A program made the position numbers and the translations under genes. The notes under the pieces were generated by a model. That model saw only the letters and a list, made by a program, of their open reading frames with translations. It had not been told where the DNA came from and did no database searches. Shown piece by piece: positions 1 to 64,000 of a DNA stretch of 64,000 bases. Source of the stretch: Candidatus Cloacimonadales bacterium (GTDB taxonomy: Bacteria > Cloacimonadota > Cloacimonadia > Cloacimonadales > JAFGVF01); NCBI GenBank assembly GCA_963663475.2, contig CAXXJV010000001.1:1696001-1760000 (forward strand), in the 5' to 3' direction. Positions within the stretch are counted from its first letter, which is position 1. Each line of letters begins with the position of its first letter.

Positions 1-2160
1 TCCATTAGTTTGGATAAGAGCATCTTTAACAGTATCTTTGATAACTTGATCTAGGTTAAGAGTATCTTTTTGATATTGCTTGCAATTATTTTGCAGATTC
101 AAATAATTATCTAAGACAAGTTGCAAATCTTCATTATTAGCTAGGGAAATTGCTATTCTTTGAGTTATATTTTTTAACTCGCGAATATTGCCTGGGAAAG
201 AATAAGTCATTAAAATCTCTAAGTGCTTAGGAGTAAGAGTCTGAACTGGTATATTAAGCTTCTGACAATAATCAGCTAAGAAATAATTTGCTAAATCTTT
301 AATATCGCTTTTCCTATCTCTTAGGGCAGGGAGTTTTATTTCATAGTTACATAACCTGTAAAACAAATCAATCCGAAACTTATTCTCCTTGGTAAGTTGC
401 AAGAGATCTTTATTAGTTGCAGAGATTATTCTAAAGTCTGATTTGACAGCTTGAGTAGATCCCAAAGGGTAAAATTCTTTATCTTCTAGAACTTTTAAAA
501 GTTTTGTTTGTATATCTAAAGAAATCTCAGATATTTCATCTAAGAAAAGGCTACCTTTATCGACAATGTTGAGAATACCCAGTTTGTCTTTATCAGCCCC
601 TGTAAAAGCTCCTTTCTTATAACCAAAAAGCTCACTCTCAATAAGTGTAGGACTAATAGCTGACAGATTGAACTCACAGAAATTTTGCTTACTTCTATTA
701 CTCTTATAGTGAATATATTTAGCAAGTAATTCTTTTCCTGTTCCTGTTTCACCTGTAATTAATACATTACTAAAAGTAGCATTAGCTACATTTTGTGACT
801 CTTTCTTTATTCTCTTAATCTCTGTCGATCTACCAATTATTGATTTCTCAATTTTTTCTGAAATTGCTTCGGATGATAAGACTTTTTTTATTGCCTCTTC
901 TTGATTAATTTCTTCATAAGAATGGAGTAAATTGTGATAATAATCCATTTCTAAGATGTTTTTATGAAGCTCTAGCTCTTTAGCTACCTTACGATACTTA
1001 CTTAAGTAAGCTAGAATTTTTTCTCCCTCATTAAGTTTAGAATAGTATTCTATCATGAAGAAGAGGTATTCTTTGTAAAAGTCTCTTTTCTCAGAAATTA
1101 CCTCTTGCATTAAATCTTCAATCTTCTTAATATCGATTTTTTCTACTTGATTAGATGATAGATAATAAGAGTAGAGGAAAAGAAGTGGTATTCTCGCTCG
1201 TGAATCTGCTTTGAGCTGGGTGAAATAAGCTTGGGCATAATCAGTTTTTTCATTCATTACTGCTATTAAAAAGCTTTCAGAAATAATCCGCTCAAGTACC
1301 TTCTCATCCTGACTGATAGATTTAATTTCATCTAAAATTGCTATAGCTTGTGTAAAGAGTTTTGATTGACTTAGCATTCTAGCTTTCATGAATTTAAGGT
1401 GAGTTTTATCAAGAGGAGAGTCTGCACATAAAGCTATTTCCAAATGCTTAAGGGCTAAATCCATCATAGATTTTGAAGCATATGCAATACTTAGAGTGTG
1501 ATTAGCTCGGTAGTAGAGTACTTTTTCTTTGCGAATATGTTCATCACTTATAATCTTTTTAAAATAATAAATTGCCTCATAGAAATTACCTGTTCTAAAC
1601 TTATAATGTCCTAAGGCTAAAAAATAATATGCTTTTGCATATTCTGAATTATCTATTGCTATATAATCAGTAAAACGTTTATAGATTTGTTCTGCTTTAT
1701 CCAGTTTGTTATTGCTAGAATAATGAATTAATAACTGACTATAGGCTGATGCTGTGATTTTAATCGGCATATAGGTATCAATTAAAGACAAAATTCTTTC
1801 AATTAAGGAGTCGGTTTGCTCACTAAAATAATAAACTGATTGTACCATATAAGCTAGAGTAATTTCCACAATCTTACCACTTTTGGTAAGAGCTATACCT
1901 ACATTAACAATTGTATCTAAAAGCCTGTCTGAAGGGGGAATTGTAGTAATTAAAGCTTCTGTCAAACATGCTTCCATGAAGTAGTACTGAGAGTCTTTGT
2001 TTGGCTGATAATTATGCTCTAATATAGTAAAGAAACTATCATATATTTGATAGCAAATCTCAACAATTTTTTCTCGAGATTGTCCATTCTTGCTAGCAAT
2101 TAATAAATTCTCATATAACTTATACAACTTATAACTTAACTCAGTTTTTCTAATTTTCAT
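1..2160 (-). CDS. Sigma-54-dependent transcriptional activator (N-terminal TPR-like helical region + AAA+ domain); 3' end runs off the window
   Basis: Not in the ORF track because it has no stop in the window. Manual minus-strand translation from ATG 2160 (RBS GGGAG) gives in-frame ITGETGTGKE (Walker A), ESELFGYKKGAFTGA and YSFPGNIRELKN. Confidence 0.9.
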   Translation of the reverse strand, partial: MKIRKTELSYKLYKLYENLLIASKNGQSREKIVEICYQIYDSFFTILEHNYQPNKDSQYYFMEACLTEALITTIPPSDRLLDTIVNVGIALTKSGKIVEITLAYMVQSVYYFSEQTDSLIERILSLIDTYMPIKITASAYSQLLIHYSSNNKLDKAEQIYKRFTDYIAIDNSEYAKAYYFLALGHYKFRTGNFYEAIYYFKKIISDEHIRKEKVLYYRANHTLSIAYASKSMMDLALKHLEIALCADSPLDKTHLKFMKARMLSQSKLFTQAIAILDEIKSISQDEKVLERIISESFLIAVMNEKTDYAQAYFTQLKADSRARIPLLFLYSYYLSSNQVEKIDIKKIEDLMQEVISEKRDFYKEYLFFMIEYYSKLNEGEKILAYLSKYRKVAKELELHKNILEMDYYHNLLHSYEEINQEEAIKKVLSSEAISEKIEKSIIGRSTEIKRIKKESQNVANATFSNVLITGETGTGKELLAKYIHYKSNRSKQNFCEFNLSAISPTLIESELFGYKKGAFTGADKDKLGILNIVDKGSLFLDEISEISLDIQTKLLKVLEDKEFYPLGSTQAVKSDFRIISATNKDLLQLTKENKFRIDLFYRLCNYEIKLPALRDRKSDIKDLANYFLADYCQKLNIPVQTLTPKHLEILMTYSFPGNIRELKNITQRIAISLANNEDLQLVLDNYLNLQNNCKQYQKDTLNLDQVIKDTVKDALIQTNG

Positions 2161-2240
2161 GTAAACTCCCCAAAGAATTATATAGCAAAAATAGATTTAC
2201 TTATTGGAGATAATAAGTCAAGCTATTTATTTTTTTCTTT

Positions 2241-2280
2241 TTACCGAAAACGGGAAATAGCCTATGGCGATTTCGGGATA
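2241..2280 (+). promoter_or_regulatory. Putative tandem upstream activator sites for the divergent sigma-54 activator
   Basis: CG-N4-CGGGA occurs twice, 23 bp apart (2245-2255, 2268-2278); the first is an imperfect palindrome TTACCGAAAACGGGAA. Confidence 0.45.
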
Positions 2281-2363
2281 TAGGTATGCTAGCTTAATAT
2301 GATTATTCCAATTATAATAAATTAAACTACTGTAAAATAGTTACTTATATCATTAGCTTATTT

Positions 2364-2380
2364 TGGGAATATTATCTGCT
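2364..2380 (+). promoter_or_regulatory. Putative sigma-54 (-24/-12) promoter
   Basis: GG(2366-67)-N10-GC(2378-79) in TGGGAATATTATCTGCT; divergent from a sigma-54 activator gene. Confidence 0.5.
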
Positions 2381-2392
2381 TATTAAATATTT

Positions 2393-2596
2393 ATGAAAAA
2401 GAATAAAAATAATTTGCTACTTATTAAAGAGAGTTTGCTACAAGCTCAAAAAGTTGGGAATCCAACCTTCAATGGAAAGAAATGGGCTATAACTATTCTT
2501 AACATCAAGGGTGAGATTAATAACTTTACTTTTAACCAAGATGACTATTGGCAAGTCAAGCAACTTATTCAAAATTATAATAAACAAAGGAGATAG
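2393..2596 (+). CDS. Small hypothetical protein (67 aa), possibly leaderless
   Basis: ORF track; its stop abuts the RBS/ATG of the next gene; no recognisable motif. Confidence 0.4.
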   Translation: MKKNKNNLLLIKESLLQAQKVGNPTFNGKKWAITILNIKGEINNFTFNQDDYWQVKQLIQNYNKQRR

Positions 2597-2597
2597 T

Positions 2598-5069
2598 ATG
2601 TTTAAAAAGAGTCTTTTAATTTTTTGCTTATTAACAAGTATAAGCTTTCTAATCGCAAGCACATATTACGTGTCAAAAACTGGTGATAATAGCAATGGCT
2701 TAACTTGGTCAACAGCTTATAATGAGGTGCAAACAGCCATAAATTCTGCTTCTAGCGGTGACCAAGTCTGGGTAGCAAAAGGAAAATATTTTCCTACAGA
2801 CTACAATCCAAAGGGTGTTGGCACAGCTGTTTTGAACAGAACCAAGACCTTTGTGATTAAGAATGGTATTGATGTTTATGGAGGCTTTGCTGGCAATGAA
2901 ACACAAATTGATCAAAGAGTCAACTACTGGATTGGACAGGCTAATGAGACTATTCTTTCAGGAGATTTAAATAATGATGATGATTATTCTCAATGGGAAA
3001 GCTATAATCAAAACCTAATTAAGAATACTGAAAACTCCTATAATGTGATTTATTATTATAATGTATATACCCAGACTATTGTAGATGGTTTCACTATTTC
3101 TGGAGGTAATGCTGATACGAAAGTTTCTGGTAAACCTTATCATGATGGAGGTGGAGCACATTTAACTTCTTCCCAAGCTTATTTGAAAAACTGCAGAATT
3201 ATCTATAATCAAGCAGTCAATGCTGCAGGTGCAATTACTTTTTCTGGTGGAGAGCTCTGGGATTGTGTAATCTCACGTAATAGAACTGTAGCCCAAAATA
3301 CTGATGCTGGAGATGCTGGAGGTGTTAAGTTACATAATGGTGGTAAATTAATAAATTCAATAATAACTGATAATTATTCAGTTGAAAGCTCTGCTAGAGG
3401 TGGTGGTGTATGTTGTTCTTGGAGATCTCCAGGTCATGCAATAATCAACTGTGTTATCGCAAATAATAAAACAGCTGGAACTGGTGGTGGAATTGGTAAC
3501 TATGGAACTTATTCCTCTTATACAAAAGCTTATAATACAATCATCTGGGGCAATACAAGGAACGGCATTTCTAGTCAAATTGGTGGCACAGGAACTTCTT
3601 TATATTATTGTGGTGTCCAAGGTGGTTATTCTGGAACAGGAAACTATAATTTAAGTTCTGATAATGATGCTGTAACTGGTCCAAATTTTTATAACTCAGA
3701 TGCTGGTGATTGGCGTTTAAGAATTACTTCACCCTTACTTAATATTGGCTCAAATGCTTATACAAGTAGTCCAGTAAGCATATCAACTGATATTCTCGGA
3801 AATCCTCGTATAATTGAATCAATTGTAGATATGGGGCCATATGAGCATTTTTATCAAGTAGCTCTTCAACCTGATGCAAATGGTATCATATATGTAAAGA
3901 GCTCGGCTGCAGGTTCTGCTGATGGATCTTCTTGGGAGAATGCTACATCTTCACTACAAGGAGCTTTGGATTCTGATGCTGAACAAGTTTGGATTTCAGA
4001 AGGGACTTATTATCCTACGCAAAATATCCCTGGTATGGAATCTGATCTACGAGCTCAAGCTTTTATACTTGAGTCTGATAAACAGATATATGGAGGTTTT
4101 CCTGCTGAAGCTAATTCAATAGATAATTCTACCTTAGATTCACGTAATAGTGATGAATATCTAGTCTATTTAACAGGAGACATAGGACAACCTGGTATCA
4201 ATGATGATAATTCTTATCATGTGCTGTACTCGCAAAATATATCATCATTTACTATCTTAGATGGATTTTTCATTAGTGGAGGAAACGCAGATGGTCTTAG
4301 TCCTCATGATCAAGGTGGAGCAATTTATTTAGTAGATTCTTCTCCAACAATAAATGATGTTAATTTAGAAAACAATCAATCAGAATCTGCTAGTGAACCT
4401 ATATTATTAGAAGGTGCTTCTAATCCAATAGTTACTGATAGTCCAGGTATGGATGATACTTTGCCTGTAGAACTAACTTCTTTCACTGCAGTACTTACCA
4501 ATGCAAATCACTCTAAAATAATGTGGCATACAGCTTCAGAATCTAATTTAATTGGTTATAATATATACAGAAGTGAGCTAGATAATATTAGTACAGCAAT
4601 TAGAATTAATCCTCAATATATAGAGGCTAATAATAGTCCAACCGGATCTGAATATTCTTATACAGATCAGGAAATTGAAATGAATATAAGTTATTATTAT
4701 TGGTTAGAATCTACAGAAGTTAGCGGTTATATCGAATACTTCGGGCCAATATCTCTTAAGATAGGGGAGGGAGAAGATATTATTGATCCTGTAATTACTC
4801 TTACAAATCTTAAAGAAAACTATCCTAACCCATTCAATCCTCAAACTAAATTTGAATTTTATGTTAAAGAAGGTGAAAGTGCTAGCTTTAAAATATTCAA
4901 TCTAAAGGGACAAGTAATCCAGTCGCTTGATAATATCACAAGTGGTAAGGGTGAATATACTTGGGATGGTAGAGATAAATCTGGAAAGCATGTTGCATCT
5001 GGAATTTATTTCTATAGCTTGAAAAGTCAGTCATATAGCTCTGTTAAGAAAATGGTTTTAAGCAAATAG
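2598..5069 (+). CDS. Secreted beta-helix (pectin-lyase-like / choice-of-anchor Q) protein with C-terminal FlgD-Ig/T9SS-like sorting domain
   Basis: Start reassigned to ATG 2598 (RBS AGGAG). Signal peptide MFKKSLLIF...LIA; duplicated YV..G..W..A / YGGF / DGF.ISGGNAD module; VDMGPYE; LPVELTSF; YPNPFNP...IFNLKGQ...SGIYFY. Confidence 0.85.
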   Translation: MFKKSLLIFCLLTSISFLIASTYYVSKTGDNSNGLTWSTAYNEVQTAINSASSGDQVWVAKGKYFPTDYNPKGVGTAVLNRTKTFVIKNGIDVYGGFAGNETQIDQRVNYWIGQANETILSGDLNNDDDYSQWESYNQNLIKNTENSYNVIYYYNVYTQTIVDGFTISGGNADTKVSGKPYHDGGGAHLTSSQAYLKNCRIIYNQAVNAAGAITFSGGELWDCVISRNRTVAQNTDAGDAGGVKLHNGGKLINSIITDNYSVESSARGGGVCCSWRSPGHAIINCVIANNKTAGTGGGIGNYGTYSSYTKAYNTIIWGNTRNGISSQIGGTGTSLYYCGVQGGYSGTGNYNLSSDNDAVTGPNFYNSDAGDWRLRITSPLLNIGSNAYTSSPVSISTDILGNPRIIESIVDMGPYEHFYQVALQPDANGIIYVKSSAAGSADGSSWENATSSLQGALDSDAEQVWISEGTYYPTQNIPGMESDLRAQAFILESDKQIYGGFPAEANSIDNSTLDSRNSDEYLVYLTGDIGQPGINDDNSYHVLYSQNISSFTILDGFFISGGNADGLSPHDQGGAIYLVDSSPTINDVNLENNQSESASEPILLEGASNPIVTDSPGMDDTLPVELTSFTAVLTNANHSKIMWHTASESNLIGYNIYRSELDNISTAIRINPQYIEANNSPTGSEYSYTDQEIEMNISYYYWLESTEVSGYIEYFGPISLKIGEGEDIIDPVITLTNLKENYPNPFNPQTKFEFYVKEGESASFKIFNLKGQVIQSLDNITSGKGEYTWDGRDKSGKHVASGIYFYSLKSQSYSSVKKMVLSK

Positions 5070-5165
5070 TATGGCTCTTGTTCAAGTCTGCTGGTAAATG
5101 AGAGACTTTCATTATAGCATATTGCTTAAATAATAGAAAGTTACAAGTAAGATTATATGAAGAGT

Positions 5166-5247
5166 GACGGGAGTTGCTCATGGAGTAGCGACTTCCGACT
5201 CTCTTCACCCGAAGTCCCTTGCCTAGGGCTGAGGAACTCTGGTCTCC
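5166..5247 (-). repeat. REP/REPIN-like repeat, family B (other copies 25776-25936; fragment 6766-6784)
   Basis: Reverse complement matches 25853-25936 (GTTCCTCAGCCCTAGGC..GGGACTTCGG..AGTCGGAAGTCGCTAC..AGCAA.TCCCGTC). Confidence 0.75.
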
Positions 5248-5282
5248 AACAAAAAGCAGGCTCAAGTTCAAGTTTGGTGAAC

Positions 5283-6059
5283 ATTCCCCTTTCAGCTCGT
5301 CAGAGCGGTATGAGAGGGGTGCCATAAGGTGGGGAGAGTAACATTCCCCTGTCGATTCTTTACACGAATTAACGCGAATTAGAACGAATTTCACGAATAA
5401 GAAAAGCTCTTTAACACAGAGTTCATAGAGGTAAAGAGGAGTTTTACAGAGTTTTAATAAGGAAGAATAAGCCACCTAAAACACCGATAATAATAAGTGA
5501 TTTACCACAAAGGCACGAAGACACAAAAGGAAAAGAAGATTCTAACTGGGAATGCGGTACTAACTGGGAATGCGGGCATCCCTGCCCGCGGTTATGCAGA
5601 TTACAAGTGGTTACGGGAATGGGTCGCGGGATTGTCTCTTAATTCCCCTTTCAGCTCGTAAGAGCGGTATGAGAGGGGTGCCGTAAGGCGGGGAGAGTAA
5701 ACATTCCCCTGTCGATTCTTTACACGAATTAACGCGAATTAGAACGAATTTCACGAATAAGAAAAGCTCTTTAACACAGAGTTCATAGAGGTAAAGAGGA
5801 GTTTCACAGAGTTTTAATAAGGAAGAATAAGCCACCGAAAACACCGATAATAATAAGTGATTTACCACAAAGGCACGAAGACACAAAAAGGAAAAGAAGA
5901 TTCTAACTGGGAATGCGGTACTAACTGGGAATGCGGGCATCCCTGCCCGCGGTTATGCAGATTACAAGTGGTTACGGGAATGGGTCGCGGGATTGTCTCT
6001 TAATTCCCCTTTCAGCTCGTAAGAGCGGTATGAGAGGGGTGCCGTAAGGCGGGGAGAGT
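5283..6059 (+). repeat. Tandem ~360-bp duplication built from several short repeat motifs, bounded by three family-A REP units
   Basis: 5283-5641 is nearly identical to 5642-6002; a third REP-A unit lies at 6003-6059; a few SNPs/indels separate the copies. Confidence 0.95.
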
Positions 6060-6060
6060 C

Positions 6061-6385
6061 TTAAATTGGCCTCTTGTCATTGCATTCAGGACTTCCCATT
6101 AAAAAACCTTCAATGTATTCAATACAACCATCCAATTGTTTATAAATTTGATAATATGAAAATCTAATAATTTTCATTCCTAAACTTTCTAAATATCTTT
6201 CTCGTTTTTCATCATATTCTTCTTTATAATCATGGTCTCTACCATCTATTTCAACTATTAATTTAAATTTAGCACAGTAAAAATCGACAATGTAATTTCC
6301 TATTGGTTTTTGCCGATGGAAGTGTGAGATTTTTCTTTAAATCTTTTGCATATTTTGTTAGTTTTTTGCTGTATTTTATTGTCAT
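6061..6385 (-). pseudogene. DUF559 / Vsr-like endonuclease pseudogene (internal deletion and frameshift)
   Basis: One frame gives MTIKYSKKLTKYAKDLKKNLTLP; another gives FHRQKPIGNYIVDFYCAKFKLIVEIDGRDHDYKEEYDEKRERYLESLGMKIIRF...*. The junction is ACTTCCA (6317-6323); 325 nt is not a multiple of 3. Confidence 0.85.
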
Positions 6386-6391
6386 GTTGTT

Positions 6392-6480
6392 ACTCTCCCC
6401 GCCTTACGGCACCCCTCTCACACCGCTCTTACGAGCTGAAAGGGGAATATTACTCTCCCCGCCTAACGGCACCCCTCTCA
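6392..6480 (-). repeat. Family-A REP units in inverted orientation (one full, one partial)
   Basis: 6392-6448 is the reverse complement of 6003-6059 with 1 mismatch; partial copy at 6452-6480. Confidence 0.95.
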
Positions 6481-6501
6481 TTATTTGGGATTATAATAAG
6501 T

Positions 6502-6648
6502 CTATGGTATATATGATGTTATTTAACCCTTTCAGGGTTAGGCTTTGTTTTTCATCACCAGTACCCAGGGTTGCATTCCCTTCAGGAATTTACCCTGGGC
6601 TAAACTATTTATCCCCTTTTGGGGATTCAAGACTTATCCCCTCAGGAT
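6502..6648 (+). repeat. REP-like multi-hairpin repeat, family D (AACCCTTTCAGGGTT / CCCAGGG...CCCTGGGCT / ATCCCCTTT.GGGGAT)
   Basis: Near-identical to 57843-57988; diverged relatives at ~43190-43305 and (reverse) ~58187-58290. Confidence 0.85.
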
Positions 6649-6877
6649 ACATAAAAAAGGTGTCCACTATATTGGTACTTGACAAAAAATACTCAAGTAA
6701 ATCAGAATGTTTCATTGAAATTGTGGTTTAACCTCAATAATGCATTATTTGGATTAAAATGTACTACTGAGGAAGTCTAGTCTACTTTGGAGAGAACCGA
6801 TTTTTCTGGTGAATCTCTATTATTTCCAAAAGTTCAATTACATAAATCGGGGTTATAGAAACATGCATTTAACTTAT

Positions 6878-6962
6878 ATTCATCCTTGTAGCTTCCTTTA
6901 CACTCTTTCGATGAAAAGCGGACTTTCATCGAAAGAGTGTAAAGGAAGCTACAAGGATGAAT
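6878..6962. repeat. Perfect 39-bp inverted repeat (family E hairpin) at the 3' end of pyk
   Basis: Arms 6878-6916 and 6924-6962, loop AGCGGAC; related hairpins at 25963-26021 and 61751-61807. Confidence 0.95.
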
Positions 6963-7957
6963 CAGTCCAATTTATTAGCATCAATAATTTTTTTCATCCA
7001 TTGAATAGCTTGAATAGGGTATTTACCAATAGCAGTTTCGTCTGAAAGGGTAACTCCAGAGGCACCATCAAAAATTGCATTAGCAACATCAGAAATTTCT
7101 GCTCTAGTTGGATATGGTTTAGTTACCATGGACTCCATCATTTGAGTAGCAACAAAGAAAGGCTTGTTCAAATCTCGGCATTTTCTGCTTATCTGTTTTT
7201 GGAGAGTGGGTAAAAGGGGAATAGAGACTTCTATTCCTAGGTCGCCTCGGGCAATATAGAGGTAGTCAGAACAATTGATAATACTTTCCATATTGGCTAG
7301 TGATTTAGCAGTTTCAAACTTAGATAAAATAAGGGCCTTATGTTCTATTTGCAAAGACTCATAGTAGTTTGAAAATTCGTAAATATCTTGAGCTGATCCA
7401 ACAAAGGAGAGGGCAAAGAAGTCTGGTTTTTCTTGGCCTGTTTCTTTAATAATTTCTTTGTCTTGCTCTGATAAAAATTCATAATGGAGTGATTTACCTG
7501 GAATAGAGAAATGGCAGTTTGGTCTTAGGATATTGCTATTATCTACAGTAATAGTAATATAGTCGTTTGTAACATCAGAAACTAAACCAGTAAAATCACC
7601 ATCTTGAAGGTAAAATCTATCACCTTTTGCGATAAGTTTATGGTTAATTTTGCTAGAAAAGAAGTAATCTTCCTTTTGCGGTGTAAAGAAAATATTAGTT
7701 GATTCATTTGCTGATAGGTTATGAAATCTTCTAAGATTGGCTATTCTCACTTCAGGACCAGGTATATCAATCATTATTTTAACTTCTTTAGCTAGCTCTT
7801 TGGCTATTCTTCTGATAGTTCTAGAACATTTAATAGCATTACTTATTCTTGTGTGAGACATATTAATACGAAAAATACTTGAACCACTTTCTAGCATATC
7901 TTTAATTAAGGAATTATTAATACTTGTAGAGTTAATTGTTGTAATAATATCTATCAT
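6962..7957 (-). CDS. pyk: Pyruvate kinase, short form lacking the C-terminal regulatory domain
   Basis: RINMSH, GPEVR, IARGDLGIE, ATQMMESM, PTRAEISDVANAIFDG, LSDETAIGKYP. Confidence 0.9.
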   Translation of the reverse strand: MIDIITTINSTSINNSLIKDMLESGSSIFRINMSHTRISNAIKCSRTIRRIAKELAKEVKIMIDIPGPEVRIANLRRFHNLSANESTNIFFTPQKEDYFFSSKINHKLIAKGDRFYLQDGDFTGLVSDVTNDYITITVDNSNILRPNCHFSIPGKSLHYEFLSEQDKEIIKETGQEKPDFFALSFVGSAQDIYEFSNYYESLQIEHKALILSKFETAKSLANMESIINCSDYLYIARGDLGIEVSIPLLPTLQKQISRKCRDLNKPFFVATQMMESMVTKPYPTRAEISDVANAIFDGASGVTLSDETAIGKYPIQAIQWMKKIIDANKLD

Positions 7958-7963
7958 AAATTA

Positions 7964-8581
7964 TTAAAATCTCTTTATATTTTTTTTAGGTTTAAGGGGA
8001 AATTCTTCTAACCATAGCTGAGTTTTTGCTTTTAACAAACTTAACAGGCCATCATTATTAATTACATAGTCAGATTGAGCTTCTTTTTGCTTATTAGGAT
8101 ACTGACTGGAAATTTTCTTAAGGGCTTGGTCTTTACTAATATTATTCCTTTTCATAAGTCTATCTAATTGCATTTCAGGACTAGCTGAAACAGTGACGAT
8201 GTAATCAAAGTAAGCTTCAAGCTTAGCTTCAAAGAGGAGTGGGACTTCAAAGAAGATATACTTCTCTTGGCAGTCTTCAATTCTCTGTTTCATCAGCGAA
8301 AATATTTGAGGATGGCTTACAGAATTCAGATAGGCAAGCTTATCTTTATCTTTAAAAACTAAGCGACTTAGCTTATCTCTATCAATATGACCTCTGTCAT
8401 CTAGGATCTCCGGACCAAATTTATCCCTAAGCTGGGTAATGACTGTCTTTTCCTCTAAAGCTTCATGACCTAGTTTGTCAGTTGAATGAACTTCATAACC
8501 TAGCTCAAGTAAGATTTTTACAAGTTCAGATTTCCCAGATGCTATTGATCCTGTTATTCCAATTATGATAGGTCTCTTCAT
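7964..8581 (-). CDS. coaE: Dephospho-CoA kinase
   Basis: IGITGSIASGKS P-loop; EVPLLFE. Confidence 0.95.
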   Translation of the reverse strand: MKRPIIIGITGSIASGKSELVKILLELGYEVHSTDKLGHEALEEKTVITQLRDKFGPEILDDRGHIDRDKLSRLVFKDKDKLAYLNSVSHPQIFSLMKQRIEDCQEKYIFFEVPLLFEAKLEAYFDYIVTVSASPEMQLDRLMKRNNISKDQALKKISSQYPNKQKEAQSDYVINNDGLLSLLKAKTQLWLEEFPLKPKKNIKRF

Positions 8582-8583
8582 CC

Positions 8584-9795
8584 TTAAATCTCGAATTTAG
8601 ACTGATCTATAGCTGATAATACTTTCAAAACCTGAGCATTATCTTTAACATTATGAACTCTGATAATATCGATCTTTTTATTGAAGGCAAGGGCTGTAGT
8701 TGCCATTGTACCACCTTCTCTCTCAAGTGGTTTACTAGGATCTATCATGTTAATAAAGGACTTCCTAGAAGTTCCTAGTAGAACTTTACAAGCAAGAATA
8801 TGAAACTCATCAATTCTTTTTAGAATTGCTAAATTGTGTTCTAATCTTTTACCAAATCCTATTCCTGGATCAATTATAATTCTATCCAAAGCTATACCAT
8901 TAGCTTGAAGATATGAAATTCTTTCCTCAAAAAAAGCTAGCAAATCATTGATAACATTATCATAGCTTGGATTATCTTGCATATTTTCAGGATTTCCCTG
9001 CATGTGCATGATGCATACTTGGCTCTCAGGATAGTCTTGTAATACTTTTAACATCTTCTTGTCAGACTGTAAAGCACTTATGTCATTAATAATATTTGCC
9101 CCAGCCTTGAGAGCTTGACGTGCAACTTCAGACTTGTAAGTATCTACTGAAATTGTAACTTGGGATTCTTTTCTAATGGCACTTATGACTGGAATAACTC
9201 TTGCTAATTCATCTTGCAGGGAGACTCTTGGAGAACCTGGACGGGTTGACTCTCCTCCTATATCAATAATAGAGGCCCCTTCTTTAATCATATCCTTAGC
9301 CCTCTCAAGGGCTTTAGTCAAATCAAAATACTCATTACCATCTGAAAAAGAATCTGGTGTAACATTCAAAATTCCCATAATCTGTGGTATAAAATCTCTT
9401 CCTTTATCTTGCAGGCTCCAATAAAGTAATTGATTACGGAAGACAGATAACTCTTGTCTTATCTCAGGAAGCCCCATTGTAGTATAATGTCTCATTCTAG
9501 TTATTAAAGCAAGTAGCTTGTTTGCCCCTCCCATAAAGAGAAGATTTGTTTTCTTCTTCTCTCCTTCAACAATACCCTTACTCATAGCAATATCAGCCCC
9601 GATGATGAGTGCTTCTTGCTTAAGAATATTAGCTGCTCCTGTTTCTACATTATATAAGATAAGAGAACGACCTAGAGCTTTAGGAGCCATTACCTCTACA
9701 CCCTGAGAAGATACACCTATTTGCTTAAGAATACTTCTTGCATCTTCTAGGTTAGTTATACTGATTATTCTATTTTTCATTAATTTATCCTTCAT
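8584..9795 (-). CDS. folP: Dihydropteroate synthase with N-terminal extension
   Basis: MGILNVTPDSFSDG, DIGGESTRPG, DPGIGFGK, GTSRKSF, RVHNV. Confidence 0.95.
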   Translation of the reverse strand: MKDKLMKNRIISITNLEDARSILKQIGVSSQGVEVMAPKALGRSLILYNVETGAANILKQEALIIGADIAMSKGIVEGEKKKTNLLFMGGANKLLALITRMRHYTTMGLPEIRQELSVFRNQLLYWSLQDKGRDFIPQIMGILNVTPDSFSDGNEYFDLTKALERAKDMIKEGASIIDIGGESTRPGSPRVSLQDELARVIPVISAIRKESQVTISVDTYKSEVARQALKAGANIINDISALQSDKKMLKVLQDYPESQVCIMHMQGNPENMQDNPSYDNVINDLLAFFEERISYLQANGIALDRIIIDPGIGFGKRLEHNLAILKRIDEFHILACKVLLGTSRKSFINMIDPSKPLEREGGTMATTALAFNKKIDIIRVHNVKDNAQVLKVLSAIDQSKFEI

Positions 9796-9849
9796 AATCT
9801 TGTTTGATTTTATTCTAATTATCTAGGGAGACTTGTAGGTCTGAAAAAG

Positions 9850-10656
9850 CTATTCTTGATTAATATCCACTAACTTGTTTCTGTAATTCAATACGTAGAT
9901 ACCTGAAGTCATTCCTCTTAATTTACCTTCTTGGTCAGCATCCTGTAAAATATCAATTACCCAGACAGCTAACTCACTATTACCTTCAAGATTTTGCATG
10001 CTTCCCTTGATTCGGCCATCTCTAATTTCAAAAAATATCTTACACATTTGCGATACTTTTTTGCTAGGATCAAACTCCTTACCAGCAAAAAGAGATCTAA
10101 TTAATGAATCATCTCCACCATAATTTGTTTCCTCAAAAAAGTCACTTGTACCTGTGAAAGAAATAAAAATTGTATCTTGTTTCGTTTTACTAAACTTCTT
10201 TGTATCTATTTTGATAGGTTCTTTATCACCTAGAGATTCATGAATATCATGCACATCATAGTCTATAATATGAGAATTAGGAGCAATAATATCCCTTTCT
10301 CTTTGAGCATAAGTCGAAGCAGTATGAGTTCTATCCTGAAATCTGTCTTGATCATCTTCTTCAAATAGATTAAAGGTGTAGTCTTCATCAGCATCTGATT
10401 CCTCTTCTCCTTGAATTGTTGGCTTGATGAATTGATCAATAGGTATTGAAGAAGCTTCTTTCTTTTCTATTTGGCCTGTATCAACTTGCTTAATAGCTTC
10501 CTTAACCAATTCTTCCTTTTCTTCCACTTTTTCTACCTCTATTGCTAATTCTTTCACTTCAGGCGCTTTATATTCAGGTATATCTAGACTGTAAAAGAAA
10601 AGTAACCCATGCAGTAAAATAGAAATGATAAAGGGAATCAAGTAATTATTTTTCAT
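9850..10656 (-). CDS. TonB/TolA-like energy transducer
   Basis: N-terminal TM with S-x3-H (SILLHG); acidic linker; directly downstream of exbB-exbD. Confidence 0.6.
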   Translation of the reverse strand: MKNNYLIPFIISILLHGLLFFYSLDIPEYKAPEVKELAIEVEKVEEKEELVKEAIKQVDTGQIEKKEASSIPIDQFIKPTIQGEEESDADEDYTFNLFEEDDQDRFQDRTHTASTYAQRERDIIAPNSHIIDYDVHDIHESLGDKEPIKIDTKKFSKTKQDTIFISFTGTSDFFEETNYGGDDSLIRSLFAGKEFDPSKKVSQMCKIFFEIRDGRIKGSMQNLEGNSELAVWVIDILQDADQEGKLRGMTSGIYVLNYRNKLVDINQE

Positions 10657-10657
10657 A

Positions 10658-11071
10658 TTAATCTATACTATATCTTGTTGGGTAAGAGATTCTTTTAGCT
10701 CCTACCTCGGTTACAATATCATGAACTGCTACTATATTTTTCCATTGGACATCCTCATCTACCCAGATCTCAACCTTAGAGTCTGCATCTTGAATCAATC
10801 TTCTTCTTAACTCATCAGCAAAGTCAGTTTCATTATAAACTTTATTTTTATTATCTAAACAAAGTTCATTATCCTTTGTAATTATTACTTTTATTATATT
10901 ACCTGAAGGAAGCTTACTTGTACTTACAGATTGGGGAAGATTGACACCAATAGAGTTTATATTGACAAAGTTGGATGATAATAGAAGAAATATAATTAAT
11001 AGAAAGACAACGTCTGTCATGGATATCAAAACTGTTGAGGTTATCTTCTTCTTCTTAACATCAATCTTCAT
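10658..11071 (-). CDS. exbD: Biopolymer transporter ExbD/TolR
   Basis: SMTDVVFLLIIFLL, VNLP. Confidence 0.9.
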   Translation of the reverse strand: MKIDVKKKKITSTVLISMTDVVFLLIIFLLLSSNFVNINSIGVNLPQSVSTSKLPSGNIIKVIITKDNELCLDNKNKVYNETDFADELRRRLIQDADSKVEIWVDEDVQWKNIVAVHDIVTEVGAKRISYPTRYSID

Positions 11072-11073
11072 GC

Positions 11074-11679
11074 TTAATCCCTGTTCTCTTCTCTAAATTT
11101 GAGAATCAAATGATGACCAGTTTCTTCAATCTTTCCAGCTATATTCTCTATGGAAGCAACAAAATAATTATTAAAAATTAAAGCTATAATACCCACAACT
11201 AATCCACCAATTGTTGTTAACATAGCTTCCCAAATACCGTTAGCTAACATACTGATATCTACTCCACCCTTTGAGATACCTATGTTCATGAAGACCTTTA
11301 CCATACCAGATGCAGTTCCTAAGAAACCTATCAAAGGGGCAATTGCTGAAAGAGTTGCTAAAACTCCTATGTGCTTTTCAAGTTGTTTAATCTCAACTTT
11401 GGCCTTGTTTTCCATCTCTTCATTAGCATCTTTCTCACCATAAACAAGATAGTCAACACCACGTTTCAAGGTGTTGGTTAGGGGAGATTCAATTGCTGAT
11501 GATTTAACAAACTCTCTAATATCTGCAAGCTTTGTTAAACTTTCTAATTCACTAGCAAATTCATCATCTTCTTTCTTAGCCTTGTAAATGACTATAAATC
11601 TTTCTATGATTACTGCTATTGTTATTATTGAAGCTAATAACAATACGTACATCAAAATACCACCTCTGGCAATAAACAT
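11074..11679 (-). CDS. exbB: MotA/TolQ/ExbB proton channel
   Basis: APLIGFLGTASGM, GIWEAMLTTIGGL. Confidence 0.9.
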   Translation of the reverse strand: MFIARGGILMYVLLLASIITIAVIIERFIVIYKAKKEDDEFASELESLTKLADIREFVKSSAIESPLTNTLKRGVDYLVYGEKDANEEMENKAKVEIKQLEKHIGVLATLSAIAPLIGFLGTASGMVKVFMNIGISKGGVDISMLANGIWEAMLTTIGGLVVGIIALIFNNYFVASIENIAGKIEETGHHLILKFREENRD

Positions 11680-11857
11680 TAAATTCCTCCGATTTTATAT
11701 TATCCTTTTTACATAGTTATTAATTTCAAGAACTTCTTTATAACTTAAGCAAATCACTAGAAAACTCTCAGATATGAGGGAAGTCCTAGCATTATTTAAG
11801 GGAGAATGTTAATCATTATAGCAATACAAACCCTCTCCCTTAAAAAAATAAATTACT

Positions 11858-12940
11858 CTAGATTTGCTTTAAATTACCATCAACATCTTGAGCTTTTTTA
11901 AAGAATTCTTCTTCTAATTTCTCCATTTCTGCAAGAGCTGAATTTAACATTCTTACCCTCTCACTATAAGAAATAAATGCAGATTTAAAGCCATTAATAA
12001 TTATATTTTTAACATCTTTATAAGTGATGTTTAATGTGTCAATAACAAACATAAACTCATCTGTAACACTGGTTGAAGAAACTGTTCTATTATCAGTATT
12101 TAAGGTAACTCTTAGTCCATAATCTAAATAAAAACCAAAAGGATGTACATCAAGAGATGGTACAGCCTTGGTATGATAATTACTTTTAAAACAAATCTCT
12201 AAAGGAATTCTGTGATCATTAACATAGTTTAATAAGTCTCCATCTTCAATTAAACGGGTACCATGGCCTATTCTATGAGTACCACAATAATGAAGTGCTT
12301 GATGAATACTATCAGGTCCATATGCTTCCCCAGCATGGATAGTAATATTTAAATTGTTGCTTAAAGCTAATCTAAAAGCTTCTTCATGATCCTTTGCTGG
12401 ATAGTTATACTCAGCTCCTGCTAAATCAAAACCGATTACCCCCTTGTTCTTGTAAGCTACTGCTAACTCAGCTAAACGTAAGGAAGTGGCAGGATTAATG
12501 TTTCTTATACCACAGATTATTACAGCTGTCTTGATGTTATATTTTAATTCAGCTTTGTGCAAGCCCCTTAAAACAGCATCCGAAATCTCTGTTAGCTTTA
12601 ATCCTTCATTAGTATGAAGAATTGGTGAGTAACGAACCTCTATATAACGAACATTCTCCTTAGCTGAATCTTCAGCCAACTCAAAAGCAGCCCTCTCTAA
12701 TCCCTCTTCATTTTGCAAAACTAAATTGGTTATATGAAAGCCTTGAAGATATTCTTCTAAAGACTTGCAGTCATCCCCACATGAAATCATGGATAAAAGT
12801 TTCTTTCTATCTGTAGTTGGTAATTTTATATTATTCTTCTTGGCTAAATCTAATATTGTGTCCACCCGCACAGAACCATCCAAATGAACATGAAGATCTG
12901 TCTTAGGTAACTTCTCTATAAATTCTCTAGTTAACTTCAT
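11858..12940 (-). CDS. add: Adenosine deaminase
   Basis: LPKTDLHVHLDGS, TIHAGE, RIGHG, NTDN. Confidence 0.95.
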   Translation of the reverse strand: MKLTREFIEKLPKTDLHVHLDGSVRVDTILDLAKKNNIKLPTTDRKKLLSMISCGDDCKSLEEYLQGFHITNLVLQNEEGLERAAFELAEDSAKENVRYIEVRYSPILHTNEGLKLTEISDAVLRGLHKAELKYNIKTAVIICGIRNINPATSLRLAELAVAYKNKGVIGFDLAGAEYNYPAKDHEEAFRLALSNNLNITIHAGEAYGPDSIHQALHYCGTHRIGHGTRLIEDGDLLNYVNDHRIPLEICFKSNYHTKAVPSLDVHPFGFYLDYGLRVTLNTDNRTVSSTSVTDEFMFVIDTLNITYKDVKNIIINGFKSAFISYSERVRMLNSALAEMEKLEEEFFKKAQDVDGNLKQI

Positions 12941-13105
12941 TTTTCCTCCTAAAGTTATTTAATATGTTATTATAATTGCTTAAGATATTTCTGTCAAAGA
13001 AAAAAATGATTATATTTTCTAAAAGCTTAATTATTCCCTAAACTCAATAAAAAAAAAAGCTAGACAAATGTTTCTAGCTATAAGATTTGTAACTGAGGAG
13101 GAAGT

Positions 13106-13351
13106 ATGAAAGATAATAATGATAGATCCTACTTACTGCTTAGGATTAGTAGCTTTATGCTAAAAATCCTCTCCCTTTTTGGCCTTTACTTTGGCCTTAT
13201 GTGGGCTTTTACTTACTCAGGTAGGTCTGCTGGAGTTAGACTGCTTATTTTTCTAACAGGCTTGAGTATGGCCTTAATCCTCTTTACCTGCGGTGAATTG
13301 ATTAAGGTTATCATAAGAGATATTTTACTGCCAAGACAAAAAAATAAATAA
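13106..13351 (+). CDS. Small two-TM membrane protein
   Basis: RBS GAGGAGG; two hydrophobic segments. Confidence 0.7.
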   Translation: MKDNNDRSYLLLRISSFMLKILSLFGLYFGLMWAFTYSGRSAGVRLLIFLTGLSMALILFTCGELIKVIIRDILLPRQKNK

Positions 13352-13409
13352 AATAATAAAAAAAACTTGACGAAATAAGAACATTTAAAATAATTACTTA
13401 AATATAAAA

Positions 13410-13535
13410 GATGTGAAAACATCTACCTAACGATTCTGCCCAGTAGATATTGTCTAGGTCCCATATAGAATAATACTTATATAGTATAGATATAATAATG
13501 GATTAGGGCGGATTTTATATCCGCCCTTTTTTTGT
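13410..13535 (+). promoter_or_regulatory. Putative L20-type leader/attenuator of infC-rpmI-rplT
   Basis: Terminator AGGGCGGAT-TTTAT-ATCCGCCCT-TTTTTT (13505-13533) lies between a TTGACG -35 box (13367) and infC; TTCTGCCC (13434-13441) can pair with its 5' arm. Confidence 0.55.
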
Positions 13536-13568
13536 TAAACCGAAAACCTAAAAAAATGGAGGTTTCTT

Positions 13569-14186
13569 ATAATAAGGATAAGAAAAGGACGCGCCAAAAC
13601 TAAAGAAGTTGTGCCAAAAGAGAATATTAATGAACAGATTACTGCAAGAGAAGTAAGATTGATCGATTCTGAAGGTAAACAAGTAGGCGTGGTAAGTATT
13701 GTTAGAGCAAGAGAAATTGCTGAACAGGCTGGACTTGATTTAGTGGAGATTTCTCCTTCTGCAAAACCACCTGTGTGCAAGATTATGGATTTTAGTAAGT
13801 ACTATTATCAAAAAGAGCGTAAGGCTCGTGAAGCAAGAAAAAACAGACAGGAAGTTCAGGTTAAAGAAGTAAAATTTGGACCGAACACCGAAGAACATGA
13901 TTATAAGTTCAAGAAAAAGAATGCTATCAAATTCTTGCTTCAACATGATAAAGTGAAGTTTACTGTTCGCTTTAAAGGTCGCCAAATGGCTCATAAAGAA
14001 TTAGGCGAAGATTTGTTAAAAAAGTTAATTGAAGAGCTTAAGCCCATTGTTGATATTGATCAACCTATTCGCTCAGAAAGTAGAGTTATGTCAATGACTC
14101 TTTCACCTAAAAAAGATATTGAAAAATTAATCGATTTATTAGATCAAACTGATGATATCGAAGAAAATGTAGAAGAACAAGAATAA
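13569..14186 (+). CDS. infC: Translation initiation factor IF-3 (probable non-canonical ATA start at 13569 or 13572)
   Basis: INEQITAREVRLID, PPVCKIMDF, FKGRQ; RBS GGAGGT (13558-63) precedes in-frame ATA codons, not the GTG at 13611. Confidence 0.95.
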   Translation: MIRIRKGRAKTKEVVPKENINEQITAREVRLIDSEGKQVGVVSIVRAREIAEQAGLDLVEISPSAKPPVCKIMDFSKYYYQKERKAREARKNRQEVQVKEVKFGPNTEEHDYKFKKKNAIKFLLQHDKVKFTVRFKGRQMAHKELGEDLLKKLIEELKPIVDIDQPIRSESRVMSMTLSPKKDIEKLIDLLDQTDDIEENVEEQE

Positions 14187-14204
14187 TATAAAATTGGAGG
14201 AATA

Positions 14205-14405
14205 ATGCCAAAAATTAGAACCCACAGAGCTGCTGCTAAGCGATTTAAAGTTACCGGAAGTGGTAAAATTAAAAGACATCACGCAAAGTCTGCTCACATT
14301 AAAACTAAGAAAAGCCCTAAATTGAAAAGACATTTAAGAGATTCTGAAATTGTCAGATCATGTGATGAACCAAGAGTAAAGAAAATGCTTTGCGGCATGA
14401 TGTAA
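14205..14405 (+). CDS. rpmI: 50S ribosomal protein L35
   Basis: [21 protein letters not shown]. Confidence 0.97.
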
Positions 14406-14423
14406 AAAAAAGGAGTTTAAAAA

Positions 14424-14783
14424 ATGGCAAGATCAAAAAATTTAGTTGCTTCCAGAGCAAGAAAAAAAGGAAAACTTAAATTAGCTAGAGGATATAGAGG
14501 TGCAAGACATAGATTATATAGAATCGCTGCACAAACTGTTGAGAAAGGTTGGGGATACGCTTATAGAGATAGAAAGCAAAAGAAAAGAACTTTCCGTAGA
14601 TTATGGATTACAAGAATCAATGCTGCTTGCCGTAATGAAGGTATCACTTATAGCAAATTTATTAACGCTCTCCATAAAGCAGACATTAATGTTAACCGTA
14701 AAGTTTTAGCTAACTTAGCTTGGCATGATCAAGAAGCTTTTGCTCAATTAGTGGATATCGCAAAAAAACATATGGAAGCTTAA
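14424..14783 (+). CDS. rplT: 50S ribosomal protein L20
   Basis: YAYRDRKQKKRTFRRLWITRINAA. Confidence 0.97.
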   Translation: MARSKNLVASRARKKGKLKLARGYRGARHRLYRIAAQTVEKGWGYAYRDRKQKKRTFRRLWITRINAACRNEGITYSKFINALHKADINVNRKVLANLAWHDQEAFAQLVDIAKKHMEA

Positions 14784-15806
14784 ATGAAAGAAAAGCTTAA
14801 GCAGATAATAGCCAAGGCTGAATCAGAATTAAATTCAATAACTTCTAAACCTGAATTATTGAATGCAAAATCTAGAATAATTGGAAAAAAGAGCCAACTA
14901 AACTCTTTGATGAAAAATATTAAAGATATTGCTCCTGAAGACCGCCGAGAATTTGGCCAATTAGTTAATGAAGCAAAGAATTATCTGCAAAATTTAATCG
15001 ATAAAAGAACTGAAATTATCGATGAACTAATATATAAAGAACAAATTGCCTCTTCCCGCATTGATCTAACAATGCCGGGAAGAAGGATTGTTCAAGGTGG
15101 ACTACATCCTCTCACAAAAATTTGGAGAGAAGTGGAGGACACCTTTCTTAGTATGGGTTTTGAAATTGCAGATGGCTTTGATGTAGAAGATGAATTTCAT
15201 AATTTTGATGCCTTAAATACCCCTAAAGACCATCCATCCCGAAATTTAGCAGATACCTTCTATGTAGAAGATAATATTTTACTTAGAACTCAAACATCAA
15301 CTGTTCAAATCAGAACAATGGAAAACTATCAACCTCCTATTAGAATTATTGCTCCAGGACGTTGCTATCGTAACGATAAAATGGATGCGTCACATTCTCC
15401 TGTATTCCATCAAGTAGAAGCTTTAGTGGTTGATGAAAACATCTCTTTCGCTGATTTAAAAGATACACTCAATATCTTTGTTCAAAAGATGTTTGGTCCT
15501 AATACTAAATCAAGAATTAGACCGCATTTCTTCCCCTTCACTGAACCAAGTGCTGAAATTGATATCTCCTGCGTTAACTGCGGAGGAAGTGGCTGTAGAA
15601 TCTGTAAGAATAGTGGTTGGCTAGAAATGGGTGGGGCTGGTATGGTCGATCCAGCAGTACTTGAAACAGTTGGAATTGACCCAGAAAAATACACAGGCTA
15701 TGCTTTCGGATTAGGTATTGATAGAATTACTATGCTCAAATATAATATACCAGATTTGAGAATACTCTTTGAGAATGATTTAAGATTTTTAAAACAATAT
15801 AGATAG
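14784..15806 (+). CDS. pheS: Phenylalanine-tRNA ligase alpha subunit
   Basis: HPSRNLADTFY, LRTQTS, FPFTEPS, GYAFGLGIDR. Confidence 0.97.
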   Translation: MKEKLKQIIAKAESELNSITSKPELLNAKSRIIGKKSQLNSLMKNIKDIAPEDRREFGQLVNEAKNYLQNLIDKRTEIIDELIYKEQIASSRIDLTMPGRRIVQGGLHPLTKIWREVEDTFLSMGFEIADGFDVEDEFHNFDALNTPKDHPSRNLADTFYVEDNILLRTQTSTVQIRTMENYQPPIRIIAPGRCYRNDKMDASHSPVFHQVEALVVDENISFADLKDTLNIFVQKMFGPNTKSRIRPHFFPFTEPSAEIDISCVNCGGSGCRICKNSGWLEMGGAGMVDPAVLETVGIDPEKYTGYAFGLGIDRITMLKYNIPDLRILFENDLRFLKQYR

Positions 15807-15818
15807 GGTTTAGGGATT

Positions 15819-18230
15819 ATGAAAATTAGTTATAAATGGTTAAAAGATTATGTAGATTTGGACGTAGACCCTAAAACTTTAGAAGACCACCTTACATTTG
15901 CTGGTATCGAAGTAGAAGAAATTGAACATATAGGTCAAGATTTACAGCAATTTAAAGTTGCTCAAGTCTTATCAGCTGAAAAATTAGAAGGCTCAGATCA
16001 TCTACAAGTTTGCCAGGTTGATGATGGTAGTGAAGAAACCCTTCAAGTAGTTTGTGGGGCTCCTAATTGTAGAAGTGGTTTAAAAGTAGCCTTTGCTCCA
16101 ATTGGCTCAGTCATAGGTGGGGAATTCAAAATTAAAAAAGCTAAACTTAAAGGTGTAGCTTCTTTTGGTATGATTTGCTCGGCTAAAGAATTAGGAATTT
16201 CTGAAGACCATGAAGGCATTATGGAACTTGCTTCTGATGCAATTATTGGACAGGACTTAGCTAGTTATTTAGATTTTAATGATATAGTTTATGATGTTGA
16301 AATTACTCCTAATCGCCCAGATTTACTAGGAATGATAGGGGTTGCACGTGATGTATCTGCCCTTTATCACAAAAAACTTAAGCTACCTCAAACTAAAGAA
16401 TGGCAAAGTGTCAATGATATTAAAGATTCTCTTAAGCTAGGCATAAGTAATCCAGAAAAATGTTCTCGCTATATAGCGACTGTGATTAAAAATGTTTCTA
16501 TTAAAGAATCTCCTGATTGGCTAAAGAAAAGACTAATAGCAGTTGGACTCAGACCAATCAATAATATTGTAGATATTACTAACTTTATCTTGATGGAAAC
16601 TGGTCATCCTATTCATGCCTTTGACTACGATAAAATTGCAGGGCAAGAAATTATTGTCCGCGATGCTTTAGAAAATGAAAGTTTCCCAGCCCTTAACGGA
16701 GATAAATTAACACTATCGACAGATGATTTAGTTATTGCTGATGCAGAAAAGGCTATTGGACTAGCTGGAGTAATGGGGGGAGCAAATTCAGAAATTACTG
16801 AAAATACCAAAAATATAGTTATTGAGTCTGCTTGCTTTAATTATGCTACTATCAGAAGAACTTCTCAAAGGCATAAACTCTTCTCAGACTCTTCCTATAG
16901 ATTCGAAAGAGGATTATCTCCTGAAACACCTGTTTTTGCCAGAGATAGAGCTGTTGACCTTATCTTAGACTTAGCTGGCGGTAACCTGCAAAAAGGATCC
17001 TTAGACATCTATCAAAATCCAGATTCTGCTAAGATAATCGTTAAACTAAGACCAGCGAGAGTTACTAAAGTTCTAGGAAGTCAAATTCCTGTAACGGAGA
17101 TTAAATCTTATCTAAAGGCCTTAGGTTTAGAGCTTTTACAGGAAAATGACCAGTGCTTAGAATATAAGATTCCTCATTTTAGAGGAGATCTTTCCAGAGA
17201 AATTGATTTAATTGAGGAGATAGTAAGACTGCATGGATATAACAATATTCCTGCAAAAACTAAACCACAAGGTATCATGAACCTACAGCACTTTAAGTTA
17301 GAAAGAAAAATTAAAGACTTAATGGTTACTGCAGGCTTATACGAAGTGATTAATCTAAGTCTTTTTGATCCAGAAAATCTTAACAAACTTAGACTTGCTC
17401 AAGATGATTATAGAAGAAATTTTGTTGAACTCAAAAACCCTCAGAGTAATGTACTTAAAGCAATGCGAACTACATTAATAACAAACCTCTTAAACTGTGC
17501 CGAATATAACATCAATAGAGGCAATAAAGATGTCCGTATTTTTGAGCTTAATAAAATTATTCTGAATAATTATGACAAGACTACAGAAGAAAGAAAACAC
17601 CTAACAGTCCTTCTTTCTGGAAACCGTTTTGATGGTTATTGGAAGGATAATCAAAGTAAATGTGATTTCTATGACCTTAAAGGTATTGCAGAAGACTTGC
17701 TAGCAGAAACTAACCTTACTGCTACTTTTATACCATCCAAGGAAAGCTACTATACCGAAAATCATGCTCTCGATATCATGATTGGGAAAAATAAAGTAGC
17801 ATCTTTAGGACAAATAGATCCTAAAATCGCTAAAAGCTTTGATATTAATACTGTTGATTTAAAGCAAGATGTTTATATTTTTGATATCAATTTATCAGAA
17901 GTGTATCAGTTAATGGACTTTTCAGACAGAGAATTTTCAGAAATAAATAGATTCCCTAATGTGATTAGAGACCTATCTTTCCATGTAGATTCTCAAGTGC
18001 CTGTTGCTGACATTATTTCATCAATAGAACTTGTAAATAAATCAGTTGTGCAAAATGTGTCTTTAATTGATCAATATAAAGGTAAGAATATTCCTAGCGG
18101 AAAAAGAAGTTTAACTTTTAGTATAACTCTAAATTCTGCAAATAAAACATTGACAGATAAATTTGTCGAACAATTAATGAAAAAAGTAATTCAAAACTTA
18201 GAGAAAAAATTTAATATTGAAATGAGGTAA
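15819..18230 (+). CDS. pheT: Phenylalanine-tRNA ligase beta subunit
   Basis: VVCGAPN, ITPNRPD, RFERG, DLIEEIVR, C-terminal RDLS...SLTF. Confidence 0.97.
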   Translation: MKISYKWLKDYVDLDVDPKTLEDHLTFAGIEVEEIEHIGQDLQQFKVAQVLSAEKLEGSDHLQVCQVDDGSEETLQVVCGAPNCRSGLKVAFAPIGSVIGGEFKIKKAKLKGVASFGMICSAKELGISEDHEGIMELASDAIIGQDLASYLDFNDIVYDVEITPNRPDLLGMIGVARDVSALYHKKLKLPQTKEWQSVNDIKDSLKLGISNPEKCSRYIATVIKNVSIKESPDWLKKRLIAVGLRPINNIVDITNFILMETGHPIHAFDYDKIAGQEIIVRDALENESFPALNGDKLTLSTDDLVIADAEKAIGLAGVMGGANSEITENTKNIVIESACFNYATIRRTSQRHKLFSDSSYRFERGLSPETPVFARDRAVDLILDLAGGNLQKGSLDIYQNPDSAKIIVKLRPARVTKVLGSQIPVTEIKSYLKALGLELLQENDQCLEYKIPHFRGDLSREIDLIEEIVRLHGYNNIPAKTKPQGIMNLQHFKLERKIKDLMVTAGLYEVINLSLFDPENLNKLRLAQDDYRRNFVELKNPQSNVLKAMRTTLITNLLNCAEYNINRGNKDVRIFELNKIILNNYDKTTEERKHLTVLLSGNRFDGYWKDNQSKCDFYDLKGIAEDLLAETNLTATFIPSKESYYTENHALDIMIGKNKVASLGQIDPKIAKSFDINTVDLKQDVYIFDINLSEVYQLMDFSDREFSEINRFPNVIRDLSFHVDSQVPVADIISSIELVNKSVVQNVSLIDQYKGKNIPSGKRSLTFSITLNSANKTLTDKFVEQLMKKVIQNLEKKFNIEMR

Positions 18231-18235
18231 GTAAA

Positions 18236-18616
18236 ATGAATCAAGTGAATATGAATAATATAAATCAGAAAATTCAGAAGCTAATTGAAAAATATAGAGC
18301 TCTTGAAGCTGAAAATAATAATAATTTAGAAACTATTTCTAAATTAGAGCAAGTTGTAGAAGAACAATCAAACAATATTGCAAATCTTAATGAAACATTA
18401 GAAAATAAAGAACTACAAATAATGACTCATGAAGATACTATCAATGAACTTAATAAGTCAATTGAAGATTTAAGACAAACAAGAGCTAACCTAGAAACTA
18501 AAGTTAGTGAACTTCAATCTGCTCTAGATAATATCGGTAATACAGCAAACGAAATCGATTCAAAACTTTCTGATATGTTCCCTGATATAGATCTTTCAGA
18601 TATTGATAATCTATAA
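18236..18616 (+). CDS. Coiled-coil ZapB-like protein
   Basis: Heptad coiled coil; pheT-zapB-zapA context. Confidence 0.6.
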   Translation: MNQVNMNNINQKIQKLIEKYRALEAENNNNLETISKLEQVVEEQSNNIANLNETLENKELQIMTHEDTINELNKSIEDLRQTRANLETKVSELQSALDNIGNTANEIDSKLSDMFPDIDLSDIDNL

Positions 18617-18631
18617 TTTTAAGAATACTAT

Positions 18632-18892
18632 ATGAAAGAAATTCAATTTGAATTATTAGGTAAACATTTCAGTGTCAAAACAGATGACCCTGATAAACTA
18701 GAAAGAACAATATTAGATTTAAAAAAATTCCTTAGAGAAATGTCTTTGGAGTATAAAAGCCTAGATCTAAATAAATTCTTGCTCTACTGTATGCTGAAAA
18801 TGACTGATCAGATGATCACTATTCAAGATCAATTGTCTCAGTTTAATAATCAGATTGATACTATTGATATTGACTCCTTTTTGGATGAATAA
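18632..18892 (+). CDS. zapA: Cell division protein ZapA-like
   Basis: IQFELLGKHFSVKTD pattern; position upstream of 6S RNA and rny. Confidence 0.7.
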   Translation: MKEIQFELLGKHFSVKTDDPDKLERTILDLKKFLREMSLEYKSLDLNKFLLYCMLKMTDQMITIQDQLSQFNNQIDTIDIDSFLDE

Positions 18893-18900
18893 TATTTTAC

Positions 18901-19068
18901 TTCTGCAATATTAGTGATCTTTCATTGAAGAAGAACTAACATTAAATAGGGAATCGAGCCATTGGTGGCACTCAAGCCGTCTTTGTTACGGATCAGTAAA
19001 GCTGATAAGGTAGATGCCCACCTTGAACGGAGTTCTAGGTTTTCAATAATGGACACGGTATTGCGGAA
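18901..19068 (+). ncRNA. ssrS: 6S RNA
   Basis: Closing stem TTCTGCAATA..GTG / CAC.GTATTGCGGAA, internal ATTGAA/TTCAAT and AGAACT/AGTTCT pairings, CCCACC motif; canonical zapA-ssrS-rny position. Confidence 0.85.
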
Positions 19069-19127
19069 ATTTTTTTAACAAAAGTTAGATCCTTTACTAA
19101 AGGATAGAATATAGATAAAGAGAGGAT

Positions 19128-20690
19128 ATGATGGAATTAATATATATTGCCATTGGGATAATTATCGGTGTTTTAGCTATGGGGATTGTTTATATAGTCC
19201 TTAGAAAAAAAGCTTTTAGCCTTATTAGTAATCAAAAATTAATTGCTGAGCAAATTATTGAAGAAGCTAAGGATAAAGCTAAAACCCTCAAGAAAGAGAA
19301 AATTCTTGAAGGAAAAGAAGAATGGTATCAACAGAAAAAAGTTCTTGAAGATGAGATTAAAGACCGCCAAAAAGAACTTAGAAAACTTGAAAAAGCATCA
19401 AACGACCGCTTAGCTTCTCTAGACCGCAGACTTGAGTCTTTAGAAAAAAAGGAAGCTAATCTTACTCAACTTGAAAAAAAGAATCACAAATTTGAAGACA
19501 TTTTAAACAAAAGAGCTGATGAAATTGACAATTTAATAAGTGACCAACAAAAGAAACTTGAAGAAATTGCAGGTATGACTCATGAAGAAGCTCTTAATCA
19601 ACTTAAAGCAGAACTCATAAGTACAGCTAAAAAGCATACAGCTGGAGAAATTAGACAGATGGTAGAGCAGTTAAAAGCTGATTCAACTGCAAAATCTGCT
19701 GAAATTTTAGCAACTGCAATCCAAAGAATGGCTGTTGATTATGTGTCTGAATCTACTGTATCAGTTGTTTCCTTACCTTCTGATGAAATGAAAGGAAGAA
19801 TTATTGGTCGTGAAGGTCGTAACATCCGTTCTTTCGAAAAAGCATCTGGTGTTGATTTAATCATTGATGATACTCCAGAAGCAGTTGTTCTTTCTTGTTT
19901 TGATCCAATAAGAAGAGAAATAGCTAGACTATCTTTAGAAAAACTTATCTCAGATGGTAGAATACATCCAGGTAGAATTGAAGAAGTAATTGAAAAAACT
20001 GGAAAAGAAATGGATGATCATCTAGTGAAAGTGGGTGAAAAAGCATTCTTAGAAGCTAATATTCATAACATATCACCAAATATTATTAAGATACTTGGTA
20101 GATTAAAATACAGAACAAGTTATGGCCAAAATGTATTACAACATTCAATTGAAACTGCTTGGATTTGTGGTATTATGGCTGCAGAGTTAGGCTTGAATCA
20201 AGAAATGGCACGTAGAGCAGGTCTCCTCCATGATATTGGCAAGGCTATTGATCATGAATTTGATGGTTCTCATGCTGTTATTGGTGCTAATATTGCTCGT
20301 AAAAATGGTGAATGTAAAACTGTTATCAATGCTATTGAAGCTCACCATGAAGATGTATCACCAGATACAGTTTATGCTGCTTTAGTACAAGCATCTGATG
20401 CGATTTCTGGTGCTAGACCAGGTGCCAGAAGAGAAATGTTAGAATCATATATGCAAAGATTATCAAAACTAGAAGAAATTGCTGGTTCTATAGAAGGTGT
20501 AAATAAGTCTTATGCTATTCAGGCTGGTAGGGAATTAAGAATTATTGTTGAACCTACTAACGTAAACGATGAAAGTGCTGCTTTTATAGCCCAAGATATA
20601 GCAAGTAAGATCGAGAAAGAAGTTCAATATCCAGGTACTATTAAAGTTACTGTAATAAGAGAAACAAGACAAATTTCTGTAGCTAAATAG
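19128..20690 (+). CDS. rny: Ribonuclease Y
   Basis: TM + coiled coil, KH (MKGRIIGREGRNIR), HD (LLHDIGKA). Confidence 0.97.
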   Translation: MMELIYIAIGIIIGVLAMGIVYIVLRKKAFSLISNQKLIAEQIIEEAKDKAKTLKKEKILEGKEEWYQQKKVLEDEIKDRQKELRKLEKASNDRLASLDRRLESLEKKEANLTQLEKKNHKFEDILNKRADEIDNLISDQQKKLEEIAGMTHEEALNQLKAELISTAKKHTAGEIRQMVEQLKADSTAKSAEILATAIQRMAVDYVSESTVSVVSLPSDEMKGRIIGREGRNIRSFEKASGVDLIIDDTPEAVVLSCFDPIRREIARLSLEKLISDGRIHPGRIEEVIEKTGKEMDDHLVKVGEKAFLEANIHNISPNIIKILGRLKYRTSYGQNVLQHSIETAWICGIMAAELGLNQEMARRAGLLHDIGKAIDHEFDGSHAVIGANIARKNGECKTVINAIEAHHEDVSPDTVYAALVQASDAISGARPGARREMLESYMQRLSKLEEIAGSIEGVNKSYAIQAGRELRIIVEPTNVNDESAAFIAQDIASKIEKEVQYPGTIKVTVIRETRQISVAK

Positions 20691-20692
20691 TC

Positions 20693-21484
20693 ATGCGAAT
20701 TTTATTTCTTGGTGATATTTATGGAAAACCAGGCAGGGAAGTTTTAAAAAGAAATTTAAAACACCTTAAGAAAGAGTTTTCTGTTGATATTTGTATTGCA
20801 AATTTCGAAAATCTTGCAGATGGAAGAGGTATTAGTGAGAAATGTGCTAGGTCCACTTTCTCTTATGGTGTTGATTTTGCCACTGGTGGCAACCATTTAT
20901 GGGATAAAGCTGATTCCTTAACTTACCTTGCTCAAGAGAAAAGAATTTGCAAACCAATGAACTATCCTAAACCTGAAATTGGAATGGAGTATATCCAAAC
21001 TAAAATTAACAATAAAGATATATTAATATTGAATTTAGCAGGACAAAGCTTTATGCCTCCTGCTAATTCTCCTTTTGAAACAATTGATAACTTTCTCAGC
21101 AATTATTCCAGACAAGACTATCTAATCTTTGTAGATTTTCATGCTGAAGCAACTGCTGAAAAAAGAGCTCTAGCCTGGTATTTAGATGGTAGAGTTTCTG
21201 CCCTAGTGGGAACCCATACTCATATTCAGACTGCTGATGAGCAAATCCTACCCCAAGGAACTGCATATTTAACAGATGCTGGTATGACTGGTGGGCATGA
21301 GTCTGTTATTGGCGTACAAAAAGATATCATACTATCTAATATTAAAGATGGAATTCATAAACCTTATAAAGTCTCTCAAAGAGGTTTAGAAATTAATGGG
21401 GTCTTGATTGATATTGATGATGACTATAATACAAGTAAAGAAATAATTAGAATTAGGAGATGCTTTGATGGAGAAAAATCTTAA
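20693..21484 (+). CDS. ymdB: YmdB / TIGR00282 metallophosphoesterase
   Basis: GDIYGKPG, GNHLWD, DFHAEATAEK, GTHTHIQTAD; follows rny. Confidence 0.93.
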   Translation: MRILFLGDIYGKPGREVLKRNLKHLKKEFSVDICIANFENLADGRGISEKCARSTFSYGVDFATGGNHLWDKADSLTYLAQEKRICKPMNYPKPEIGMEYIQTKINNKDILILNLAGQSFMPPANSPFETIDNFLSNYSRQDYLIFVDFHAEATAEKRALAWYLDGRVSALVGTHTHIQTADEQILPQGTAYLTDAGMTGGHESVIGVQKDIILSNIKDGIHKPYKVSQRGLEINGVLIDIDDDYNTSKEIIRIRRCFDGEKS

Positions 21485-22331
21485 AGCTAAGCCGTTAATT
21501 AAAGATAAATACAAAGAACTTCAAACAGAAATTAATAACCTTTCAGATGCATTAATCATGAAAGTTATTAGAATTGGACAAGATCCTGCATCAGCTTTTT
21601 ATGTTCAGAATATCTTGAACAGAGGTAAGAAAATAGGAGCTGAAGTTCATCTTGTTACTTTAGAAGAAGGTATAGAGCAAGACCAATTGATCCAGTTAAT
21701 TGAAGATTATAATAATGATGCTTCAGTTGCTGGGATTATGTTGCAAAAACCTTTACCTAAAGATTTTGATGAAGCTAAAATTAATTCTTTAATTAAGCCC
21801 GAGAAGGATGTTGATGGCTTTCATCCAGAGAATTTAGGTAAGCTCTTACTTGAACAAGATGGACTTTTTCCCTGCACTGCTACTGCTTGTTTGACTATGC
21901 TAGACTATTATGATATTGAGACATCTGGCAAGAATGTAGTAGTTTTGGGTAGGTCTGCTATTGTGGGAAAACCACTGGCTAATATGTTACTTAGAAAAGA
22001 TAAGACAGGTAATGCAACTGTTACTGTTTGCCATAGCCGAACACAAAACCTACAAGAAGTAACAAAGAAAGCTGATATTCTTATTGCTGCTATAGGCAAG
22101 GCTAACTTTGTTACCAGAGATTTTGTGAAGGAAGATTGTATTGTAATAGATGTAGGTATTAACGAAGTTATAGATGCTGATGGAAATGCTTCCTATGTAG
22201 GTGATGTAGCTTATGATGATGTCTTTAACCAGGTCTCTGCAATAAGCCCAGTGCCTGGAGGAGTAGGATCAGTAACTACCTATGAATTGTTCAAAAATTT
22301 ATTAAAAGCAAAAAAAATGCAGAAAAAATAA
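21468..22331 (+). CDS. folD: Methylene-THF dehydrogenase/cyclohydrolase
   Basis: KDVDGFHP, GRSAIVGKP, PVPGGVG. Confidence 0.96.
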   Translation: MEKNLKAKPLIKDKYKELQTEINNLSDALIMKVIRIGQDPASAFYVQNILNRGKKIGAEVHLVTLEEGIEQDQLIQLIEDYNNDASVAGIMLQKPLPKDFDEAKINSLIKPEKDVDGFHPENLGKLLLEQDGLFPCTATACLTMLDYYDIETSGKNVVVLGRSAIVGKPLANMLLRKDKTGNATVTVCHSRTQNLQEVTKKADILIAAIGKANFVTRDFVKEDCIVIDVGINEVIDADGNASYVGDVAYDDVFNQVSAISPVPGGVGSVTTYELFKNLLKAKKMQKK

Positions 22332-22405
22332 ATAAATATATTGACTAAATAAAACAAACTTGAAAAATTAACTTTAAAATTATAATAATTAATGACCTTG
22401 GGAGG

Positions 22406-24805
22406 ATGTTAATGCGTAAAGCTTTAAAAATGAGTCTGCTTTTAGGGACTATTTTAGTTCTTTTAGCTCTCACTGCATGTGGAGTTGATGGTGATTATAA
22501 TAGCAATAAGAAACCAATGATAAGTATTACTTCTTGGGAAGGAGTTGAAGAAGCAGCAGCTCTTGATACTTTAGAAAGTTTAGTTTTCCAACAAAAAGTT
22601 TATTGGAATGCTAATGATGATGACGGAACAATTGCTGGTATAGCATATAGAATTTTAGATGAAAACGGTAATCCAATACCTACACCTGGTAACTCAGTTA
22701 TTGATGAAACAGGTGAATTAGAATCTGTTGTTGATGAAAACGGTAACCAACTCTTAGGTTGGGTAATTCACTATAAACCAGGTGCTAACGAAAATATCCC
22801 TCTAGAAAGTAATCTTGCAAAGAAAACTATCTGGTCTCAATTGCAGTATGCTACTGTAAATTTCCCTGCAAACGAAGATGGTCAGCCTGCTGATGTTGTA
22901 TCTAGTATTGAAGTTGTTTGTTTAGACAACATGGGTGCTATCAGTAATGTAGCAAGAAAAAACTTCAAAACAACCTCATCTGTTCCAACTTGTATTCTCT
23001 CTACTTCAAGGGGTAATCCTGATGGTAAACAAGTGGGTACAGGCTTATTTATAACTTTCTCTATGTCAACAACACCTGGTGATCCTTTTGGCGTTCCTGG
23101 TGCTGATTACTTTGAATATAAAGTTGGTAAGTACGTTTATGATGAAGATGCTGATTCTCTTGATGTTCCTGAATTGATTGAAGAAACAGAATGGTTTACC
23201 ACTGACTCTAATCAAATTCTTTTAACTAAAGATACTAACCCTTCATTAACTGCTGATTTTGATGGTACAGACCCTGATGCTGAACAACTCACTTTCACAA
23301 GAGTAACAGCTCATGCTTATAATTTCGCTGGTGTTAAATCAAACGAATCTGAAATTGAATTTGCTGTTAAAGAAGGATTCCATCCTAAAACTTTAATTTA
23401 CTCTCAAAAAGTGTATGGCTTAGGTGATTATCACTATAAAGATTATACTGATCCAAGTGATTTAGAAACCTATCCTTATATCTTAAAAGATGGTCCTATT
23501 CCAGTTATCTATGCTAATAAATTCTTTGTTGATAACGAAGGAAGATATTCAGCTGTTAACTCAACTAACTTCAAAGTATTTGCGAAATGGGGTTATGCTG
23601 GTCAATATGGTGTACCTCCAACATCAAGTTCAGGTTCTCCATTTTTCTCAAACAACCCATACGATACTGAGTTAGGTCGCGTTCTTAATGAAGCTGATAA
23701 TAAAGACTATTATTCAGAAATCGTTGCTTTTGATATTCGTTTCGATGATCAACCATATGATTTTTACGCCTTATCCCAAGATCCAGACAATATAGTTACT
23801 CACGATGATGGAACTCAATGGTTACGAGTACCAAAAAATAGTGTATGGTCAATTTCTAATGGTTTAGAACTAGGTAACCTAGCAAATGGTATGCACAAAT
23901 TAGAAATCGCTGCTGTTGATTTACAGTATGAATATGACCCTACTCCTGCAGTATTTGAATTCTACTTAGCAGAATATGTTCCTAAAGAAAATAGAGAAAG
24001 AACTCTTGTCCTAGATGCATCAGAATTTACCGAATCTACACTCGATTATATTACAGCTTATACAGACTCTGTATATACTCGTGTTCTTGGTGATTATCCA
24101 AATATTGATTTCTGGGAAAGATTACCTTTACAACAGAATTCAGGTCTTTCAGCTCAAGAATATGGTATTGCTTACACTGATTTATTAAACTATAAAAATA
24201 TTATTTATAGAGAAGAATCAAACTCAAATACTGAAAAACTTGTTTATGACCATGATGCCTTAAAATTATATCTTAACAATGGTGGTAATTTAATTATATC
24301 TGCTGCTAAGAATATCAAAGGTATTAATAACTCTTTTGTTAACCAAGGTAAAAACATTTTCAGAAACTTCTTTGGTATTAGATATGATGGAAATGCTATT
24401 GTTGCTCTTGAAAACACAGTAACAACACCATATATCATTGGTGCTAATCCTACTGATGATGCTTCAATCTTTGGAAATTTACCAACTCTTGATCTGCATG
24501 TTGCTCCTTATAGTTATACTCTAAATCTCTTTGGTGCCTTACTTGACTTATCATATTTCGCAGAAGATTATGCTAACCTAGAAGACACTCAAACAAAGAT
24601 TATTTATAGATCAAAAGCTAAACCTGTTCAAGTTGGAGTTCCTTACACTCCTCAAACTGAAGAAGTATTCAACCAATTTAATGGCTTACCTTTAGCAATT
24701 GGTAAAATCACTCCTCAAAACAAATGTATGGTTACTTCTTTCCCTATCTCATTTATGGAAGAAGCTGATATAGAAGAATTATTCCAAGAAATCTTGAATG
24801 ATTAA
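22406..24805 (+). CDS. Large acidic surface lipoprotein of unknown function
   Basis: Lipobox LTAC; beta-rich acidic body; own terminator. Confidence 0.8.
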   Translation: MLMRKALKMSLLLGTILVLLALTACGVDGDYNSNKKPMISITSWEGVEEAAALDTLESLVFQQKVYWNANDDDGTIAGIAYRILDENGNPIPTPGNSVIDETGELESVVDENGNQLLGWVIHYKPGANENIPLESNLAKKTIWSQLQYATVNFPANEDGQPADVVSSIEVVCLDNMGAISNVARKNFKTTSSVPTCILSTSRGNPDGKQVGTGLFITFSMSTTPGDPFGVPGADYFEYKVGKYVYDEDADSLDVPELIEETEWFTTDSNQILLTKDTNPSLTADFDGTDPDAEQLTFTRVTAHAYNFAGVKSNESEIEFAVKEGFHPKTLIYSQKVYGLGDYHYKDYTDPSDLETYPYILKDGPIPVIYANKFFVDNEGRYSAVNSTNFKVFAKWGYAGQYGVPPTSSSGSPFFSNNPYDTELGRVLNEADNKDYYSEIVAFDIRFDDQPYDFYALSQDPDNIVTHDDGTQWLRVPKNSVWSISNGLELGNLANGMHKLEIAAVDLQYEYDPTPAVFEFYLAEYVPKENRERTLVLDASEFTESTLDYITAYTDSVYTRVLGDYPNIDFWERLPLQQNSGLSAQEYGIAYTDLLNYKNIIYREESNSNTEKLVYDHDALKLYLNNGGNLIISAAKNIKGINNSFVNQGKNIFRNFFGIRYDGNAIVALENTVTTPYIIGANPTDDASIFGNLPTLDLHVAPYSYTLNLFGALLDLSYFAEDYANLEDTQTKIIYRSKAKPVQVGVPYTPQTEEVFNQFNGLPLAIGKITPQNKCMVTSFPISFMEEADIEELFQEILND

Positions 24806-24835
24806 TTCAATAGTAATAAATAAAAACTAATAGAT

Positions 24836-24871
24836 AATAATGGCAACTGATCAGTTGCCATTATTTTTTTT
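24836..24871 (+). terminator. Intrinsic terminator (perfect 30-bp palindrome + T run)
   Basis: AATAATGGCAACTGA-TCAGTTGCCATTATT followed by T6. Confidence 0.8.
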
Positions 24872-24884
24872 AAGGAGATCTTAT

Positions 24885-25784
24885 ATGAAAAACAAAATTT
24901 GGAGATTTTTAATTGTTATCACTTTATTCTCAACAATCTTAGCTTGTTCTAGTAATAAACACGACCCTCTGCAAGGTGGGGAAATGATGTTCTGGAAAGT
25001 TTCAGATGAAGATTCAGCAGTTTACTTACTAGGCTCAATCCACTTTGGAAAAGCTGAGTTTTATCCTATGCCTGACCTTATTAATGAAGCTTATGATAAG
25101 AGTGATATTTTAGGGGTTGAAGTAAATTTATTAGCAGTTGATCAACTTGCTCTCCAAGAAGTTATGATGCAGAATATGTATTATCAAGATGGAAGTAAAC
25201 TTCTTGATCATATAAGCCCTGAAACTGCTGAACTTCTTGCTGAATATCTTGAAAGCAAGGGAATGAATTTAGAAATGTTTGCTGGAATGAAAGCAGGAGC
25301 CTTGATACTTACTATTTCAGGTATGGAAGCTCAAATGGCTGGTCTGAATCCTCAATATGGTATTGATATGCATTATCTAATTAAAGCCCAAGAAGAAGGT
25401 AAGGATATTATAGAACTTGAATCTATTAAGAGTCAAATGGAAATGATGTTTGGTCAAGAGGAATTAGCTGAAGGGATGTTGTATAAAACTCTCAAAGATG
25501 CAGCAGATTACCAGCAAATGCTAGATTCTCTAGCTACCATCTGGCAAGCAGGAGACGCTTTGGCCATGAAGGAATTAATGACTGGCTGGGATACTCCTGA
25601 AGAAAAACTTTACCTAGATAAACTCTTTGGTCAAAGAGATATTGAGATGACAGAAAAGATTGAAGAAATGCTTTTAAATAACAAAAAAGCTTTTATAATA
25701 TTAGGTGCTGGCCACTTTGTTAATCAAGAGGGGATTATTAATAGGTTAGCTGATAGGAATAAATATCAGATAATAAAATACTAG
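24885..25784 (+). CDS. TraB/GumN (Tiki) family lipoprotein
   Basis: Start moved to ATG 24885 (RBS AAGGAG); lipobox ILAC; YLLGSIH, LES, RD, GAGH. Confidence 0.88.
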   Translation: MKNKIWRFLIVITLFSTILACSSNKHDPLQGGEMMFWKVSDEDSAVYLLGSIHFGKAEFYPMPDLINEAYDKSDILGVEVNLLAVDQLALQEVMMQNMYYQDGSKLLDHISPETAELLAEYLESKGMNLEMFAGMKAGALILTISGMEAQMAGLNPQYGIDMHYLIKAQEEGKDIIELESIKSQMEMMFGQEELAEGMLYKTLKDAADYQQMLDSLATIWQAGDALAMKELMTGWDTPEEKLYLDKLFGQRDIEMTEKIEEMLLNNKKAFIILGAGHFVNQEGIINRLADRNKYQIIKY

Positions 25785-26040
25785 ACTGGACTTCCTCAGC
25801 CCTAGGCTAGTGGCTTCGGACCTAGAAGTCTCAACTTCGTCAGCAAAATACTAGACTGTAGTTCCTCAGCCCTAGGCTAGGGACTTCGGACCTAGTAAAT
25901 AGTCGGAAGTCGCTACTTCGTAAGCAAGTCCCGTCTGGACCCATCCTGATAGCTTCCTTAGACCTTCCTTTACAGTCTTTCGATGAAACACGGACTTTCA
26001 TCGAAAGACTGTAAAGGAAGGATCATGAAAGGATAGGGTA
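25776..26040 (+). repeat. Composite repeat: two tandem family-B units (70-bp period) + family-E hairpin
   Basis: AAATACTAGACTG...CCTCAGCCCTAGGCTAG...CTTCGGACCTAG at 25776 and 25846; 26-bp IR at 25963-26021. Confidence 0.85.
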
Positions 26041-26145
26041 AAATTACATTTGAAAAACAAATTCTTATTGACATGATTAAGGCAATACTTTTCATAACCT
26101 AAATAAGTTTGATTTCTTTAAGAAGAAAGGGAGTTCAATAAAACA

Positions 26146-27384
26146 ATGAATTTAGCAGTAGATTTACATTCTCATTCAGGATATGCTGGTGGTGTAGGAA
26201 CAATAACTTTAGAAGATGTCTCCACCACTATGAAGAAGAAAGGTATAGATGTTTTTGGTACTGGTGATATCCTACTGCCACAGAGATTTACACAACTAGA
26301 GAAGTCTCTTATTGATAATGGTAACGGCTTATTTAAATTAAGCAAAGATGATAGTTCTTTATTTCTATTACAAACAGAAGTTATCTTTACTGTTAAACTG
26401 CAAGGTTACAAAAATAAAATAATTGCCCATCATATTATTCTCTTTCCTGATTTTAAATCTGTGAAACTATGTGCAAAATTAATGGATAAGTGGGGACAAA
26501 AAAATACTATTGGAAGACCTTTCATTGTTTCTGAAAATAGGCAAGAGATGATTGGAAGAATGGAAGAAATAATTGCTATTCACCCTGAAATTGAGATTAT
26601 TCCTGCCCATATTATGACACCTGATGGGGTAATGGGCTGTAAGAATATGCTTCAAGATATTGAAGAGTTTTATGGTTCTTTTTTGCCCAATATCCATGCA
26701 GTTGAAACAGGTTTAAGTGCAGACCCTGAGCTTCTCCAACAAATTCCTAAAATCTCAGACCTAACATTCATCTCTAATAGTGACTGTCATAGTGCTGCTT
26801 ATAACCGAATTGGTAGAGAATTCACTATTCTTTCACTTGACCATATTTCCTATTCTGAAATTATCAGAGCTATAAGAGAAAATAAGCTGGTTTTAACAGC
26901 TGAATTTAATCCTGCTGAAGGACGATATTATAAGACAGGCCATGCTAGTAAGAGGCATACTAATAAAGAAGAATTTATTATTGAACCCTTGGGAGCTAAA
27001 GACCTTATCTGTCCAATTTGTAATAAAAAAATGACCCTTGGTGTTTATGATAGAGTTAAACAATTAAGAGATCCGAATATTATTCCACGAAAAAGAAAAT
27101 ATATCCACTTAATTCCCTTAGTTGAAGTCATAGCAAATTCCTTGCAACTTAAGAGTCTAACATCAAATAAAGTAATTAAAATTTATGAAGAAATTATTAG
27201 ACACTTTTGCACTGAAATTAGATTATGGTTAACAGATAGAAATGAAATAGTTCAAGGCCTAGCAAGTAAGATACCAGACCAAACAATAGCTGCAATAATA
27301 GCTGTCAAAGAAGGTAAATTTGACTTTTCACCAGCTGGCTTTGATGGTGAATATGGTAAATTAATAATAAATAAAAATAACTAA
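26146..27384 (+). CDS. PHP-domain endonuclease Q family (TIGR00375-like) protein
   Basis: DLHSHS, GTGD, PAHIMTP, ETGLSAD, SNSDCHS, IGREF, CPIC..MTLGV, GFDGEYG. Confidence 0.85.
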   Translation: MNLAVDLHSHSGYAGGVGTITLEDVSTTMKKKGIDVFGTGDILLPQRFTQLEKSLIDNGNGLFKLSKDDSSLFLLQTEVIFTVKLQGYKNKIIAHHIILFPDFKSVKLCAKLMDKWGQKNTIGRPFIVSENRQEMIGRMEEIIAIHPEIEIIPAHIMTPDGVMGCKNMLQDIEEFYGSFLPNIHAVETGLSADPELLQQIPKISDLTFISNSDCHSAAYNRIGREFTILSLDHISYSEIIRAIRENKLVLTAEFNPAEGRYYKTGHASKRHTNKEEFIIEPLGAKDLICPICNKKMTLGVYDRVKQLRDPNIIPRKRKYIHLIPLVEVIANSLQLKSLTSNKVIKIYEEIIRHFCTEIRLWLTDRNEIVQGLASKIPDQTIAAIIAVKEGKFDFSPAGFDGEYGKLIINKNN

Positions 27385-27413
27385 TTAATAGAATTGTACT
27401 TATGGAGGTACAC

Positions 27414-28658
27414 ATGGAAATCCGAGAATTTATACCTAAAAGATTTGAAAATTTAGCTCAACAATTAAATGATAATGAAGCAGTGATTCTCTTTAGTAAT
27501 GATCCTGCTCATGGTGTTAACCGTTTTGAACAAGATAAAAACTTTCTCTATTTTACAGGCCTTGAGATTCCTAATGCTAGATTATTAGCTACGAAAACAG
27601 GCGGCAAATTAAACACAAGCCTCTTTATCGAAAGAAACATTCCAGAAAGAATTGTTTGGGATGGAGCAAAAATGTATCCTAAGGAAGCATGGGAGATTTC
27701 TACCATCAAAAATATTCAGTTTACTGACCAATTTGATGCTAATATAAGTAATAGTCTTGCCTTCTCAAACATTAAAAAAGTCTATCTTAACTTTAATGTT
27801 GGTAATGTAAATAATCCTCTTGATAATAGACTTCATTTTGCTAATGAACTAAAAAGGACCAATCCTCAAATAACAGTAGAAAACTTCATTGATATCGTTA
27901 GACCTCTCAGAGAAATCAAAGATGAATTTGAACTTGAACAAATGCAAAAAGCAATAGATATTACTGGTGAAGGTCTAGATGTAATCTTTAATTTTGCTGA
28001 AGCAGGTATGTTTGAATTTGAATTAGAAGCCATGCTTTACAATGAAATGCTTTCCAATGGCTTCAGATTCTGGGGCTTTACTCCTATTATCGCTAATGGT
28101 AAGAATGCTGCTACCCTTCACTATATTGATAATGATACTGAAATCGCTGAAGATGCTATGGTTCTCTGTGATGTAGGTGCTTCTTGTTATGGCTATTCTG
28201 CTGATATTACTAGAACTTTCCCTATTGGCGAGAAATTTACCCCAAGAGCTAAAGAAGTTTATCAAGCAGTCTTAGATATCCAAAAAGAAATTATCTCAAT
28301 GATAAAACCTGGTGTTACTATGATTCAATTAAATGAAAAAACTAATGAACTTATTACCAAAGCCTGCCATAAATTGGGCTTAATCAAAGAAGATAATGAA
28401 TTCAGAAAATACTATATGCACTCTATTGGTCATCATCTTGGACTTGATACTCATGATGTAGGTACTAGAACATCTACTCTTAAAGCGGGTATGGTTATTA
28501 CTGTTGAACCAGGTCTTTATATAGCAGATGAATCCATCGGTGTTAGAATTGAAGATGATATTTTGGTAACTGAAGACGGACATAAAGTCTTATCTGAATC
28601 TATACCAAAAGAAGTTGAAGAATTAGAAACTATAAGAAAGGCTGCTCTTAATCGATGA
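27414..28658 (+). CDS. pepP: Xaa-Pro aminopeptidase (M24B)
   Basis: DVGA, DITRTF, HSIGHHLGLDTHD, TVEPGLY, GVRIEDD. Confidence 0.93.
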   Translation: MEIREFIPKRFENLAQQLNDNEAVILFSNDPAHGVNRFEQDKNFLYFTGLEIPNARLLATKTGGKLNTSLFIERNIPERIVWDGAKMYPKEAWEISTIKNIQFTDQFDANISNSLAFSNIKKVYLNFNVGNVNNPLDNRLHFANELKRTNPQITVENFIDIVRPLREIKDEFELEQMQKAIDITGEGLDVIFNFAEAGMFEFELEAMLYNEMLSNGFRFWGFTPIIANGKNAATLHYIDNDTEIAEDAMVLCDVGASCYGYSADITRTFPIGEKFTPRAKEVYQAVLDIQKEIISMIKPGVTMIQLNEKTNELITKACHKLGLIKEDNEFRKYYMHSIGHHLGLDTHDVGTRTSTLKAGMVITVEPGLYIADESIGVRIEDDILVTEDGHKVLSESIPKEVEELETIRKAALNR

Positions 28659-29140
28659 TCAGAAAAAAAATAGCTATTTACCCTGGTACCTTTGACCCTA
28701 TTACCTTGGGTCATATTAATATTGTTCAAAAAGCTTCTGAAATGTTTGACGAAGTTGTAATGGCAATTGCCAAGGATAACTATAAAGAAACTTTTTTCTC
28801 CTTAGAAGAAAGAACAAGACTTTGCCAAGAAGCTTTAAAAGATATTCCCAACGCCAGGGCTGAATCTTTTGAAGGCTTGGTAGTTGATTTTGCCAAAAAA
28901 CTTGGTACAAATATTATGATTAGAGGCTTAAGAGCTGTATCAGATTTTGAATATGAACTGCAATTAGCCTTGATGAATAAAAAACTAAGCAATGAAATAG
29001 AAACAATCTTTCTAGTTCCTCGCTTTGATTATTTATATTTATCCTCAAGTATGGTTAGAAATATTGCTTCGGTTGGGGGAGATGTGGAAACACTTGTTCC
29101 TCCTTGCGTGGCAGAAGTTTTAAGAAAAAAGGTTAAATAA
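28655..29140 (+). CDS. coaD: Phosphopantetheine adenylyltransferase
   Basis: YPGTFDPITLGH, RGLRAVSDFEYE. Confidence 0.97.
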   Translation: MIRKKIAIYPGTFDPITLGHINIVQKASEMFDEVVMAIAKDNYKETFFSLEERTRLCQEALKDIPNARAESFEGLVVDFAKKLGTNIMIRGLRAVSDFEYELQLALMNKKLSNEIETIFLVPRFDYLYLSSSMVRNIASVGGDVETLVPPCVAEVLRKKVK

Positions 29141-30486
29141 TGAGTCAGACAAGTGACAGAATACTACCTTATGATGTAAATGCTGAAGCTGCAGTGTTAA
29201 GTGCTATGATGCTAGATAATGTTGCAGCTTCAACTGCTATCTCTGAATTAGAAGATAAATACTTCTACCGAACTGCCCATAAGCTGATTTTTCAGACTAT
29301 GAAAGATCTCTATCGAGACAGCATAGAAATTGATTTGGTTACACTTTCAGCAAGACTTCAACCTAATAATATGATTGAAAAAGTTGGTGGCTCAGATTAC
29401 TTAAATAAAATATCTGACTTTGTCTTATCAACTGCTAACCTCTCATATCACCTTAAGTTAGTTAAAGAAAAAGCTCTTTTAAGAGAACTAATTGTTACTT
29501 CTAATAATATTATCGAAAAGTGCTATACTGCTGAAGAAGATGTTGAAGAAATCGTCGATAATGCTGAACAAATGATTTATAATGTTACTAACAAAAGATC
29601 AGGTTCCTATTTCAAAGATATAGCTTCTATTATGGGGGAAACACTTGAGAATATCAATGAAGTAGCCACCTCTCATACTTCTGTTATAGGTGTCTCCACT
29701 GGCTTTACTGATCTAGATAGAAAAACTGGTGGCTTTAAGTCTGGTCAGTTAATTATCCTAGCTGCTCGACCAGCAATGGGTAAAACAGCTTTAGCCCTTA
29801 ATATCGCCTTTAATGCAATTACTCATCATAATAAAAAAGTAGCTATTTTTACAATGGAGATGGAAGGCGATGAGTTGCTTAAAAGAATGCTATCAGCTGC
29901 CTCAGAAGTACCAATGGATGCTATTCTAAAAGGTTTCGGTATGACTGATGACAAGATGCTCAGAATTACCAACTATGGCATGATGTTATCAGAAAAGAAA
30001 CTCTATATAGATGATACTGGTACCAACTCTCCTTTAGATATTAGAGCTAAACTACGTAGACTTAAAGCTGAGGCTAAAGGTCTTGATTTAGTTCTAATAG
30101 ATTACCTTCAACTTATGTCTTCACAAAGATTTAAAGATAATAGACAACAAGAAATTGCTGAAATTTCTCGTTCTTTGAAAATTCTTGCTAAAGAACTTGA
30201 AGTACCTGTTATAGCCCTTTCTCAGCTAAATCGTGGCCTTGAATCTCGTACAGATAAAAGACCTCAACTATCTGACTTAAGAGAATCTGGAGCTATTGAA
30301 CAGGATGCTGATATGGTTATGTTTATTTATCGAGATGAGTATTATAATGAAGATTCAGCTGAAAAGGGAATTGCCGAAGTTATTATTGGCAAAAATAGAC
30401 ATGGTGCTGTTGGAACCTCAAAACTTCTCTTCATCCCACATTTAACTGCTTTTAGAAACTTAGAACGTAATCCTACAGAAGTATAA
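29140..30486 (+). CDS. dnaB: Replicative DNA helicase
   Basis: AARPAMGKT, IDYLQLM, SQLNR, LRESGAIEQDAD, KNRHG. Confidence 0.97.
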   Translation: MSQTSDRILPYDVNAEAAVLSAMMLDNVAASTAISELEDKYFYRTAHKLIFQTMKDLYRDSIEIDLVTLSARLQPNNMIEKVGGSDYLNKISDFVLSTANLSYHLKLVKEKALLRELIVTSNNIIEKCYTAEEDVEEIVDNAEQMIYNVTNKRSGSYFKDIASIMGETLENINEVATSHTSVIGVSTGFTDLDRKTGGFKSGQLIILAARPAMGKTALALNIAFNAITHHNKKVAIFTMEMEGDELLKRMLSAASEVPMDAILKGFGMTDDKMLRITNYGMMLSEKKLYIDDTGTNSPLDIRAKLRRLKAEAKGLDLVLIDYLQLMSSQRFKDNRQQEIAEISRSLKILAKELEVPVIALSQLNRGLESRTDKRPQLSDLRESGAIEQDADMVMFIYRDEYYNEDSAEKGIAEVIIGKNRHGAVGTSKLLFIPHLTAFRNLERNPTEV

Positions 30487-30487
30487 T

Positions 30488-31228
30488 ATGAATCCTCTTG
30501 CTAAACTTGGTTCTTTTATAATATTTAATGGTAAGATTGCTAAAGAACTTCCTTTTTTATTTAAAAGAAGATACTATTTCTTAAGGATTTGTAAGAAAAT
30601 AGGATTAGATTCACTTTGGTTAATTATTATAACTTCTATCTTTACAGGCTTTGTTACTGCCTTGCAAGCTATCTATCAAACTAAAGGGAGAATACCTCTT
30701 TCTTATCTGGGAGTCCTAGTAGAGAAGTCTGTTGTTATTGAATTAGCTCCAGTTCTCACCGCCTTAGTTTTAACTGGTAAAATAGGAGCTGCTTTAGCTG
30801 CAGAAATTGGAACAATGAAGGTAACAGAACAAGTTGACGCTTTAGAATCAATGGCTGTTTCGCCCTACAACTTCATCTATATGCCTAGAGTCATGGCAGG
30901 AGCTATTATGGTTCCTATCCTTACCATATTTTCCATGTTGGTAGGAATTATGTCAGGCTATGTTTTCTCAGTGATGAAGTATAAAATATCCTTCTATACC
31001 TTCTTTTCTAATATGCAGAACTATTTTTCTATGAGTGATATATATGGTGGTTTGATTAAAGCTCTAGCTTTTGGTATAACTATTACAGCAATTGCTTGTT
31101 ATGAAGGTGATAAAACTGGAAATGGCTCTGAAGGTGTGGGTATTTCAACTACAAATACAGTTGTCTATTCTTCAATCATGATCCTAGTCTTAGACTTCTT
31201 CGTAGCTTGGATTCTCTTTGGATTATAA
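30488..31228 (+). CDS. mlaE: MlaE-family ABC permease
   Basis: ELAPVLTAL, AEIGTMKVTEQVDALE. Confidence 0.92.
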   Translation: MNPLAKLGSFIIFNGKIAKELPFLFKRRYYFLRICKKIGLDSLWLIIITSIFTGFVTALQAIYQTKGRIPLSYLGVLVEKSVVIELAPVLTALVLTGKIGAALAAEIGTMKVTEQVDALESMAVSPYNFIYMPRVMAGAIMVPILTIFSMLVGIMSGYVFSVMKYKISFYTFFSNMQNYFSMSDIYGGLIKALAFGITITAIACYEGDKTGNGSEGVGISTTNTVVYSSIMILVLDFFVAWILFGL

Positions 31229-31232
31229 ATAT

Positions 31233-32294
31233 ATGAAAAAACTCTTATTACTCCTACTTTTAATTGTATCTCTTTGCCTGGCTTGCCAGAAAAGCAAAGA
31301 AGAAAATAAACTTACTCAAGAAGTAGATCTTATCAAAGAAGTTGTTGCTGATAGCCTCTATGTTCTAGCTACTGATGACTTCTTTAACTTATCTCTAACT
31401 GATTCTCTTTCCCAAAGATTTATGGATGAAAGCCAAACTAAGCTAATCTGGGAAAATGGGGGAGATAAAAAGGAAATTATTGATAGATTAGCTGAAAGTA
31501 ATTTCCAAAACTATCCTGATTTAATTTTAGGACTATCCAATGTATTCCTCACTGAACTTGATTCTTTGGATATCTTTCTAGAACTTCCAGATATTTTCTT
31601 TTCCAATGTTAGATCAAATAATAATTTCGATAAACAAAGACGATTTCTGCCTTATCAGTATTCTTATCTTGCTCTTATAAAAAAAACTAGTGATAAAAGC
31701 TCACTACCTACTAGCTTTGGTGTCATGCAAAAAGAAGAATATTTTGATAAAATTATTATTTCTGATGCCATTTCTACTGAAATAGGTAGAGCTTTATTTA
31801 ATAATATTGAAGGTATTTTTAAGTTTCATGGTTATGCAGCCTGTTGGAATAGAATCAAAGGAGCACTATATAGAATAACTGATACTGAAGAAGAAGCTTT
31901 TGACTTATTCTGGGATAATGATGATAAGTATATCTTCCAAGTTGTTACAAAAGTTATTGAAGGCTATGAAGCAGGATATAGTCCTACCATGGCTTTTACC
32001 TATTTAACTGAAGGCTCTTATAAGCTCATTCATTCTACTGCTATCACTCAAAGATGCAGAAATAAAACTAAAGCAGAAGTTTTTTTATTATGGCTTCACA
32101 AAGCTGAAATTCAATCTCTTATTGTAAAATCTACTAACTGGTATCCTATCGTAGAAACTGCAACTAAAAGCCAAGGACATAGAATAATCGATTACCCTGA
32201 TTTGGTTATGAATAGCAAAATTAATCAGAAAGTAGTTGCTAAATATCTTGCCGACTGGCTTGATTATTGGAAAATTTATAGGGAGAAATTTTAA
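31233..32294 (+). CDS. ABC substrate-binding lipoprotein (thiamine/iron SBP-like, divergent)
   Basis: Lipobox CLAC; PDLILGL, AEVFLLWL...IQ...NWYP pattern. Confidence 0.6.
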   Translation: MKKLLLLLLLIVSLCLACQKSKEENKLTQEVDLIKEVVADSLYVLATDDFFNLSLTDSLSQRFMDESQTKLIWENGGDKKEIIDRLAESNFQNYPDLILGLSNVFLTELDSLDIFLELPDIFFSNVRSNNNFDKQRRFLPYQYSYLALIKKTSDKSSLPTSFGVMQKEEYFDKIIISDAISTEIGRALFNNIEGIFKFHGYAACWNRIKGALYRITDTEEEAFDLFWDNDDKYIFQVVTKVIEGYEAGYSPTMAFTYLTEGSYKLIHSTAITQRCRNKTKAEVFLLWLHKAEIQSLIVKSTNWYPIVETATKSQGHRIIDYPDLVMNSKINQKVVAKYLADWLDYWKIYREKF

Positions 32295-32761
32295 TGACTA
32301 ATAAGAAATTTAAAGTAGTACTTTATCAACCTGAAATTCCTAGTAATACAGGAAATATTGGCAGAATATGTGTTGGTGCTAATCTTGAGTTACATATCAT
32401 AAAACCAATGAGATTCTTACTTAATGATAAACTTGTAAAAAGAGCTGGCTTAGATTACTGGCATAAGTTGGATATTACTATTCATGACTCTCTAGATGAT
32501 TTCTTAAAGCTTTATCCAGATATTAACGTTTATTATTGTACTACAAAAACTAAAAGAAATTATACTAAAGAAAATTATAAAAAAGGTGATGCCTTTATCT
32601 TCGGCCCAGAATCAAGAGGCATTCCCGAAGATATCTTATTCGCTAATGAAAAGAATAATATTACTATTCCTATGACTGGCGAAATAAGATCTATTAATCT
32701 ATCAAATAGTGTTGCTATTATTATGTTTGAAGCACTAAGACAGATAGATTTTGCATTCTAA
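32294..32761 (+). CDS. trmL: tRNA (cytidine/uridine-2'-O)-methyltransferase
   Basis: PEIPSNTGNI, RAGLDYW, FGPESRG, RSINLSN. Confidence 0.95.
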   Translation: MTNKKFKVVLYQPEIPSNTGNIGRICVGANLELHIIKPMRFLLNDKLVKRAGLDYWHKLDITIHDSLDDFLKLYPDINVYYCTTKTKRNYTKENYKKGDAFIFGPESRGIPEDILFANEKNNITIPMTGEIRSINLSNSVAIIMFEALRQIDFAF

Positions 32762-32790
32762 AAAATTATTATAAAAAGGAAAATATAAAA

Positions 32791-33819
32791 ATGAATATAA
32801 GTTTTGGAAGTGATAATCATTCAGGAGTTCATCCTCAAATATTAGAAGCTATCAGCCAAGCAAATGTTGGTCATACTCACTCCTATGGCGATGATGACTA
32901 TACTAGAAGAGCTATTGAAAAATTTAAAGAAATTTTCGGACAAGATATAGATGTCTATTTTGTTTTAACTGGAACAGGTGCAAATGTCTTGTCCTTACAA
33001 AACTTCTTAAAACCCTATGAAGCAGTAGTCTGTGCCCAATCAGCTCATATCAATGTTGATGAATGTGGTGCTCCTGAACACTTCACAGGCAGTAAGTTAA
33101 TTACCGTTGAAACTGAAAATGGTAAATTAACACCTGCTTTATTAGAAAAAGCAATTTTCGGACTAGGAGATGAACATCATGTTCAAGCTAAGATAATCTC
33201 AATTTCTCAAGTAACTGAGTTGGGTTCAATCTATACAAGCCAAGAAATTAAAGCTATTGTGGATTTTGCACATGCTAGAGACTTTTATGTTCATCTTGAT
33301 GGTGCAAGACTTGCCAATGCAGCTGTCGCCCTTAACTGTACTTTTGCAGATTTAACCAGTCACACTGGTATTGATATTCTCTCCTTTGGAGCAACTAAGA
33401 ATGGAGCAATGCTGGCTGAATCAATAGTCTCTTTCCGACCAGAATTATCTAAATCTATGAAGTATTTACGTAAGATGGGCATGCAATTATATTCTAAGAT
33501 GAGATATAGTTCAGCTCAATGGTTAGCCTATCTTAGTAATAATCTCTGGTATGAAAATGCTAAGAATGCTAATGATATGGCTAAATATCTTTATGAAAGA
33601 CTAGCCCAGATACCAGAGGTTAAACTTACTCAGAATATTGAGGCTAATGCTATCTTTGCCCTTCTAGATAAAGAAATAATCGAAACTCTGAGAGACAAAT
33701 ACTTCTTCTATACATGGGATGAGTTTACTGGAGAAATAAGACTTATGTGTTCTTATGATACTAGCAAACAAGATATTGATGATTTTATTGATTATCTCTT
33801 ACTCCTTCTGAAAAAGTAA
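32791..33819 (+). CDS. ltaE: Low-specificity L-threonine aldolase
   Basis: FGSDN, TGTGAN, HLDGARLANA, SFGATKNG. Confidence 0.9.
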   Translation: MNISFGSDNHSGVHPQILEAISQANVGHTHSYGDDDYTRRAIEKFKEIFGQDIDVYFVLTGTGANVLSLQNFLKPYEAVVCAQSAHINVDECGAPEHFTGSKLITVETENGKLTPALLEKAIFGLGDEHHVQAKIISISQVTELGSIYTSQEIKAIVDFAHARDFYVHLDGARLANAAVALNCTFADLTSHTGIDILSFGATKNGAMLAESIVSFRPELSKSMKYLRKMGMQLYSKMRYSSAQWLAYLSNNLWYENAKNANDMAKYLYERLAQIPEVKLTQNIEANAIFALLDKEIIETLRDKYFFYTWDEFTGEIRLMCSYDTSKQDIDDFIDYLLLLLKK

Positions 33820-33836
33820 TATTATTAGGAGAAGCA

Positions 33837-34640
33837 ATGAAAAAAGTCATGCTTATCAGAATACTAATTCTCGCTTTCATAGCTCTTGCTAGCTTTACTG
33901 CTATAGCTTTAGAAAGATTTGGAGTTATCAATATTAACCCTCACTCTCTTTGTCCTTACTCACTTATTTGTTTTGGTATTCCAAGTCTAAGAGGATTCTT
34001 TTCAGCAAACCCTTTCTATATAGCTACTTTAATTGGACTGATAATCTTAGGCCTAAGTCCTTTCTTAGGAAGGATATTTTGTGGCTGGATATGTCCTATA
34101 GGTGCTATTCAAGAGGTCTTATATAGGCTAGGTAATGGCCAGTTAAAAGGAAGAAAGAAGTATCTAATAAGAGCTAAATGGGATAAGATTTTAAAGAAAC
34201 TAAAATATCTAGTATTAGTAATGAATATTATTCTAGCAACTTTACTCATTCAAGCTCTATATATGGCAGCTTGTCCAGTTATTGCTCTAGCTAATATTGC
34301 TACTTATTTGATAATATCTGCTATCATTCTTTTCGTTTTCTTGCTAGCCTCTCTTTTTATAGAGAGATTTGCTTGTCGCTATCTCTGTCCCTTTGGGGCA
34401 ATGATGAGTTTAATGCTTAAACTAGGAAATAAGCTAAAAATCCCAAGATTAATGCTTAAAATCAATAAAGAAATGTGTGTTAACTGCGAGTTATGTTCAT
34501 CAAACTGTCCTATGCAAATAGATGTTGATGAAAAATCAAAGGTTGCTGATAGTGAATGTATAATGTGTTTTAGATGTAAGGCAAAATGCCCTCGAAAGGG
34601 TATTGATTGTGAATTCTGTAATGATAAGGATAAGAAATGA
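33837..34640 (+). CDS. Membrane polyferredoxin (NapH/MauN/YccM-like)
   Basis: TMs with [11 protein letters not shown] and [11 protein letters not shown], plus [12 protein letters not shown] and [12 protein letters not shown]. Confidence 0.88.
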
Positions 34641-34957
34641 AAAAATCAAAGATAATTATTATATTTATTGTTATTGCAATTTTTATTACATCCCTAATTG
34701 CTAAGAGAGATGTTGATTTAACTTCTTACAATATCAATCAATATAAGTGTATTGGTTGTCAGGCTTGTCTTGCTGCTTGTCCTGTTCAGGCTATTTCTTT
34801 AAGGAATGGTAAGGCGGTAATAGATCAATCCAAATGTATCCAATGTGGTATCTGTGTGAATGGTAATTACGCTGATTATCAAGGGTGTCCTGTGAAAGCA
34901 ATCAATCTTCCCATTGCAGAAGAAAGTTTATCAAATCAAACAGAAGTAGATCAATAA
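34637..34957 (+). CDS. 2x[4Fe-4S] ferredoxin with Sec-type signal peptide
   Basis: [22 protein letters not shown], then [12 protein letters not shown] and CIQCGIC-x10-CP. Confidence 0.85.
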
Positions 34958-34959
34958 CA

Positions 34960-35757
34960 ATGCAGAAAGCAACAGTAATTTTAGGTGGTGGAGCAGCCTT
35001 AGGTTTTGCCCATATTGGAGCTCTGAAGGTTATAGAACAAAAGTACCAGATTACTAGAATCATTGGAACAAGTATGGGCTCTATAGTTGGTGGTTTGTAT
35101 GCTTATGGTATGAAAGTAGATGAGATATTAAACTTCGGAAAGGATTTTAAATATATAGATTTTATTAATCCCCTTAACATAGACCTAAAGTTTCAGGGAG
35201 TTTTTGATGGTTCTTTTATTGAAAAGAAGATTAATCAGAGAATAAAACAAGCTAATATTCAGGATTTAAAGATTAAATATTCTGCTATAGCTTACGATAT
35301 AAATTCCAAATATACTATAATTATAAATTCGGGAAATTGTGCTAAAGCTATGCGAGCATCATCTGCCATACCTTATATCTTTAATCCTGTGAATATTGAT
35401 AAATACTCACTAGTGGACGGTGGGGTAGAGTATCCCTTACCCTGTCTTGATTTATCTGCTGATGAATTTACCATTGTAGTTAATGTCTTACCAGCTATTC
35501 CTAATAAGATGGTTCACCTAAATATTAATAATGAACATAGTGATGCTAAAAAGAAGTCTAACAATAAGAAATGGTATGAAATTGTAATGGAAGCTATTAA
35601 CTGTAACCAGTCATTCCTTGCTCAAGAAAGACTTAAGGAGTTTAAGCCTGATATTTATATAGATTGCAATATCAACTCATATCTACCTGGTGATTTTCTA
35701 AAAATTACTGAGATAGCAAAGTTAGGGGAAGAAGTAGCTCAAAAGACTCTACTTTAA
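34960..35757 (+). CDS. Patatin-like phospholipase
   Basis: LGGGAALG, GTSMG, DGG; start moved to ATG 34960. Confidence 0.92.
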   Translation: MQKATVILGGGAALGFAHIGALKVIEQKYQITRIIGTSMGSIVGGLYAYGMKVDEILNFGKDFKYIDFINPLNIDLKFQGVFDGSFIEKKINQRIKQANIQDLKIKYSAIAYDINSKYTIIINSGNCAKAMRASSAIPYIFNPVNIDKYSLVDGGVEYPLPCLDLSADEFTIVVNVLPAIPNKMVHLNINNEHSDAKKKSNNKKWYEIVMEAINCNQSFLAQERLKEFKPDIYIDCNINSYLPGDFLKITEIAKLGEEVAQKTLL

Positions 35758-35921
35758 CCCAAATAATGCAGTAGACCTTTGTGAATAGCACTATATTCTT
35801 CTGCAAAAGTAGCTTCCATAATTTCTCCGAATATATAAAATATATGCGTCAAAATTCTGTAAGCTATTTTGCTAGAATAATCTGCACTCTTCACTAAAGC
35901 TCTACTACACTATCTGGTTTA
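35755..35921 (+). mobile_element. ~165-bp palindromic MITE-like element, family C
   Basis: Ends TAACCCAAATAATGCAGTAGA...TCTACTACACTATCTGG(G/T)TT; multiple copies in the window. Confidence 0.8.
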
Positions 35922-35936
35922 ACGAACCATGCCTAT

Positions 35937-35969
35937 TAAAAAAGGTTGAAGTTCTTGCTTCAACCTTTA
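35937..35969. terminator. Intrinsic terminator for the cyclophilin gene (possibly bidirectional)
   Basis: AAAAAAGGTTGAAG-TTCTTG-CTTCAACCTTT. Confidence 0.7.
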
Positions 35970-36001
35970 TAGTTTTAATCTATTTTGAGTGCTAAATACT
36001 T

Positions 36002-36499
36002 TTATAAAATTTTTGCACTTTCAATGATAATATCTTCTTTGGGCCAATCTCCCATTTGAGTCTTAGAATTTATGCCAGTTGCAACTGATTTGATAGAGTT
36101 AACAACATCTAAACCTTCAATTACCTTACCAAAAACACAATAACCCCAGTTTGAAGTGTTTTGATAGTTTAAGAAGGTGTTATCAGCAACATTAATGAAA
36201 AATTGAGAAGTGGCAGAATGAGGGTCATTAGTTCTTGCCATAGCTATAGTACCTATTTCATTACTGAGGCCATTATCAGCTTCATTCTTAATAGGATCTC
36301 TACCTTCGCGATGGTGACCTTCAGCGGTAAGTCCTCCGCCTTGTATCATGAAGTTATCAATTACTCGATGAAAGACTAAACCATCATAAAATCCTTCTTC
36401 GACATAATCAACAAAATTTTTAGTAGTAATAGGTGCTTTATCTTCCCACAATTCTAACACTATTTTACCTTTGTTAGTGTTAAGAGCTACTTTATACAT
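36002..36499 (-). CDS. ppiB: Cyclophilin-type peptidyl-prolyl isomerase
   Basis: FHRVIDNFMIQGGG, AMART, SQFFIN, YCVFGKV. Confidence 0.93.
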   Translation of the reverse strand: MYKVALNTNKGKIVLELWEDKAPITTKNFVDYVEEGFYDGLVFHRVIDNFMIQGGGLTAEGHHREGRDPIKNEADNGLSNEIGTIAMARTNDPHSATSQFFINVADNTFLNYQNTSNWGYCVFGKVIEGLDVVNSIKSVATGINSKTQMGDWPKEDIIIESAKIL

Positions 36500-36695
36500 T
36501 AATGCCTCCAAATTTAAATTTATTAATAAATTTCAAAAATTGCTATATCTGTCAATAAATTTCATAACTTTTTAGAGTAATTACAAATTTGTTAACTAAA
36601 TATTTTTAGCATGTAATAAGTAAAAAAAATTACTATTAATTAAATAACTTTTTGTAATCTCTTCGATTGTAAAATAAATCAAATATTGAAGATTT

Positions 36696-36753
36696 AATTT
36701 TGCTAGAATAATCTGCACTCTTCACTAAAGTTCTACTTCACAATCTGGGTTTA
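36696..36753 (+). repeat. Right-half fragment of family C element
   Basis: TTTTGCTAGAATAATCTGCACTCTTCACTAAAGTTCTAC...ATCTGGGTTT. Confidence 0.8.
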
Positions 36754-36914
36754 AAGAAATATTCAAGCTGTAATAATATAAACTTCTTTAAGGATAAGCT
36801 ATTGGAGAAGCTAGCTTGATGGTTGAACAGTCTCTTTCTTTCCCCTTACTAAAGGCTTTAAAATTATATTGACTAATAAGCATACTTTTAAAATATATAG
36901 CAAGGAGAATTAAT

Positions 36915-38093
36915 ATGAAAGAAGAAAGACTAGTATATCCTGATTACTCGAGAAGTATAATTAATATTACTGCGTCAATATTAAGCTATTTTGGTTGCGA
37001 GAGCCATTATCCAGCTTTAGAAGAATTATCTAAAGACTATCTAGATAATTTTGAGAATATAGTATTCTTAGTAGTAGATGGATTGGGCGCTGATTTACTA
37101 AATCATCATCTTGATCAAGACTCTCTCTTTAGGAAGAATAAAGTAACTAACCTGACCTCTGTATTCCCTCCAACAACTGCTGCAGCTATTTCATCATACC
37201 TGTCAGGAGTTTCTCCCTGGGAACATGGTATAATCGGCTGGACTCTTTATCTCAAAGAATATTTTAAAATGGTTGATTTTTTACCTCTAAGTGATGCAAC
37301 AACTGGAGAATCACTTGCTGAATCATATTCTCAAATACATGATAAATTTCATTTCGAATCAATCTTTAAAATTATTCATGAACTTCAACCTCAAGTGGAA
37401 CAGCACTATGTTTCTCCTCAAACTCTTGTAAAATCTAAATATACCAAAATGGCTTCAGATTCTGCTGAAATATTTTCTTATAATAGTTTACCTCAAGCTC
37501 TTGATTATATTGAAACCACAATTAAAGAATCAAAAAATAAGAAACTATTTTACTGTTATACTGGTGAACCAGATAAGTCAATGCATAAAACAGGTGTTTA
37601 TGAAACTTCAATAACAGAAATTATTGAGTATATCCAGTCTCAAATCCAAATTCTTCATCAGAAGATAAAATCTACTAAATCACTAATTATTGTTACGGCA
37701 GACCATGGTATGATTGAGGTAGAAGAGTCCATTTATGCAAATGAAGACAAAAAACTTTGGGATTCGTTAATTCTTCCTACTTTTCCAGAACCTCGTTTTA
37801 TTTCCTGCTTTATTAAAAAAGATAAAGAATCAGCTTTCATGGATTTTGCCAAGAGGTATGAAGACTATTTCTTGCTTATGTCTCAAGCAGAATTTATCCA
37901 AAAAGGCTTGTTAGGACATGGAGAGCCACATCCTCGTTTGTTAGATATGTTGGGAGATTATATCCTTATTGCAAAATCTACTAAGGCAATTCAAACTCTT
38001 TATCAAAGCAAGGATAATACTTTTAAATTCAAGGCTATGCATGCAGGCTTAACTGAGAAAGAAATGCTTGTTCCATTAATCTTGCTAGATTAA
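36915..38093 (+). CDS. Alkaline phosphatase superfamily (nucleotide pyrophosphatase/phosphodiesterase)
   Basis: VVDGLG, SVFPPTT, PDKSMH, TADHG, HAG. Confidence 0.88.
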   Translation: MKEERLVYPDYSRSIINITASILSYFGCESHYPALEELSKDYLDNFENIVFLVVDGLGADLLNHHLDQDSLFRKNKVTNLTSVFPPTTAAAISSYLSGVSPWEHGIIGWTLYLKEYFKMVDFLPLSDATTGESLAESYSQIHDKFHFESIFKIIHELQPQVEQHYVSPQTLVKSKYTKMASDSAEIFSYNSLPQALDYIETTIKESKNKKLFYCYTGEPDKSMHKTGVYETSITEIIEYIQSQIQILHQKIKSTKSLIIVTADHGMIEVEESIYANEDKKLWDSLILPTFPEPRFISCFIKKDKESAFMDFAKRYEDYFLLMSQAEFIQKGLLGHGEPHPRLLDMLGDYILIAKSTKAIQTLYQSKDNTFKFKAMHAGLTEKEMLVPLILLD

Positions 38094-38107
38094 AGAAAGA
38101 GAAAAAG

Positions 38108-39037
38108 ATGTCTTTAAGAGTTAAATCACTAATTTTTGCTTTTATAGCACTATTCTCTTGGGGAATTCATGGTCCTGCAGGTAGATACCTAGCTCTTCAG
38201 GATGTAAATATGTATTTTGTAGCTGTGAGCAGATTTTGGATAGGTACTTTAGTCTTTTTTATCTTTTTAATATTCAAAAGAGATTTCGGTCTCACTCTTT
38301 TCCGCAAGAGATGGAGGGAAATCATAAACATTAGTCTTATAGGCATATGTTTAAACTCAATTTTATACCATATTACTTTAAAATATCTCCATGGTACTCT
38401 AGTTATGATTTTGGAGAACTTAGCCCCTGTCTTTGTCTTATTAATAGTATATTTCAGGGATAAGATATCTCCAAGTCGTAATCAAGTTGCATCACTTATA
38501 ATAGCCTTTATTGGTTTATTAGCCATAGTTGCTGGAAAGTCAGCTTTTCCTGAACTGGGAGATGGTTTCACTATTGGTGTAATATTAGGTATTCTAACAG
38601 GAATCACCTTTGGTGCTTATGTTTATTTATCTTCTAACTTGATGAAAGGACTTCAAAACAAACCCTATCAGGTTATCCAGTTACTCTTTTGGATTTTTCT
38701 TACTGCTTCAATTATGATGAGTCCAATTTATTTCTTTATTGAAGGGAAGTTACCAAGCAGTCAATCAGAAATTTTCTGGTTTTTAGAGATGGGAATTTTC
38801 CAATCAGGTTTATCATATTTATTCTGGAACTTTGCTTTAACTGGAATAAGTGCCAACACTGCAAGTATTTTATTCACTTTCACGGTACTTTTTACTACAA
38901 TTAATGAAGTAGTCTTCCTTGATTTAAAAATCACTCCTACCCTTTTAATTGGTGGTGCTTTGATCACCTTGGCTGGTTATCTTCTAAGTAAAAAGAAAAA
39001 GCAAAAAAAACTATATAAGCAGGTTGTACAAATATGA
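38108..39037 (+). CDS. DMT/EamA family transporter
   Basis: About 10 TM in two EamA-like halves. Confidence 0.88.
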   Translation: MSLRVKSLIFAFIALFSWGIHGPAGRYLALQDVNMYFVAVSRFWIGTLVFFIFLIFKRDFGLTLFRKRWREIINISLIGICLNSILYHITLKYLHGTLVMILENLAPVFVLLIVYFRDKISPSRNQVASLIIAFIGLLAIVAGKSAFPELGDGFTIGVILGILTGITFGAYVYLSSNLMKGLQNKPYQVIQLLFWIFLTASIMMSPIYFFIEGKLPSSQSEIFWFLEMGIFQSGLSYLFWNFALTGISANTASILFTFTVLFTTINEVVFLDLKITPTLLIGGALITLAGYLLSKKKKQKKLYKQVVQI

Positions 39038-39684
39038 CACTCCTGTATTATTTTAGTATGTTAAATAACTATACCCTTCCTAATTTGCAGGATTTCCTCT
39101 GCCAATCCAGTAAGACAGGTTTTAAATTAGTTGTGCTAATGCAGATAAAAGAACAGAAACAAAGTCTTATTAATATCTTAAAACAAGCTCAAACAGGTAT
39201 AGATCTAACTAATATCTCTTTTATTGCTCCTGATATTAATGATGCTTTTGCCCCAAAAAATACTTGTGATTTACTTAGTCAGGCAAGTGGAATTCTAGTT
39301 TTAGGAGGGAATACCCATTTTTATCAAAAAGTTTATGCTAATGAAGAAATAAGTCAAATTATCTTAGATAAATATCAGACTGGTATTCCCTACGCAGGTA
39401 TATCAGCTGGAGCAATCTTATCACTTAGGTATAATCTCTTGAATGATCTTGTTCTTAAACCTCATTTTTCTGAAAAAAGAAGGTTCGACGAACTTATTAA
39501 AAAGATGAAGAAGAACAAGGTAAGCTATGGCTTTGGCTTAGATGATAACATGTCTTTGAAAATAACTAATAAAAAAGATATTGAATGTCTAGGAAAAGAT
39601 TCTTTTTACTTATTTACAAAAGTAGGGGATTATGACTTTAATTTTAAAATATTTAAAAACTTAGATAAGGTGGATTTAGGCTAA
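39034..39684 (+). CDS. Peptidase S51 / cyanophycinase-like protein
   Basis: LGGNT, YAGISAGA, PHFSE, GLDD. Confidence 0.8.
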   Translation: MTLLYYFSMLNNYTLPNLQDFLCQSSKTGFKLVVLMQIKEQKQSLINILKQAQTGIDLTNISFIAPDINDAFAPKNTCDLLSQASGILVLGGNTHFYQKVYANEEISQIILDKYQTGIPYAGISAGAILSLRYNLLNDLVLKPHFSEKRRFDELIKKMKKNKVSYGFGLDDNMSLKITNKKDIECLGKDSFYLFTKVGDYDFNFKIFKNLDKVDLG

Positions 39685-39988
39685 GAACTAGTTATTATAA
39701 ATATATTATATCCAATCTGCCATCTATTGCTTTTTAACTGGCAATTATTCCTTCTCATTATTCTGAAATTCTCAGTTTGTTGCTCTTTCGAAGATGTGGT
39801 TATTTTTATCAGGAGTAAAAAATGAGTTATGCAACAATATTTGTGAAGTCTACTATTACTTTATACTACTGATTTAATTTTTCAAAAAATATTTGCACTG
39901 AAAAATTAAACCAAACAATGCTTGACAAGAAACTATTATAGATATACTTTTTGCTTGTAGTTATAATAATTTCACTTAGGAGGTGGAT

Positions 39989-42900
39989 ATGCTTATGCAC
40001 AATAAGAAAAAATGCTATTTTCTTATACTTTATTTACTTATATTTAACTTGTCTTTGTTCGCTAATTTACCAAGTTTAGACATTGAGGCTGAGGTAGAAT
40101 TTTCTGTTAATCCAGAAAGATTCATTTTTAACAGAACAAGCACTTCTAGCTTTACCTTAGAAAATTTCACATTCAATACTAATACAACTGAATACAATTA
40201 TTCTACATTCTATCCTGCGGATTCACTAAAAATAACCTTTCCTTCTGCAGGTAATTATCAATTAGAAACTACTTTCTATGGCTCAATTTCAGGTAATCAA
40301 ACAACATTCATACAAGCTTTAGTAAATGGCTGCATTTGTGTTCCTTTGATAGAAGCTGAATCTTCTACAGGAATGGATGGAAATGGTAATCCAAATGCTA
40401 ATACTAACAGTAATGTACTAACTATAGTTTCTGATCCAGGGGAAGCTAATGAAAAAATATATACATTGCGTTTCAGACGCAGAGCTGACACTGAACCTAC
40501 AACAATTGTTATTTCAGAAACAGCTTATGAGTTCTCTGCCTTAGTTACTGGTGTAAGCTCGATTATTAATGGTGATAATATTGCTTCTTTACAAGAAACA
40601 AATTGGAGTGTAAACCCAATCACAGGAACAGCCTATTTTAATGGAAACCAGCTTATCCCCCTAAGTAATGGAGATGTTACTGTTACAGCAACTTTAGAAA
40701 ACGATAATAGTATTTCTGCAGTATCTGAAACTTATACTCTCAGTGGGATTTCTAATTGGTCTCCTCATTTAAGTAGTTTAGAGCTAATAGACAAATATGA
40801 TGTAAATATTAACTTATCTCCTCAATTCACTTCCAACCCCAATGATGCAGGGGACTATACTTGCAGTATTGTTGATGAATATTCTACTTTGAGACTCAAA
40901 CTTAAGGCACCTGTTGATTGTCAAGTTTACATAGATGATGCTAGAGTTTCCTCTAACGGTTGTAGTTATCTCAAAATTCCACCGACTGATCCTATAAACG
41001 GTCCTCTTTATATAAACTATGTAATCAAAGTAGAAAACTCTCAAGGTGCAAAATCTTATAATTTAAATATTCAGCGTGAAGTGAAAGAGAGGTTAAAATA
41101 TGGTAGAACAAGTGGAAATCCTCCCCATCTAGCTTCTGCGATTGGAGACGTATTTGGTTTTAATACTGTTCAAACTGATAAGTTTTCAATTCAGGCTTGG
41201 GTTCGGTGGACCTCTGAAACTTCAGAAGGGCAACCTTGGGCAAATATAGCGTCACAGACCTATTCTTCAAGTGGTTCTAATGGAACTTTTTGGCTTCAAC
41301 ATAACTACAATAATACATCATTTGAGTTTGCTATTAATCCGACTGGAACAAGAAGATATGTTCTTTCAGATGCTAGCAAAGTGACTATTCAAAGAGGTGT
41401 CTGGTATTTAGTCACAGGTGTTTATGATGGTGACCGTTCTCCTGTAAGAATTTATATCAATGATGATGATGTTTCTGATAGAGGTGTTTATACTGAGGGA
41501 CAAGTTTTAGCTCCTGATGCTTCTGCAGCCTATAATTTCAATGTTGGTAAAATGCCTTATGGAGGAAGACAATTCCCTGGGAATATCAGAAATCTACGCA
41601 TTTGGGTTGAAAAAGCTCTCACTGCAACTGAGATAGCAAATGATTTTCCTAATACTCCTTTAGCAGGTTCTAGTGAAGATGATTCAGATTTCTCATGGCC
41701 ACTTAACGAGATATCTAACGGTTCTATATCAAATGGAAATGGTTCACTAAATTTATCAATGGTTGACGTCCAAGAAGATGACTTCGTAGCCTGTTGTACA
41801 AATAATAGAGCTTCTGGAAAAGCCTTAGTCCATAGACCAGAAAAAATGGACTTAAGCTCGGCAACTTCTGAGTCAGTGATTCTCTTTCAAGCAGATGGTT
41901 ATAGTGGAAATAATTTTAAATTCAATATTTTAGGTCCTTTAGAGAATGCAAGTAAGAGTATGGAAGTTTGGGACCATAATTCTAATAGTTGGAAAACTAG
42001 TGATGTAATATCAGAGGGAATAGCCATAGATTCTGAGCTTGGTAACCCAACAACTGGAACTTATTTTTGGATTCCAGTTCGTCTAGCTACTAGTACAGAT
42101 GGAGCTGGACGTTATGTAGATGATGACGATGACGATGACTACGATGGTAACGACACAGATGCTCAAGGAAGAACACAATACAATACTATGCTACCCCTAC
42201 CAACAGTCGCACCAATGAATGATCCTTTTACAGTTTCAGGGACTCTTATCGGTAATGAACAACACCCGTTAACAGAGAAATATGTCATATTAGGTTATGA
42301 TGCAGTTGAAAAAGGTAGATTAATAACTGGAACCTCAACATTAACAGCTTCTAAGGATGGCAAATCTAATGGTTCATATACATTAGTTAGTGATGTTCCT
42401 TTATATAGAGTAGAAGTTAGAACCCAAGATGATATTCTTGTTACCGATGTAGATAATGCAGAAGGATGGGACGAAACTCTAGAAAATGGTGGAGTTATTA
42501 ATCTAGACCCAATAACCCTCCCAGTTGAATTAAGCTCTTTCACAGTATCAGCTATCTCAAACGGTGCTAAGCTACAGTGGGTGACTCAAACTGAAAGTAA
42601 TATTTCAGGATATCATGTATATAGAGCTTTAGTTGAAGACTTCTCTCAATCTGAATTAGTTTCTCCAGTTATTGAATCTAATAATTCAGTTCAGACTCAG
42701 ATTTATTCATATACTGATAGTGATATAATGCTGAATGTTGATTATTATTACTGGTTAAAAGCTACTGAGTTTAGTGGAGAATTTCGAATTTATGGCCCCG
42801 TAAGTATTTTTCTTGAAGAAAATGAAGTTACACCTGAAGTCCCAATTTTCATCACTGGTATTGAGAGTTTATATCCTAATCCTTTTAATCCGCAAGTTAA

Positions 42901-43111
42901 TATACGTTATAGTTTAAAAGATAAGGGAAATGTAAGGATATCAATATACAATCTTAAAGGGCAAAAAATTCATCGGGATGAAATTATATCTCAAGAAAAA
43001 GGTTATCATAGTTATGTTTGGGATGGACGCAAACAAACTTCTGGTATCTACTTCGTAGAGTTTGTCAGTGGAAAATATAAAGAAGTTCGAAAAGTAACTT
43101 TAAGAAAATAA
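39989..43111 (+). CDS. Secreted multidomain protein (Ig-like, cadherin-like, LamG/ConA-like) with C-terminal sorting domain
   Basis: Signal peptide; NGDVTVTAT; KSYNLNIQR; FSIQAWVR...WYLVTGVYDG...FPGNIRNLRIW; LPVELSSF; YPNPFNP...IYNLKGQ. Confidence 0.85.
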   Translation: MLMHNKKKCYFLILYLLIFNLSLFANLPSLDIEAEVEFSVNPERFIFNRTSTSSFTLENFTFNTNTTEYNYSTFYPADSLKITFPSAGNYQLETTFYGSISGNQTTFIQALVNGCICVPLIEAESSTGMDGNGNPNANTNSNVLTIVSDPGEANEKIYTLRFRRRADTEPTTIVISETAYEFSALVTGVSSIINGDNIASLQETNWSVNPITGTAYFNGNQLIPLSNGDVTVTATLENDNSISAVSETYTLSGISNWSPHLSSLELIDKYDVNINLSPQFTSNPNDAGDYTCSIVDEYSTLRLKLKAPVDCQVYIDDARVSSNGCSYLKIPPTDPINGPLYINYVIKVENSQGAKSYNLNIQREVKERLKYGRTSGNPPHLASAIGDVFGFNTVQTDKFSIQAWVRWTSETSEGQPWANIASQTYSSSGSNGTFWLQHNYNNTSFEFAINPTGTRRYVLSDASKVTIQRGVWYLVTGVYDGDRSPVRIYINDDDVSDRGVYTEGQVLAPDASAAYNFNVGKMPYGGRQFPGNIRNLRIWVEKALTATEIANDFPNTPLAGSSEDDSDFSWPLNEISNGSISNGNGSLNLSMVDVQEDDFVACCTNNRASGKALVHRPEKMDLSSATSESVILFQADGYSGNNFKFNILGPLENASKSMEVWDHNSNSWKTSDVISEGIAIDSELGNPTTGTYFWIPVRLATSTDGAGRYVDDDDDDDYDGNDTDAQGRTQYNTMLPLPTVAPMNDPFTVSGTLIGNEQHPLTEKYVILGYDAVEKGRLITGTSTLTASKDGKSNGSYTLVSDVPLYRVEVRTQDDILVTDVDNAEGWDETLENGGVINLDPITLPVELSSFTVSAISNGAKLQWVTQTESNISGYHVYRALVEDFSQSELVSPVIESNNSVQTQIYSYTDSDIMLNVDYYYWLKATEFSGEFRIYGPVSIFLEENEVTPEVPIFITGIESLYPNPFNPQVNIRYSLKDKGNVRISIYNLKGQKIHRDEIISQEKGYHSYVWDGRKQTSGIYFVEFVSGKYKEVRKVTLRK

Positions 43112-43127
43112 GCTAAACATGTATGTC

Positions 43128-43156
43128 AATGGCCCTGATATTAAGGGCCATTTTTC
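43128..43156 (+). terminator. Intrinsic terminator
   Basis: AATGGCCCT-GATATTA-AGGGCCATT-TTT. Confidence 0.7.
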
Positions 43157-43418
43157 TTATGGCAAGGATGGCATAAGTCATATTAATATTACAACCTTAC
43201 AGGCTTACTTTTATATGCAAAATAACCCAGAGTTGCAAGCCCTTAAGGATTTTAGTCTGGGCTAATTTATTAATCCCCTCTAGTGATATAAGACCTATCC
43301 TTTCAGCCTTATGTCTTATTCAGCAAAAGGAATATAAACTCAAATAGTACATTCTAAATCGTAAACTACTGTAATACAATGTCTAGTTCAAGATAATGCT
43401 AAATAATTACCACAAGAC

Positions 43419-45722
43419 TTAAACTCTATACTTCTTCAGCATTCTTTTAATTTCAGAAGCTTTAATTGGCTTAACTATAAAGTCATCCATGCCCACTTTA
43501 TAAGCATGTTTTTTAACCTCATCAATTACATTGCCAGATACAGCAATAATCGGTAAATTAATACCCTTATCTCTAATCATCTTAGTTAGGTCAAAACCAG
43601 TAACTTCAGGCATCTGGATATCCATAAAAATAGCATGATAGCTGGTTAAATCAAGTTGTTTAAGGCATTCTCTCCAGTTGGAAGCAATATCAACTTCAAC
43701 TTCAAGCTTATGGAGAATTGCCGAAATAACTTTTTGGTTTATTAGGTTATCTTCCACTACAAGAACTTTAGTATTTGGGAATAAATCCTGATCAAAATTA
43801 CTTTCTTTCTCCTCTTGAATCTTGTTAATATCACCTAGAGCAAGGTTTAAATCAAGATAAAAAACAGAACCTGGATTAGAGGAAGAAGCTTTAAGATCAG
43901 GGTTTGGGCTAAGCAATTTAATATCACTTTGCATAAGGTGGGCTAATTGCTGGGCGATTGAAAGGCCTAAACCAGTTCCTGATATTTTCTTTGCTAAGGA
44001 ACCATCTACCTGTTCAAAAGCCTCAAAAATTGTATTTTTCTTAGCCTCAGGAATACCAAAACCACTATCAGCAACCGAAATTCTGAGAGTAATTCTTTCT
44101 TTACTTCTGCTTATTTGACTTATAGAGAACTTAATAATCCCTTCTTGAGTATATTTTAAGCTATTACTAAGTAGATTTATAAGAATCTTTTGCAGAGCCA
44201 TTTCATCACTATAAACTACAAGTTTCTTATCAGATAGTTTCTTATATTCAAAGGTTAAACCTTTAGTTTTAGCTTGAAGACTATAAAGATTAGCCATTTT
44301 ATTGAAGAAGGGGATAATGTCGAAATCATCAGCTGAGAGTAAGAGTTTATTAGCTGATATTTTAGAAAAGTCTAAGACTTGATTAATTAAACTATAAAGG
44401 ATATCACTAGATTGCTGTATAACCTCTAAATATTCTTTTTGTTCAGCAGAAAGCTCAGTAGAATTCAATAATTCAGAAACTGAAATTACCCCATTAAGAG
44501 GAGTTCTCAACTCATGAGAAATACTAGCTAAAAAATTATCTTTAGCTCGGTTAGCAATTTCAGCAAGCTCTTTTTGCTCCTTTAGTTCACTTGCATACCT
44601 ATTCTTTTCTTGCATGTTCTTAACAAAAGCATTGAACCACATCTGCAATTCACCTATCTCATCGATGGTAGTGATTTGAATTTGTGAGTTTAAATCATAA
44701 CGATTCTTGGAAATATCTACAAATGCTTCCGTTAATTCTTTGATAGGAAATAATACTCTTTTAGCGAATATATAGAATATAATTGCAGAAAAGAAAATAA
44801 TAGTTACTAGACCTATTAAAGAGATCTTGAGAGAATCAAATTGAGTATGCCAGAGGTACTGACTACTAATAAAAGTAAAAAACTTAAGACCATAATCTTC
44901 TAAATTGTATTTTAAAAGCAGGGCTTCATTACCTGCAAAATTTATTCTATCAAAATTATGTAACCTGTCTTTACTTATATCATTAATAGCTTTAAAATCT
45001 GATCCGACATAGGTCTTTTCAGGGCCTGCAATGATATTACCATTATAATCAACAACAAAACTTGAGAATTTTTGCGAGAACTCACCTTGAAAATTCCTGG
45101 CTATGCTATCGATAGAATAATGAACTACAATTGTCGCAATATAGTTCTCTTGCATTGTTTTGTGGTCTAGGTAAGTTAGTTTCTTAGAAGCAAGTAATGA
45201 ATAGGCTTGAGGATTATCATAGTTTGGACGAACTCCATGCCAGAAGATATCTGAGTTTAATGCATTATTTTCTGCTAAAATTTCAAAGAAATCATCGGAA
45301 GGTATATCATCAGCTTTTAATAGAGATCTGCCAAAATGATAACGATTGAGGTTTTTGGAAAAGATATCTATTGATTCAATACCTTCAAGATTAATATAGC
45401 CTGCAAGAACATAGCCAATGTTAGCTTGAATTTTAAGTTTCTGGTAGATGGTTAAAGTGTCACTCTCTGCCTGAAGACTCTTTATCACGTCTTCAACATT
45501 GGCAATATTATTCATCAAGTTTTCCACAGTAGCTAGTTGGAGAGAAGTGTATTCAGCTTTTTGTTTAAGAAGTTCAAAAACATTCTCTTCTAAATGATTC
45601 ATCATGGATTTGTTTGAGCCATAAATTGCCCAAGCCATGAGGAATAACAAGGGAACAACCCCTAACAATAGAAAGGTTGTTATGAACTTTAAAATTATTG
45701 AGTGACTAAATTTTCTTTTCAC
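43419..45722 (-). CDS. Hybrid sensor histidine kinase (Cache-like, HAMP, HisKA, HATPase, receiver)
   Basis: SHELRTPLNG, NLLSNSLKYT, DSGFG, GTGLGL, VEDNLINQ, MDIQMP, KP. Confidence 0.95.
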   Translation of the reverse strand: MKRKFSHSIILKFITTFLLLGVVPLLFLMAWAIYGSNKSMMNHLEENVFELLKQKAEYTSLQLATVENLMNNIANVEDVIKSLQAESDTLTIYQKLKIQANIGYVLAGYINLEGIESIDIFSKNLNRYHFGRSLLKADDIPSDDFFEILAENNALNSDIFWHGVRPNYDNPQAYSLLASKKLTYLDHKTMQENYIATIVVHYSIDSIARNFQGEFSQKFSSFVVDYNGNIIAGPEKTYVGSDFKAINDISKDRLHNFDRINFAGNEALLLKYNLEDYGLKFFTFISSQYLWHTQFDSLKISLIGLVTIIFFSAIIFYIFAKRVLFPIKELTEAFVDISKNRYDLNSQIQITTIDEIGELQMWFNAFVKNMQEKNRYASELKEQKELAEIANRAKDNFLASISHELRTPLNGVISVSELLNSTELSAEQKEYLEVIQQSSDILYSLINQVLDFSKISANKLLLSADDFDIIPFFNKMANLYSLQAKTKGLTFEYKKLSDKKLVVYSDEMALQKILINLLSNSLKYTQEGIIKFSISQISRSKERITLRISVADSGFGIPEAKKNTIFEAFEQVDGSLAKKISGTGLGLSIAQQLAHLMQSDIKLLSPNPDLKASSSNPGSVFYLDLNLALGDINKIQEEKESNFDQDLFPNTKVLVVEDNLINQKVISAILHKLEVEVDIASNWRECLKQLDLTSYHAIFMDIQMPEVTGFDLTKMIRDKGINLPIIAVSGNVIDEVKKHAYKVGMDDFIVKPIKASEIKRMLKKYRV

Positions 45723-45730
45723 AGTTTTTT

Positions 45731-46675
45731 TTATTCTGTAACTACTATAACACTAACTGTTACATTTTCTATAGCTTCATCATTCAATAACTTATAAGCC
45801 GTTTCAACTCCTTTATAACCTTGGATATCTGCCTGCTGGTCAATAGTAACTGCTACTGCTCCAGATTCTAAATGTGGTTTTATCTCTTTAATGTTATCAA
45901 AGGCTGCTACTTTAACATTAGTGATGTTATTTTCTTTTAAGAATTGAACTACTCCTAAGGCCATCATGTCATTAGCACAAAAGACTAAATCTATATCTGA
46001 ATTAGCTTTCCACATATCTGCAAAGACTTCATAAGCTTCATCTATTTTCCAATTTGCACTTTCACTGGCCAGCAATTCAATGTTTTTGTTTTCTTTAAAA
46101 GCACGTAAGGCACCATTCTTTCTATCAATACCATTCTGGGCTGATCTGATACCTTCTAAAATGACTGCTTGACTCTTATTAGTAACATCTTTGCTAATAT
46201 ATCTTGCTGAAAGATAACCACCTTCCTCGTTATCAACACTAATAAATGGAACATTTTTAAGTTCATACTTTTCAGAAGTATCCTTATCTAGTTCATTATC
46301 AATGTTAACAATAACTATTCCTGCTTTTTGAGCTTGAGCTAATATGGGTACTAATTCAATTGAGCTTGCTGGAGCTATAACAATGGCATCAACCTTATCT
46401 GAGATGAGTTTTCTGATAATGTCAATTTGCTGGGCTATAGCAGTTTCTTGTGAACCTGTTTTTACAATAAGCTCTATCCCTAAATCTTTCTCAGCTTCTC
46501 TAGCCCCTTTCTCCATTGTAAGAAAAAAAGGATTGGTTAATGTTTTCATCACCAAAGCAATTTTATACTTACTTGGTGTTTGATTATCTACAGTATTTTC
46601 TTCTTTAACTTGTTTTTGGCAAACAGTTAAGGATAATAAAATTATCAAAATTAATAAGACTTTAACAAATTTCAT
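45731..46675 (-). CDS. RbsB-like sugar-binding lipoprotein
   Basis: Lipobox LTVC; TLTNPFF, VDNEEGG, CANDMMALG. Confidence 0.9.
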   Translation of the reverse strand: MKFVKVLLILIILLSLTVCQKQVKEENTVDNQTPSKYKIALVMKTLTNPFFLTMEKGAREAEKDLGIELIVKTGSQETAIAQQIDIIRKLISDKVDAIVIAPASSIELVPILAQAQKAGIVIVNIDNELDKDTSEKYELKNVPFISVDNEEGGYLSARYISKDVTNKSQAVILEGIRSAQNGIDRKNGALRAFKENKNIELLASESANWKIDEAYEVFADMWKANSDIDLVFCANDMMALGVVQFLKENNITNVKVAAFDNIKEIKPHLESGAVAVTIDQQADIQGYKGVETAYKLLNDEAIENVTVSVIVVTE

Positions 46676-46685
46676 AGTGTCTCCT

Positions 46686-47435
46686 TTAATCTAAATCATT
46701 AAGTTTAGTTACAGCATTTTTCATTGTCATAACTTGAAAATTTTGTTCGTAAATCCAAGCTATAATATCTTCAAAATCTTTTATTGTGCAGTTATCTACT
46801 GCCAAGGTAGGATTATCGCTAACCCTATGAAAGCCAATAATAACTAAGGCCTGACCATTATTACAAGCCCTAATAATCCTTTGCTTAACCATTTCTGGAT
46901 TATATTGAGTCTGGTAAGCAAAATAACCCAAATCAAATCTATTTAAAGGAATGTACATGTCTTTGTCAATACTATTTCGAATATTTTTATAAAGCCCCTT
47001 GATTATGTCATAATCTCGCAAAGTTGCATGTCCACCTGGAAGAGCAAAACTTGCCAACTCTAGTCCTTGATTTGTAAAATTATGATAATCTTCCACAATT
47101 TGATAATAAGCTTCTTCATAGGTTACTTCTGCTAAATCAACATGATCTATTGTATGTCCCGCAATTTCCCAGTCATGATCAGCTAGATTTTTAATCTGGT
47201 TCCAAGAGACTCTTCCTACATTACCAACCATTCCACTATTAATGAAGGTAGTTGCAGTATATCCATATTGCTCAAGTAGAGGGAAAGCATTTTCATAGGC
47301 ATTCAAATGACCATCATCAAAAGTTAGACAAATTATGGGCTTGTTAATCTCTTGACTATAGCTGTCACAACTAGTCAAAAAAAGACTTAATATTACTATT
47401 AATAAGAGGAAAATTAAATTTAGTTTGTAGGCCAT
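46686..47435 (-). CDS. Polysaccharide deacetylase (CE4) lipoprotein
   Basis: Lipobox LTSC; LTFDDG, EIAGHTIDH. Confidence 0.9.
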   Translation of the reverse strand: MAYKLNLIFLLLIVILSLFLTSCDSYSQEINKPIICLTFDDGHLNAYENAFPLLEQYGYTATTFINSGMVGNVGRVSWNQIKNLADHDWEIAGHTIDHVDLAEVTYEEAYYQIVEDYHNFTNQGLELASFALPGGHATLRDYDIIKGLYKNIRNSIDKDMYIPLNRFDLGYFAYQTQYNPEMVKQRIIRACNNGQALVIIGFHRVSDNPTLAVDNCTIKDFEDIIAWIYEQNFQVMTMKNAVTKLNDLD

Positions 47436-48528
47436 AGCTAATAATATCCTGTTTGTTTGAAGTGTAAAAGTATTCAGAATTCAAAGCAATATCCCAAAGA
47501 GGGTGAAGTTGAAAATTGATTATGAGTGAATATTCTCTCTGAAGTCTTTCTAAATAATTAGTAAATTTATAAGCAGGAGAAATTTCCCATTTATTCCAGA
47601 AAAACCTTAACCTAGTATTTACTTCATAAATCTTGTACTTATCCCAGTTCTCAACCTCATAATAAAATGCAAGTTCAGGAATAATATTAGGTGAAAGTTT
47701 AAAACGTGCTTCCGTGAAATTCTTCAAGACATTTGCTTTCTCAGAAGAAAGTTTTCGATAATAATCAATTAGGGAAAAATGTAGCATATTCTGAAATGTG
47801 AGAAGATTGGTCTGCCAATAAGTTTGATTATTGAAATTAAGAGCTTTAGCATTGAATCTATTATCTCGAGATACTAAGATAAAACTTTGTTGACTAAAGA
47901 AATTTCCTTTATCAAGTCTCATTTCAAGTGCTCCGATTCCTGTATTATGATCATTTCCACCTAATAAGTAGCTAAGCATGAAGTTAGGGGAGACTTTATG
48001 CTTAATAAGACCACCATTGAATCGATAATCACTAATAAAATTATTAGCATTCCTGATGTTATTTAGGTCATTTTCATAAATAAAGTTATCTTTTCCTAAG
48101 CCAATTCGATCAAATACCCAAGCTAGATCCAAGATTTGATTAGATTTATATTCGACCTTAGCTGAATAAAGATAAAGTTTCTTGTCAAATACTTCAGGAT
48201 AATATCTTACTTCTGCTGTAGTTGCTATTTTGTCATTGAGAGATTTCTGGATATTCAAATACCAATTATGGTTAGATTTGTACTCAAAATCTTTCTTGTC
48301 ATTGTTTTGATAATAGTAACCACCAACATAGGATTTTATCCCCATTTCAATGTCTAGGGAATTTTCAAAAGACAAGAGAAGAGATACAGGGAGTAAAAAC
48401 ATAATTAATAAGAAATTTTTTACTATTTTTTCTTTAGTATCTTCTAGTAAAACATTGGCTATTCCTGCAATATAATCAAGAAAATTCCTAACAAAACTAA
48501 GAAAATTTTGGTCTTGTTTACTCTCCAA
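47371..48528 (-). CDS. Putative outer-membrane beta-barrel protein
   Basis: Aromatic alternating beta-strands, near-terminal YGLQTKFNF; TTG start with strong RBS GGAGGT. Confidence 0.6.
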   Translation of the reverse strand: MESKQDQNFLSFVRNFLDYIAGIANVLLEDTKEKIVKNFLLIMFLLPVSLLLSFENSLDIEMGIKSYVGGYYYQNNDKKDFEYKSNHNWYLNIQKSLNDKIATTAEVRYYPEVFDKKLYLYSAKVEYKSNQILDLAWVFDRIGLGKDNFIYENDLNNIRNANNFISDYRFNGGLIKHKVSPNFMLSYLLGGNDHNTGIGALEMRLDKGNFFSQQSFILVSRDNRFNAKALNFNNQTYWQTNLLTFQNMLHFSLIDYYRKLSSEKANVLKNFTEARFKLSPNIIPELAFYYEVENWDKYKIYEVNTRLRFFWNKWEISPAYKFTNYLERLQREYSLIINFQLHPLWDIALNSEYFYTSNKQDIISYGLQTKFNFPLINSNIKSFFD

Positions 48529-48733
48529 AGGACCTCCCCTAATAAGCTAATAATATTTATACAATAATTGTATTTCTTATTAAAAATGCAAGTAATATTT
48601 TGATTTCTTTTTTAATATTCAGATAATAATGCAGTCTTCACTTGCTTTATCACTTAATTCTACCCAAATCTTTATTGCACCATTATACAGATGATACTTG
48701 ACTTATGACAAGCTATAAAGAAACTTGTTTAAG

Positions 48734-48944
48734 ATAATCCTAATAATACAGTAGCTCTTTGTGAATAGCAGAATATTCTTATGCAAAAGTAACTTACATA
48801 ATTTTCATGAATGTATATATATTATATGCTTTATTATATGCTTTCAAATTCTGCAAGTTATTTTGCTATAATAATCTGCACTCTTCACCTGTGATAGCTA
48901 GCTTTAGTCAAGTATTACGAATGCTCTACTACATATCTAGGATA
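48734..48944 (+). mobile_element. Family C element with nested 30-bp insert and local microduplication
   Basis: Aligns by eye to 35755-35921; insert at 48889-48918. Confidence 0.75.
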
Positions 48945-48975
48945 ATTACTAAGTAATATAGGAAAAAGAGGAAAC

Positions 48976-50448
48976 ATGAAAAATAAATTAAACTTAATCT
49001 TACTATTTGCTTTTGTAGCTTTGTTTGGACAAAGTCCAGACCAATTAGCCAGTAGATTTTATCAGATATCAGACCAATATGATGCAATAGGAGCTTCCTA
49101 CTGTTTAGTAACTGGAGATCAGATATACAACTATTCTTATGGTTGGAAAGATTATGATAGACAGCTCAGAATTGATAGTGATACAAAATTTAGAATAGCT
49201 TCTATCTCAAAAATTGTTACTGCTCTTGCCGCTATGAAGCTTGTTGAGAATAATCTTGTAGATTTAGATAGTGATGTTTCTTCTTATTTGGGATTTACTC
49301 TAAGAAATCCAAACTTCCCAGATAATCAAATAACCCTAAGACACCTGCTTACACATACTTCTGGCTTAAGAGATAGTAATGCTTACACAAATTTCATAAG
49401 TCAATCTTACTCTCAAACCCCCCCTGCTATATCTCAACTGCTAATGACAAGTGGTAGCTTTTATAATTCTTCTATTTGGACAAGTTATTATGAACCTGGC
49501 CAAGCAAGTGGTTGGGATTACTCTAACCTGGCTGCTGGACTTGTAGCAACTTTAGTTGAAAATGTTGCTCAAGAACATTTCTCTACTTATGTTCAAGATA
49601 ATTTCTTGAATCCTTTGGGGATTGAAGCCTGTTGGAATAACTTTTCTGCCTTAAGTGATATAAATGATTTAGCTGTCTTATACAGATACGTAGGTGGTCA
49701 GCCTAGTCCTCAAGCAGATAATTATCAAGGTGTCTATCCTGAAGAGATTGATTTAAATCAAATACCTTTTGGCTGGAATGGTTTAATCTATGCCCCTCAA
49801 GGTGGATTAAGGATTAGTACTAGTGACCTAGCTAAAATATTCATGATGATGCGGGATAGAGGGTCTTATAATGGGCAAGTTATCCTAGAAGAAGCTACAA
49901 TCAATCAGATGGAAGACTTAAATTGGACAGGTTCAGGTTTAGGAGGTTTCTTTACTCAAATGGGCTTGCAACTTCAAAGAACTTATGACCTTTTCCCTAA
50001 TGAACTATTCTTTGGTCATGCAGGGGAAGCTTATGGTTTAATTAGTGATGCTTATTATAACCTAGAAAGAGATATTATCTTAGTCTTTCTTACTAATGGT
50101 GGAAATTATTCTTATGGAAACCTATTTTATGATTATGAAGAATCTATCTTCTCAGCTACTAAAGAATGGTTGGATGCTGTTTCTAATAATAACCAAGTTA
50201 TTGCTAATGAGGATGTTAATATTTACCCTAACATTATTAATTCTCTTGATCAGAAAATCTCAGTTTCTACTAAGGATAAGCTTTCTTATATGGCTCTATA
50301 TAACTTAAAAGGACAGTTAATTAAGAGATTTACTAATCCCAAAAAGGAAATTTCTCTTAAGCAAACAAGGTTGGGAAGTGGTTTTTATATTCTTAAAATT
50401 GCTAGTGGGAATAAAATATTCACCAGGAAACTGATAATAAAAAAATAA
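48976..50448 (+). CDS. Secreted serine hydrolase (class C beta-lactamase/PBP-like) with C-terminal sorting domain
   Basis: FRIASISK (SxxK), LLTHTSG, YSN (YxN), GHAG; IYPN...LYNLKGQ...SGFYIL. Confidence 0.9.
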   Translation: MKNKLNLILLFAFVALFGQSPDQLASRFYQISDQYDAIGASYCLVTGDQIYNYSYGWKDYDRQLRIDSDTKFRIASISKIVTALAAMKLVENNLVDLDSDVSSYLGFTLRNPNFPDNQITLRHLLTHTSGLRDSNAYTNFISQSYSQTPPAISQLLMTSGSFYNSSIWTSYYEPGQASGWDYSNLAAGLVATLVENVAQEHFSTYVQDNFLNPLGIEACWNNFSALSDINDLAVLYRYVGGQPSPQADNYQGVYPEEIDLNQIPFGWNGLIYAPQGGLRISTSDLAKIFMMMRDRGSYNGQVILEEATINQMEDLNWTGSGLGGFFTQMGLQLQRTYDLFPNELFFGHAGEAYGLISDAYYNLERDIILVFLTNGGNYSYGNLFYDYEESIFSATKEWLDAVSNNNQVIANEDVNIYPNIINSLDQKISVSTKDKLSYMALYNLKGQLIKRFTNPKKEISLKQTRLGSGFYILKIASGNKIFTRKLIIKK

Positions 50449-50524
50449 GATTTGTAAATTTGTTATAGGTGATTAACTTATTTAAAATAAATATTTTATC
50501 CTAATTAGAAAAACTGGAGTTGAG

Positions 50525-52987
50525 ATGAAAAAGTTAATCATTAAAATAAATGGTATGTCCTGTGCTTCTTGTTCTGCCACTATTGAAAGGGCATTAAAGA
50601 AAGTTGAAGGTCTGATTGATGTAAATGTTAACTATCCTGCAGGTAAGGCTTTTGTTACTTATGAACCTGAAAGAATTGATGTTTCTTATATTGAAGAATT
50701 AATTACCAAGGTAGGTTATGATGTTGTTGAATCTTATGATCCTGAAGCAAATCAAACTAGTGTAAATACCATCAAATTAAACGTGACAGGAATGTCCTGT
50801 GCCTCTTGCTCTTCAGCTGTAGAAAGAACACTAAAAAAGACTTGTGGGGTTAAGGCAGTTAATGTAAATTTAGCTTCTGAAATTGCAACAATCCAAATAG
50901 ATTCAAATCTTACAAATGAAAAAGCTCTAAAAGAAGCGGTTATCAATGCAGGCTATGGTATTCAAACAGAGAAGGCTCTAGATAATGAAGCAGAAAACTT
51001 GCAAGCTGCTAAAAAGAGGATGATAATAATTTGGGCTGTTACTCTTCCCATTATGGTTTGGATGATTCCTATGATGCTTTTCGGAATAATGTGGCCTGAT
51101 CATATAACTCACAATATCGGAGTACTTCTTCTCGCCTCTATAGGCCTGTTTACTGTTGGGATGAAGACTTTTAAATCAGCTTTTAAATCTCTAATTCATG
51201 CTTCTGCAAATATGGATGTTTTGATTACTCTAGGAACAGGTGCTGCTTATATAACAGGATTTCTTCACTTCTTTATGGATATTGCTTCTTTTGCAGGAAT
51301 CTCAGCAATGATAATGGCTTTTCACCTCACTGGAAGATATATTGAAGTAAAAGCAAAAGGACGAGCTTCTCAAGCAATTAAGAAATTATTAGAGCTGGGG
51401 GCTAAAACTGCTCTAATTGAAGAGGATGGTCAAGAAAAAGAAGTTCCTGTAGAATCATTAGAGTTAGGCCAAATTATGCTAGTAAAACCAGGATCAAAGA
51501 TACCTACTGATGGACAAATAGTAGAGGGGGCAACAAGTATTGATGAATCAATGGCTACTGGAGAATCTTTTCCAGTTAAAAAAGTTATTGGAGATAATGT
51601 CTTAGGTGCTACAATTAATCAGAATGGTTTTATCAAAGTTAGGGTTGAGAAAATAGGCAAAGAGACTTTTTTATCACAAATTATCAAAATGGTTGAAGAG
51701 GCTCAAGGTTCAAAAGTACCTATTCAAGAGTTTGCTGATAAAGTGACTGCTTTTTTCGTTCCTATCGTGATTTTACTAGCTCTTATAGCTTTTGCCAGCT
51801 GGTTAATTTTTCCTGATACTCTACAAGCAATCAGTCTTTGGGCCTCCCAATATCTTGCTTGGGTTAATCCTCAAGCAAATTCACTAACTCAGGCTATTTT
51901 TGCCACTGTTGCAGTACTTGTTATCGCTTGTCCATGTGCCTTAGGCCTAGCAACTCCAACAGCTCTGATGGTTGGTTCTGGTATGGGAGCTGAAAATGGT
52001 ATTCTGATCAGAAATGGAGCTGCTATCCAGACTATGAAAGATGTTGCTGTAATAGTGTTTGATAAAACAGGTACTATTACCAAAGGCAAACCTGAAGTAA
52101 CTGATATTTATTCTAATTCATTAAGTGAAACACAAGTTATGCAATTAGCTGCTAGCTTAGAAAGTAGGTCAGAACATCCCCTAGCAAGAGCTATGATAAA
52201 TTATTGTAAGACAAAAAATATCAGTTTTGAACAAGCAAAAGCTTTTGCATCCCATTCAGGATTAGGTTTGAGTGGACAAGTTAAAGATAAGAAAATCTTT
52301 TTAGGAAATAGGAAACTTCTAGAAGAACATGCTATTGATTATCAGAATTATGCTGATAGAATTGATAAACTTGAGAAAGAAGCTAAAACGGTAATTTTGC
52401 TAGCTGATGAGAAAGAGATGCTAGCTTTAATAGCAGTTGCAGATGCCCTTAAAGAAGATTCAGGAATGGCAATTGCTAGATTACATAAACTGGGATTTAA
52501 AACAGCTATGATTTCTGGCGATAATGATAAGACTGCTCAGGCTATAGCTAAAAAGGTAGGTATAGATTTTGTAGCCTCACAAGTTTTACCAGACCAAAAA
52601 GTAGAAGAGATTAAAAAATTTCAAGAAAAATATGGTTTGGTAGCAATGGTTGGAGATGGTATAAACGATGCACCAGCTTTAAAACAAGCTAATGTTGGAA
52701 TAGCAATTGGAACTGGTACAGATATTGCTATTGAATCATCTGATATTACCTTAGTTAAAGGTTCCTTAATGAGTGTTGTGCAAGCTATTAAACTATCTCA
52801 AGAGACTTTTAAAAAGATTAAACAAAACCTTTTCTGGGCCTTTGCCTATAATCTTATAGCTATTCCTCTAGCTTTCACTGGTATGTTACACCCTGTTATT
52901 GCTGAAATTGCTATGGCTACAAGTTCAATTACCGTTGTAACAAACTCAAATAGACTTAGAAAGAGAAATCTAAATCCGAATTGGTAA
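50525..52987 (+). CDS. copA: Cu(I)-translocating P1B-type ATPase
   Basis: Two GMSCASC HMA domains, CPC, DKTGT, SEHP, GDGIND, YN, MxxSS. Confidence 0.95.
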   Translation: MKKLIIKINGMSCASCSATIERALKKVEGLIDVNVNYPAGKAFVTYEPERIDVSYIEELITKVGYDVVESYDPEANQTSVNTIKLNVTGMSCASCSSAVERTLKKTCGVKAVNVNLASEIATIQIDSNLTNEKALKEAVINAGYGIQTEKALDNEAENLQAAKKRMIIIWAVTLPIMVWMIPMMLFGIMWPDHITHNIGVLLLASIGLFTVGMKTFKSAFKSLIHASANMDVLITLGTGAAYITGFLHFFMDIASFAGISAMIMAFHLTGRYIEVKAKGRASQAIKKLLELGAKTALIEEDGQEKEVPVESLELGQIMLVKPGSKIPTDGQIVEGATSIDESMATGESFPVKKVIGDNVLGATINQNGFIKVRVEKIGKETFLSQIIKMVEEAQGSKVPIQEFADKVTAFFVPIVILLALIAFASWLIFPDTLQAISLWASQYLAWVNPQANSLTQAIFATVAVLVIACPCALGLATPTALMVGSGMGAENGILIRNGAAIQTMKDVAVIVFDKTGTITKGKPEVTDIYSNSLSETQVMQLAASLESRSEHPLARAMINYCKTKNISFEQAKAFASHSGLGLSGQVKDKKIFLGNRKLLEEHAIDYQNYADRIDKLEKEAKTVILLADEKEMLALIAVADALKEDSGMAIARLHKLGFKTAMISGDNDKTAQAIAKKVGIDFVASQVLPDQKVEEIKKFQEKYGLVAMVGDGINDAPALKQANVGIAIGTGTDIAIESSDITLVKGSLMSVVQAIKLSQETFKKIKQNLFWAFAYNLIAIPLAFTGMLHPVIAEIAMATSSITVVTNSNRLRKRNLNPNW

Positions 52988-53059
52988 TAGAAATATAGCC
53001 TAAAATTCAGAAAAATATAATTTTATGGATTTTCCTAACTTATTCTACACTATCTTGGT

Positions 53060-53225
53060 TAAACCCAAATAATGTAGCAGACCTTTGTGAATAGCAGAAT
53101 CTTTTTTGCAAAAGTAAGCTACATTATTTTCAGGAATATATATTATATGCCTTCAAATTCCGTAACTTATTTTGCTAAAAGAATCTAGCACTCTTCATCA
53201 AAGTTCTACTGCACCATTCTGGTTA
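53060..53225 (+). mobile_element. Family C element (preceded by a right-end fragment, 53043-53062)
   Basis: AAACCCAAATAATGTAGCAGA...TCTACTGCACCATTCTGGTTA. Confidence 0.8.
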
Positions 53226-53419
53226 AAAGAATTAATTTTTCTAAATCCTAGTTAAATAATGGGAGATAATGTTAAATAATATCTAGCAAAGTTATAGATA
53301 ATATTGTCATAGTTTGCAATTACTATTTTTAGGGATAGGTTTGTTAAGACTAACTTAATATCTATTGACAAAATTAAGTCCTCCAGTGATTTGTAGATAA
53401 AAAATCAAAGGGAGAAGGG

Positions 53420-53953
53420 ATGAAAAATAAAAAGAGAAATTTAATAATTTTGTTACTTTTGCTAGTTACAGTAACAATGTTAATTTCAGTAGAAGTCAAA
53501 CAACATTGTGGAAAGCATTTTCCTAAAGCAGACCAGGATTCTTTAAGGGTAACTATTACTGGTATTGTGCAATTAAATGAGAACCAGCTCCAGTTAGTTG
53601 AAGATTCAACAAAGGTAGCTTATAATTTAATTATTCCTGAGAATATGGAAAATGAGATGGATAAAATCCAAATGGGCAAGAGATATAATTTTTCTGGTAA
53701 AAATTCTAGGGGTGGCTTAGTGGTTGAGAAGTATAGTCTATGTCAAGGTGATCATAAGGCAGGTAGCCATCATGTAGATCAAGCTAGATGTATAGGTTGT
53801 AGACTTTGTATTAAGCAGTGTCCTGAGGGGGCAATCACAATGGTAAAAGGCAAAGCAGTAATCGATCAAGACAAGTGCATTGATTGTGGTATTTGTGTTG
53901 ATGGTAACGGTAAATTCAAAGGTTGCCCAGTAAAGGCTATAGAAAAGAAATAG
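53420..53953 (+). CDS. Exported protein with C-terminal 2x[4Fe-4S] ferredoxin domain
   Basis: Signal peptide; CIGCRLCIKQCP and CIDCGIC-x9-CP. Confidence 0.85.
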   Translation: MKNKKRNLIILLLLLVTVTMLISVEVKQHCGKHFPKADQDSLRVTITGIVQLNENQLQLVEDSTKVAYNLIIPENMENEMDKIQMGKRYNFSGKNSRGGLVVEKYSLCQGDHKAGSHHVDQARCIGCRLCIKQCPEGAITMVKGKAVIDQDKCIDCGICVDGNGKFKGCPVKAIEKK

Positions 53954-53962
53954 GAGTCATAA

Positions 53963-54499
53963 ATGAAGAAATCAATAATTTTTATTCTTGTTTTAACAAG
54001 TATTATTTTCACTTTATTTGCAGTTTATCAGATTAACTCTATTAGGTGTAATAATTGTGGAAGGTGTTTGAGTACATGTGATGAGGATGCGATCTATTAT
54101 GATGCTAGTCTTCATAGTTATCAAATTGATCCTGATCTTTGTGAGGATTGTGGTGATTGTGCAGATAGGTGCCCTCGTAATGCAATATCTCAAGTTGCAG
54201 TTTCAAATGACTTAGGTGATGTAAATCCTGTTAGTTTAGAAGTTAGTGTTTTTCCTAATCCAACAGCTTCTAGAGCAGTATTTAAAGTAATTTCTCAAGA
54301 CAGAATAAGTTCAAGAGATTTAGTGATATATAATATTAAGGGTCAAAAAGTTAAAGAATTAAAGTTTGACGAGAAGACTAATTCTGTAGGTTGGGATTTA
54401 ACAGATGACTTAGGAAATAGGGTTCCATCAGGTAATTATTTATTTAAATATTCAACAAGTGATAAAGAAATATCAAAACTTTTAACAGTTATAAAATAG
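53963..54499 (+). CDS. Exported 2x[4Fe-4S] ferredoxin fused to FlgD-Ig/T9SS-like sorting domain
   Basis: Signal peptide ...TLFA; CNNCGRCLSTC and CEDCGDCADRCP; VFPNP...IYNIKGQKVK...WD...PSGNYL. Confidence 0.88.
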   Translation: MKKSIIFILVLTSIIFTLFAVYQINSIRCNNCGRCLSTCDEDAIYYDASLHSYQIDPDLCEDCGDCADRCPRNAISQVAVSNDLGDVNPVSLEVSVFPNPTASRAVFKVISQDRISSRDLVIYNIKGQKVKELKFDEKTNSVGWDLTDDLGNRVPSGNYLFKYSTSDKEISKLLTVIK

Positions 54500-54506
54500 G
54501 ATAATC

Positions 54507-54761
54507 ATGAAAAAAAAGCTATTAACTATTTTAGTAATAGCAGTCATATTTTTAGGGTTCCTCTTTGCTTCTGAAGTAGTAGAGAACCCTTTTGTTCGTA
54601 AATATGATTGCGTTGGTTGTGGAGATTGTCTTGATGCTTGCCCAGTTAATGCAATAGAACTTGTAAATGGGAAAGCTGTAATCGATAATGAGAAGTGTAT
54701 TAACTGCAATATTTGTGTTGGGACCTGTACTTATGATGCCATTGAAGGGGGGCAGCAATGA
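54507..54761 (+). CDS. Exported 2x[4Fe-4S] ferredoxin
   Basis: Signal peptide ...FLFA; CVGCGDCLDACP and CINCNICVGTC. Confidence 0.88.
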   Translation: MKKKLLTILVIAVIFLGFLFASEVVENPFVRKYDCVGCGDCLDACPVNAIELVNGKAVIDNEKCINCNICVGTCTYDAIEGGQQ

Positions 54762-55003
54762 AGAGAGTAATTATTATATTAGTAGCACTTATTATCTTGT
54801 TTACTTTTATTGCCTGTAAGAAACCAACTGAGAAAGAATATGGAATTGATAAATCATCATGTAATTCTTGTGGTGAATGTATTGCTGTCTGCCCAAGTGA
54901 TGCTATAGAGTATAATCTTGAAGGTAAGGCAGTTATTGATCAAAGTAAGTGTACCAGCTGTGGTGAGTGTATAACAGTCTGTCCTCAAGGAGCTATTTAC
55001 TAA
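54758..55003 (+). CDS. Lipoprotein 2x[4Fe-4S] ferredoxin
   Basis: Lipobox FIAC; CNSCGECIAVCP and CTSCGECITVCP. Confidence 0.88.
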   Translation: MKRVIIILVALIILFTFIACKKPTEKEYGIDKSSCNSCGECIAVCPSDAIEYNLEGKAVIDQSKCTSCGECITVCPQGAIY

Positions 55004-56205
55004 TGAAAAAGCTAGTATTAATCTCATTTTTAATATGTATATGTCTATGTTTAAATGCTTCTTATTGGAATCAGACCAGGTTTTCATTCTATAAATCGCA
55101 AGATACTGAAGTATATGGAGCAGAGAATAACTTTGTTTCTGAAATATTACTTAATAAATTAAATATTCAAGTTCAAATGAATTCTTTGCTTTCGGAGGAA
55201 GGCTTTGATGAACCAAATTCATATGTAACTAATGAAATAAGAAGTCTAGCTACCTACACTTATAATCCTCAATCAAAACTTCTTTTAGGGTATAATATTG
55301 ATTATTATGACTATGATAAAACCCAGAGCTCATTTATCTATAATTGGATTAATCTGCCTGTTCAGCCCCTAGTTAAGAATTATCTCTACTTGATTTCAAA
55401 AAATGAATGGGCTAACTTTACTTTACTAGCTGGTCTGAGAGGAAGAGCAACAGGTATTGATTATAAAATTGGTATACCTGATGCAATAAATTCAGCTCAA
55501 GCAGAACATTATGATGAGTTTTATAAAGATATAGCTTTAGCCTACCAACTTAGTAATAATATTGCTATCTACGCTGTCTATGAAAACAAAACTTTCTATA
55601 GTTCGAATACAAATTTTAATGATCCAGGCAGAGATTTTGATTACACCCATTATGGGGGAGGGGTTAATTTTACTTCTAGAGATTTCTTAGGTGGTAAAAT
55701 ATCCGAAGATTTTCAATACTTAAGAAAAGATTCTGAGCAATATGCAGATTATCAAAGACATAACTTTATTAATAAACTAAGATATAGTTATAATATCACA
55801 CCTACTATAAGCTCATTTGTTTCATATATATCAAAGTTCTCTTATGATGATAAGGAAAAAGAGTTCTATCGTTTAGCTAACATGGTCAGAGTTCAAGCAC
55901 GTTATAACCTAGCTAATTCAAATTATAAGGCATTTCTTATAGCTGGAACTAGTTTAAGTCTAGAAAACTTAAATAGAATTTATTTTGCTTATGCAAAATA
56001 TCCACTAAGTAAGTCATTTTCTCTTTCTCTAGAAGATAGGTATAGTCATAATGTATATAATACTATAATTGCATCTTTAGATTATCAGTTAAATTCTAAC
56101 TTCATGGTTTATTTAGAGAACAGTAATTCACAGTCTTTTAGCAATATAAATACTTACGATTTTAAAAACACACTTACAATAGGTACAAGGATGCTTTTTA
56201 GATGA
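55003..56205 (+). CDS. Putative outer-membrane beta-barrel protein
   Basis: Start at ATG 55003 overlapping the upstream TAA; signal peptide; Tyr/Phe/Asn-rich amphipathic strands; C-terminus LTIGTRMLFR. Confidence 0.7.
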   Translation: MKKLVLISFLICICLCLNASYWNQTRFSFYKSQDTEVYGAENNFVSEILLNKLNIQVQMNSLLSEEGFDEPNSYVTNEIRSLATYTYNPQSKLLLGYNIDYYDYDKTQSSFIYNWINLPVQPLVKNYLYLISKNEWANFTLLAGLRGRATGIDYKIGIPDAINSAQAEHYDEFYKDIALAYQLSNNIAIYAVYENKTFYSSNTNFNDPGRDFDYTHYGGGVNFTSRDFLGGKISEDFQYLRKDSEQYADYQRHNFINKLRYSYNITPTISSFVSYISKFSYDDKEKEFYRLANMVRVQARYNLANSNYKAFLIAGTSLSLENLNRIYFAYAKYPLSKSFSLSLEDRYSHNVYNTIIASLDYQLNSNFMVYLENSNSQSFSNINTYDFKNTLTIGTRMLFR

Positions 56206-57185
56206 TTACCACATTAATTGAAGGTTTTACTCTTGGCTTTTCAACAGGCACTATATGCCTTGTCTCTTGTACTCCTATCTATCTTCCTTACCTTATATCA
56301 GAGAATAGGTCATTTAGTAAAAATATCTGGAAGGTTCTTGAAATATCACTAGGTAGATTTTTCTCTTATATCGTCTTTGGACTCTTAGCAGGCTGGATAG
56401 GTTCTAATATTGCTACTATTAATCGAGACCTCTTTACTGGGATAGCATATAGTCTGCTATCCCTATTTTTAATTCTTAGTGTAATAAGAACTAATAAGAA
56501 AGAAAAGAAGTGTCACATTCCTGCTTTTGCCAAGATAACCTCATCGGCATTTCTACTTGGTGTTTTTACAGGAATCAACTTCTGTCCTTCCTTCTTGATT
56601 GCACTATCTAAAGCAGTTGACTTAGCAGGTCCCATCTCCGGAGCTCTACTATTTTTAGGTTTCTTCTTCGGAACTTCTATTTTCTTAATACCTTTGGCTT
56701 TCTCTGGCTTTTTAGCTTATATAAAAAACTTAAAGTATGTTGCCCAATTAGCCTCTATAGCTATAGCTGTCTGGTTCCTTTTCTCAGCAGGACTTAAGTT
56801 TTATGATGTCTATAAAAGTACTCAAGCCTACTATCTTGATCCTTCAGCAAGCGATTTTCCAATGACACTAATTATTCAAGAAGATAATCAAGCATATTTT
56901 GCTGAATTAGCAGACTCTCTCTTCAATCTCAAAGCAGAGAACTTCGCCCTGCTTACTATTAAATCAGACTCTCTTAAACTGCAAGAAGTGAATAATAGTA
57001 ACTTGATTTATCTTATAGATGCTGATCTAGTGAAAAATCTAGACCATGAAAAACTATCTCAGATACATTATTATGAAGTTGAAGCAGGCTATCCTGTTCC
57101 AGATATTATTCATTTTCTAAAAAATTCGGTTATGAAGCTGAATAGAGATGATAAAATTCACTTCTCTTTTAGCAGAAAACACTAA
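56202..57185 (+). CDS. DsbD_2 / TauE-like polytopic membrane protein with soluble C-terminal domain
   Basis: GFSTGTICLVSCTP, GRFFSY, GINFCP, FFFGT; about 6 TM. Confidence 0.75.
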   Translation: MITTLIEGFTLGFSTGTICLVSCTPIYLPYLISENRSFSKNIWKVLEISLGRFFSYIVFGLLAGWIGSNIATINRDLFTGIAYSLLSLFLILSVIRTNKKEKKCHIPAFAKITSSAFLLGVFTGINFCPSFLIALSKAVDLAGPISGALLFLGFFFGTSIFLIPLAFSGFLAYIKNLKYVAQLASIAIAVWFLFSAGLKFYDVYKSTQAYYLDPSASDFPMTLIIQEDNQAYFAELADSLFNLKAENFALLTIKSDSLKLQEVNNSNLIYLIDADLVKNLDHEKLSQIHYYEVEAGYPVPDIIHFLKNSVMKLNRDDKIHFSFSRKH

Positions 57186-57320
57186 TTTTACAAACATGAA
57201 TAATGACTAATTTAAAGCAAGTAAAGTAGAATATGAAAAAAAAATGCTTTTATAAGTTATTATTAATTAATAAAAAGCAGATTTATTCATAATAAAAATG
57301 AAAATAAATTAAAAAAACTA

Positions 57321-57349
57321 TTGACAGAAAAACCCCTTTATAGGATATT
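57321..57349 (+). promoter_or_regulatory. Sigma-70-type promoter of the tRNA operon
   Basis: TTGACA-17-GATATT with an AT-rich upstream tract. Confidence 0.55.
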
Positions 57350-57368
57350 GCTAATACATATTTCGAAC

Positions 57369-57454
57369 GGAGAATTAGTCCTAATTGGTAAGGCAGCGGT
57401 CTTGAAAACCGCCGGGCTCTGCCCTTGGGGGTTCGAGTCCCTCATTCTCCGCCA
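57369..57454 (+). tRNA. tRNA-Ser(TGA)
   Basis: GGAGAAT/ATTCTCC acceptor, anticodon arm GCGGT-CTTGAAA-ACCGC, long variable arm, GTTCGA, CCA. Confidence 0.95.
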
Positions 57455-57463
57455 TTCTTGAAC

Positions 57464-57554
57464 GGAGAGGTGGCCGAGCGGCTTAAGGCGTGCGCCTGCT
57501 AAGCGTATGTAGGCTAATCCCCTACCGAGGGTTCAAATCCCTCCTTCTCCGCCA
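57464..57554 (+). tRNA. tRNA-Ser(GCT)
   Basis: Anticodon arm TGCGC-CTGCTAA-GCGTA, long variable arm, GTTCAA, CCA. Confidence 0.95.
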
Positions 57555-57584
57555 TTAAAAACATAAAAATTTATAAAATAGTGT

Positions 57585-57659
57585 TGGGCTGTCGTCAAGT
57601 GGTAAGACACATGGTTTTGGTCCATGCATTCCCGGGTTCGAATCCTGGCAGCCCAGCCA
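57585..57659 (+). tRNA. tRNA-Gln(TTG)
   Basis: TGGGCTG/CAGCCCA acceptor, CATGG-TTTTGGT-CCATG, GTTCGAA, CCA. Confidence 0.95.
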
Positions 57660-57692
57660 TCACTATTTTATAAATTTTTTTTCTGTTTATAC

Positions 57693-57766
57693 TGGGGTAT
57701 AGTCTAATGGTAGGACAGCAGGTTCTGGCTCTGTGTGTCGGGGTTCGATTCCCTGTACCCCAGCCA
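57693..57766 (+). tRNA. tRNA-Gln(CTG)
   Basis: TGGGGTA/TACCCCA acceptor, GCAGG-TTCTGGC-TCTGT, GTTCGA, CCA. Confidence 0.95.
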
Positions 57767-57790
57767 TAAACTCTCTTATTATTTGACCTA

Positions 57791-58317
57791 GATATTACCC
57801 TGTAAGGGTTTAATAAAATGATAAATAATGTATTATCATAAATCTATGGTATATATGATGTTATTTAACCCTTTCAGGGTTAGGCTTTGTTTTACATCCA
57901 GTACCCGGGGTTGCATTCCCTTCAGGAATTTACCCCAGGCTAAACTATTTATCCCCTTTGGGGATTTAAGACTTATCCCTTCAGGATTTAGGACTTCTAA
58001 TCATCAAAACATACTATTAACAGTATATTCTTACTTGTAACATACTGTCATTCAATTAATATGCTATACTATAAGTCTCTTTTTATCCACCAAACTTGAA
58101 CTTGAGCCAAAGAATGGCTCAAGTTCAAGTTTGGTGGGAATAATATAGGAAAATGAGAATATTTCATTACTATATTGATTCATCAAAAATCCCTGAAAGG
58201 GATAAAATAATTTAGCCCAGGGTAAGATGCTGAAAGTATCGCAAGCCTGGGTAATGATGGCTAGCCCAAAGATATTACCCTGTAAGGGTTTAATAAAATG
58301 ATAAATAATGTATTATC
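57791..58317. repeat. Repeat cluster: family D units in opposite orientations, a 23-bp IR hairpin (family F) and 47-bp direct repeats at both ends
   Basis: 57791-57837 = 58271-58317; IR 58087-58109 / 58115-58137 with a single arm also at 5259-5279; 57843-57988 matches 6502-6648. Confidence 0.85.
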
Positions 58318-58481
58318 CTAAATAGTGCAATAGATCTTTGAGAATAGCAGAATATTATTTTGCGAAAATAACTTACATAATTCTTCCGAACATATATATT
58401 ATATGCGTCAGAATTCTGCAAGCTATTTTGCTAAAAGAATCTGCACTCTTCACTAAAGCTCTACTACACTATCTGGGTTAA
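58316..58481 (+). mobile_element. Family C element
   Basis: TCCTAAATAGTGCAATAGA...TCTACTACACTATCTGGGTTA. Confidence 0.8.
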
Positions 58482-58484
58482 AGC

Positions 58485-59438
58485 TTATTTCACATGTTTA
58501 GGTACATATATATTGTCTATATTAGCTTGGTATTCTATTAGCATATTCTCATAAGAAGTCATAACAGATTTCATCTGATTAATCCCACTTTCAGATAGTT
58601 GGATTCTTTCAGGCTCATAGAACCATTTAAGATCAATAGTAATTTTTCCATTAGCTAGCATTTTTTTTAGAACTTCTAGGTTTATTTTAGACTCTTCATC
58701 AAGCAGGTTATAAGAAATACTTCTACTTACAGAGATATTATAATCACTAACAATTAGGGAAGATTTATCATAGAAGATCGAAATATCTGAACTAGTGAAT
58801 TTAATTGTTTCTAGCTCTGGTTCAAGTTGAGATGGATAAAAATATAAATAGATTTGGGGAGCTTTGTAGCCATCAATTTTTACTGCTAGTTTTAAGGGGG
58901 ATGATTTAGAGTAGTAAATTATTGCTGATCCTTCTGATCTTTGATCCGTGATTTCTTTCAAGGATTGTATCTGAGAAAAGTAGCTTTTAAGATGGCTATC
59001 ATTTTCGCTTTTAACTCTTTGTAAGTAGGTAGCTTTAGATTTTTCTACTTGAGGTCTGAAGGCTGAAATATCATAGTTTTTGTTAACAGTATTAAATTTA
59101 AAATCAAATAAGTGTAATTGGTCTTTAACTGCTAAAGAATCAAGAGATTTCAAAGCTTGCAAAGTTTTATTTTCAATATCTTTTTCTAATTCACGCATTA
59201 GAGTAATATCTTCATCTCTTAACTTATCGCCTTTAGCTTCTTCAATGCTGGTTAAGGCTGCTTTATAAAATTCATTATTAAAATCTTCTATGGCAGTTTT
59301 TAAATTTCTATTTCTTACATCACTTTGCTGATATTTAACTTGTGCAGGTTTATTATCAGACTTCTTTTCTCCACAGGCCATACAGAATATTGAGAAGATT
59401 ACTAGGATAAGTGTCAGTTGGATAAAATTCTTCTTCAT
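58485..59438 (-). CDS. Hypothetical lipoprotein
   Basis: Lipobox CMAC; RBS AGGAG. Confidence 0.8.
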   Translation of the reverse strand: MKKNFIQLTLILVIFSIFCMACGEKKSDNKPAQVKYQQSDVRNRNLKTAIEDFNNEFYKAALTSIEEAKGDKLRDEDITLMRELEKDIENKTLQALKSLDSLAVKDQLHLFDFKFNTVNKNYDISAFRPQVEKSKATYLQRVKSENDSHLKSYFSQIQSLKEITDQRSEGSAIIYYSKSSPLKLAVKIDGYKAPQIYLYFYPSQLEPELETIKFTSSDISIFYDKSSLIVSDYNISVSRSISYNLLDEESKINLEVLKKMLANGKITIDLKWFYEPERIQLSESGINQMKSVMTSYENMLIEYQANIDNIYVPKHVK

Positions 59439-59467
59439 TGCGACTCCTTAAGTTACATTGTTTTGAT

Positions 59468-59662
59468 TAACCCTAAATAATGTAGCAGATCTTTTGATTA
59501 GCTGAATATTCTATTGCAAAAGTAAGATCCATAATTTCTCCGAATATATATTATATGCGTCAAAAATTTTGTAAGCTATTTTGCTAGAAGAATCTACACT
59601 TTTCACCTGTGATACTTAGCTTTAGCGAAGTATTACTAAAGTTCTACTACACTATCTGGGTT
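59468..59662 (+). mobile_element. Family C element with nested 30-bp hairpin insert
   Basis: Insert CTGTGATACTTAGCTTTAGCGAAGTATTAC at 59607-59636. Confidence 0.8.
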
Positions 59663-59966
59663 CGAACTAAATGTATTATTAGGATAGGAGTGTAAATCTG
59701 TCAATATAAAATAAAAAACTACCAAATATAAATAAGAATGTAAAGTAAAAAAGTAATAACTGCTAGGAAATACTCTAGCTGAAATTATATTTTTTCTATA
59801 TGAGGAGATTTATTATATAAGTAATAAGAGCTATCAGTCATTTTGTGAAAATAAGAATCTCCAAAATGACAAAGAAATTAGATTATCCAATTTGTTTGAT
59901 TAAATTTGCTGAATTTTCTAAAACTTTCTTATCTTTCTTTACGGTCTATTGGGCATCAATTAGGCA

Positions 59967-60134
59967 TTAACCCCAATAATGCAGTAGACCTTTGTGAATA
60001 GCAGAATATTCTTCTGCAAAAGTAAGATCCATAAATTCTCCGAATATATAAATTATATGCGTCAAAATTTTGTAAACTATTTTGCTAGAATAATCTGCAC
60101 TCTTCACTAAAGCTCTACTACACTATCTGGGATT
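59967..60134 (+). mobile_element. Family C element
   Basis: TTAACCCCAATAATGCAGTAGA...TCTACTACACTATCTGGGATT. Confidence 0.8.
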
Positions 60135-60147
60135 ATAGATCTAAATC

Positions 60148-60351
60148 TTATTTCTCTACATCATATCCAGCATTCTCAATAGCCTCAATTAAAGTTTCAG
60201 CAGGTATATCTCCTTTAATTTTTACCTCTTTTTTCTTAAGATTGAACTTAAGGTCTTTAACTCCCTCAATATTTTCCAATGCCTTGGTAATAGTAGCTAC
60301 ACAGTGATTACAGTTCATATTTAGAACTTTAAATTTGTTAGTTTTAGTCAT
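60148..60351 (-). CDS. copZ: Copper chaperone (HMA domain)
   Basis: MNCNHC; AIENAGY. Confidence 0.85.
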   Translation of the reverse strand: MTKTNKFKVLNMNCNHCVATITKALENIEGVKDLKFNLKKKEVKIKGDIPAETLIEAIENAGYDVEK

Positions 60352-60393
60352 TTTTTTTCTCACTTATTTATTTTATTTGATTTTTAACCCAAA

Positions 60394-61461
60394 TTATGTA
60401 CTTTTAAAGCTCAACTTTAGTTTTCTGCCTAGATATTTACTTAAAGATAAAAGGAAGAAAATTGAAAAGATTATGGTAAGACTTATAAGCCACCAAGAAA
60501 GCTGATCATGTCCTTCTACTATTTCCAATGTCTTAGGGCTAGCATAATTGGTGAGCTGGTAGATATAGTTTATAATATAGCCACCAATAATACCTGTTAC
60601 AGTTATAACTGCTAGATAGATTAGAATAATCTTTTTTCCCATACTCCTAGCAATCAGGGTTATAGTCGCAATATTTGTGGCAGGACCCACCACTAAAAAA
60701 ACAAAAATGGCTCCTGGAAGAAGTCCTTTGCTAAAGAGAGCTAAGGCAATGGGAAGAGAGCTGGTATCGCAAACATAAAGCGGTATTCCTAACAATAAAA
60801 TCACTAAGATTTGCAGAAAATAATTTCCTGCAACATAAGCAAACATTGTATTAGGAATTATTGAAATAAATCCAGCTAAGATTATACCAAGCAGAAGTTG
60901 GGGAGCTAAATCATCCAAAAATTCTATGTAAGAATAGTGGAAAAACTCAGCAAATCTGTTTCTTTTACTAGCTTTATCTTCATGATCAGAACATGTTGAA
61001 CAGCATCCTGAGGAACAAGTAGGGTTTGCTTTAAGAAAATGCTTATCATCTTCTTGATTAGAAAAAAGGTCAGTAACAAAACCACCAATAATCCCTGAAA
61101 AAAGAGCGTATATGGGCTTAAAAATTGCAAAAATTGGGCCTAGCATAGCGTAAGTGGGGACTATGTTGTCTATACCAGTTTGAGGTGTAGATATTAAAAA
61201 AGAGACTGTTGCTCCTGATGAAGCACCACTTTTCTTTAACTGAAAAGCTGTTGGAATTACTCCACAAGAGCAGAGGGGCATAGGAACCCCTAATAAAGAA
61301 GCTTTGACAGATGACCAAAGACCTTTTTTCCCTAAGTATTTAGTAATGAACTCTGTGCCTATGAAAATATGCAAGATACCTGCAAAAGTTAAACCAATGA
61401 ATAAATAGGGGGCTATTGATAAATAGACCTCATAGATTGCCACAAGAATATTTTTTATCAC
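60394..61461 (-). CDS. DUF318/ArsP-like permease (putative metal efflux)
   Basis: PLCSCGVIP, FLISTP, PLYVC, GPATN; Cys/His loop CSSGCCSTCSDH. Confidence 0.85.
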   Translation of the reverse strand: MIKNILVAIYEVYLSIAPYLFIGLTFAGILHIFIGTEFITKYLGKKGLWSSVKASLLGVPMPLCSCGVIPTAFQLKKSGASSGATVSFLISTPQTGIDNIVPTYAMLGPIFAIFKPIYALFSGIIGGFVTDLFSNQEDDKHFLKANPTCSSGCCSTCSDHEDKASKRNRFAEFFHYSYIEFLDDLAPQLLLGIILAGFISIIPNTMFAYVAGNYFLQILVILLLGIPLYVCDTSSLPIALALFSKGLLPGAIFVFLVVGPATNIATITLIARSMGKKIILIYLAVITVTGIIGGYIINYIYQLTNYASPKTLEIVEGHDQLSWWLISLTIIFSIFFLLSLSKYLGRKLKLSFKST

Positions 61462-61750
61462 TTAAGTACTCCATTTATATTTACTTATAATAGAATATTA
61501 AGAAGATGTAAGTTAGCAAATATTTTTTACAAGATGATTTTGATTTATCTAAATAATGAATATACTTTTGGCAATATTATCAAAAAGTTCAGATGTTGAG
61601 ACTGTTTAACCCAATAATGCACACTATCTGGGATATGCTAGCCAAAGCTTTATCTTAACCCTGGAAGGGAGAAATTATTATTTTTTTTGCCAGCCCCTTA
61701 ACTAAGGTTGAGGAAGATCGGTCTTATCAATACCCTTATCATCCATAATC

Positions 61751-61909
61751 CTTCCTTTACAGTCTTTCGATGAAAGTCCCAGTTTCATCGAAAGACTGTA
61801 AAGGAAGAATTAAGGATGGATAGAGAAAGATTAGGGTCTATCCCCTTTCAGCTCGTAAGAGCGGTATGAGAGGGGTGCCGTAAGGCGGGGAGAGTAAATC
61901 CCCTTTCAG
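61751..61909 (+). repeat. Family E hairpin followed by one full and one interrupted family-A REP
   Basis: 25-bp IR 61751-61807; REP-A 61840-61895; ATCCCCTTTCAG 61898-61909 abuts the IS21 end. Confidence 0.9.
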
Positions 61910-61979
61910 TGTCAATAGCAGTTTAAATTGGTACAGTTTTGGCAGTTTAAAATGGTACACTATTGTAAATCATATTTCC

Positions 61980-62708
61980 TTATAGTTTTCCTTTCATTCT
62001 ATAACTATTTCCATCTATTAGAACTGTTTCTGCATGATGAACTAATCTATCTACTATAGCAGTAGTTATTACATTATCTCCAAAGGATTCTCCCCACTCT
62101 TGGAATAGCCTATTAGAGGTAATGATAATAGACCTATATTCATATAACTCATTTATTAGCTTAAAAAATAAACTCGCATTTACTGCCTTAATAGGAAGAT
62201 AGCCTATCTCATCAATAATAATAAGATCATTTTTTACTAACTTTGAAATCCATTTTTTGAAGTTATTTTCTACATTAGCAATAATCATTTCATCAATTAG
62301 GTCATTCATATTGTAAAAAATAACTTTATATCCTTTTAAGATAGCTTCATATCCTAAAGCTATAGATATATGAGTTTTACCTACACCAGGAGGACCCATT
62401 AATATTTTGTTTTCTCTGTTATCTATCCAAGTAAAGTCCTTCCACTCAGTAATCATTCTTTTAGTTATTGAATGCTGATATTTAAAATCAAAATCATCAA
62501 AACTTTTCAAAAGAGGAAATTTTGACCTTCTAATCTGTAAATTTATCATCGTTTGATTTCTACTATTGCATTCATTATCAATTACATATGAAAGAAAATT
62601 CATATAAGATAACTGATTATCTTGTGCATATTTAAGATATGATTCTAAATTATTAATAGTATGCCTGCATCTTAGTCTAAATAGATTTTTCTTTAATGTT
62701 TCGATCAT
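61980..62708 (-). CDS. istB: IS21 helper ATPase IstB
   Basis: GPPGVGKTH, IIDEIGY, ITSN, W, DRLVHH, GNSYR. Confidence 0.96.
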   Translation of the reverse strand: MIETLKKNLFRLRCRHTINNLESYLKYAQDNQLSYMNFLSYVIDNECNSRNQTMINLQIRRSKFPLLKSFDDFDFKYQHSITKRMITEWKDFTWIDNRENKILMGPPGVGKTHISIALGYEAILKGYKVIFYNMNDLIDEMIIANVENNFKKWISKLVKNDLIIIDEIGYLPIKAVNASLFFKLINELYEYRSIIITSNRLFQEWGESFGDNVITTAIVDRLVHHAETVLIDGNSYRMKGKL

Positions 62709-64000
62709 TTTTTTACCACCTTATTATAAATTGATAAATCTCTCTGTATAACTGATTTTTTTGTTTCTATTATCCCATTGACTTGATTTTGATAGTTAGC
62801 AGATAACTTATTGCCTTTTATCTCTTCTTTGACTATAGACTCTATCTTTGTTGCTTTTATATCTTCTAATTCTAGTGCTTTAGAAATTATGTTTGACCAA
62901 TTTAAGTATTTATTTTTATTATACATTTTTAAAAATGCTAATAGTTGCTCTCTGGGATTTCTGTGATTATGTGCTATGAGTAAATTTAATAAAAGGATTA
63001 TCTTGTCATTATTGGGGAATAGTGAGCAAATATCTTCCTTTATATTATTAATTGTTTTCGAGTAGTCTATGTAATGACATTGAGATATGATAGGTTTTGT
63101 TCTTTCTCTGGAAATCCTATGAGATGCAACTTTTTTTCTACTATTCCTATCTATTATTTCTAAAGTGTCTTCATTTTCTTTAACTATAACTATCTTTTGT
63201 TGATAGATATAAGGAACTGAATATTTGTTACCATTCCATGAGATAAGACCTGTTTTATCTACTTTTCGTGTCTCTGCAATATTCAGGTTATATCTTCTTA
63301 ATAGTTTTTCTTCTTCTTTAAACATTACTATAGGTCTTTCTCTAAGCGTACTGTGGATACGATTATTTACTTCTTCTAACCAGCTTTTTGATTTCAACTT
63401 AACTTCAGATAAACTAGTAAATACTTCACCATCAAGAAAATCATACTTAACTTCTTGAACTTGTCTTTCTACCAACCCTTTACTTTCAGGATCATAACCT
63501 TCACAAACATAAGGACTTATTGTTAGATTATTCATAAATTGAAAAAACTTATTATTATAAGTTACTTCTCGATAAATCTCCTTTATAACGACTAGTTTTG
63601 TTTGATCATAAACCATTGTCTCTGGGATATATCCAAAATATTCAAAGCAATCTTTATGGGCTTGGATGAAGTCTTGAGTCTTATAAGGTCTTGTTTGAAA
63701 ATGTACATATTTCATTCGTGAATAGCAATAGCTAAACACACAAAAGTATATTTTTAACTTGCTCTTATCAGATAAATAGATATTATACTCTCCGGGATCA
63801 ACCTGCATCTGATTTCCTGGTTCATAATTGACAACTCGATAATAACGCTTAGTTGGTTGTATTAAATTATTTTTTATTTTTTTTGAAAAATTAAAAAAAG
63901 CTCTTTGTTTTACAGGTAATTTTCCATGCTGTTTGGATAATTTACGATATAATTTACTTAATCGCATATTAGGAAATTTTGTTAAATGTTTGCTAATTTC
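62705..64000 (-). CDS. istA: IS21 transposase IstA (5' part outside the window)
   Basis: PGNQMQVD, YSR, VYDQ, PESKGLVE, RIHST, YSVP; frame stays open from 63967 to the window end. Confidence 0.95.
   Translation of the reverse strand, partial: EISKHLTKFPNMRLSKLYRKLSKQHGKLPVKQRAFFNFSKKIKNNLIQPTKRYYRVVNYEPGNQMQVDPGEYNIYLSDKSKLKIYFCVFSYCYSRMKYVHFQTRPYKTQDFIQAHKDCFEYFGYIPETMVYDQTKLVVIKEIYREVTYNNKFFQFMNNLTISPYVCEGYDPESKGLVERQVQEVKYDFLDGEVFTSLSEVKLKSKSWLEEVNNRIHSTLRERPIVMFKEEEKLLRRYNLNIAETRKVDKTGLISWNGNKYSVPYIYQQKIVIVKENEDTLEIIDRNSRKKVASHRISRERTKPIISQCHYIDYSKTINNIKEDICSLFPNNDKIILLLNLLIAHNHRNPREQLLAFLKMYNKNKYLNWSNIISKALELEDIKATKIESIVKEEIKGNKLSANYQNQVNGIIETKKSVIQRDLSIYNKVVKK

Follow-up and report, generated by a model that had tools for sequence, protein, structure and literature searches.

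Six tightly packed genes in the window (the whole 64,000-nucleotide stretch of DNA analysed), together with a gene pair upstream of them, may encode a haem-free and quinone-free route by which electrons cross the cell envelope, from the inner membrane to the surface, through [4Fe-4S] ferredoxin domains. This reading, to which we give about an even chance, draws on what sequence and structural models show: which parts are encoded, which targeting signals they bear, how well they are conserved, and how one ferredoxin is predicted to sit in the barrel. Such a chain, if real, would perform a function like that of a porin-cytochrome conduit without shared components, in a host of the uncultured phylum Cloacimonadota from which cytochromes, quinones and Tat appear to be absent. 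Literature searches did not find a published description of such a system. The genes concerned are as follows.

33837–34640, + strand: NapH-like membrane polyferredoxin, 267 aa (Pfam Fer4_5, E = 9.1e-20, and Fer4_10)
34637–34957, + strand: fifth leader-bearing 2x[4Fe-4S] ferredoxin, 106 aa (Pfam Fer4, E = 5e-13)
53420–53953, + strand: ferredoxin fdx1, 177 aa (Pfam Fer4, E = 7.8e-13)
53963–54499, + strand: ferredoxin fdx2, 178 aa (Pfam Fer4, E = 2.1e-11)
54507–54761, + strand: ferredoxin fdx3, 84 aa (Pfam Fer4, E = 4e-13)
54758–55003, + strand: ferredoxin fdx4, 81 aa (Pfam Fer4, E = 1.3e-17)
55003–56205, + strand: barrel, 400 aa from ATG (the longest ORF begins at GTG 54967)
56202–57185, + strand: DsbD_2 gene, 327 aa (PF13386, E = 1.3e-18)

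The ORFs of the six-gene operon lie at these coordinates across positions 53420–57185, with junctions of +9, +7, −4, −1 and −4 bases in gene order. An earlier note on this DNA had described six tightly coupled genes, the first four encoding ferredoxins with two CxxCxxC motifs each; the junctions confirm the former, and motif counts and Pfam Fer4 matches the latter. The NapH-like and fifth-ferredoxin genes, which overlap by 4 bases, lie 19 kb upstream of the operon (33837–34957) and are found within the ferredoxin cluster in other genomes. The exported-ferredoxin system extends beyond 53420–57185, and this pair belongs to it. At least two CxxCxxC motifs occur in 30 of the 6447 ORFs (≥50 aa) of the whole genome, and only six of these 30 carry a hydrophobic leader, namely fdx1–fdx4 and the two encoded at 33837–34957. 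Leaders on CxxCxxC proteins are confined to this system in the genome, and the observation is therefore not due to chance.

Sixty-four loci with the core cluster were fetched, 55 of them labelled Cloacimonadota and some Fibrobacterota. Fifty-two loci extend at least 3 kb upstream of DsbD_2; of these, 47 have a leader-bearing Fer4 ORF and 36 the strict core. A hydrophobic leader is carried by 162 of the 178 Fer4 ORFs of the clusters. Gene order is kept across a phylum, which supports the interpretation given in the earlier note. One relative, G030, has the ferredoxins and the barrel, and DsbD_2 was not found anywhere in it with this query; its cluster is followed by Fur and FeoB, an adjacency seen in this locus only. 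In locus L029 a true DsbD-thioredoxin gene adjoins the ferredoxin cluster.

The ferredoxins differ in build. After its leader, fdx1 has a poorly conserved N-domain of ~90 aa and then a Fer4 dicluster domain; in the second motif of the latter, 9 residues are inserted ahead of the last Cys-Pro, a type of motif shared with the fifth ferredoxin. In fdx2 the leader and the Fer4 dicluster domain are followed by a C-terminal sorting domain of T9SS type A, and fdx3 consists of a leader and a minimal 2x[4Fe-4S] domain with the second motif ending in C-[TSNK]-aromatic rather than CP. The eight Cys are invariant among aligned homologues of fdx4 (27/27) and fdx3 (34/34), and the Cys-Pro and Ala-Ile positions are also kept. 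Within a 23-row alignment of fdx1 homologues, the second Cys of a motif is Asp in four and Thr in two; Cys loss always hits this second position, which also varies in natural 3Fe and Asp-ligated ferredoxins. Judging by these alignments the Fer4 features are maintained under selection, and the domains may carry [4Fe-4S] clusters.

The N-termini of fdx1–fdx4 are Lys-rich and then hydrophobic (best 15-mer Kyte-Doolittle mean 2.95–3.57), with positive charges preceding the hydrophobic helix and none placed after it. Sequence inspection found no twin arginine in any of the four, in agreement with the earlier note, and the leaders are predicted to be of the Sec type. fdx4 bears the lipobox FIAC, the Cys of which (Cys20) is invariant in 27/27 aligned homologues. 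The C-terminus of fdx2 scores above the curated cut-offs for both Por_Secre_tail (28.9 against 27 bits) and TIGR04183 (33.4 against 23); this T9SS tail is also found on ORFs 48976–50448 and 39983–43111, and a T9SS pore gene is present in the genome as an SprA_N match. fdx2 is accordingly a predicted cell-surface protein, attached via its sorting domain. Its slot in other genomes is occupied by lipoproteins of 343 to 1720 aa, most of which have Fer4 at both ends and from one to many fn3 domains in between. A Chitinispirillaceae genome that bears TatC encodes an fdx3 orthologue with a Tat-type leader (RRRTILK) and an fdx4 orthologue with NRRTVLR, and in that lineage the proteins would therefore be exported with their cofactor already bound, although most Fibrobacterota orthologues keep Sec-type leaders in genomes that bear TatC. 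Extracytoplasmic addressing, as proposed before, is therefore backed by the lipobox, the T9SS tail, the fn3 fusions and one Fibrobacterota Tat leader. The lipobox and the T9SS tail agree with the different layers proposed there for fdx4 and fdx2, and the leaders of fdx1, fdx2 and fdx3 may be either cleaved signals or signal anchors.

As had been supposed from the sequence, the 400-aa product of 55003–56205 folds as a β-barrel, with ~20 strands in the AF2 model (pLDDT 89.2, pTM 0.78), a signal peptide, long loops on one side and no plug domain of its own. Profile searches returned no Pfam or NCBIfam family, and the Foldseek matches were generic outer-membrane barrels only, the best being 22-strand TonB-receptor barrels (TM 0.55–0.62). 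The family numbers 139 representatives among 1.84 billion proteins. Structure prediction of the barrel with a ferredoxin, a check proposed earlier, placed fdx4 in the lumen with an ipSAE of 0.70 (ESMFold2; runs of 0.65, 0.70 and 0.73, best control 0.00). Of 157 solved complexes 116 come up to this mark, as do 2 of 215 mismatched pairs, counts that are only approximate for the alignments used here. The runs share at least 87% of contacts, with a partner pLDDT of at least 77. The 98–118 contacts fall on nearly every strand, and fdx4 is therefore predicted to lie inside the lumen as a plug. Residues at the contacts show higher conservation than the others (1.91 against 1.71 bits, permutation p = 0.009) and include R260, the most conserved residue of the barrel, along with K196, R296 and R148. 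We know of no solved ferredoxin-in-barrel complex for the model to remember.

The interpretation changes at the inner membrane, where the NapH-like polyferredoxin (33837–34640), not seen in the earlier note, is the likelier candidate for electron entry. It combines two CxxxCP motifs of the Fer4_5 type with a Fer4 dicluster domain at the C-terminus, the clusters of which would be cytoplasmic from the charge distribution, and is the sole Fer4_5 match in the genome. NapH-like ORFs in 20 fetched loci, many inside ferredoxin clusters, are 31–42% identical to it, and the gene lies inside the cluster in 15 of the 40 loci with enough flank (≥7 kb). The Fibrobacterota version carries further Fer4 domains as a fusion and directly follows DsbD_2, and one ferredoxin-cluster locus adds an FMN_bind protein. 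Co-occurrence with DsbD_2 adds nothing because NapH-like is not enriched, being present in 72 of the 81 genomes of the phylum and in 29 of the 32 that have DsbD_2, and the pair of NapH-like protein and leader-bearing ferredoxin is found without the barrel module in G014, G037 and G047. The DsbD_2 protein has six helices (AF2 pLDDT 79.5) and, in an alignment of 10 homologues, invariant Cys at C19 and C23 (helix 1), C104 (basic loop) and C128 (helix 4), with a C-terminal α/β domain of ~120 aa, periplasmic by the positive-inside rule. By analogy the protein would most likely serve cluster maturation by keeping ferredoxin Cys reduced; alternatively it may be a second transmembrane redox gate.

A look for tatABC and multihaem cytochromes, also suggested earlier, found no TatC in the genome and no ORF with at least two CxxCH motifs. 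Neither Cytochrom_C_asm (cytochrome c assembly) nor a UbiA-type prenyltransferase (control 14/14) was found in the genome. Two Rnf clusters are present, proposed to supply reduced carriers. Fe-S assembly genes comprise a leaderless NifS-NifU pair only, with no A-type carrier or SufBD found in the genome.

We infer the following order of carriers and direction of flow. Reduced ferredoxin or NAD(P)H in the cytoplasm would load the cytoplasmic clusters of the NapH-like protein, from which electrons would pass to two leader-bearing ferredoxins on the outer side of the inner membrane, fdx1 and the 106-aa protein, next to the small ferredoxin fdx3, and then to the lipoprotein fdx4 in the lumen of the 20-stranded barrel. 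fdx4 would hand them to a surface ferredoxin, which is T9SS-attached fdx2 here and in relatives a long lipoprotein, usually a fibronectin-III stalk with a ferredoxin domain at both ends; the physiological partner may be an acceptor outside the cell or another cell living in syntrophy. Sec exports unfolded chains. Because the phylum is without Tat, the ferredoxins would cross the inner membrane unfolded through Sec and therefore take up their clusters outside the cytoplasm, with DsbD_2 keeping the eight Cys of each domain reduced for maturation, as CcdA does for apocytochromes. The earlier proposal of an Fe-S analogue of a porin-cytochrome wire is partly supported, by addressing, a barrel, conserved gene order, a genome in which Tat and multihaem cytochromes were not found, and a lumen model. 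Several points count against it, among them the Sec-type leaders that persist in Fibrobacterota genomes with TatC and the lack of DsbD_2 in G030. Oxygen would readily damage low-potential clusters exposed on the cell surface, the two Fer4 domains of the surface protein in relatives lie as many as a dozen or more fn3 domains apart, far beyond tunnelling distance unless the stalk bends, the ferredoxin cluster encodes no terminal reductase or oxidase, and cluster insertion into Sec-exported ferredoxins has no known route, extracytoplasmic Fe-S assembly being, to our knowledge, without precedent.

Electrons might instead go no further than the periplasm or the inner face of the outer membrane, without any static wire, the barrel being a channel for small substrates or a pore that moves folded small ferredoxins or lipoproteins to the surface. 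This is unlikely. NapGH-type pairs deliver electrons to the periplasm, the NapH-like and leader-ferredoxin pair stands alone in genomes without the barrel module, NapH-like occurs in 72 of 81 genomes, and a lumen-bound fdx4 would resemble a translocation intermediate; the fdx4–barrel model, being cofactor-free, is just as compatible with a ferredoxin passing through a secretion pore. However, no enzyme that could be fed in the periplasm is encoded in the cluster, a surface location is indicated by fdx2 and the fn3 lipoproteins, and the interface is large, conserved and basic-lined and therefore suggests a stable plug. A traffic in metals is also unlikely. Here the Cys-rich ferredoxin-like proteins would bind iron, FeS(aq) clusters or thiophilic metals and pass them along by way of surface, barrel and a DsbD_2-type permease, for uptake from a sulfidic habitat or for sequestration/efflux, and no periplasmic assembly machine would be needed because cluster binding would be the function. 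The operon sits between copA and copZ/SO_0444 in this genus, Fur and FeoB follow the G030 cluster, and some members of the DsbD_2 family carry a metal-permease annotation. Yet the copper neighbourhood, found in 4 of 64 loci and all in one genus, appears to be a genus-level accident, the Fur-FeoB adjacency is confined to one locus, the partners that do recur (NapH-like, polyferredoxin, FMN_bind) belong among redox proteins, and the whole Fer4 fold signature is conserved, beyond the cysteines.

The alternative offered in the earlier note, a thiol- or metal-binding system kept reduced by the DsbD-like protein, is weakened. Its thiol form, a relay or buffer of cluster-free exported domains with Cys reduced by DsbD_2, is improbable. 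It would accord with Tat not being found in the genome, with the true DsbD-thioredoxin gene beside the cluster in L029 and with the movement of reducing power through Cys pairs by DsbD-family proteins, as described in passages of PMC8238504. Against this, eight-Cys Fer4 domains are not CxxC thioredoxin folds, Cys-to-Asp substitutions and the orthologue Tat leader point to metal clusters, and G030 lacks DsbD_2; thiol relays use CxxC thioredoxin folds. That the proteins are not exported at all, with N-terminal segments acting as anchors of cytoplasmic ferredoxin domains, is very improbable. The h-regions are indeed long and very hydrophobic, but their positive charges lie before the helix and not after, and the invariant lipobox Cys, T9SS tail, fn3 fusions, co-conserved barrel and orthologue Tat leader all argue for export.

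The proposed electron chain resembles several known systems in part. Porin-cytochrome conduits (Shewanella MtrCAB; Geobacter OmaB-OmbB-OmcB) likewise combine a periplasmic carrier, a barrel enclosing a redox protein and a surface lipoprotein, encoded by adjoining genes. In contrast, the cofactor here would be [4Fe-4S] in ferredoxin domains of ~55 aa and not haem, the barrel matches no Pfam family, export would be by Sec without a known cofactor insertion pathway, and the genome shows neither a quinol-oxidising cytochrome nor any gene for quinone synthesis. NapH-like extracytosolic electron-transfer systems are a described class in passages of PMC8238504. The likeness to NapGH lies in a polytopic Fer4_5 protein with cytoplasmic clusters paired with a ferredoxin across the membrane, to which one relative adds FMN_bind. 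Whereas NapG is a four-cluster Tat substrate feeding nitrate reductase from quinol, the partners here are small two-cluster proteins with Sec-type leaders, without a reductase or a UbiA-type gene found and with an outer-membrane module attached.

CcdA/DsbD, which supply reductant to apocytochrome c, are comparable as six-helix DsbD-superfamily proteins with membrane-embedded Cys, beside exported proteins that need reduced Cys for cofactor uptake. The protein here belongs to DsbD_2 (PF13386) and not DsbD_TM, has four invariant Cys, with CxxxC in helix 1 and one Cys in a cytoplasmic loop, lacks a thioredoxin-like partner in the cluster and has an extra C-terminal α/β domain, in a genome with no c-type cytochromes to mature. 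LptD-LptE, in which a lipoprotein plugs a large barrel, parallels the small lipoprotein predicted in the lumen of the barrel encoded beside it, but with no sequence relation, another cargo and function, and here a redox-type domain as the plug. A ferredoxin also meets an outer-membrane barrel in FusA of Pectobacterium, a TonB-dependent receptor that reportedly takes up the [2Fe-2S] ferredoxin of a host plant to obtain iron; the barrel here is without a plug or TonB box domain, and the ferredoxins are the cell's own and carry export signals.

The six genes at window 53420–57185 lie on one strand with junctions of +9, +7, −4, −1 and −4 bases, bearing out the tight coupling claimed in the earlier note. 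They are listed here together with the two genes of a second locus in the window.

53420–53953, +, fdx1, leader-bearing ferredoxin
53963–54499, +, fdx2, leader-bearing ferredoxin with a T9SS sorting tail
54507–54761, +, fdx3, leader-bearing ferredoxin
54758–55003, +, fdx4, leader-bearing ferredoxin, predicted lipoprotein
55003–56205, +, predicted outer-membrane barrel, 400 aa
56202–57185, +, DsbD_2-type membrane protein, 327 aa
33837–34640, +, NapH-like membrane polyferredoxin
34637–34957, +, fifth leader-bearing ferredoxin, 106 aa

Each of fdx1–fdx4 carries two CxxCxxC motifs and matches Pfam Fer4 (E 7.8e-13 to 1.3e-17). A clostridial-type 2×[4Fe-4S] domain, taken as two CxxCxxCxxxC(P) motifs within ~55 residues and an HMM match over the curated cut-off, was found in all five ferredoxins, fdx1–fdx4 and the 106-aa protein. 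The N-termini of fdx1–fdx4 are Lys-rich and followed by a hydrophobic core (best 15-mer Kyte–Doolittle mean 2.95–3.57), and a twin arginine (RR) was sought in the leaders of all five proteins and found in none. In fdx1–fdx4 the hydrophobic region ends [LV]-[FI]-[AS], which is compatible with putative cleavage by signal peptidase I. The lipobox FIAC marks fdx4 as a predicted bacterial lipoprotein, its Cys being invariant in 27 of 27 aligned homologues, and the C-terminus of fdx2 is a T9SS type-A sorting domain by two models (Por_Secre_tail, 28.9 bits against a cut-off of 27; TIGR04183, 33.4 against 23). The same type of tail is present on two other window proteins, and the genome encodes the T9SS pore (SprA_N match, E 3e-17). 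The earlier note had claimed paired CxxCxxC motifs and non-twin-Arg leaders for all four proteins, a lipoprotein (FIAC) and a fusion to a tail common to other secreted proteins here, each of which held. Across the genome, at least two CxxCxxC motifs occur in 30 of 6447 ORFs, and exactly six of these 30, all in this system, have a hydrophobic leader.

In other genomes the slot of fdx2 is occupied by lipoproteins of 343–1720 aa, most of them built of two terminal Fer4 dicluster domains separated by one to many fibronectin-III domains. Fibronectin-III domains are typical of extracellular proteins. The invariant lipobox Cys, the T9SS tail and the fibronectin-III fusions are offered as evidence for a predicted location of the ferredoxin domains outside the cytoplasm. 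Conservation in fdx3 (34 alignment rows) and fdx4 (27 rows) covers all eight Cys, the Cys-Pro and the Ala-Ile positions after it. In fdx1 homologues the lost Cys is the second of a motif, replaced by Asp in 4 of 23 rows and by Thr in 2 of 23; the second motif Cys is the variable position in natural 3Fe and Asp-ligated ferredoxins. This pattern is offered as evidence that the proteins are probably real Fe-S proteins.

The sole Fer4_5 (NapH-like) ORF of the genome lies at window 33837–34640 and encodes a four-helix membrane protein of the NapH family, with two Fer4_5 CxxxCP motifs and a C-terminal dicluster domain. Its gene overlaps that of the 106-aa protein (34637–34957), which likewise combines a Sec-type leader with a Fer4 dicluster domain. 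The NapH-like ORFs of 20 of the fetched loci are 31–42% identical to that of the window, and many lie directly beside ferredoxin genes; this genus therefore has a single system divided between two loci, 19 kb from each other. The NapH-like and leader-ferredoxin pair also stands alone, without the barrel module. Co-occurrence of NapH-like and DsbD_2 genes was considered as a functional clue and set aside, there being no enrichment (29 of the 32 genomes with DsbD_2, 72 of 81 overall). A conserved Cys pair, CPxxxxC, extra to the two CxxxCP motifs, is present in the predicted outward-facing loop after helix 1 of the window protein.

For the protein encoded at 55003–56205, neither Pfam nor NCBIfam gave a family match within an E limit of 0.01. 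AlphaFold2, supplied with an alignment of 31 homologues, folded it alone as a barrel with a pLDDT of 89.2 and a pTM of 0.78, in line with the β-barrel predicted in the earlier note. The model consists of 20 main strands and a signal helix; the turns on one side of the barrel are short, the loops on the opposite side are long, and there is no plug. The signal peptide, even number of closing strands and turn/loop asymmetry are those of a predicted outer-membrane β-barrel, and the penultimate Phe (F399) is nearly invariant among homologues. Foldseek returned generic outer-membrane barrels only, the best TM-scores (0.55–0.62) being to the 22-strand barrels of TonB-dependent receptors. A search of 1.84 billion proteins with the profile yielded only 139 cluster representatives with E no higher than 0.001; the homologues (15 matches) were all named 'hypothetical protein' and had no Pfam domain. 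Among related genomes, the barrel protein was matched in 16 of 41.

Because fdx4 and the barrel form an invariant neighbour pair, they were chosen for complex prediction, using barrel residues 19–400 and mature fdx4 residues 21–81, each with its own alignment. Three runs gave ipSAE values of 0.65, 0.70 and 0.73 (median 0.70), compared with 0.00 for the best of three controls. Of 157 solved complexes, 116 reach this mark, as do 2 of 215 mismatched pairs, though these counts hold only roughly here because the alignments were our own. At least 87% of contacts are shared between the runs, and the partner pLDDT is at least 77. The 98–118 contacts touch nearly every strand, and the ferredoxin is therefore predicted to sit in the barrel lumen, this pairing being among those that the earlier note had proposed to model. 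Contact residues are more conserved than the rest (1.91 versus 1.71 bits, permutation p 0.009) and include R260, the most conserved position of the barrel, as well as K196, R296 and R148. The contacts seem to concentrate toward the long-loop end (mean relative height 0.67, with orientation inferred from the strand list, not coordinates), which is presumably extracellular. A cofactor-free model such as this, in which no affinity is shown, would equally fit a ferredoxin in transit.

The sixth protein, described in the earlier note as a Cys-bearing membrane protein of DsbD_2 type, indeed matches DsbD_2 (PF13386; E 1.3e-18, 68.1 bits against a cut-off of 24.9). Four of its Cys are invariant in 10 homologues: helix 1 contributes C19 and C23, helix 4 contributes C128, and C104 belongs to a strongly basic loop. 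The positive-inside rule would place both the N-terminus and the ~120-aa C-terminal α/β domain on the periplasmic side. The AlphaFold2 model has an overall pLDDT of 79.5, and the C-terminal domain resembles small flavodoxin-like α/β folds at an uninformative Z of about 7.2–7.7. Aligned to true DsbD by hhalign, the protein gave a probability of 3.4%, with the Cys in helices 1 and 4 present, and no thioredoxin-like partner was found in the operon cluster. A profile search of PDB sequences gave 0 matches and a Foldseek search of the PDB returned low-TM rows only. VIA-align found a likeness to RnfA (8ahx_A; Z 9.0, rmsd 6.2, 149 aligned) and to NqrE (7xk3_E; Z 8.7), both below the tool's helical-bundle caution line, and hhalign against the genome's own two Rnf subunits gave probabilities of 0.7% and 0.1%, hence no sequence support. 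Subunits of the RnfA/NqrE type hold a membrane-embedded Fe-S centre, and this weak fold likeness hints that the DsbD_2 protein might, through its four invariant Cys, act as a redox gate across the membrane. A second, different context of this DsbD_2 subfamily is found near position 8001 of each of three loci (L060, L062 and L079), where a 454–455-aa paralogue adjoins a secreted β-helix/NosD-like protein of 1786–1788 aa with no ferredoxins nearby.

The earlier note had proposed checking the genome for tat genes and multihaem cytochromes. TatC was not found in the genome, which is 99.2% complete, and none of the five leaders passed as a Tat substrate; 0 of 6447 ORFs have at least two CxxCH motifs. 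In Cloacimonadota, TatC was found in 1 of 81 genomes, and that one is without the ferredoxin–barrel cluster. One Chitinispirillaceae genome with TatC has an fdx3 orthologue with a textbook Tat leader, RRRTILK followed by an Ala-rich core, and an fdx4 orthologue with NRRTVLR, while the leaders in three other Fibrobacterota-type genomes with TatC are still of Sec type. Tat carries folded, cofactor-loaded proteins, and the two Tat-type leaders are offered as further evidence that the ferredoxins are probably real Fe-S proteins. With Sec leaders and TatC not found, the clusters would therefore need insertion after Sec export. The Fe-S assembly genes of the genome comprise one leaderless NifS–NifU pair; exported Fe-S assembly proteins, an A-type carrier (PF01521) and SufBD were sought in the genome and not found. 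In a habitat that is sulfidic and anoxic, Fe(II) and sulfide may combine into the clusters spontaneously; alternatively, DsbD_2 or some further factor may assist.

The cytochrome c assembly family (Cytochrom_C_asm) was not found in the genome, and with no c-type cytochrome system the DsbD_2 protein cannot serve cytochrome c maturation. A UbiA-type prenyltransferase was likewise not found in the genome (control 14/14), so the NapH-like protein, for which quinol was considered as electron donor, is unlikely to be a quinol dehydrogenase; external quinones may be taken up. The genome has two Rnf clusters. From the CxxCH, Cytochrom_C_asm and UbiA searches, the envelope is otherwise without redox carriers.

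Species-representative genomes scanned with the DsbD_2 alignment yielded 64 loci, 55 of them labelled Cloacimonadota or one of its genera, four Fibrobacterota, Chitinispirillaceae or Chitinivibrionales, one Delongbacteria, one Armatimonadota and three without a phylum label. The DsbD_2 ORF was located by script in 61 loci, 52 of which have at least 3 kb upstream. Among these 52, a leader-bearing Fer4 gene is nearby in 47, at least two small leader-bearing Fer4 genes lie within 3 kb in 41, a barrel-sized ORF is directly upstream of DsbD_2 in 38, and both occur in 36; the synteny search suggested in the earlier note thus shows the gene order to be kept, mostly in Cloacimonadota. Where at least 7 kb is available upstream (n = 40), a NapH-like gene is present in 15 loci, and 15 encode a Fer4 protein that bears a leader and is 300 aa or longer. 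A hydrophobic leader was scored by script in 162 of 178 cluster Fer4 ORFs, the other 16 being mostly contig-end cuts or unrelated large enzymes. When the phylum as a whole was sampled, matches to the DsbD_2 profile came from 32 of 81 genomes and 20 of 34 genera. Individual loci show further arrangements. A Chitinivibrionales locus (L085, 8986–9612) has an FMN_bind-domain protein directly after DsbD_2, and in a Cloacimonadales locus (L029, 9251–10855) a true DsbD (DsbD_TM and thioredoxin) adjoins the cluster. Locus L021 of relative genome G030 (3587–10931) consists of a NapH-like gene, four leader-ferredoxins and the barrel with no DsbD_2, followed directly by Fur and then FeoB.

The observation made in the earlier note is thus confirmed and extended, and its interpretation as an electron conduit is partly supported, on the strength of sequence, conservation and models. 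A cytoplasmic reductant would load the NapH-like protein, from which electrons would pass to the 106-aa protein and fdx1, the leader-ferredoxins at the inner membrane's outer face, then to fdx3, to fdx4 plugged in the barrel and finally to a surface ferredoxin, which would be fdx2 here and a fibronectin-stalked ferredoxin in relatives. The DsbD_2 protein, much as CcdA does for apocytochrome, would most likely keep Cys in the reduced state needed to take up clusters. We infer the carrier order and flow direction, and hold the mechanism overall to be evenly balanced between right and wrong. More tentative, and on balance doubtful, is the full hypothesis that, in Cloacimonadota and in some Fibrobacterota, [4Fe-4S] clusters are assembled outside the cytoplasm on apo-ferredoxins exported by Sec. 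In it, the four-Cys DsbD_2 would be a maturation factor or membrane-embedded redox gate, and the ferredoxin-in-barrel complex would be a wire that crosses the outer membrane without haem and terminates in surface ferredoxins carried by T9SS anchors or fibronectin stalks.

Several points count against a conduit. We know of no precedent for extracytoplasmic Fe-S assembly, surface clusters would be oxygen-sensitive, and the relatives' stalks exceed the length over which electrons could tunnel directly from one end to the other. The operon cluster has no gene for a terminal enzyme. NapH-like genes occur whether or not the barrel module is present, the NapH-like/leader-ferredoxin pair can be self-standing, and G030 has ferredoxins and barrel without DsbD_2. 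A redox unit confined to the periplasm, in which the barrel would serve as a channel for a substrate or as a pore for secreting ferredoxin, is unlikely; in its favour, the predicted complex would accommodate a ferredoxin in transit, and against it, the T9SS tail and fibronectin-III fusions point to the surface. Slightly less probable again is trafficking of iron, Fe-S or thiophilic metals with DsbD_2 as the permease, for which the only pointers are the genus-specific copper neighbourhood (4 of 64 loci) and one Fur–FeoB neighbour. A cofactor-free thiol relay, kept reduced by the DsbD_2 protein, is improbable, the ferredoxins having the conserved pattern of Fe-S proteins. That the ferredoxins are membrane-anchored by their hydrophobic leaders and not exported is very improbable; the lipobox Cys of fdx4 is invariant.

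The conduit reading follows the logic of porin-cytochrome systems, from which the present genes are excluded by the lack of haem motifs and cytochrome c maturation genes. In contrast to MtrB/PioB-type porins, the barrel belongs to no described family by sequence and finds only generic barrels by Foldseek, and at the inner membrane the system has a variant NapGH-type module that lacks quinone, Tat and reductase. The literature searched (subscription journals lie outside its coverage) gave no account of ferredoxins exported by Sec-type leaders together with a barrel. To our knowledge, all characterised Gram-negative outer-membrane electron conduits use multihaem cytochromes and all known exported Fe-S proteins use Tat; if the system works as read, it would be an exception to both rules. 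It also poses a sharp biochemical question, how [4Fe-4S] clusters enter a protein beyond the membrane, and its small parts (~55-aa domains, a 400-aa barrel) are attractive for synthetic bioelectronics. According to PMC13082233, Cloacimonadota are key propionate and amino-acid degraders of anaerobic digesters, and their proposed direct electron exchange (DIET) with Methanothrix rests so far on pilus genes only. If it works as read, the system would supply that proposal with a concrete, testable gene set, and cytochrome-less syntrophs could pass low-potential electrons directly to minerals or to partners, for instance methanogens.

The surroundings of the operon contain the following features.

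50525–52987, CopA P-type ATPase with two HMA domains
60148–60363, CopZ-like chaperone
60394–61461, SO_0444-family Cu/Zn efflux permease
57369–57766, tRNA cluster, tRNA-Ser ×2 and tRNA-Gln ×2
57790–57843 and 58270–58323, 54-nt direct repeat, 98% identical, copies 480 bases apart, just after the tRNA cluster
53064–53250 and 58317–58480, dispersed intergenic repeat of ~170 nt, copies 80–84% identical, bracketing the operon and tRNA cluster
61980–63967, −, IS21-type pair of IstB-like ATPase and integrase-core transposase, at the window's end

The ferredoxin operon, together with four tRNAs and a lipoprotein gene, breaks up the copper set, an arrangement kept within the genus only. A copper link was set aside as a functional clue, copA being adjacent solely in loci of the window's own genus. 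A promoter and terminator scan gave counts not above shuffles (19 versus 21.6 and 2 versus 2.0). The ~170-nt direct repeats were considered as island borders and rejected; the element gives 252 blastn matches genome-wide and is therefore a dispersed repeat, which looks like a MITE- or REP-like family.
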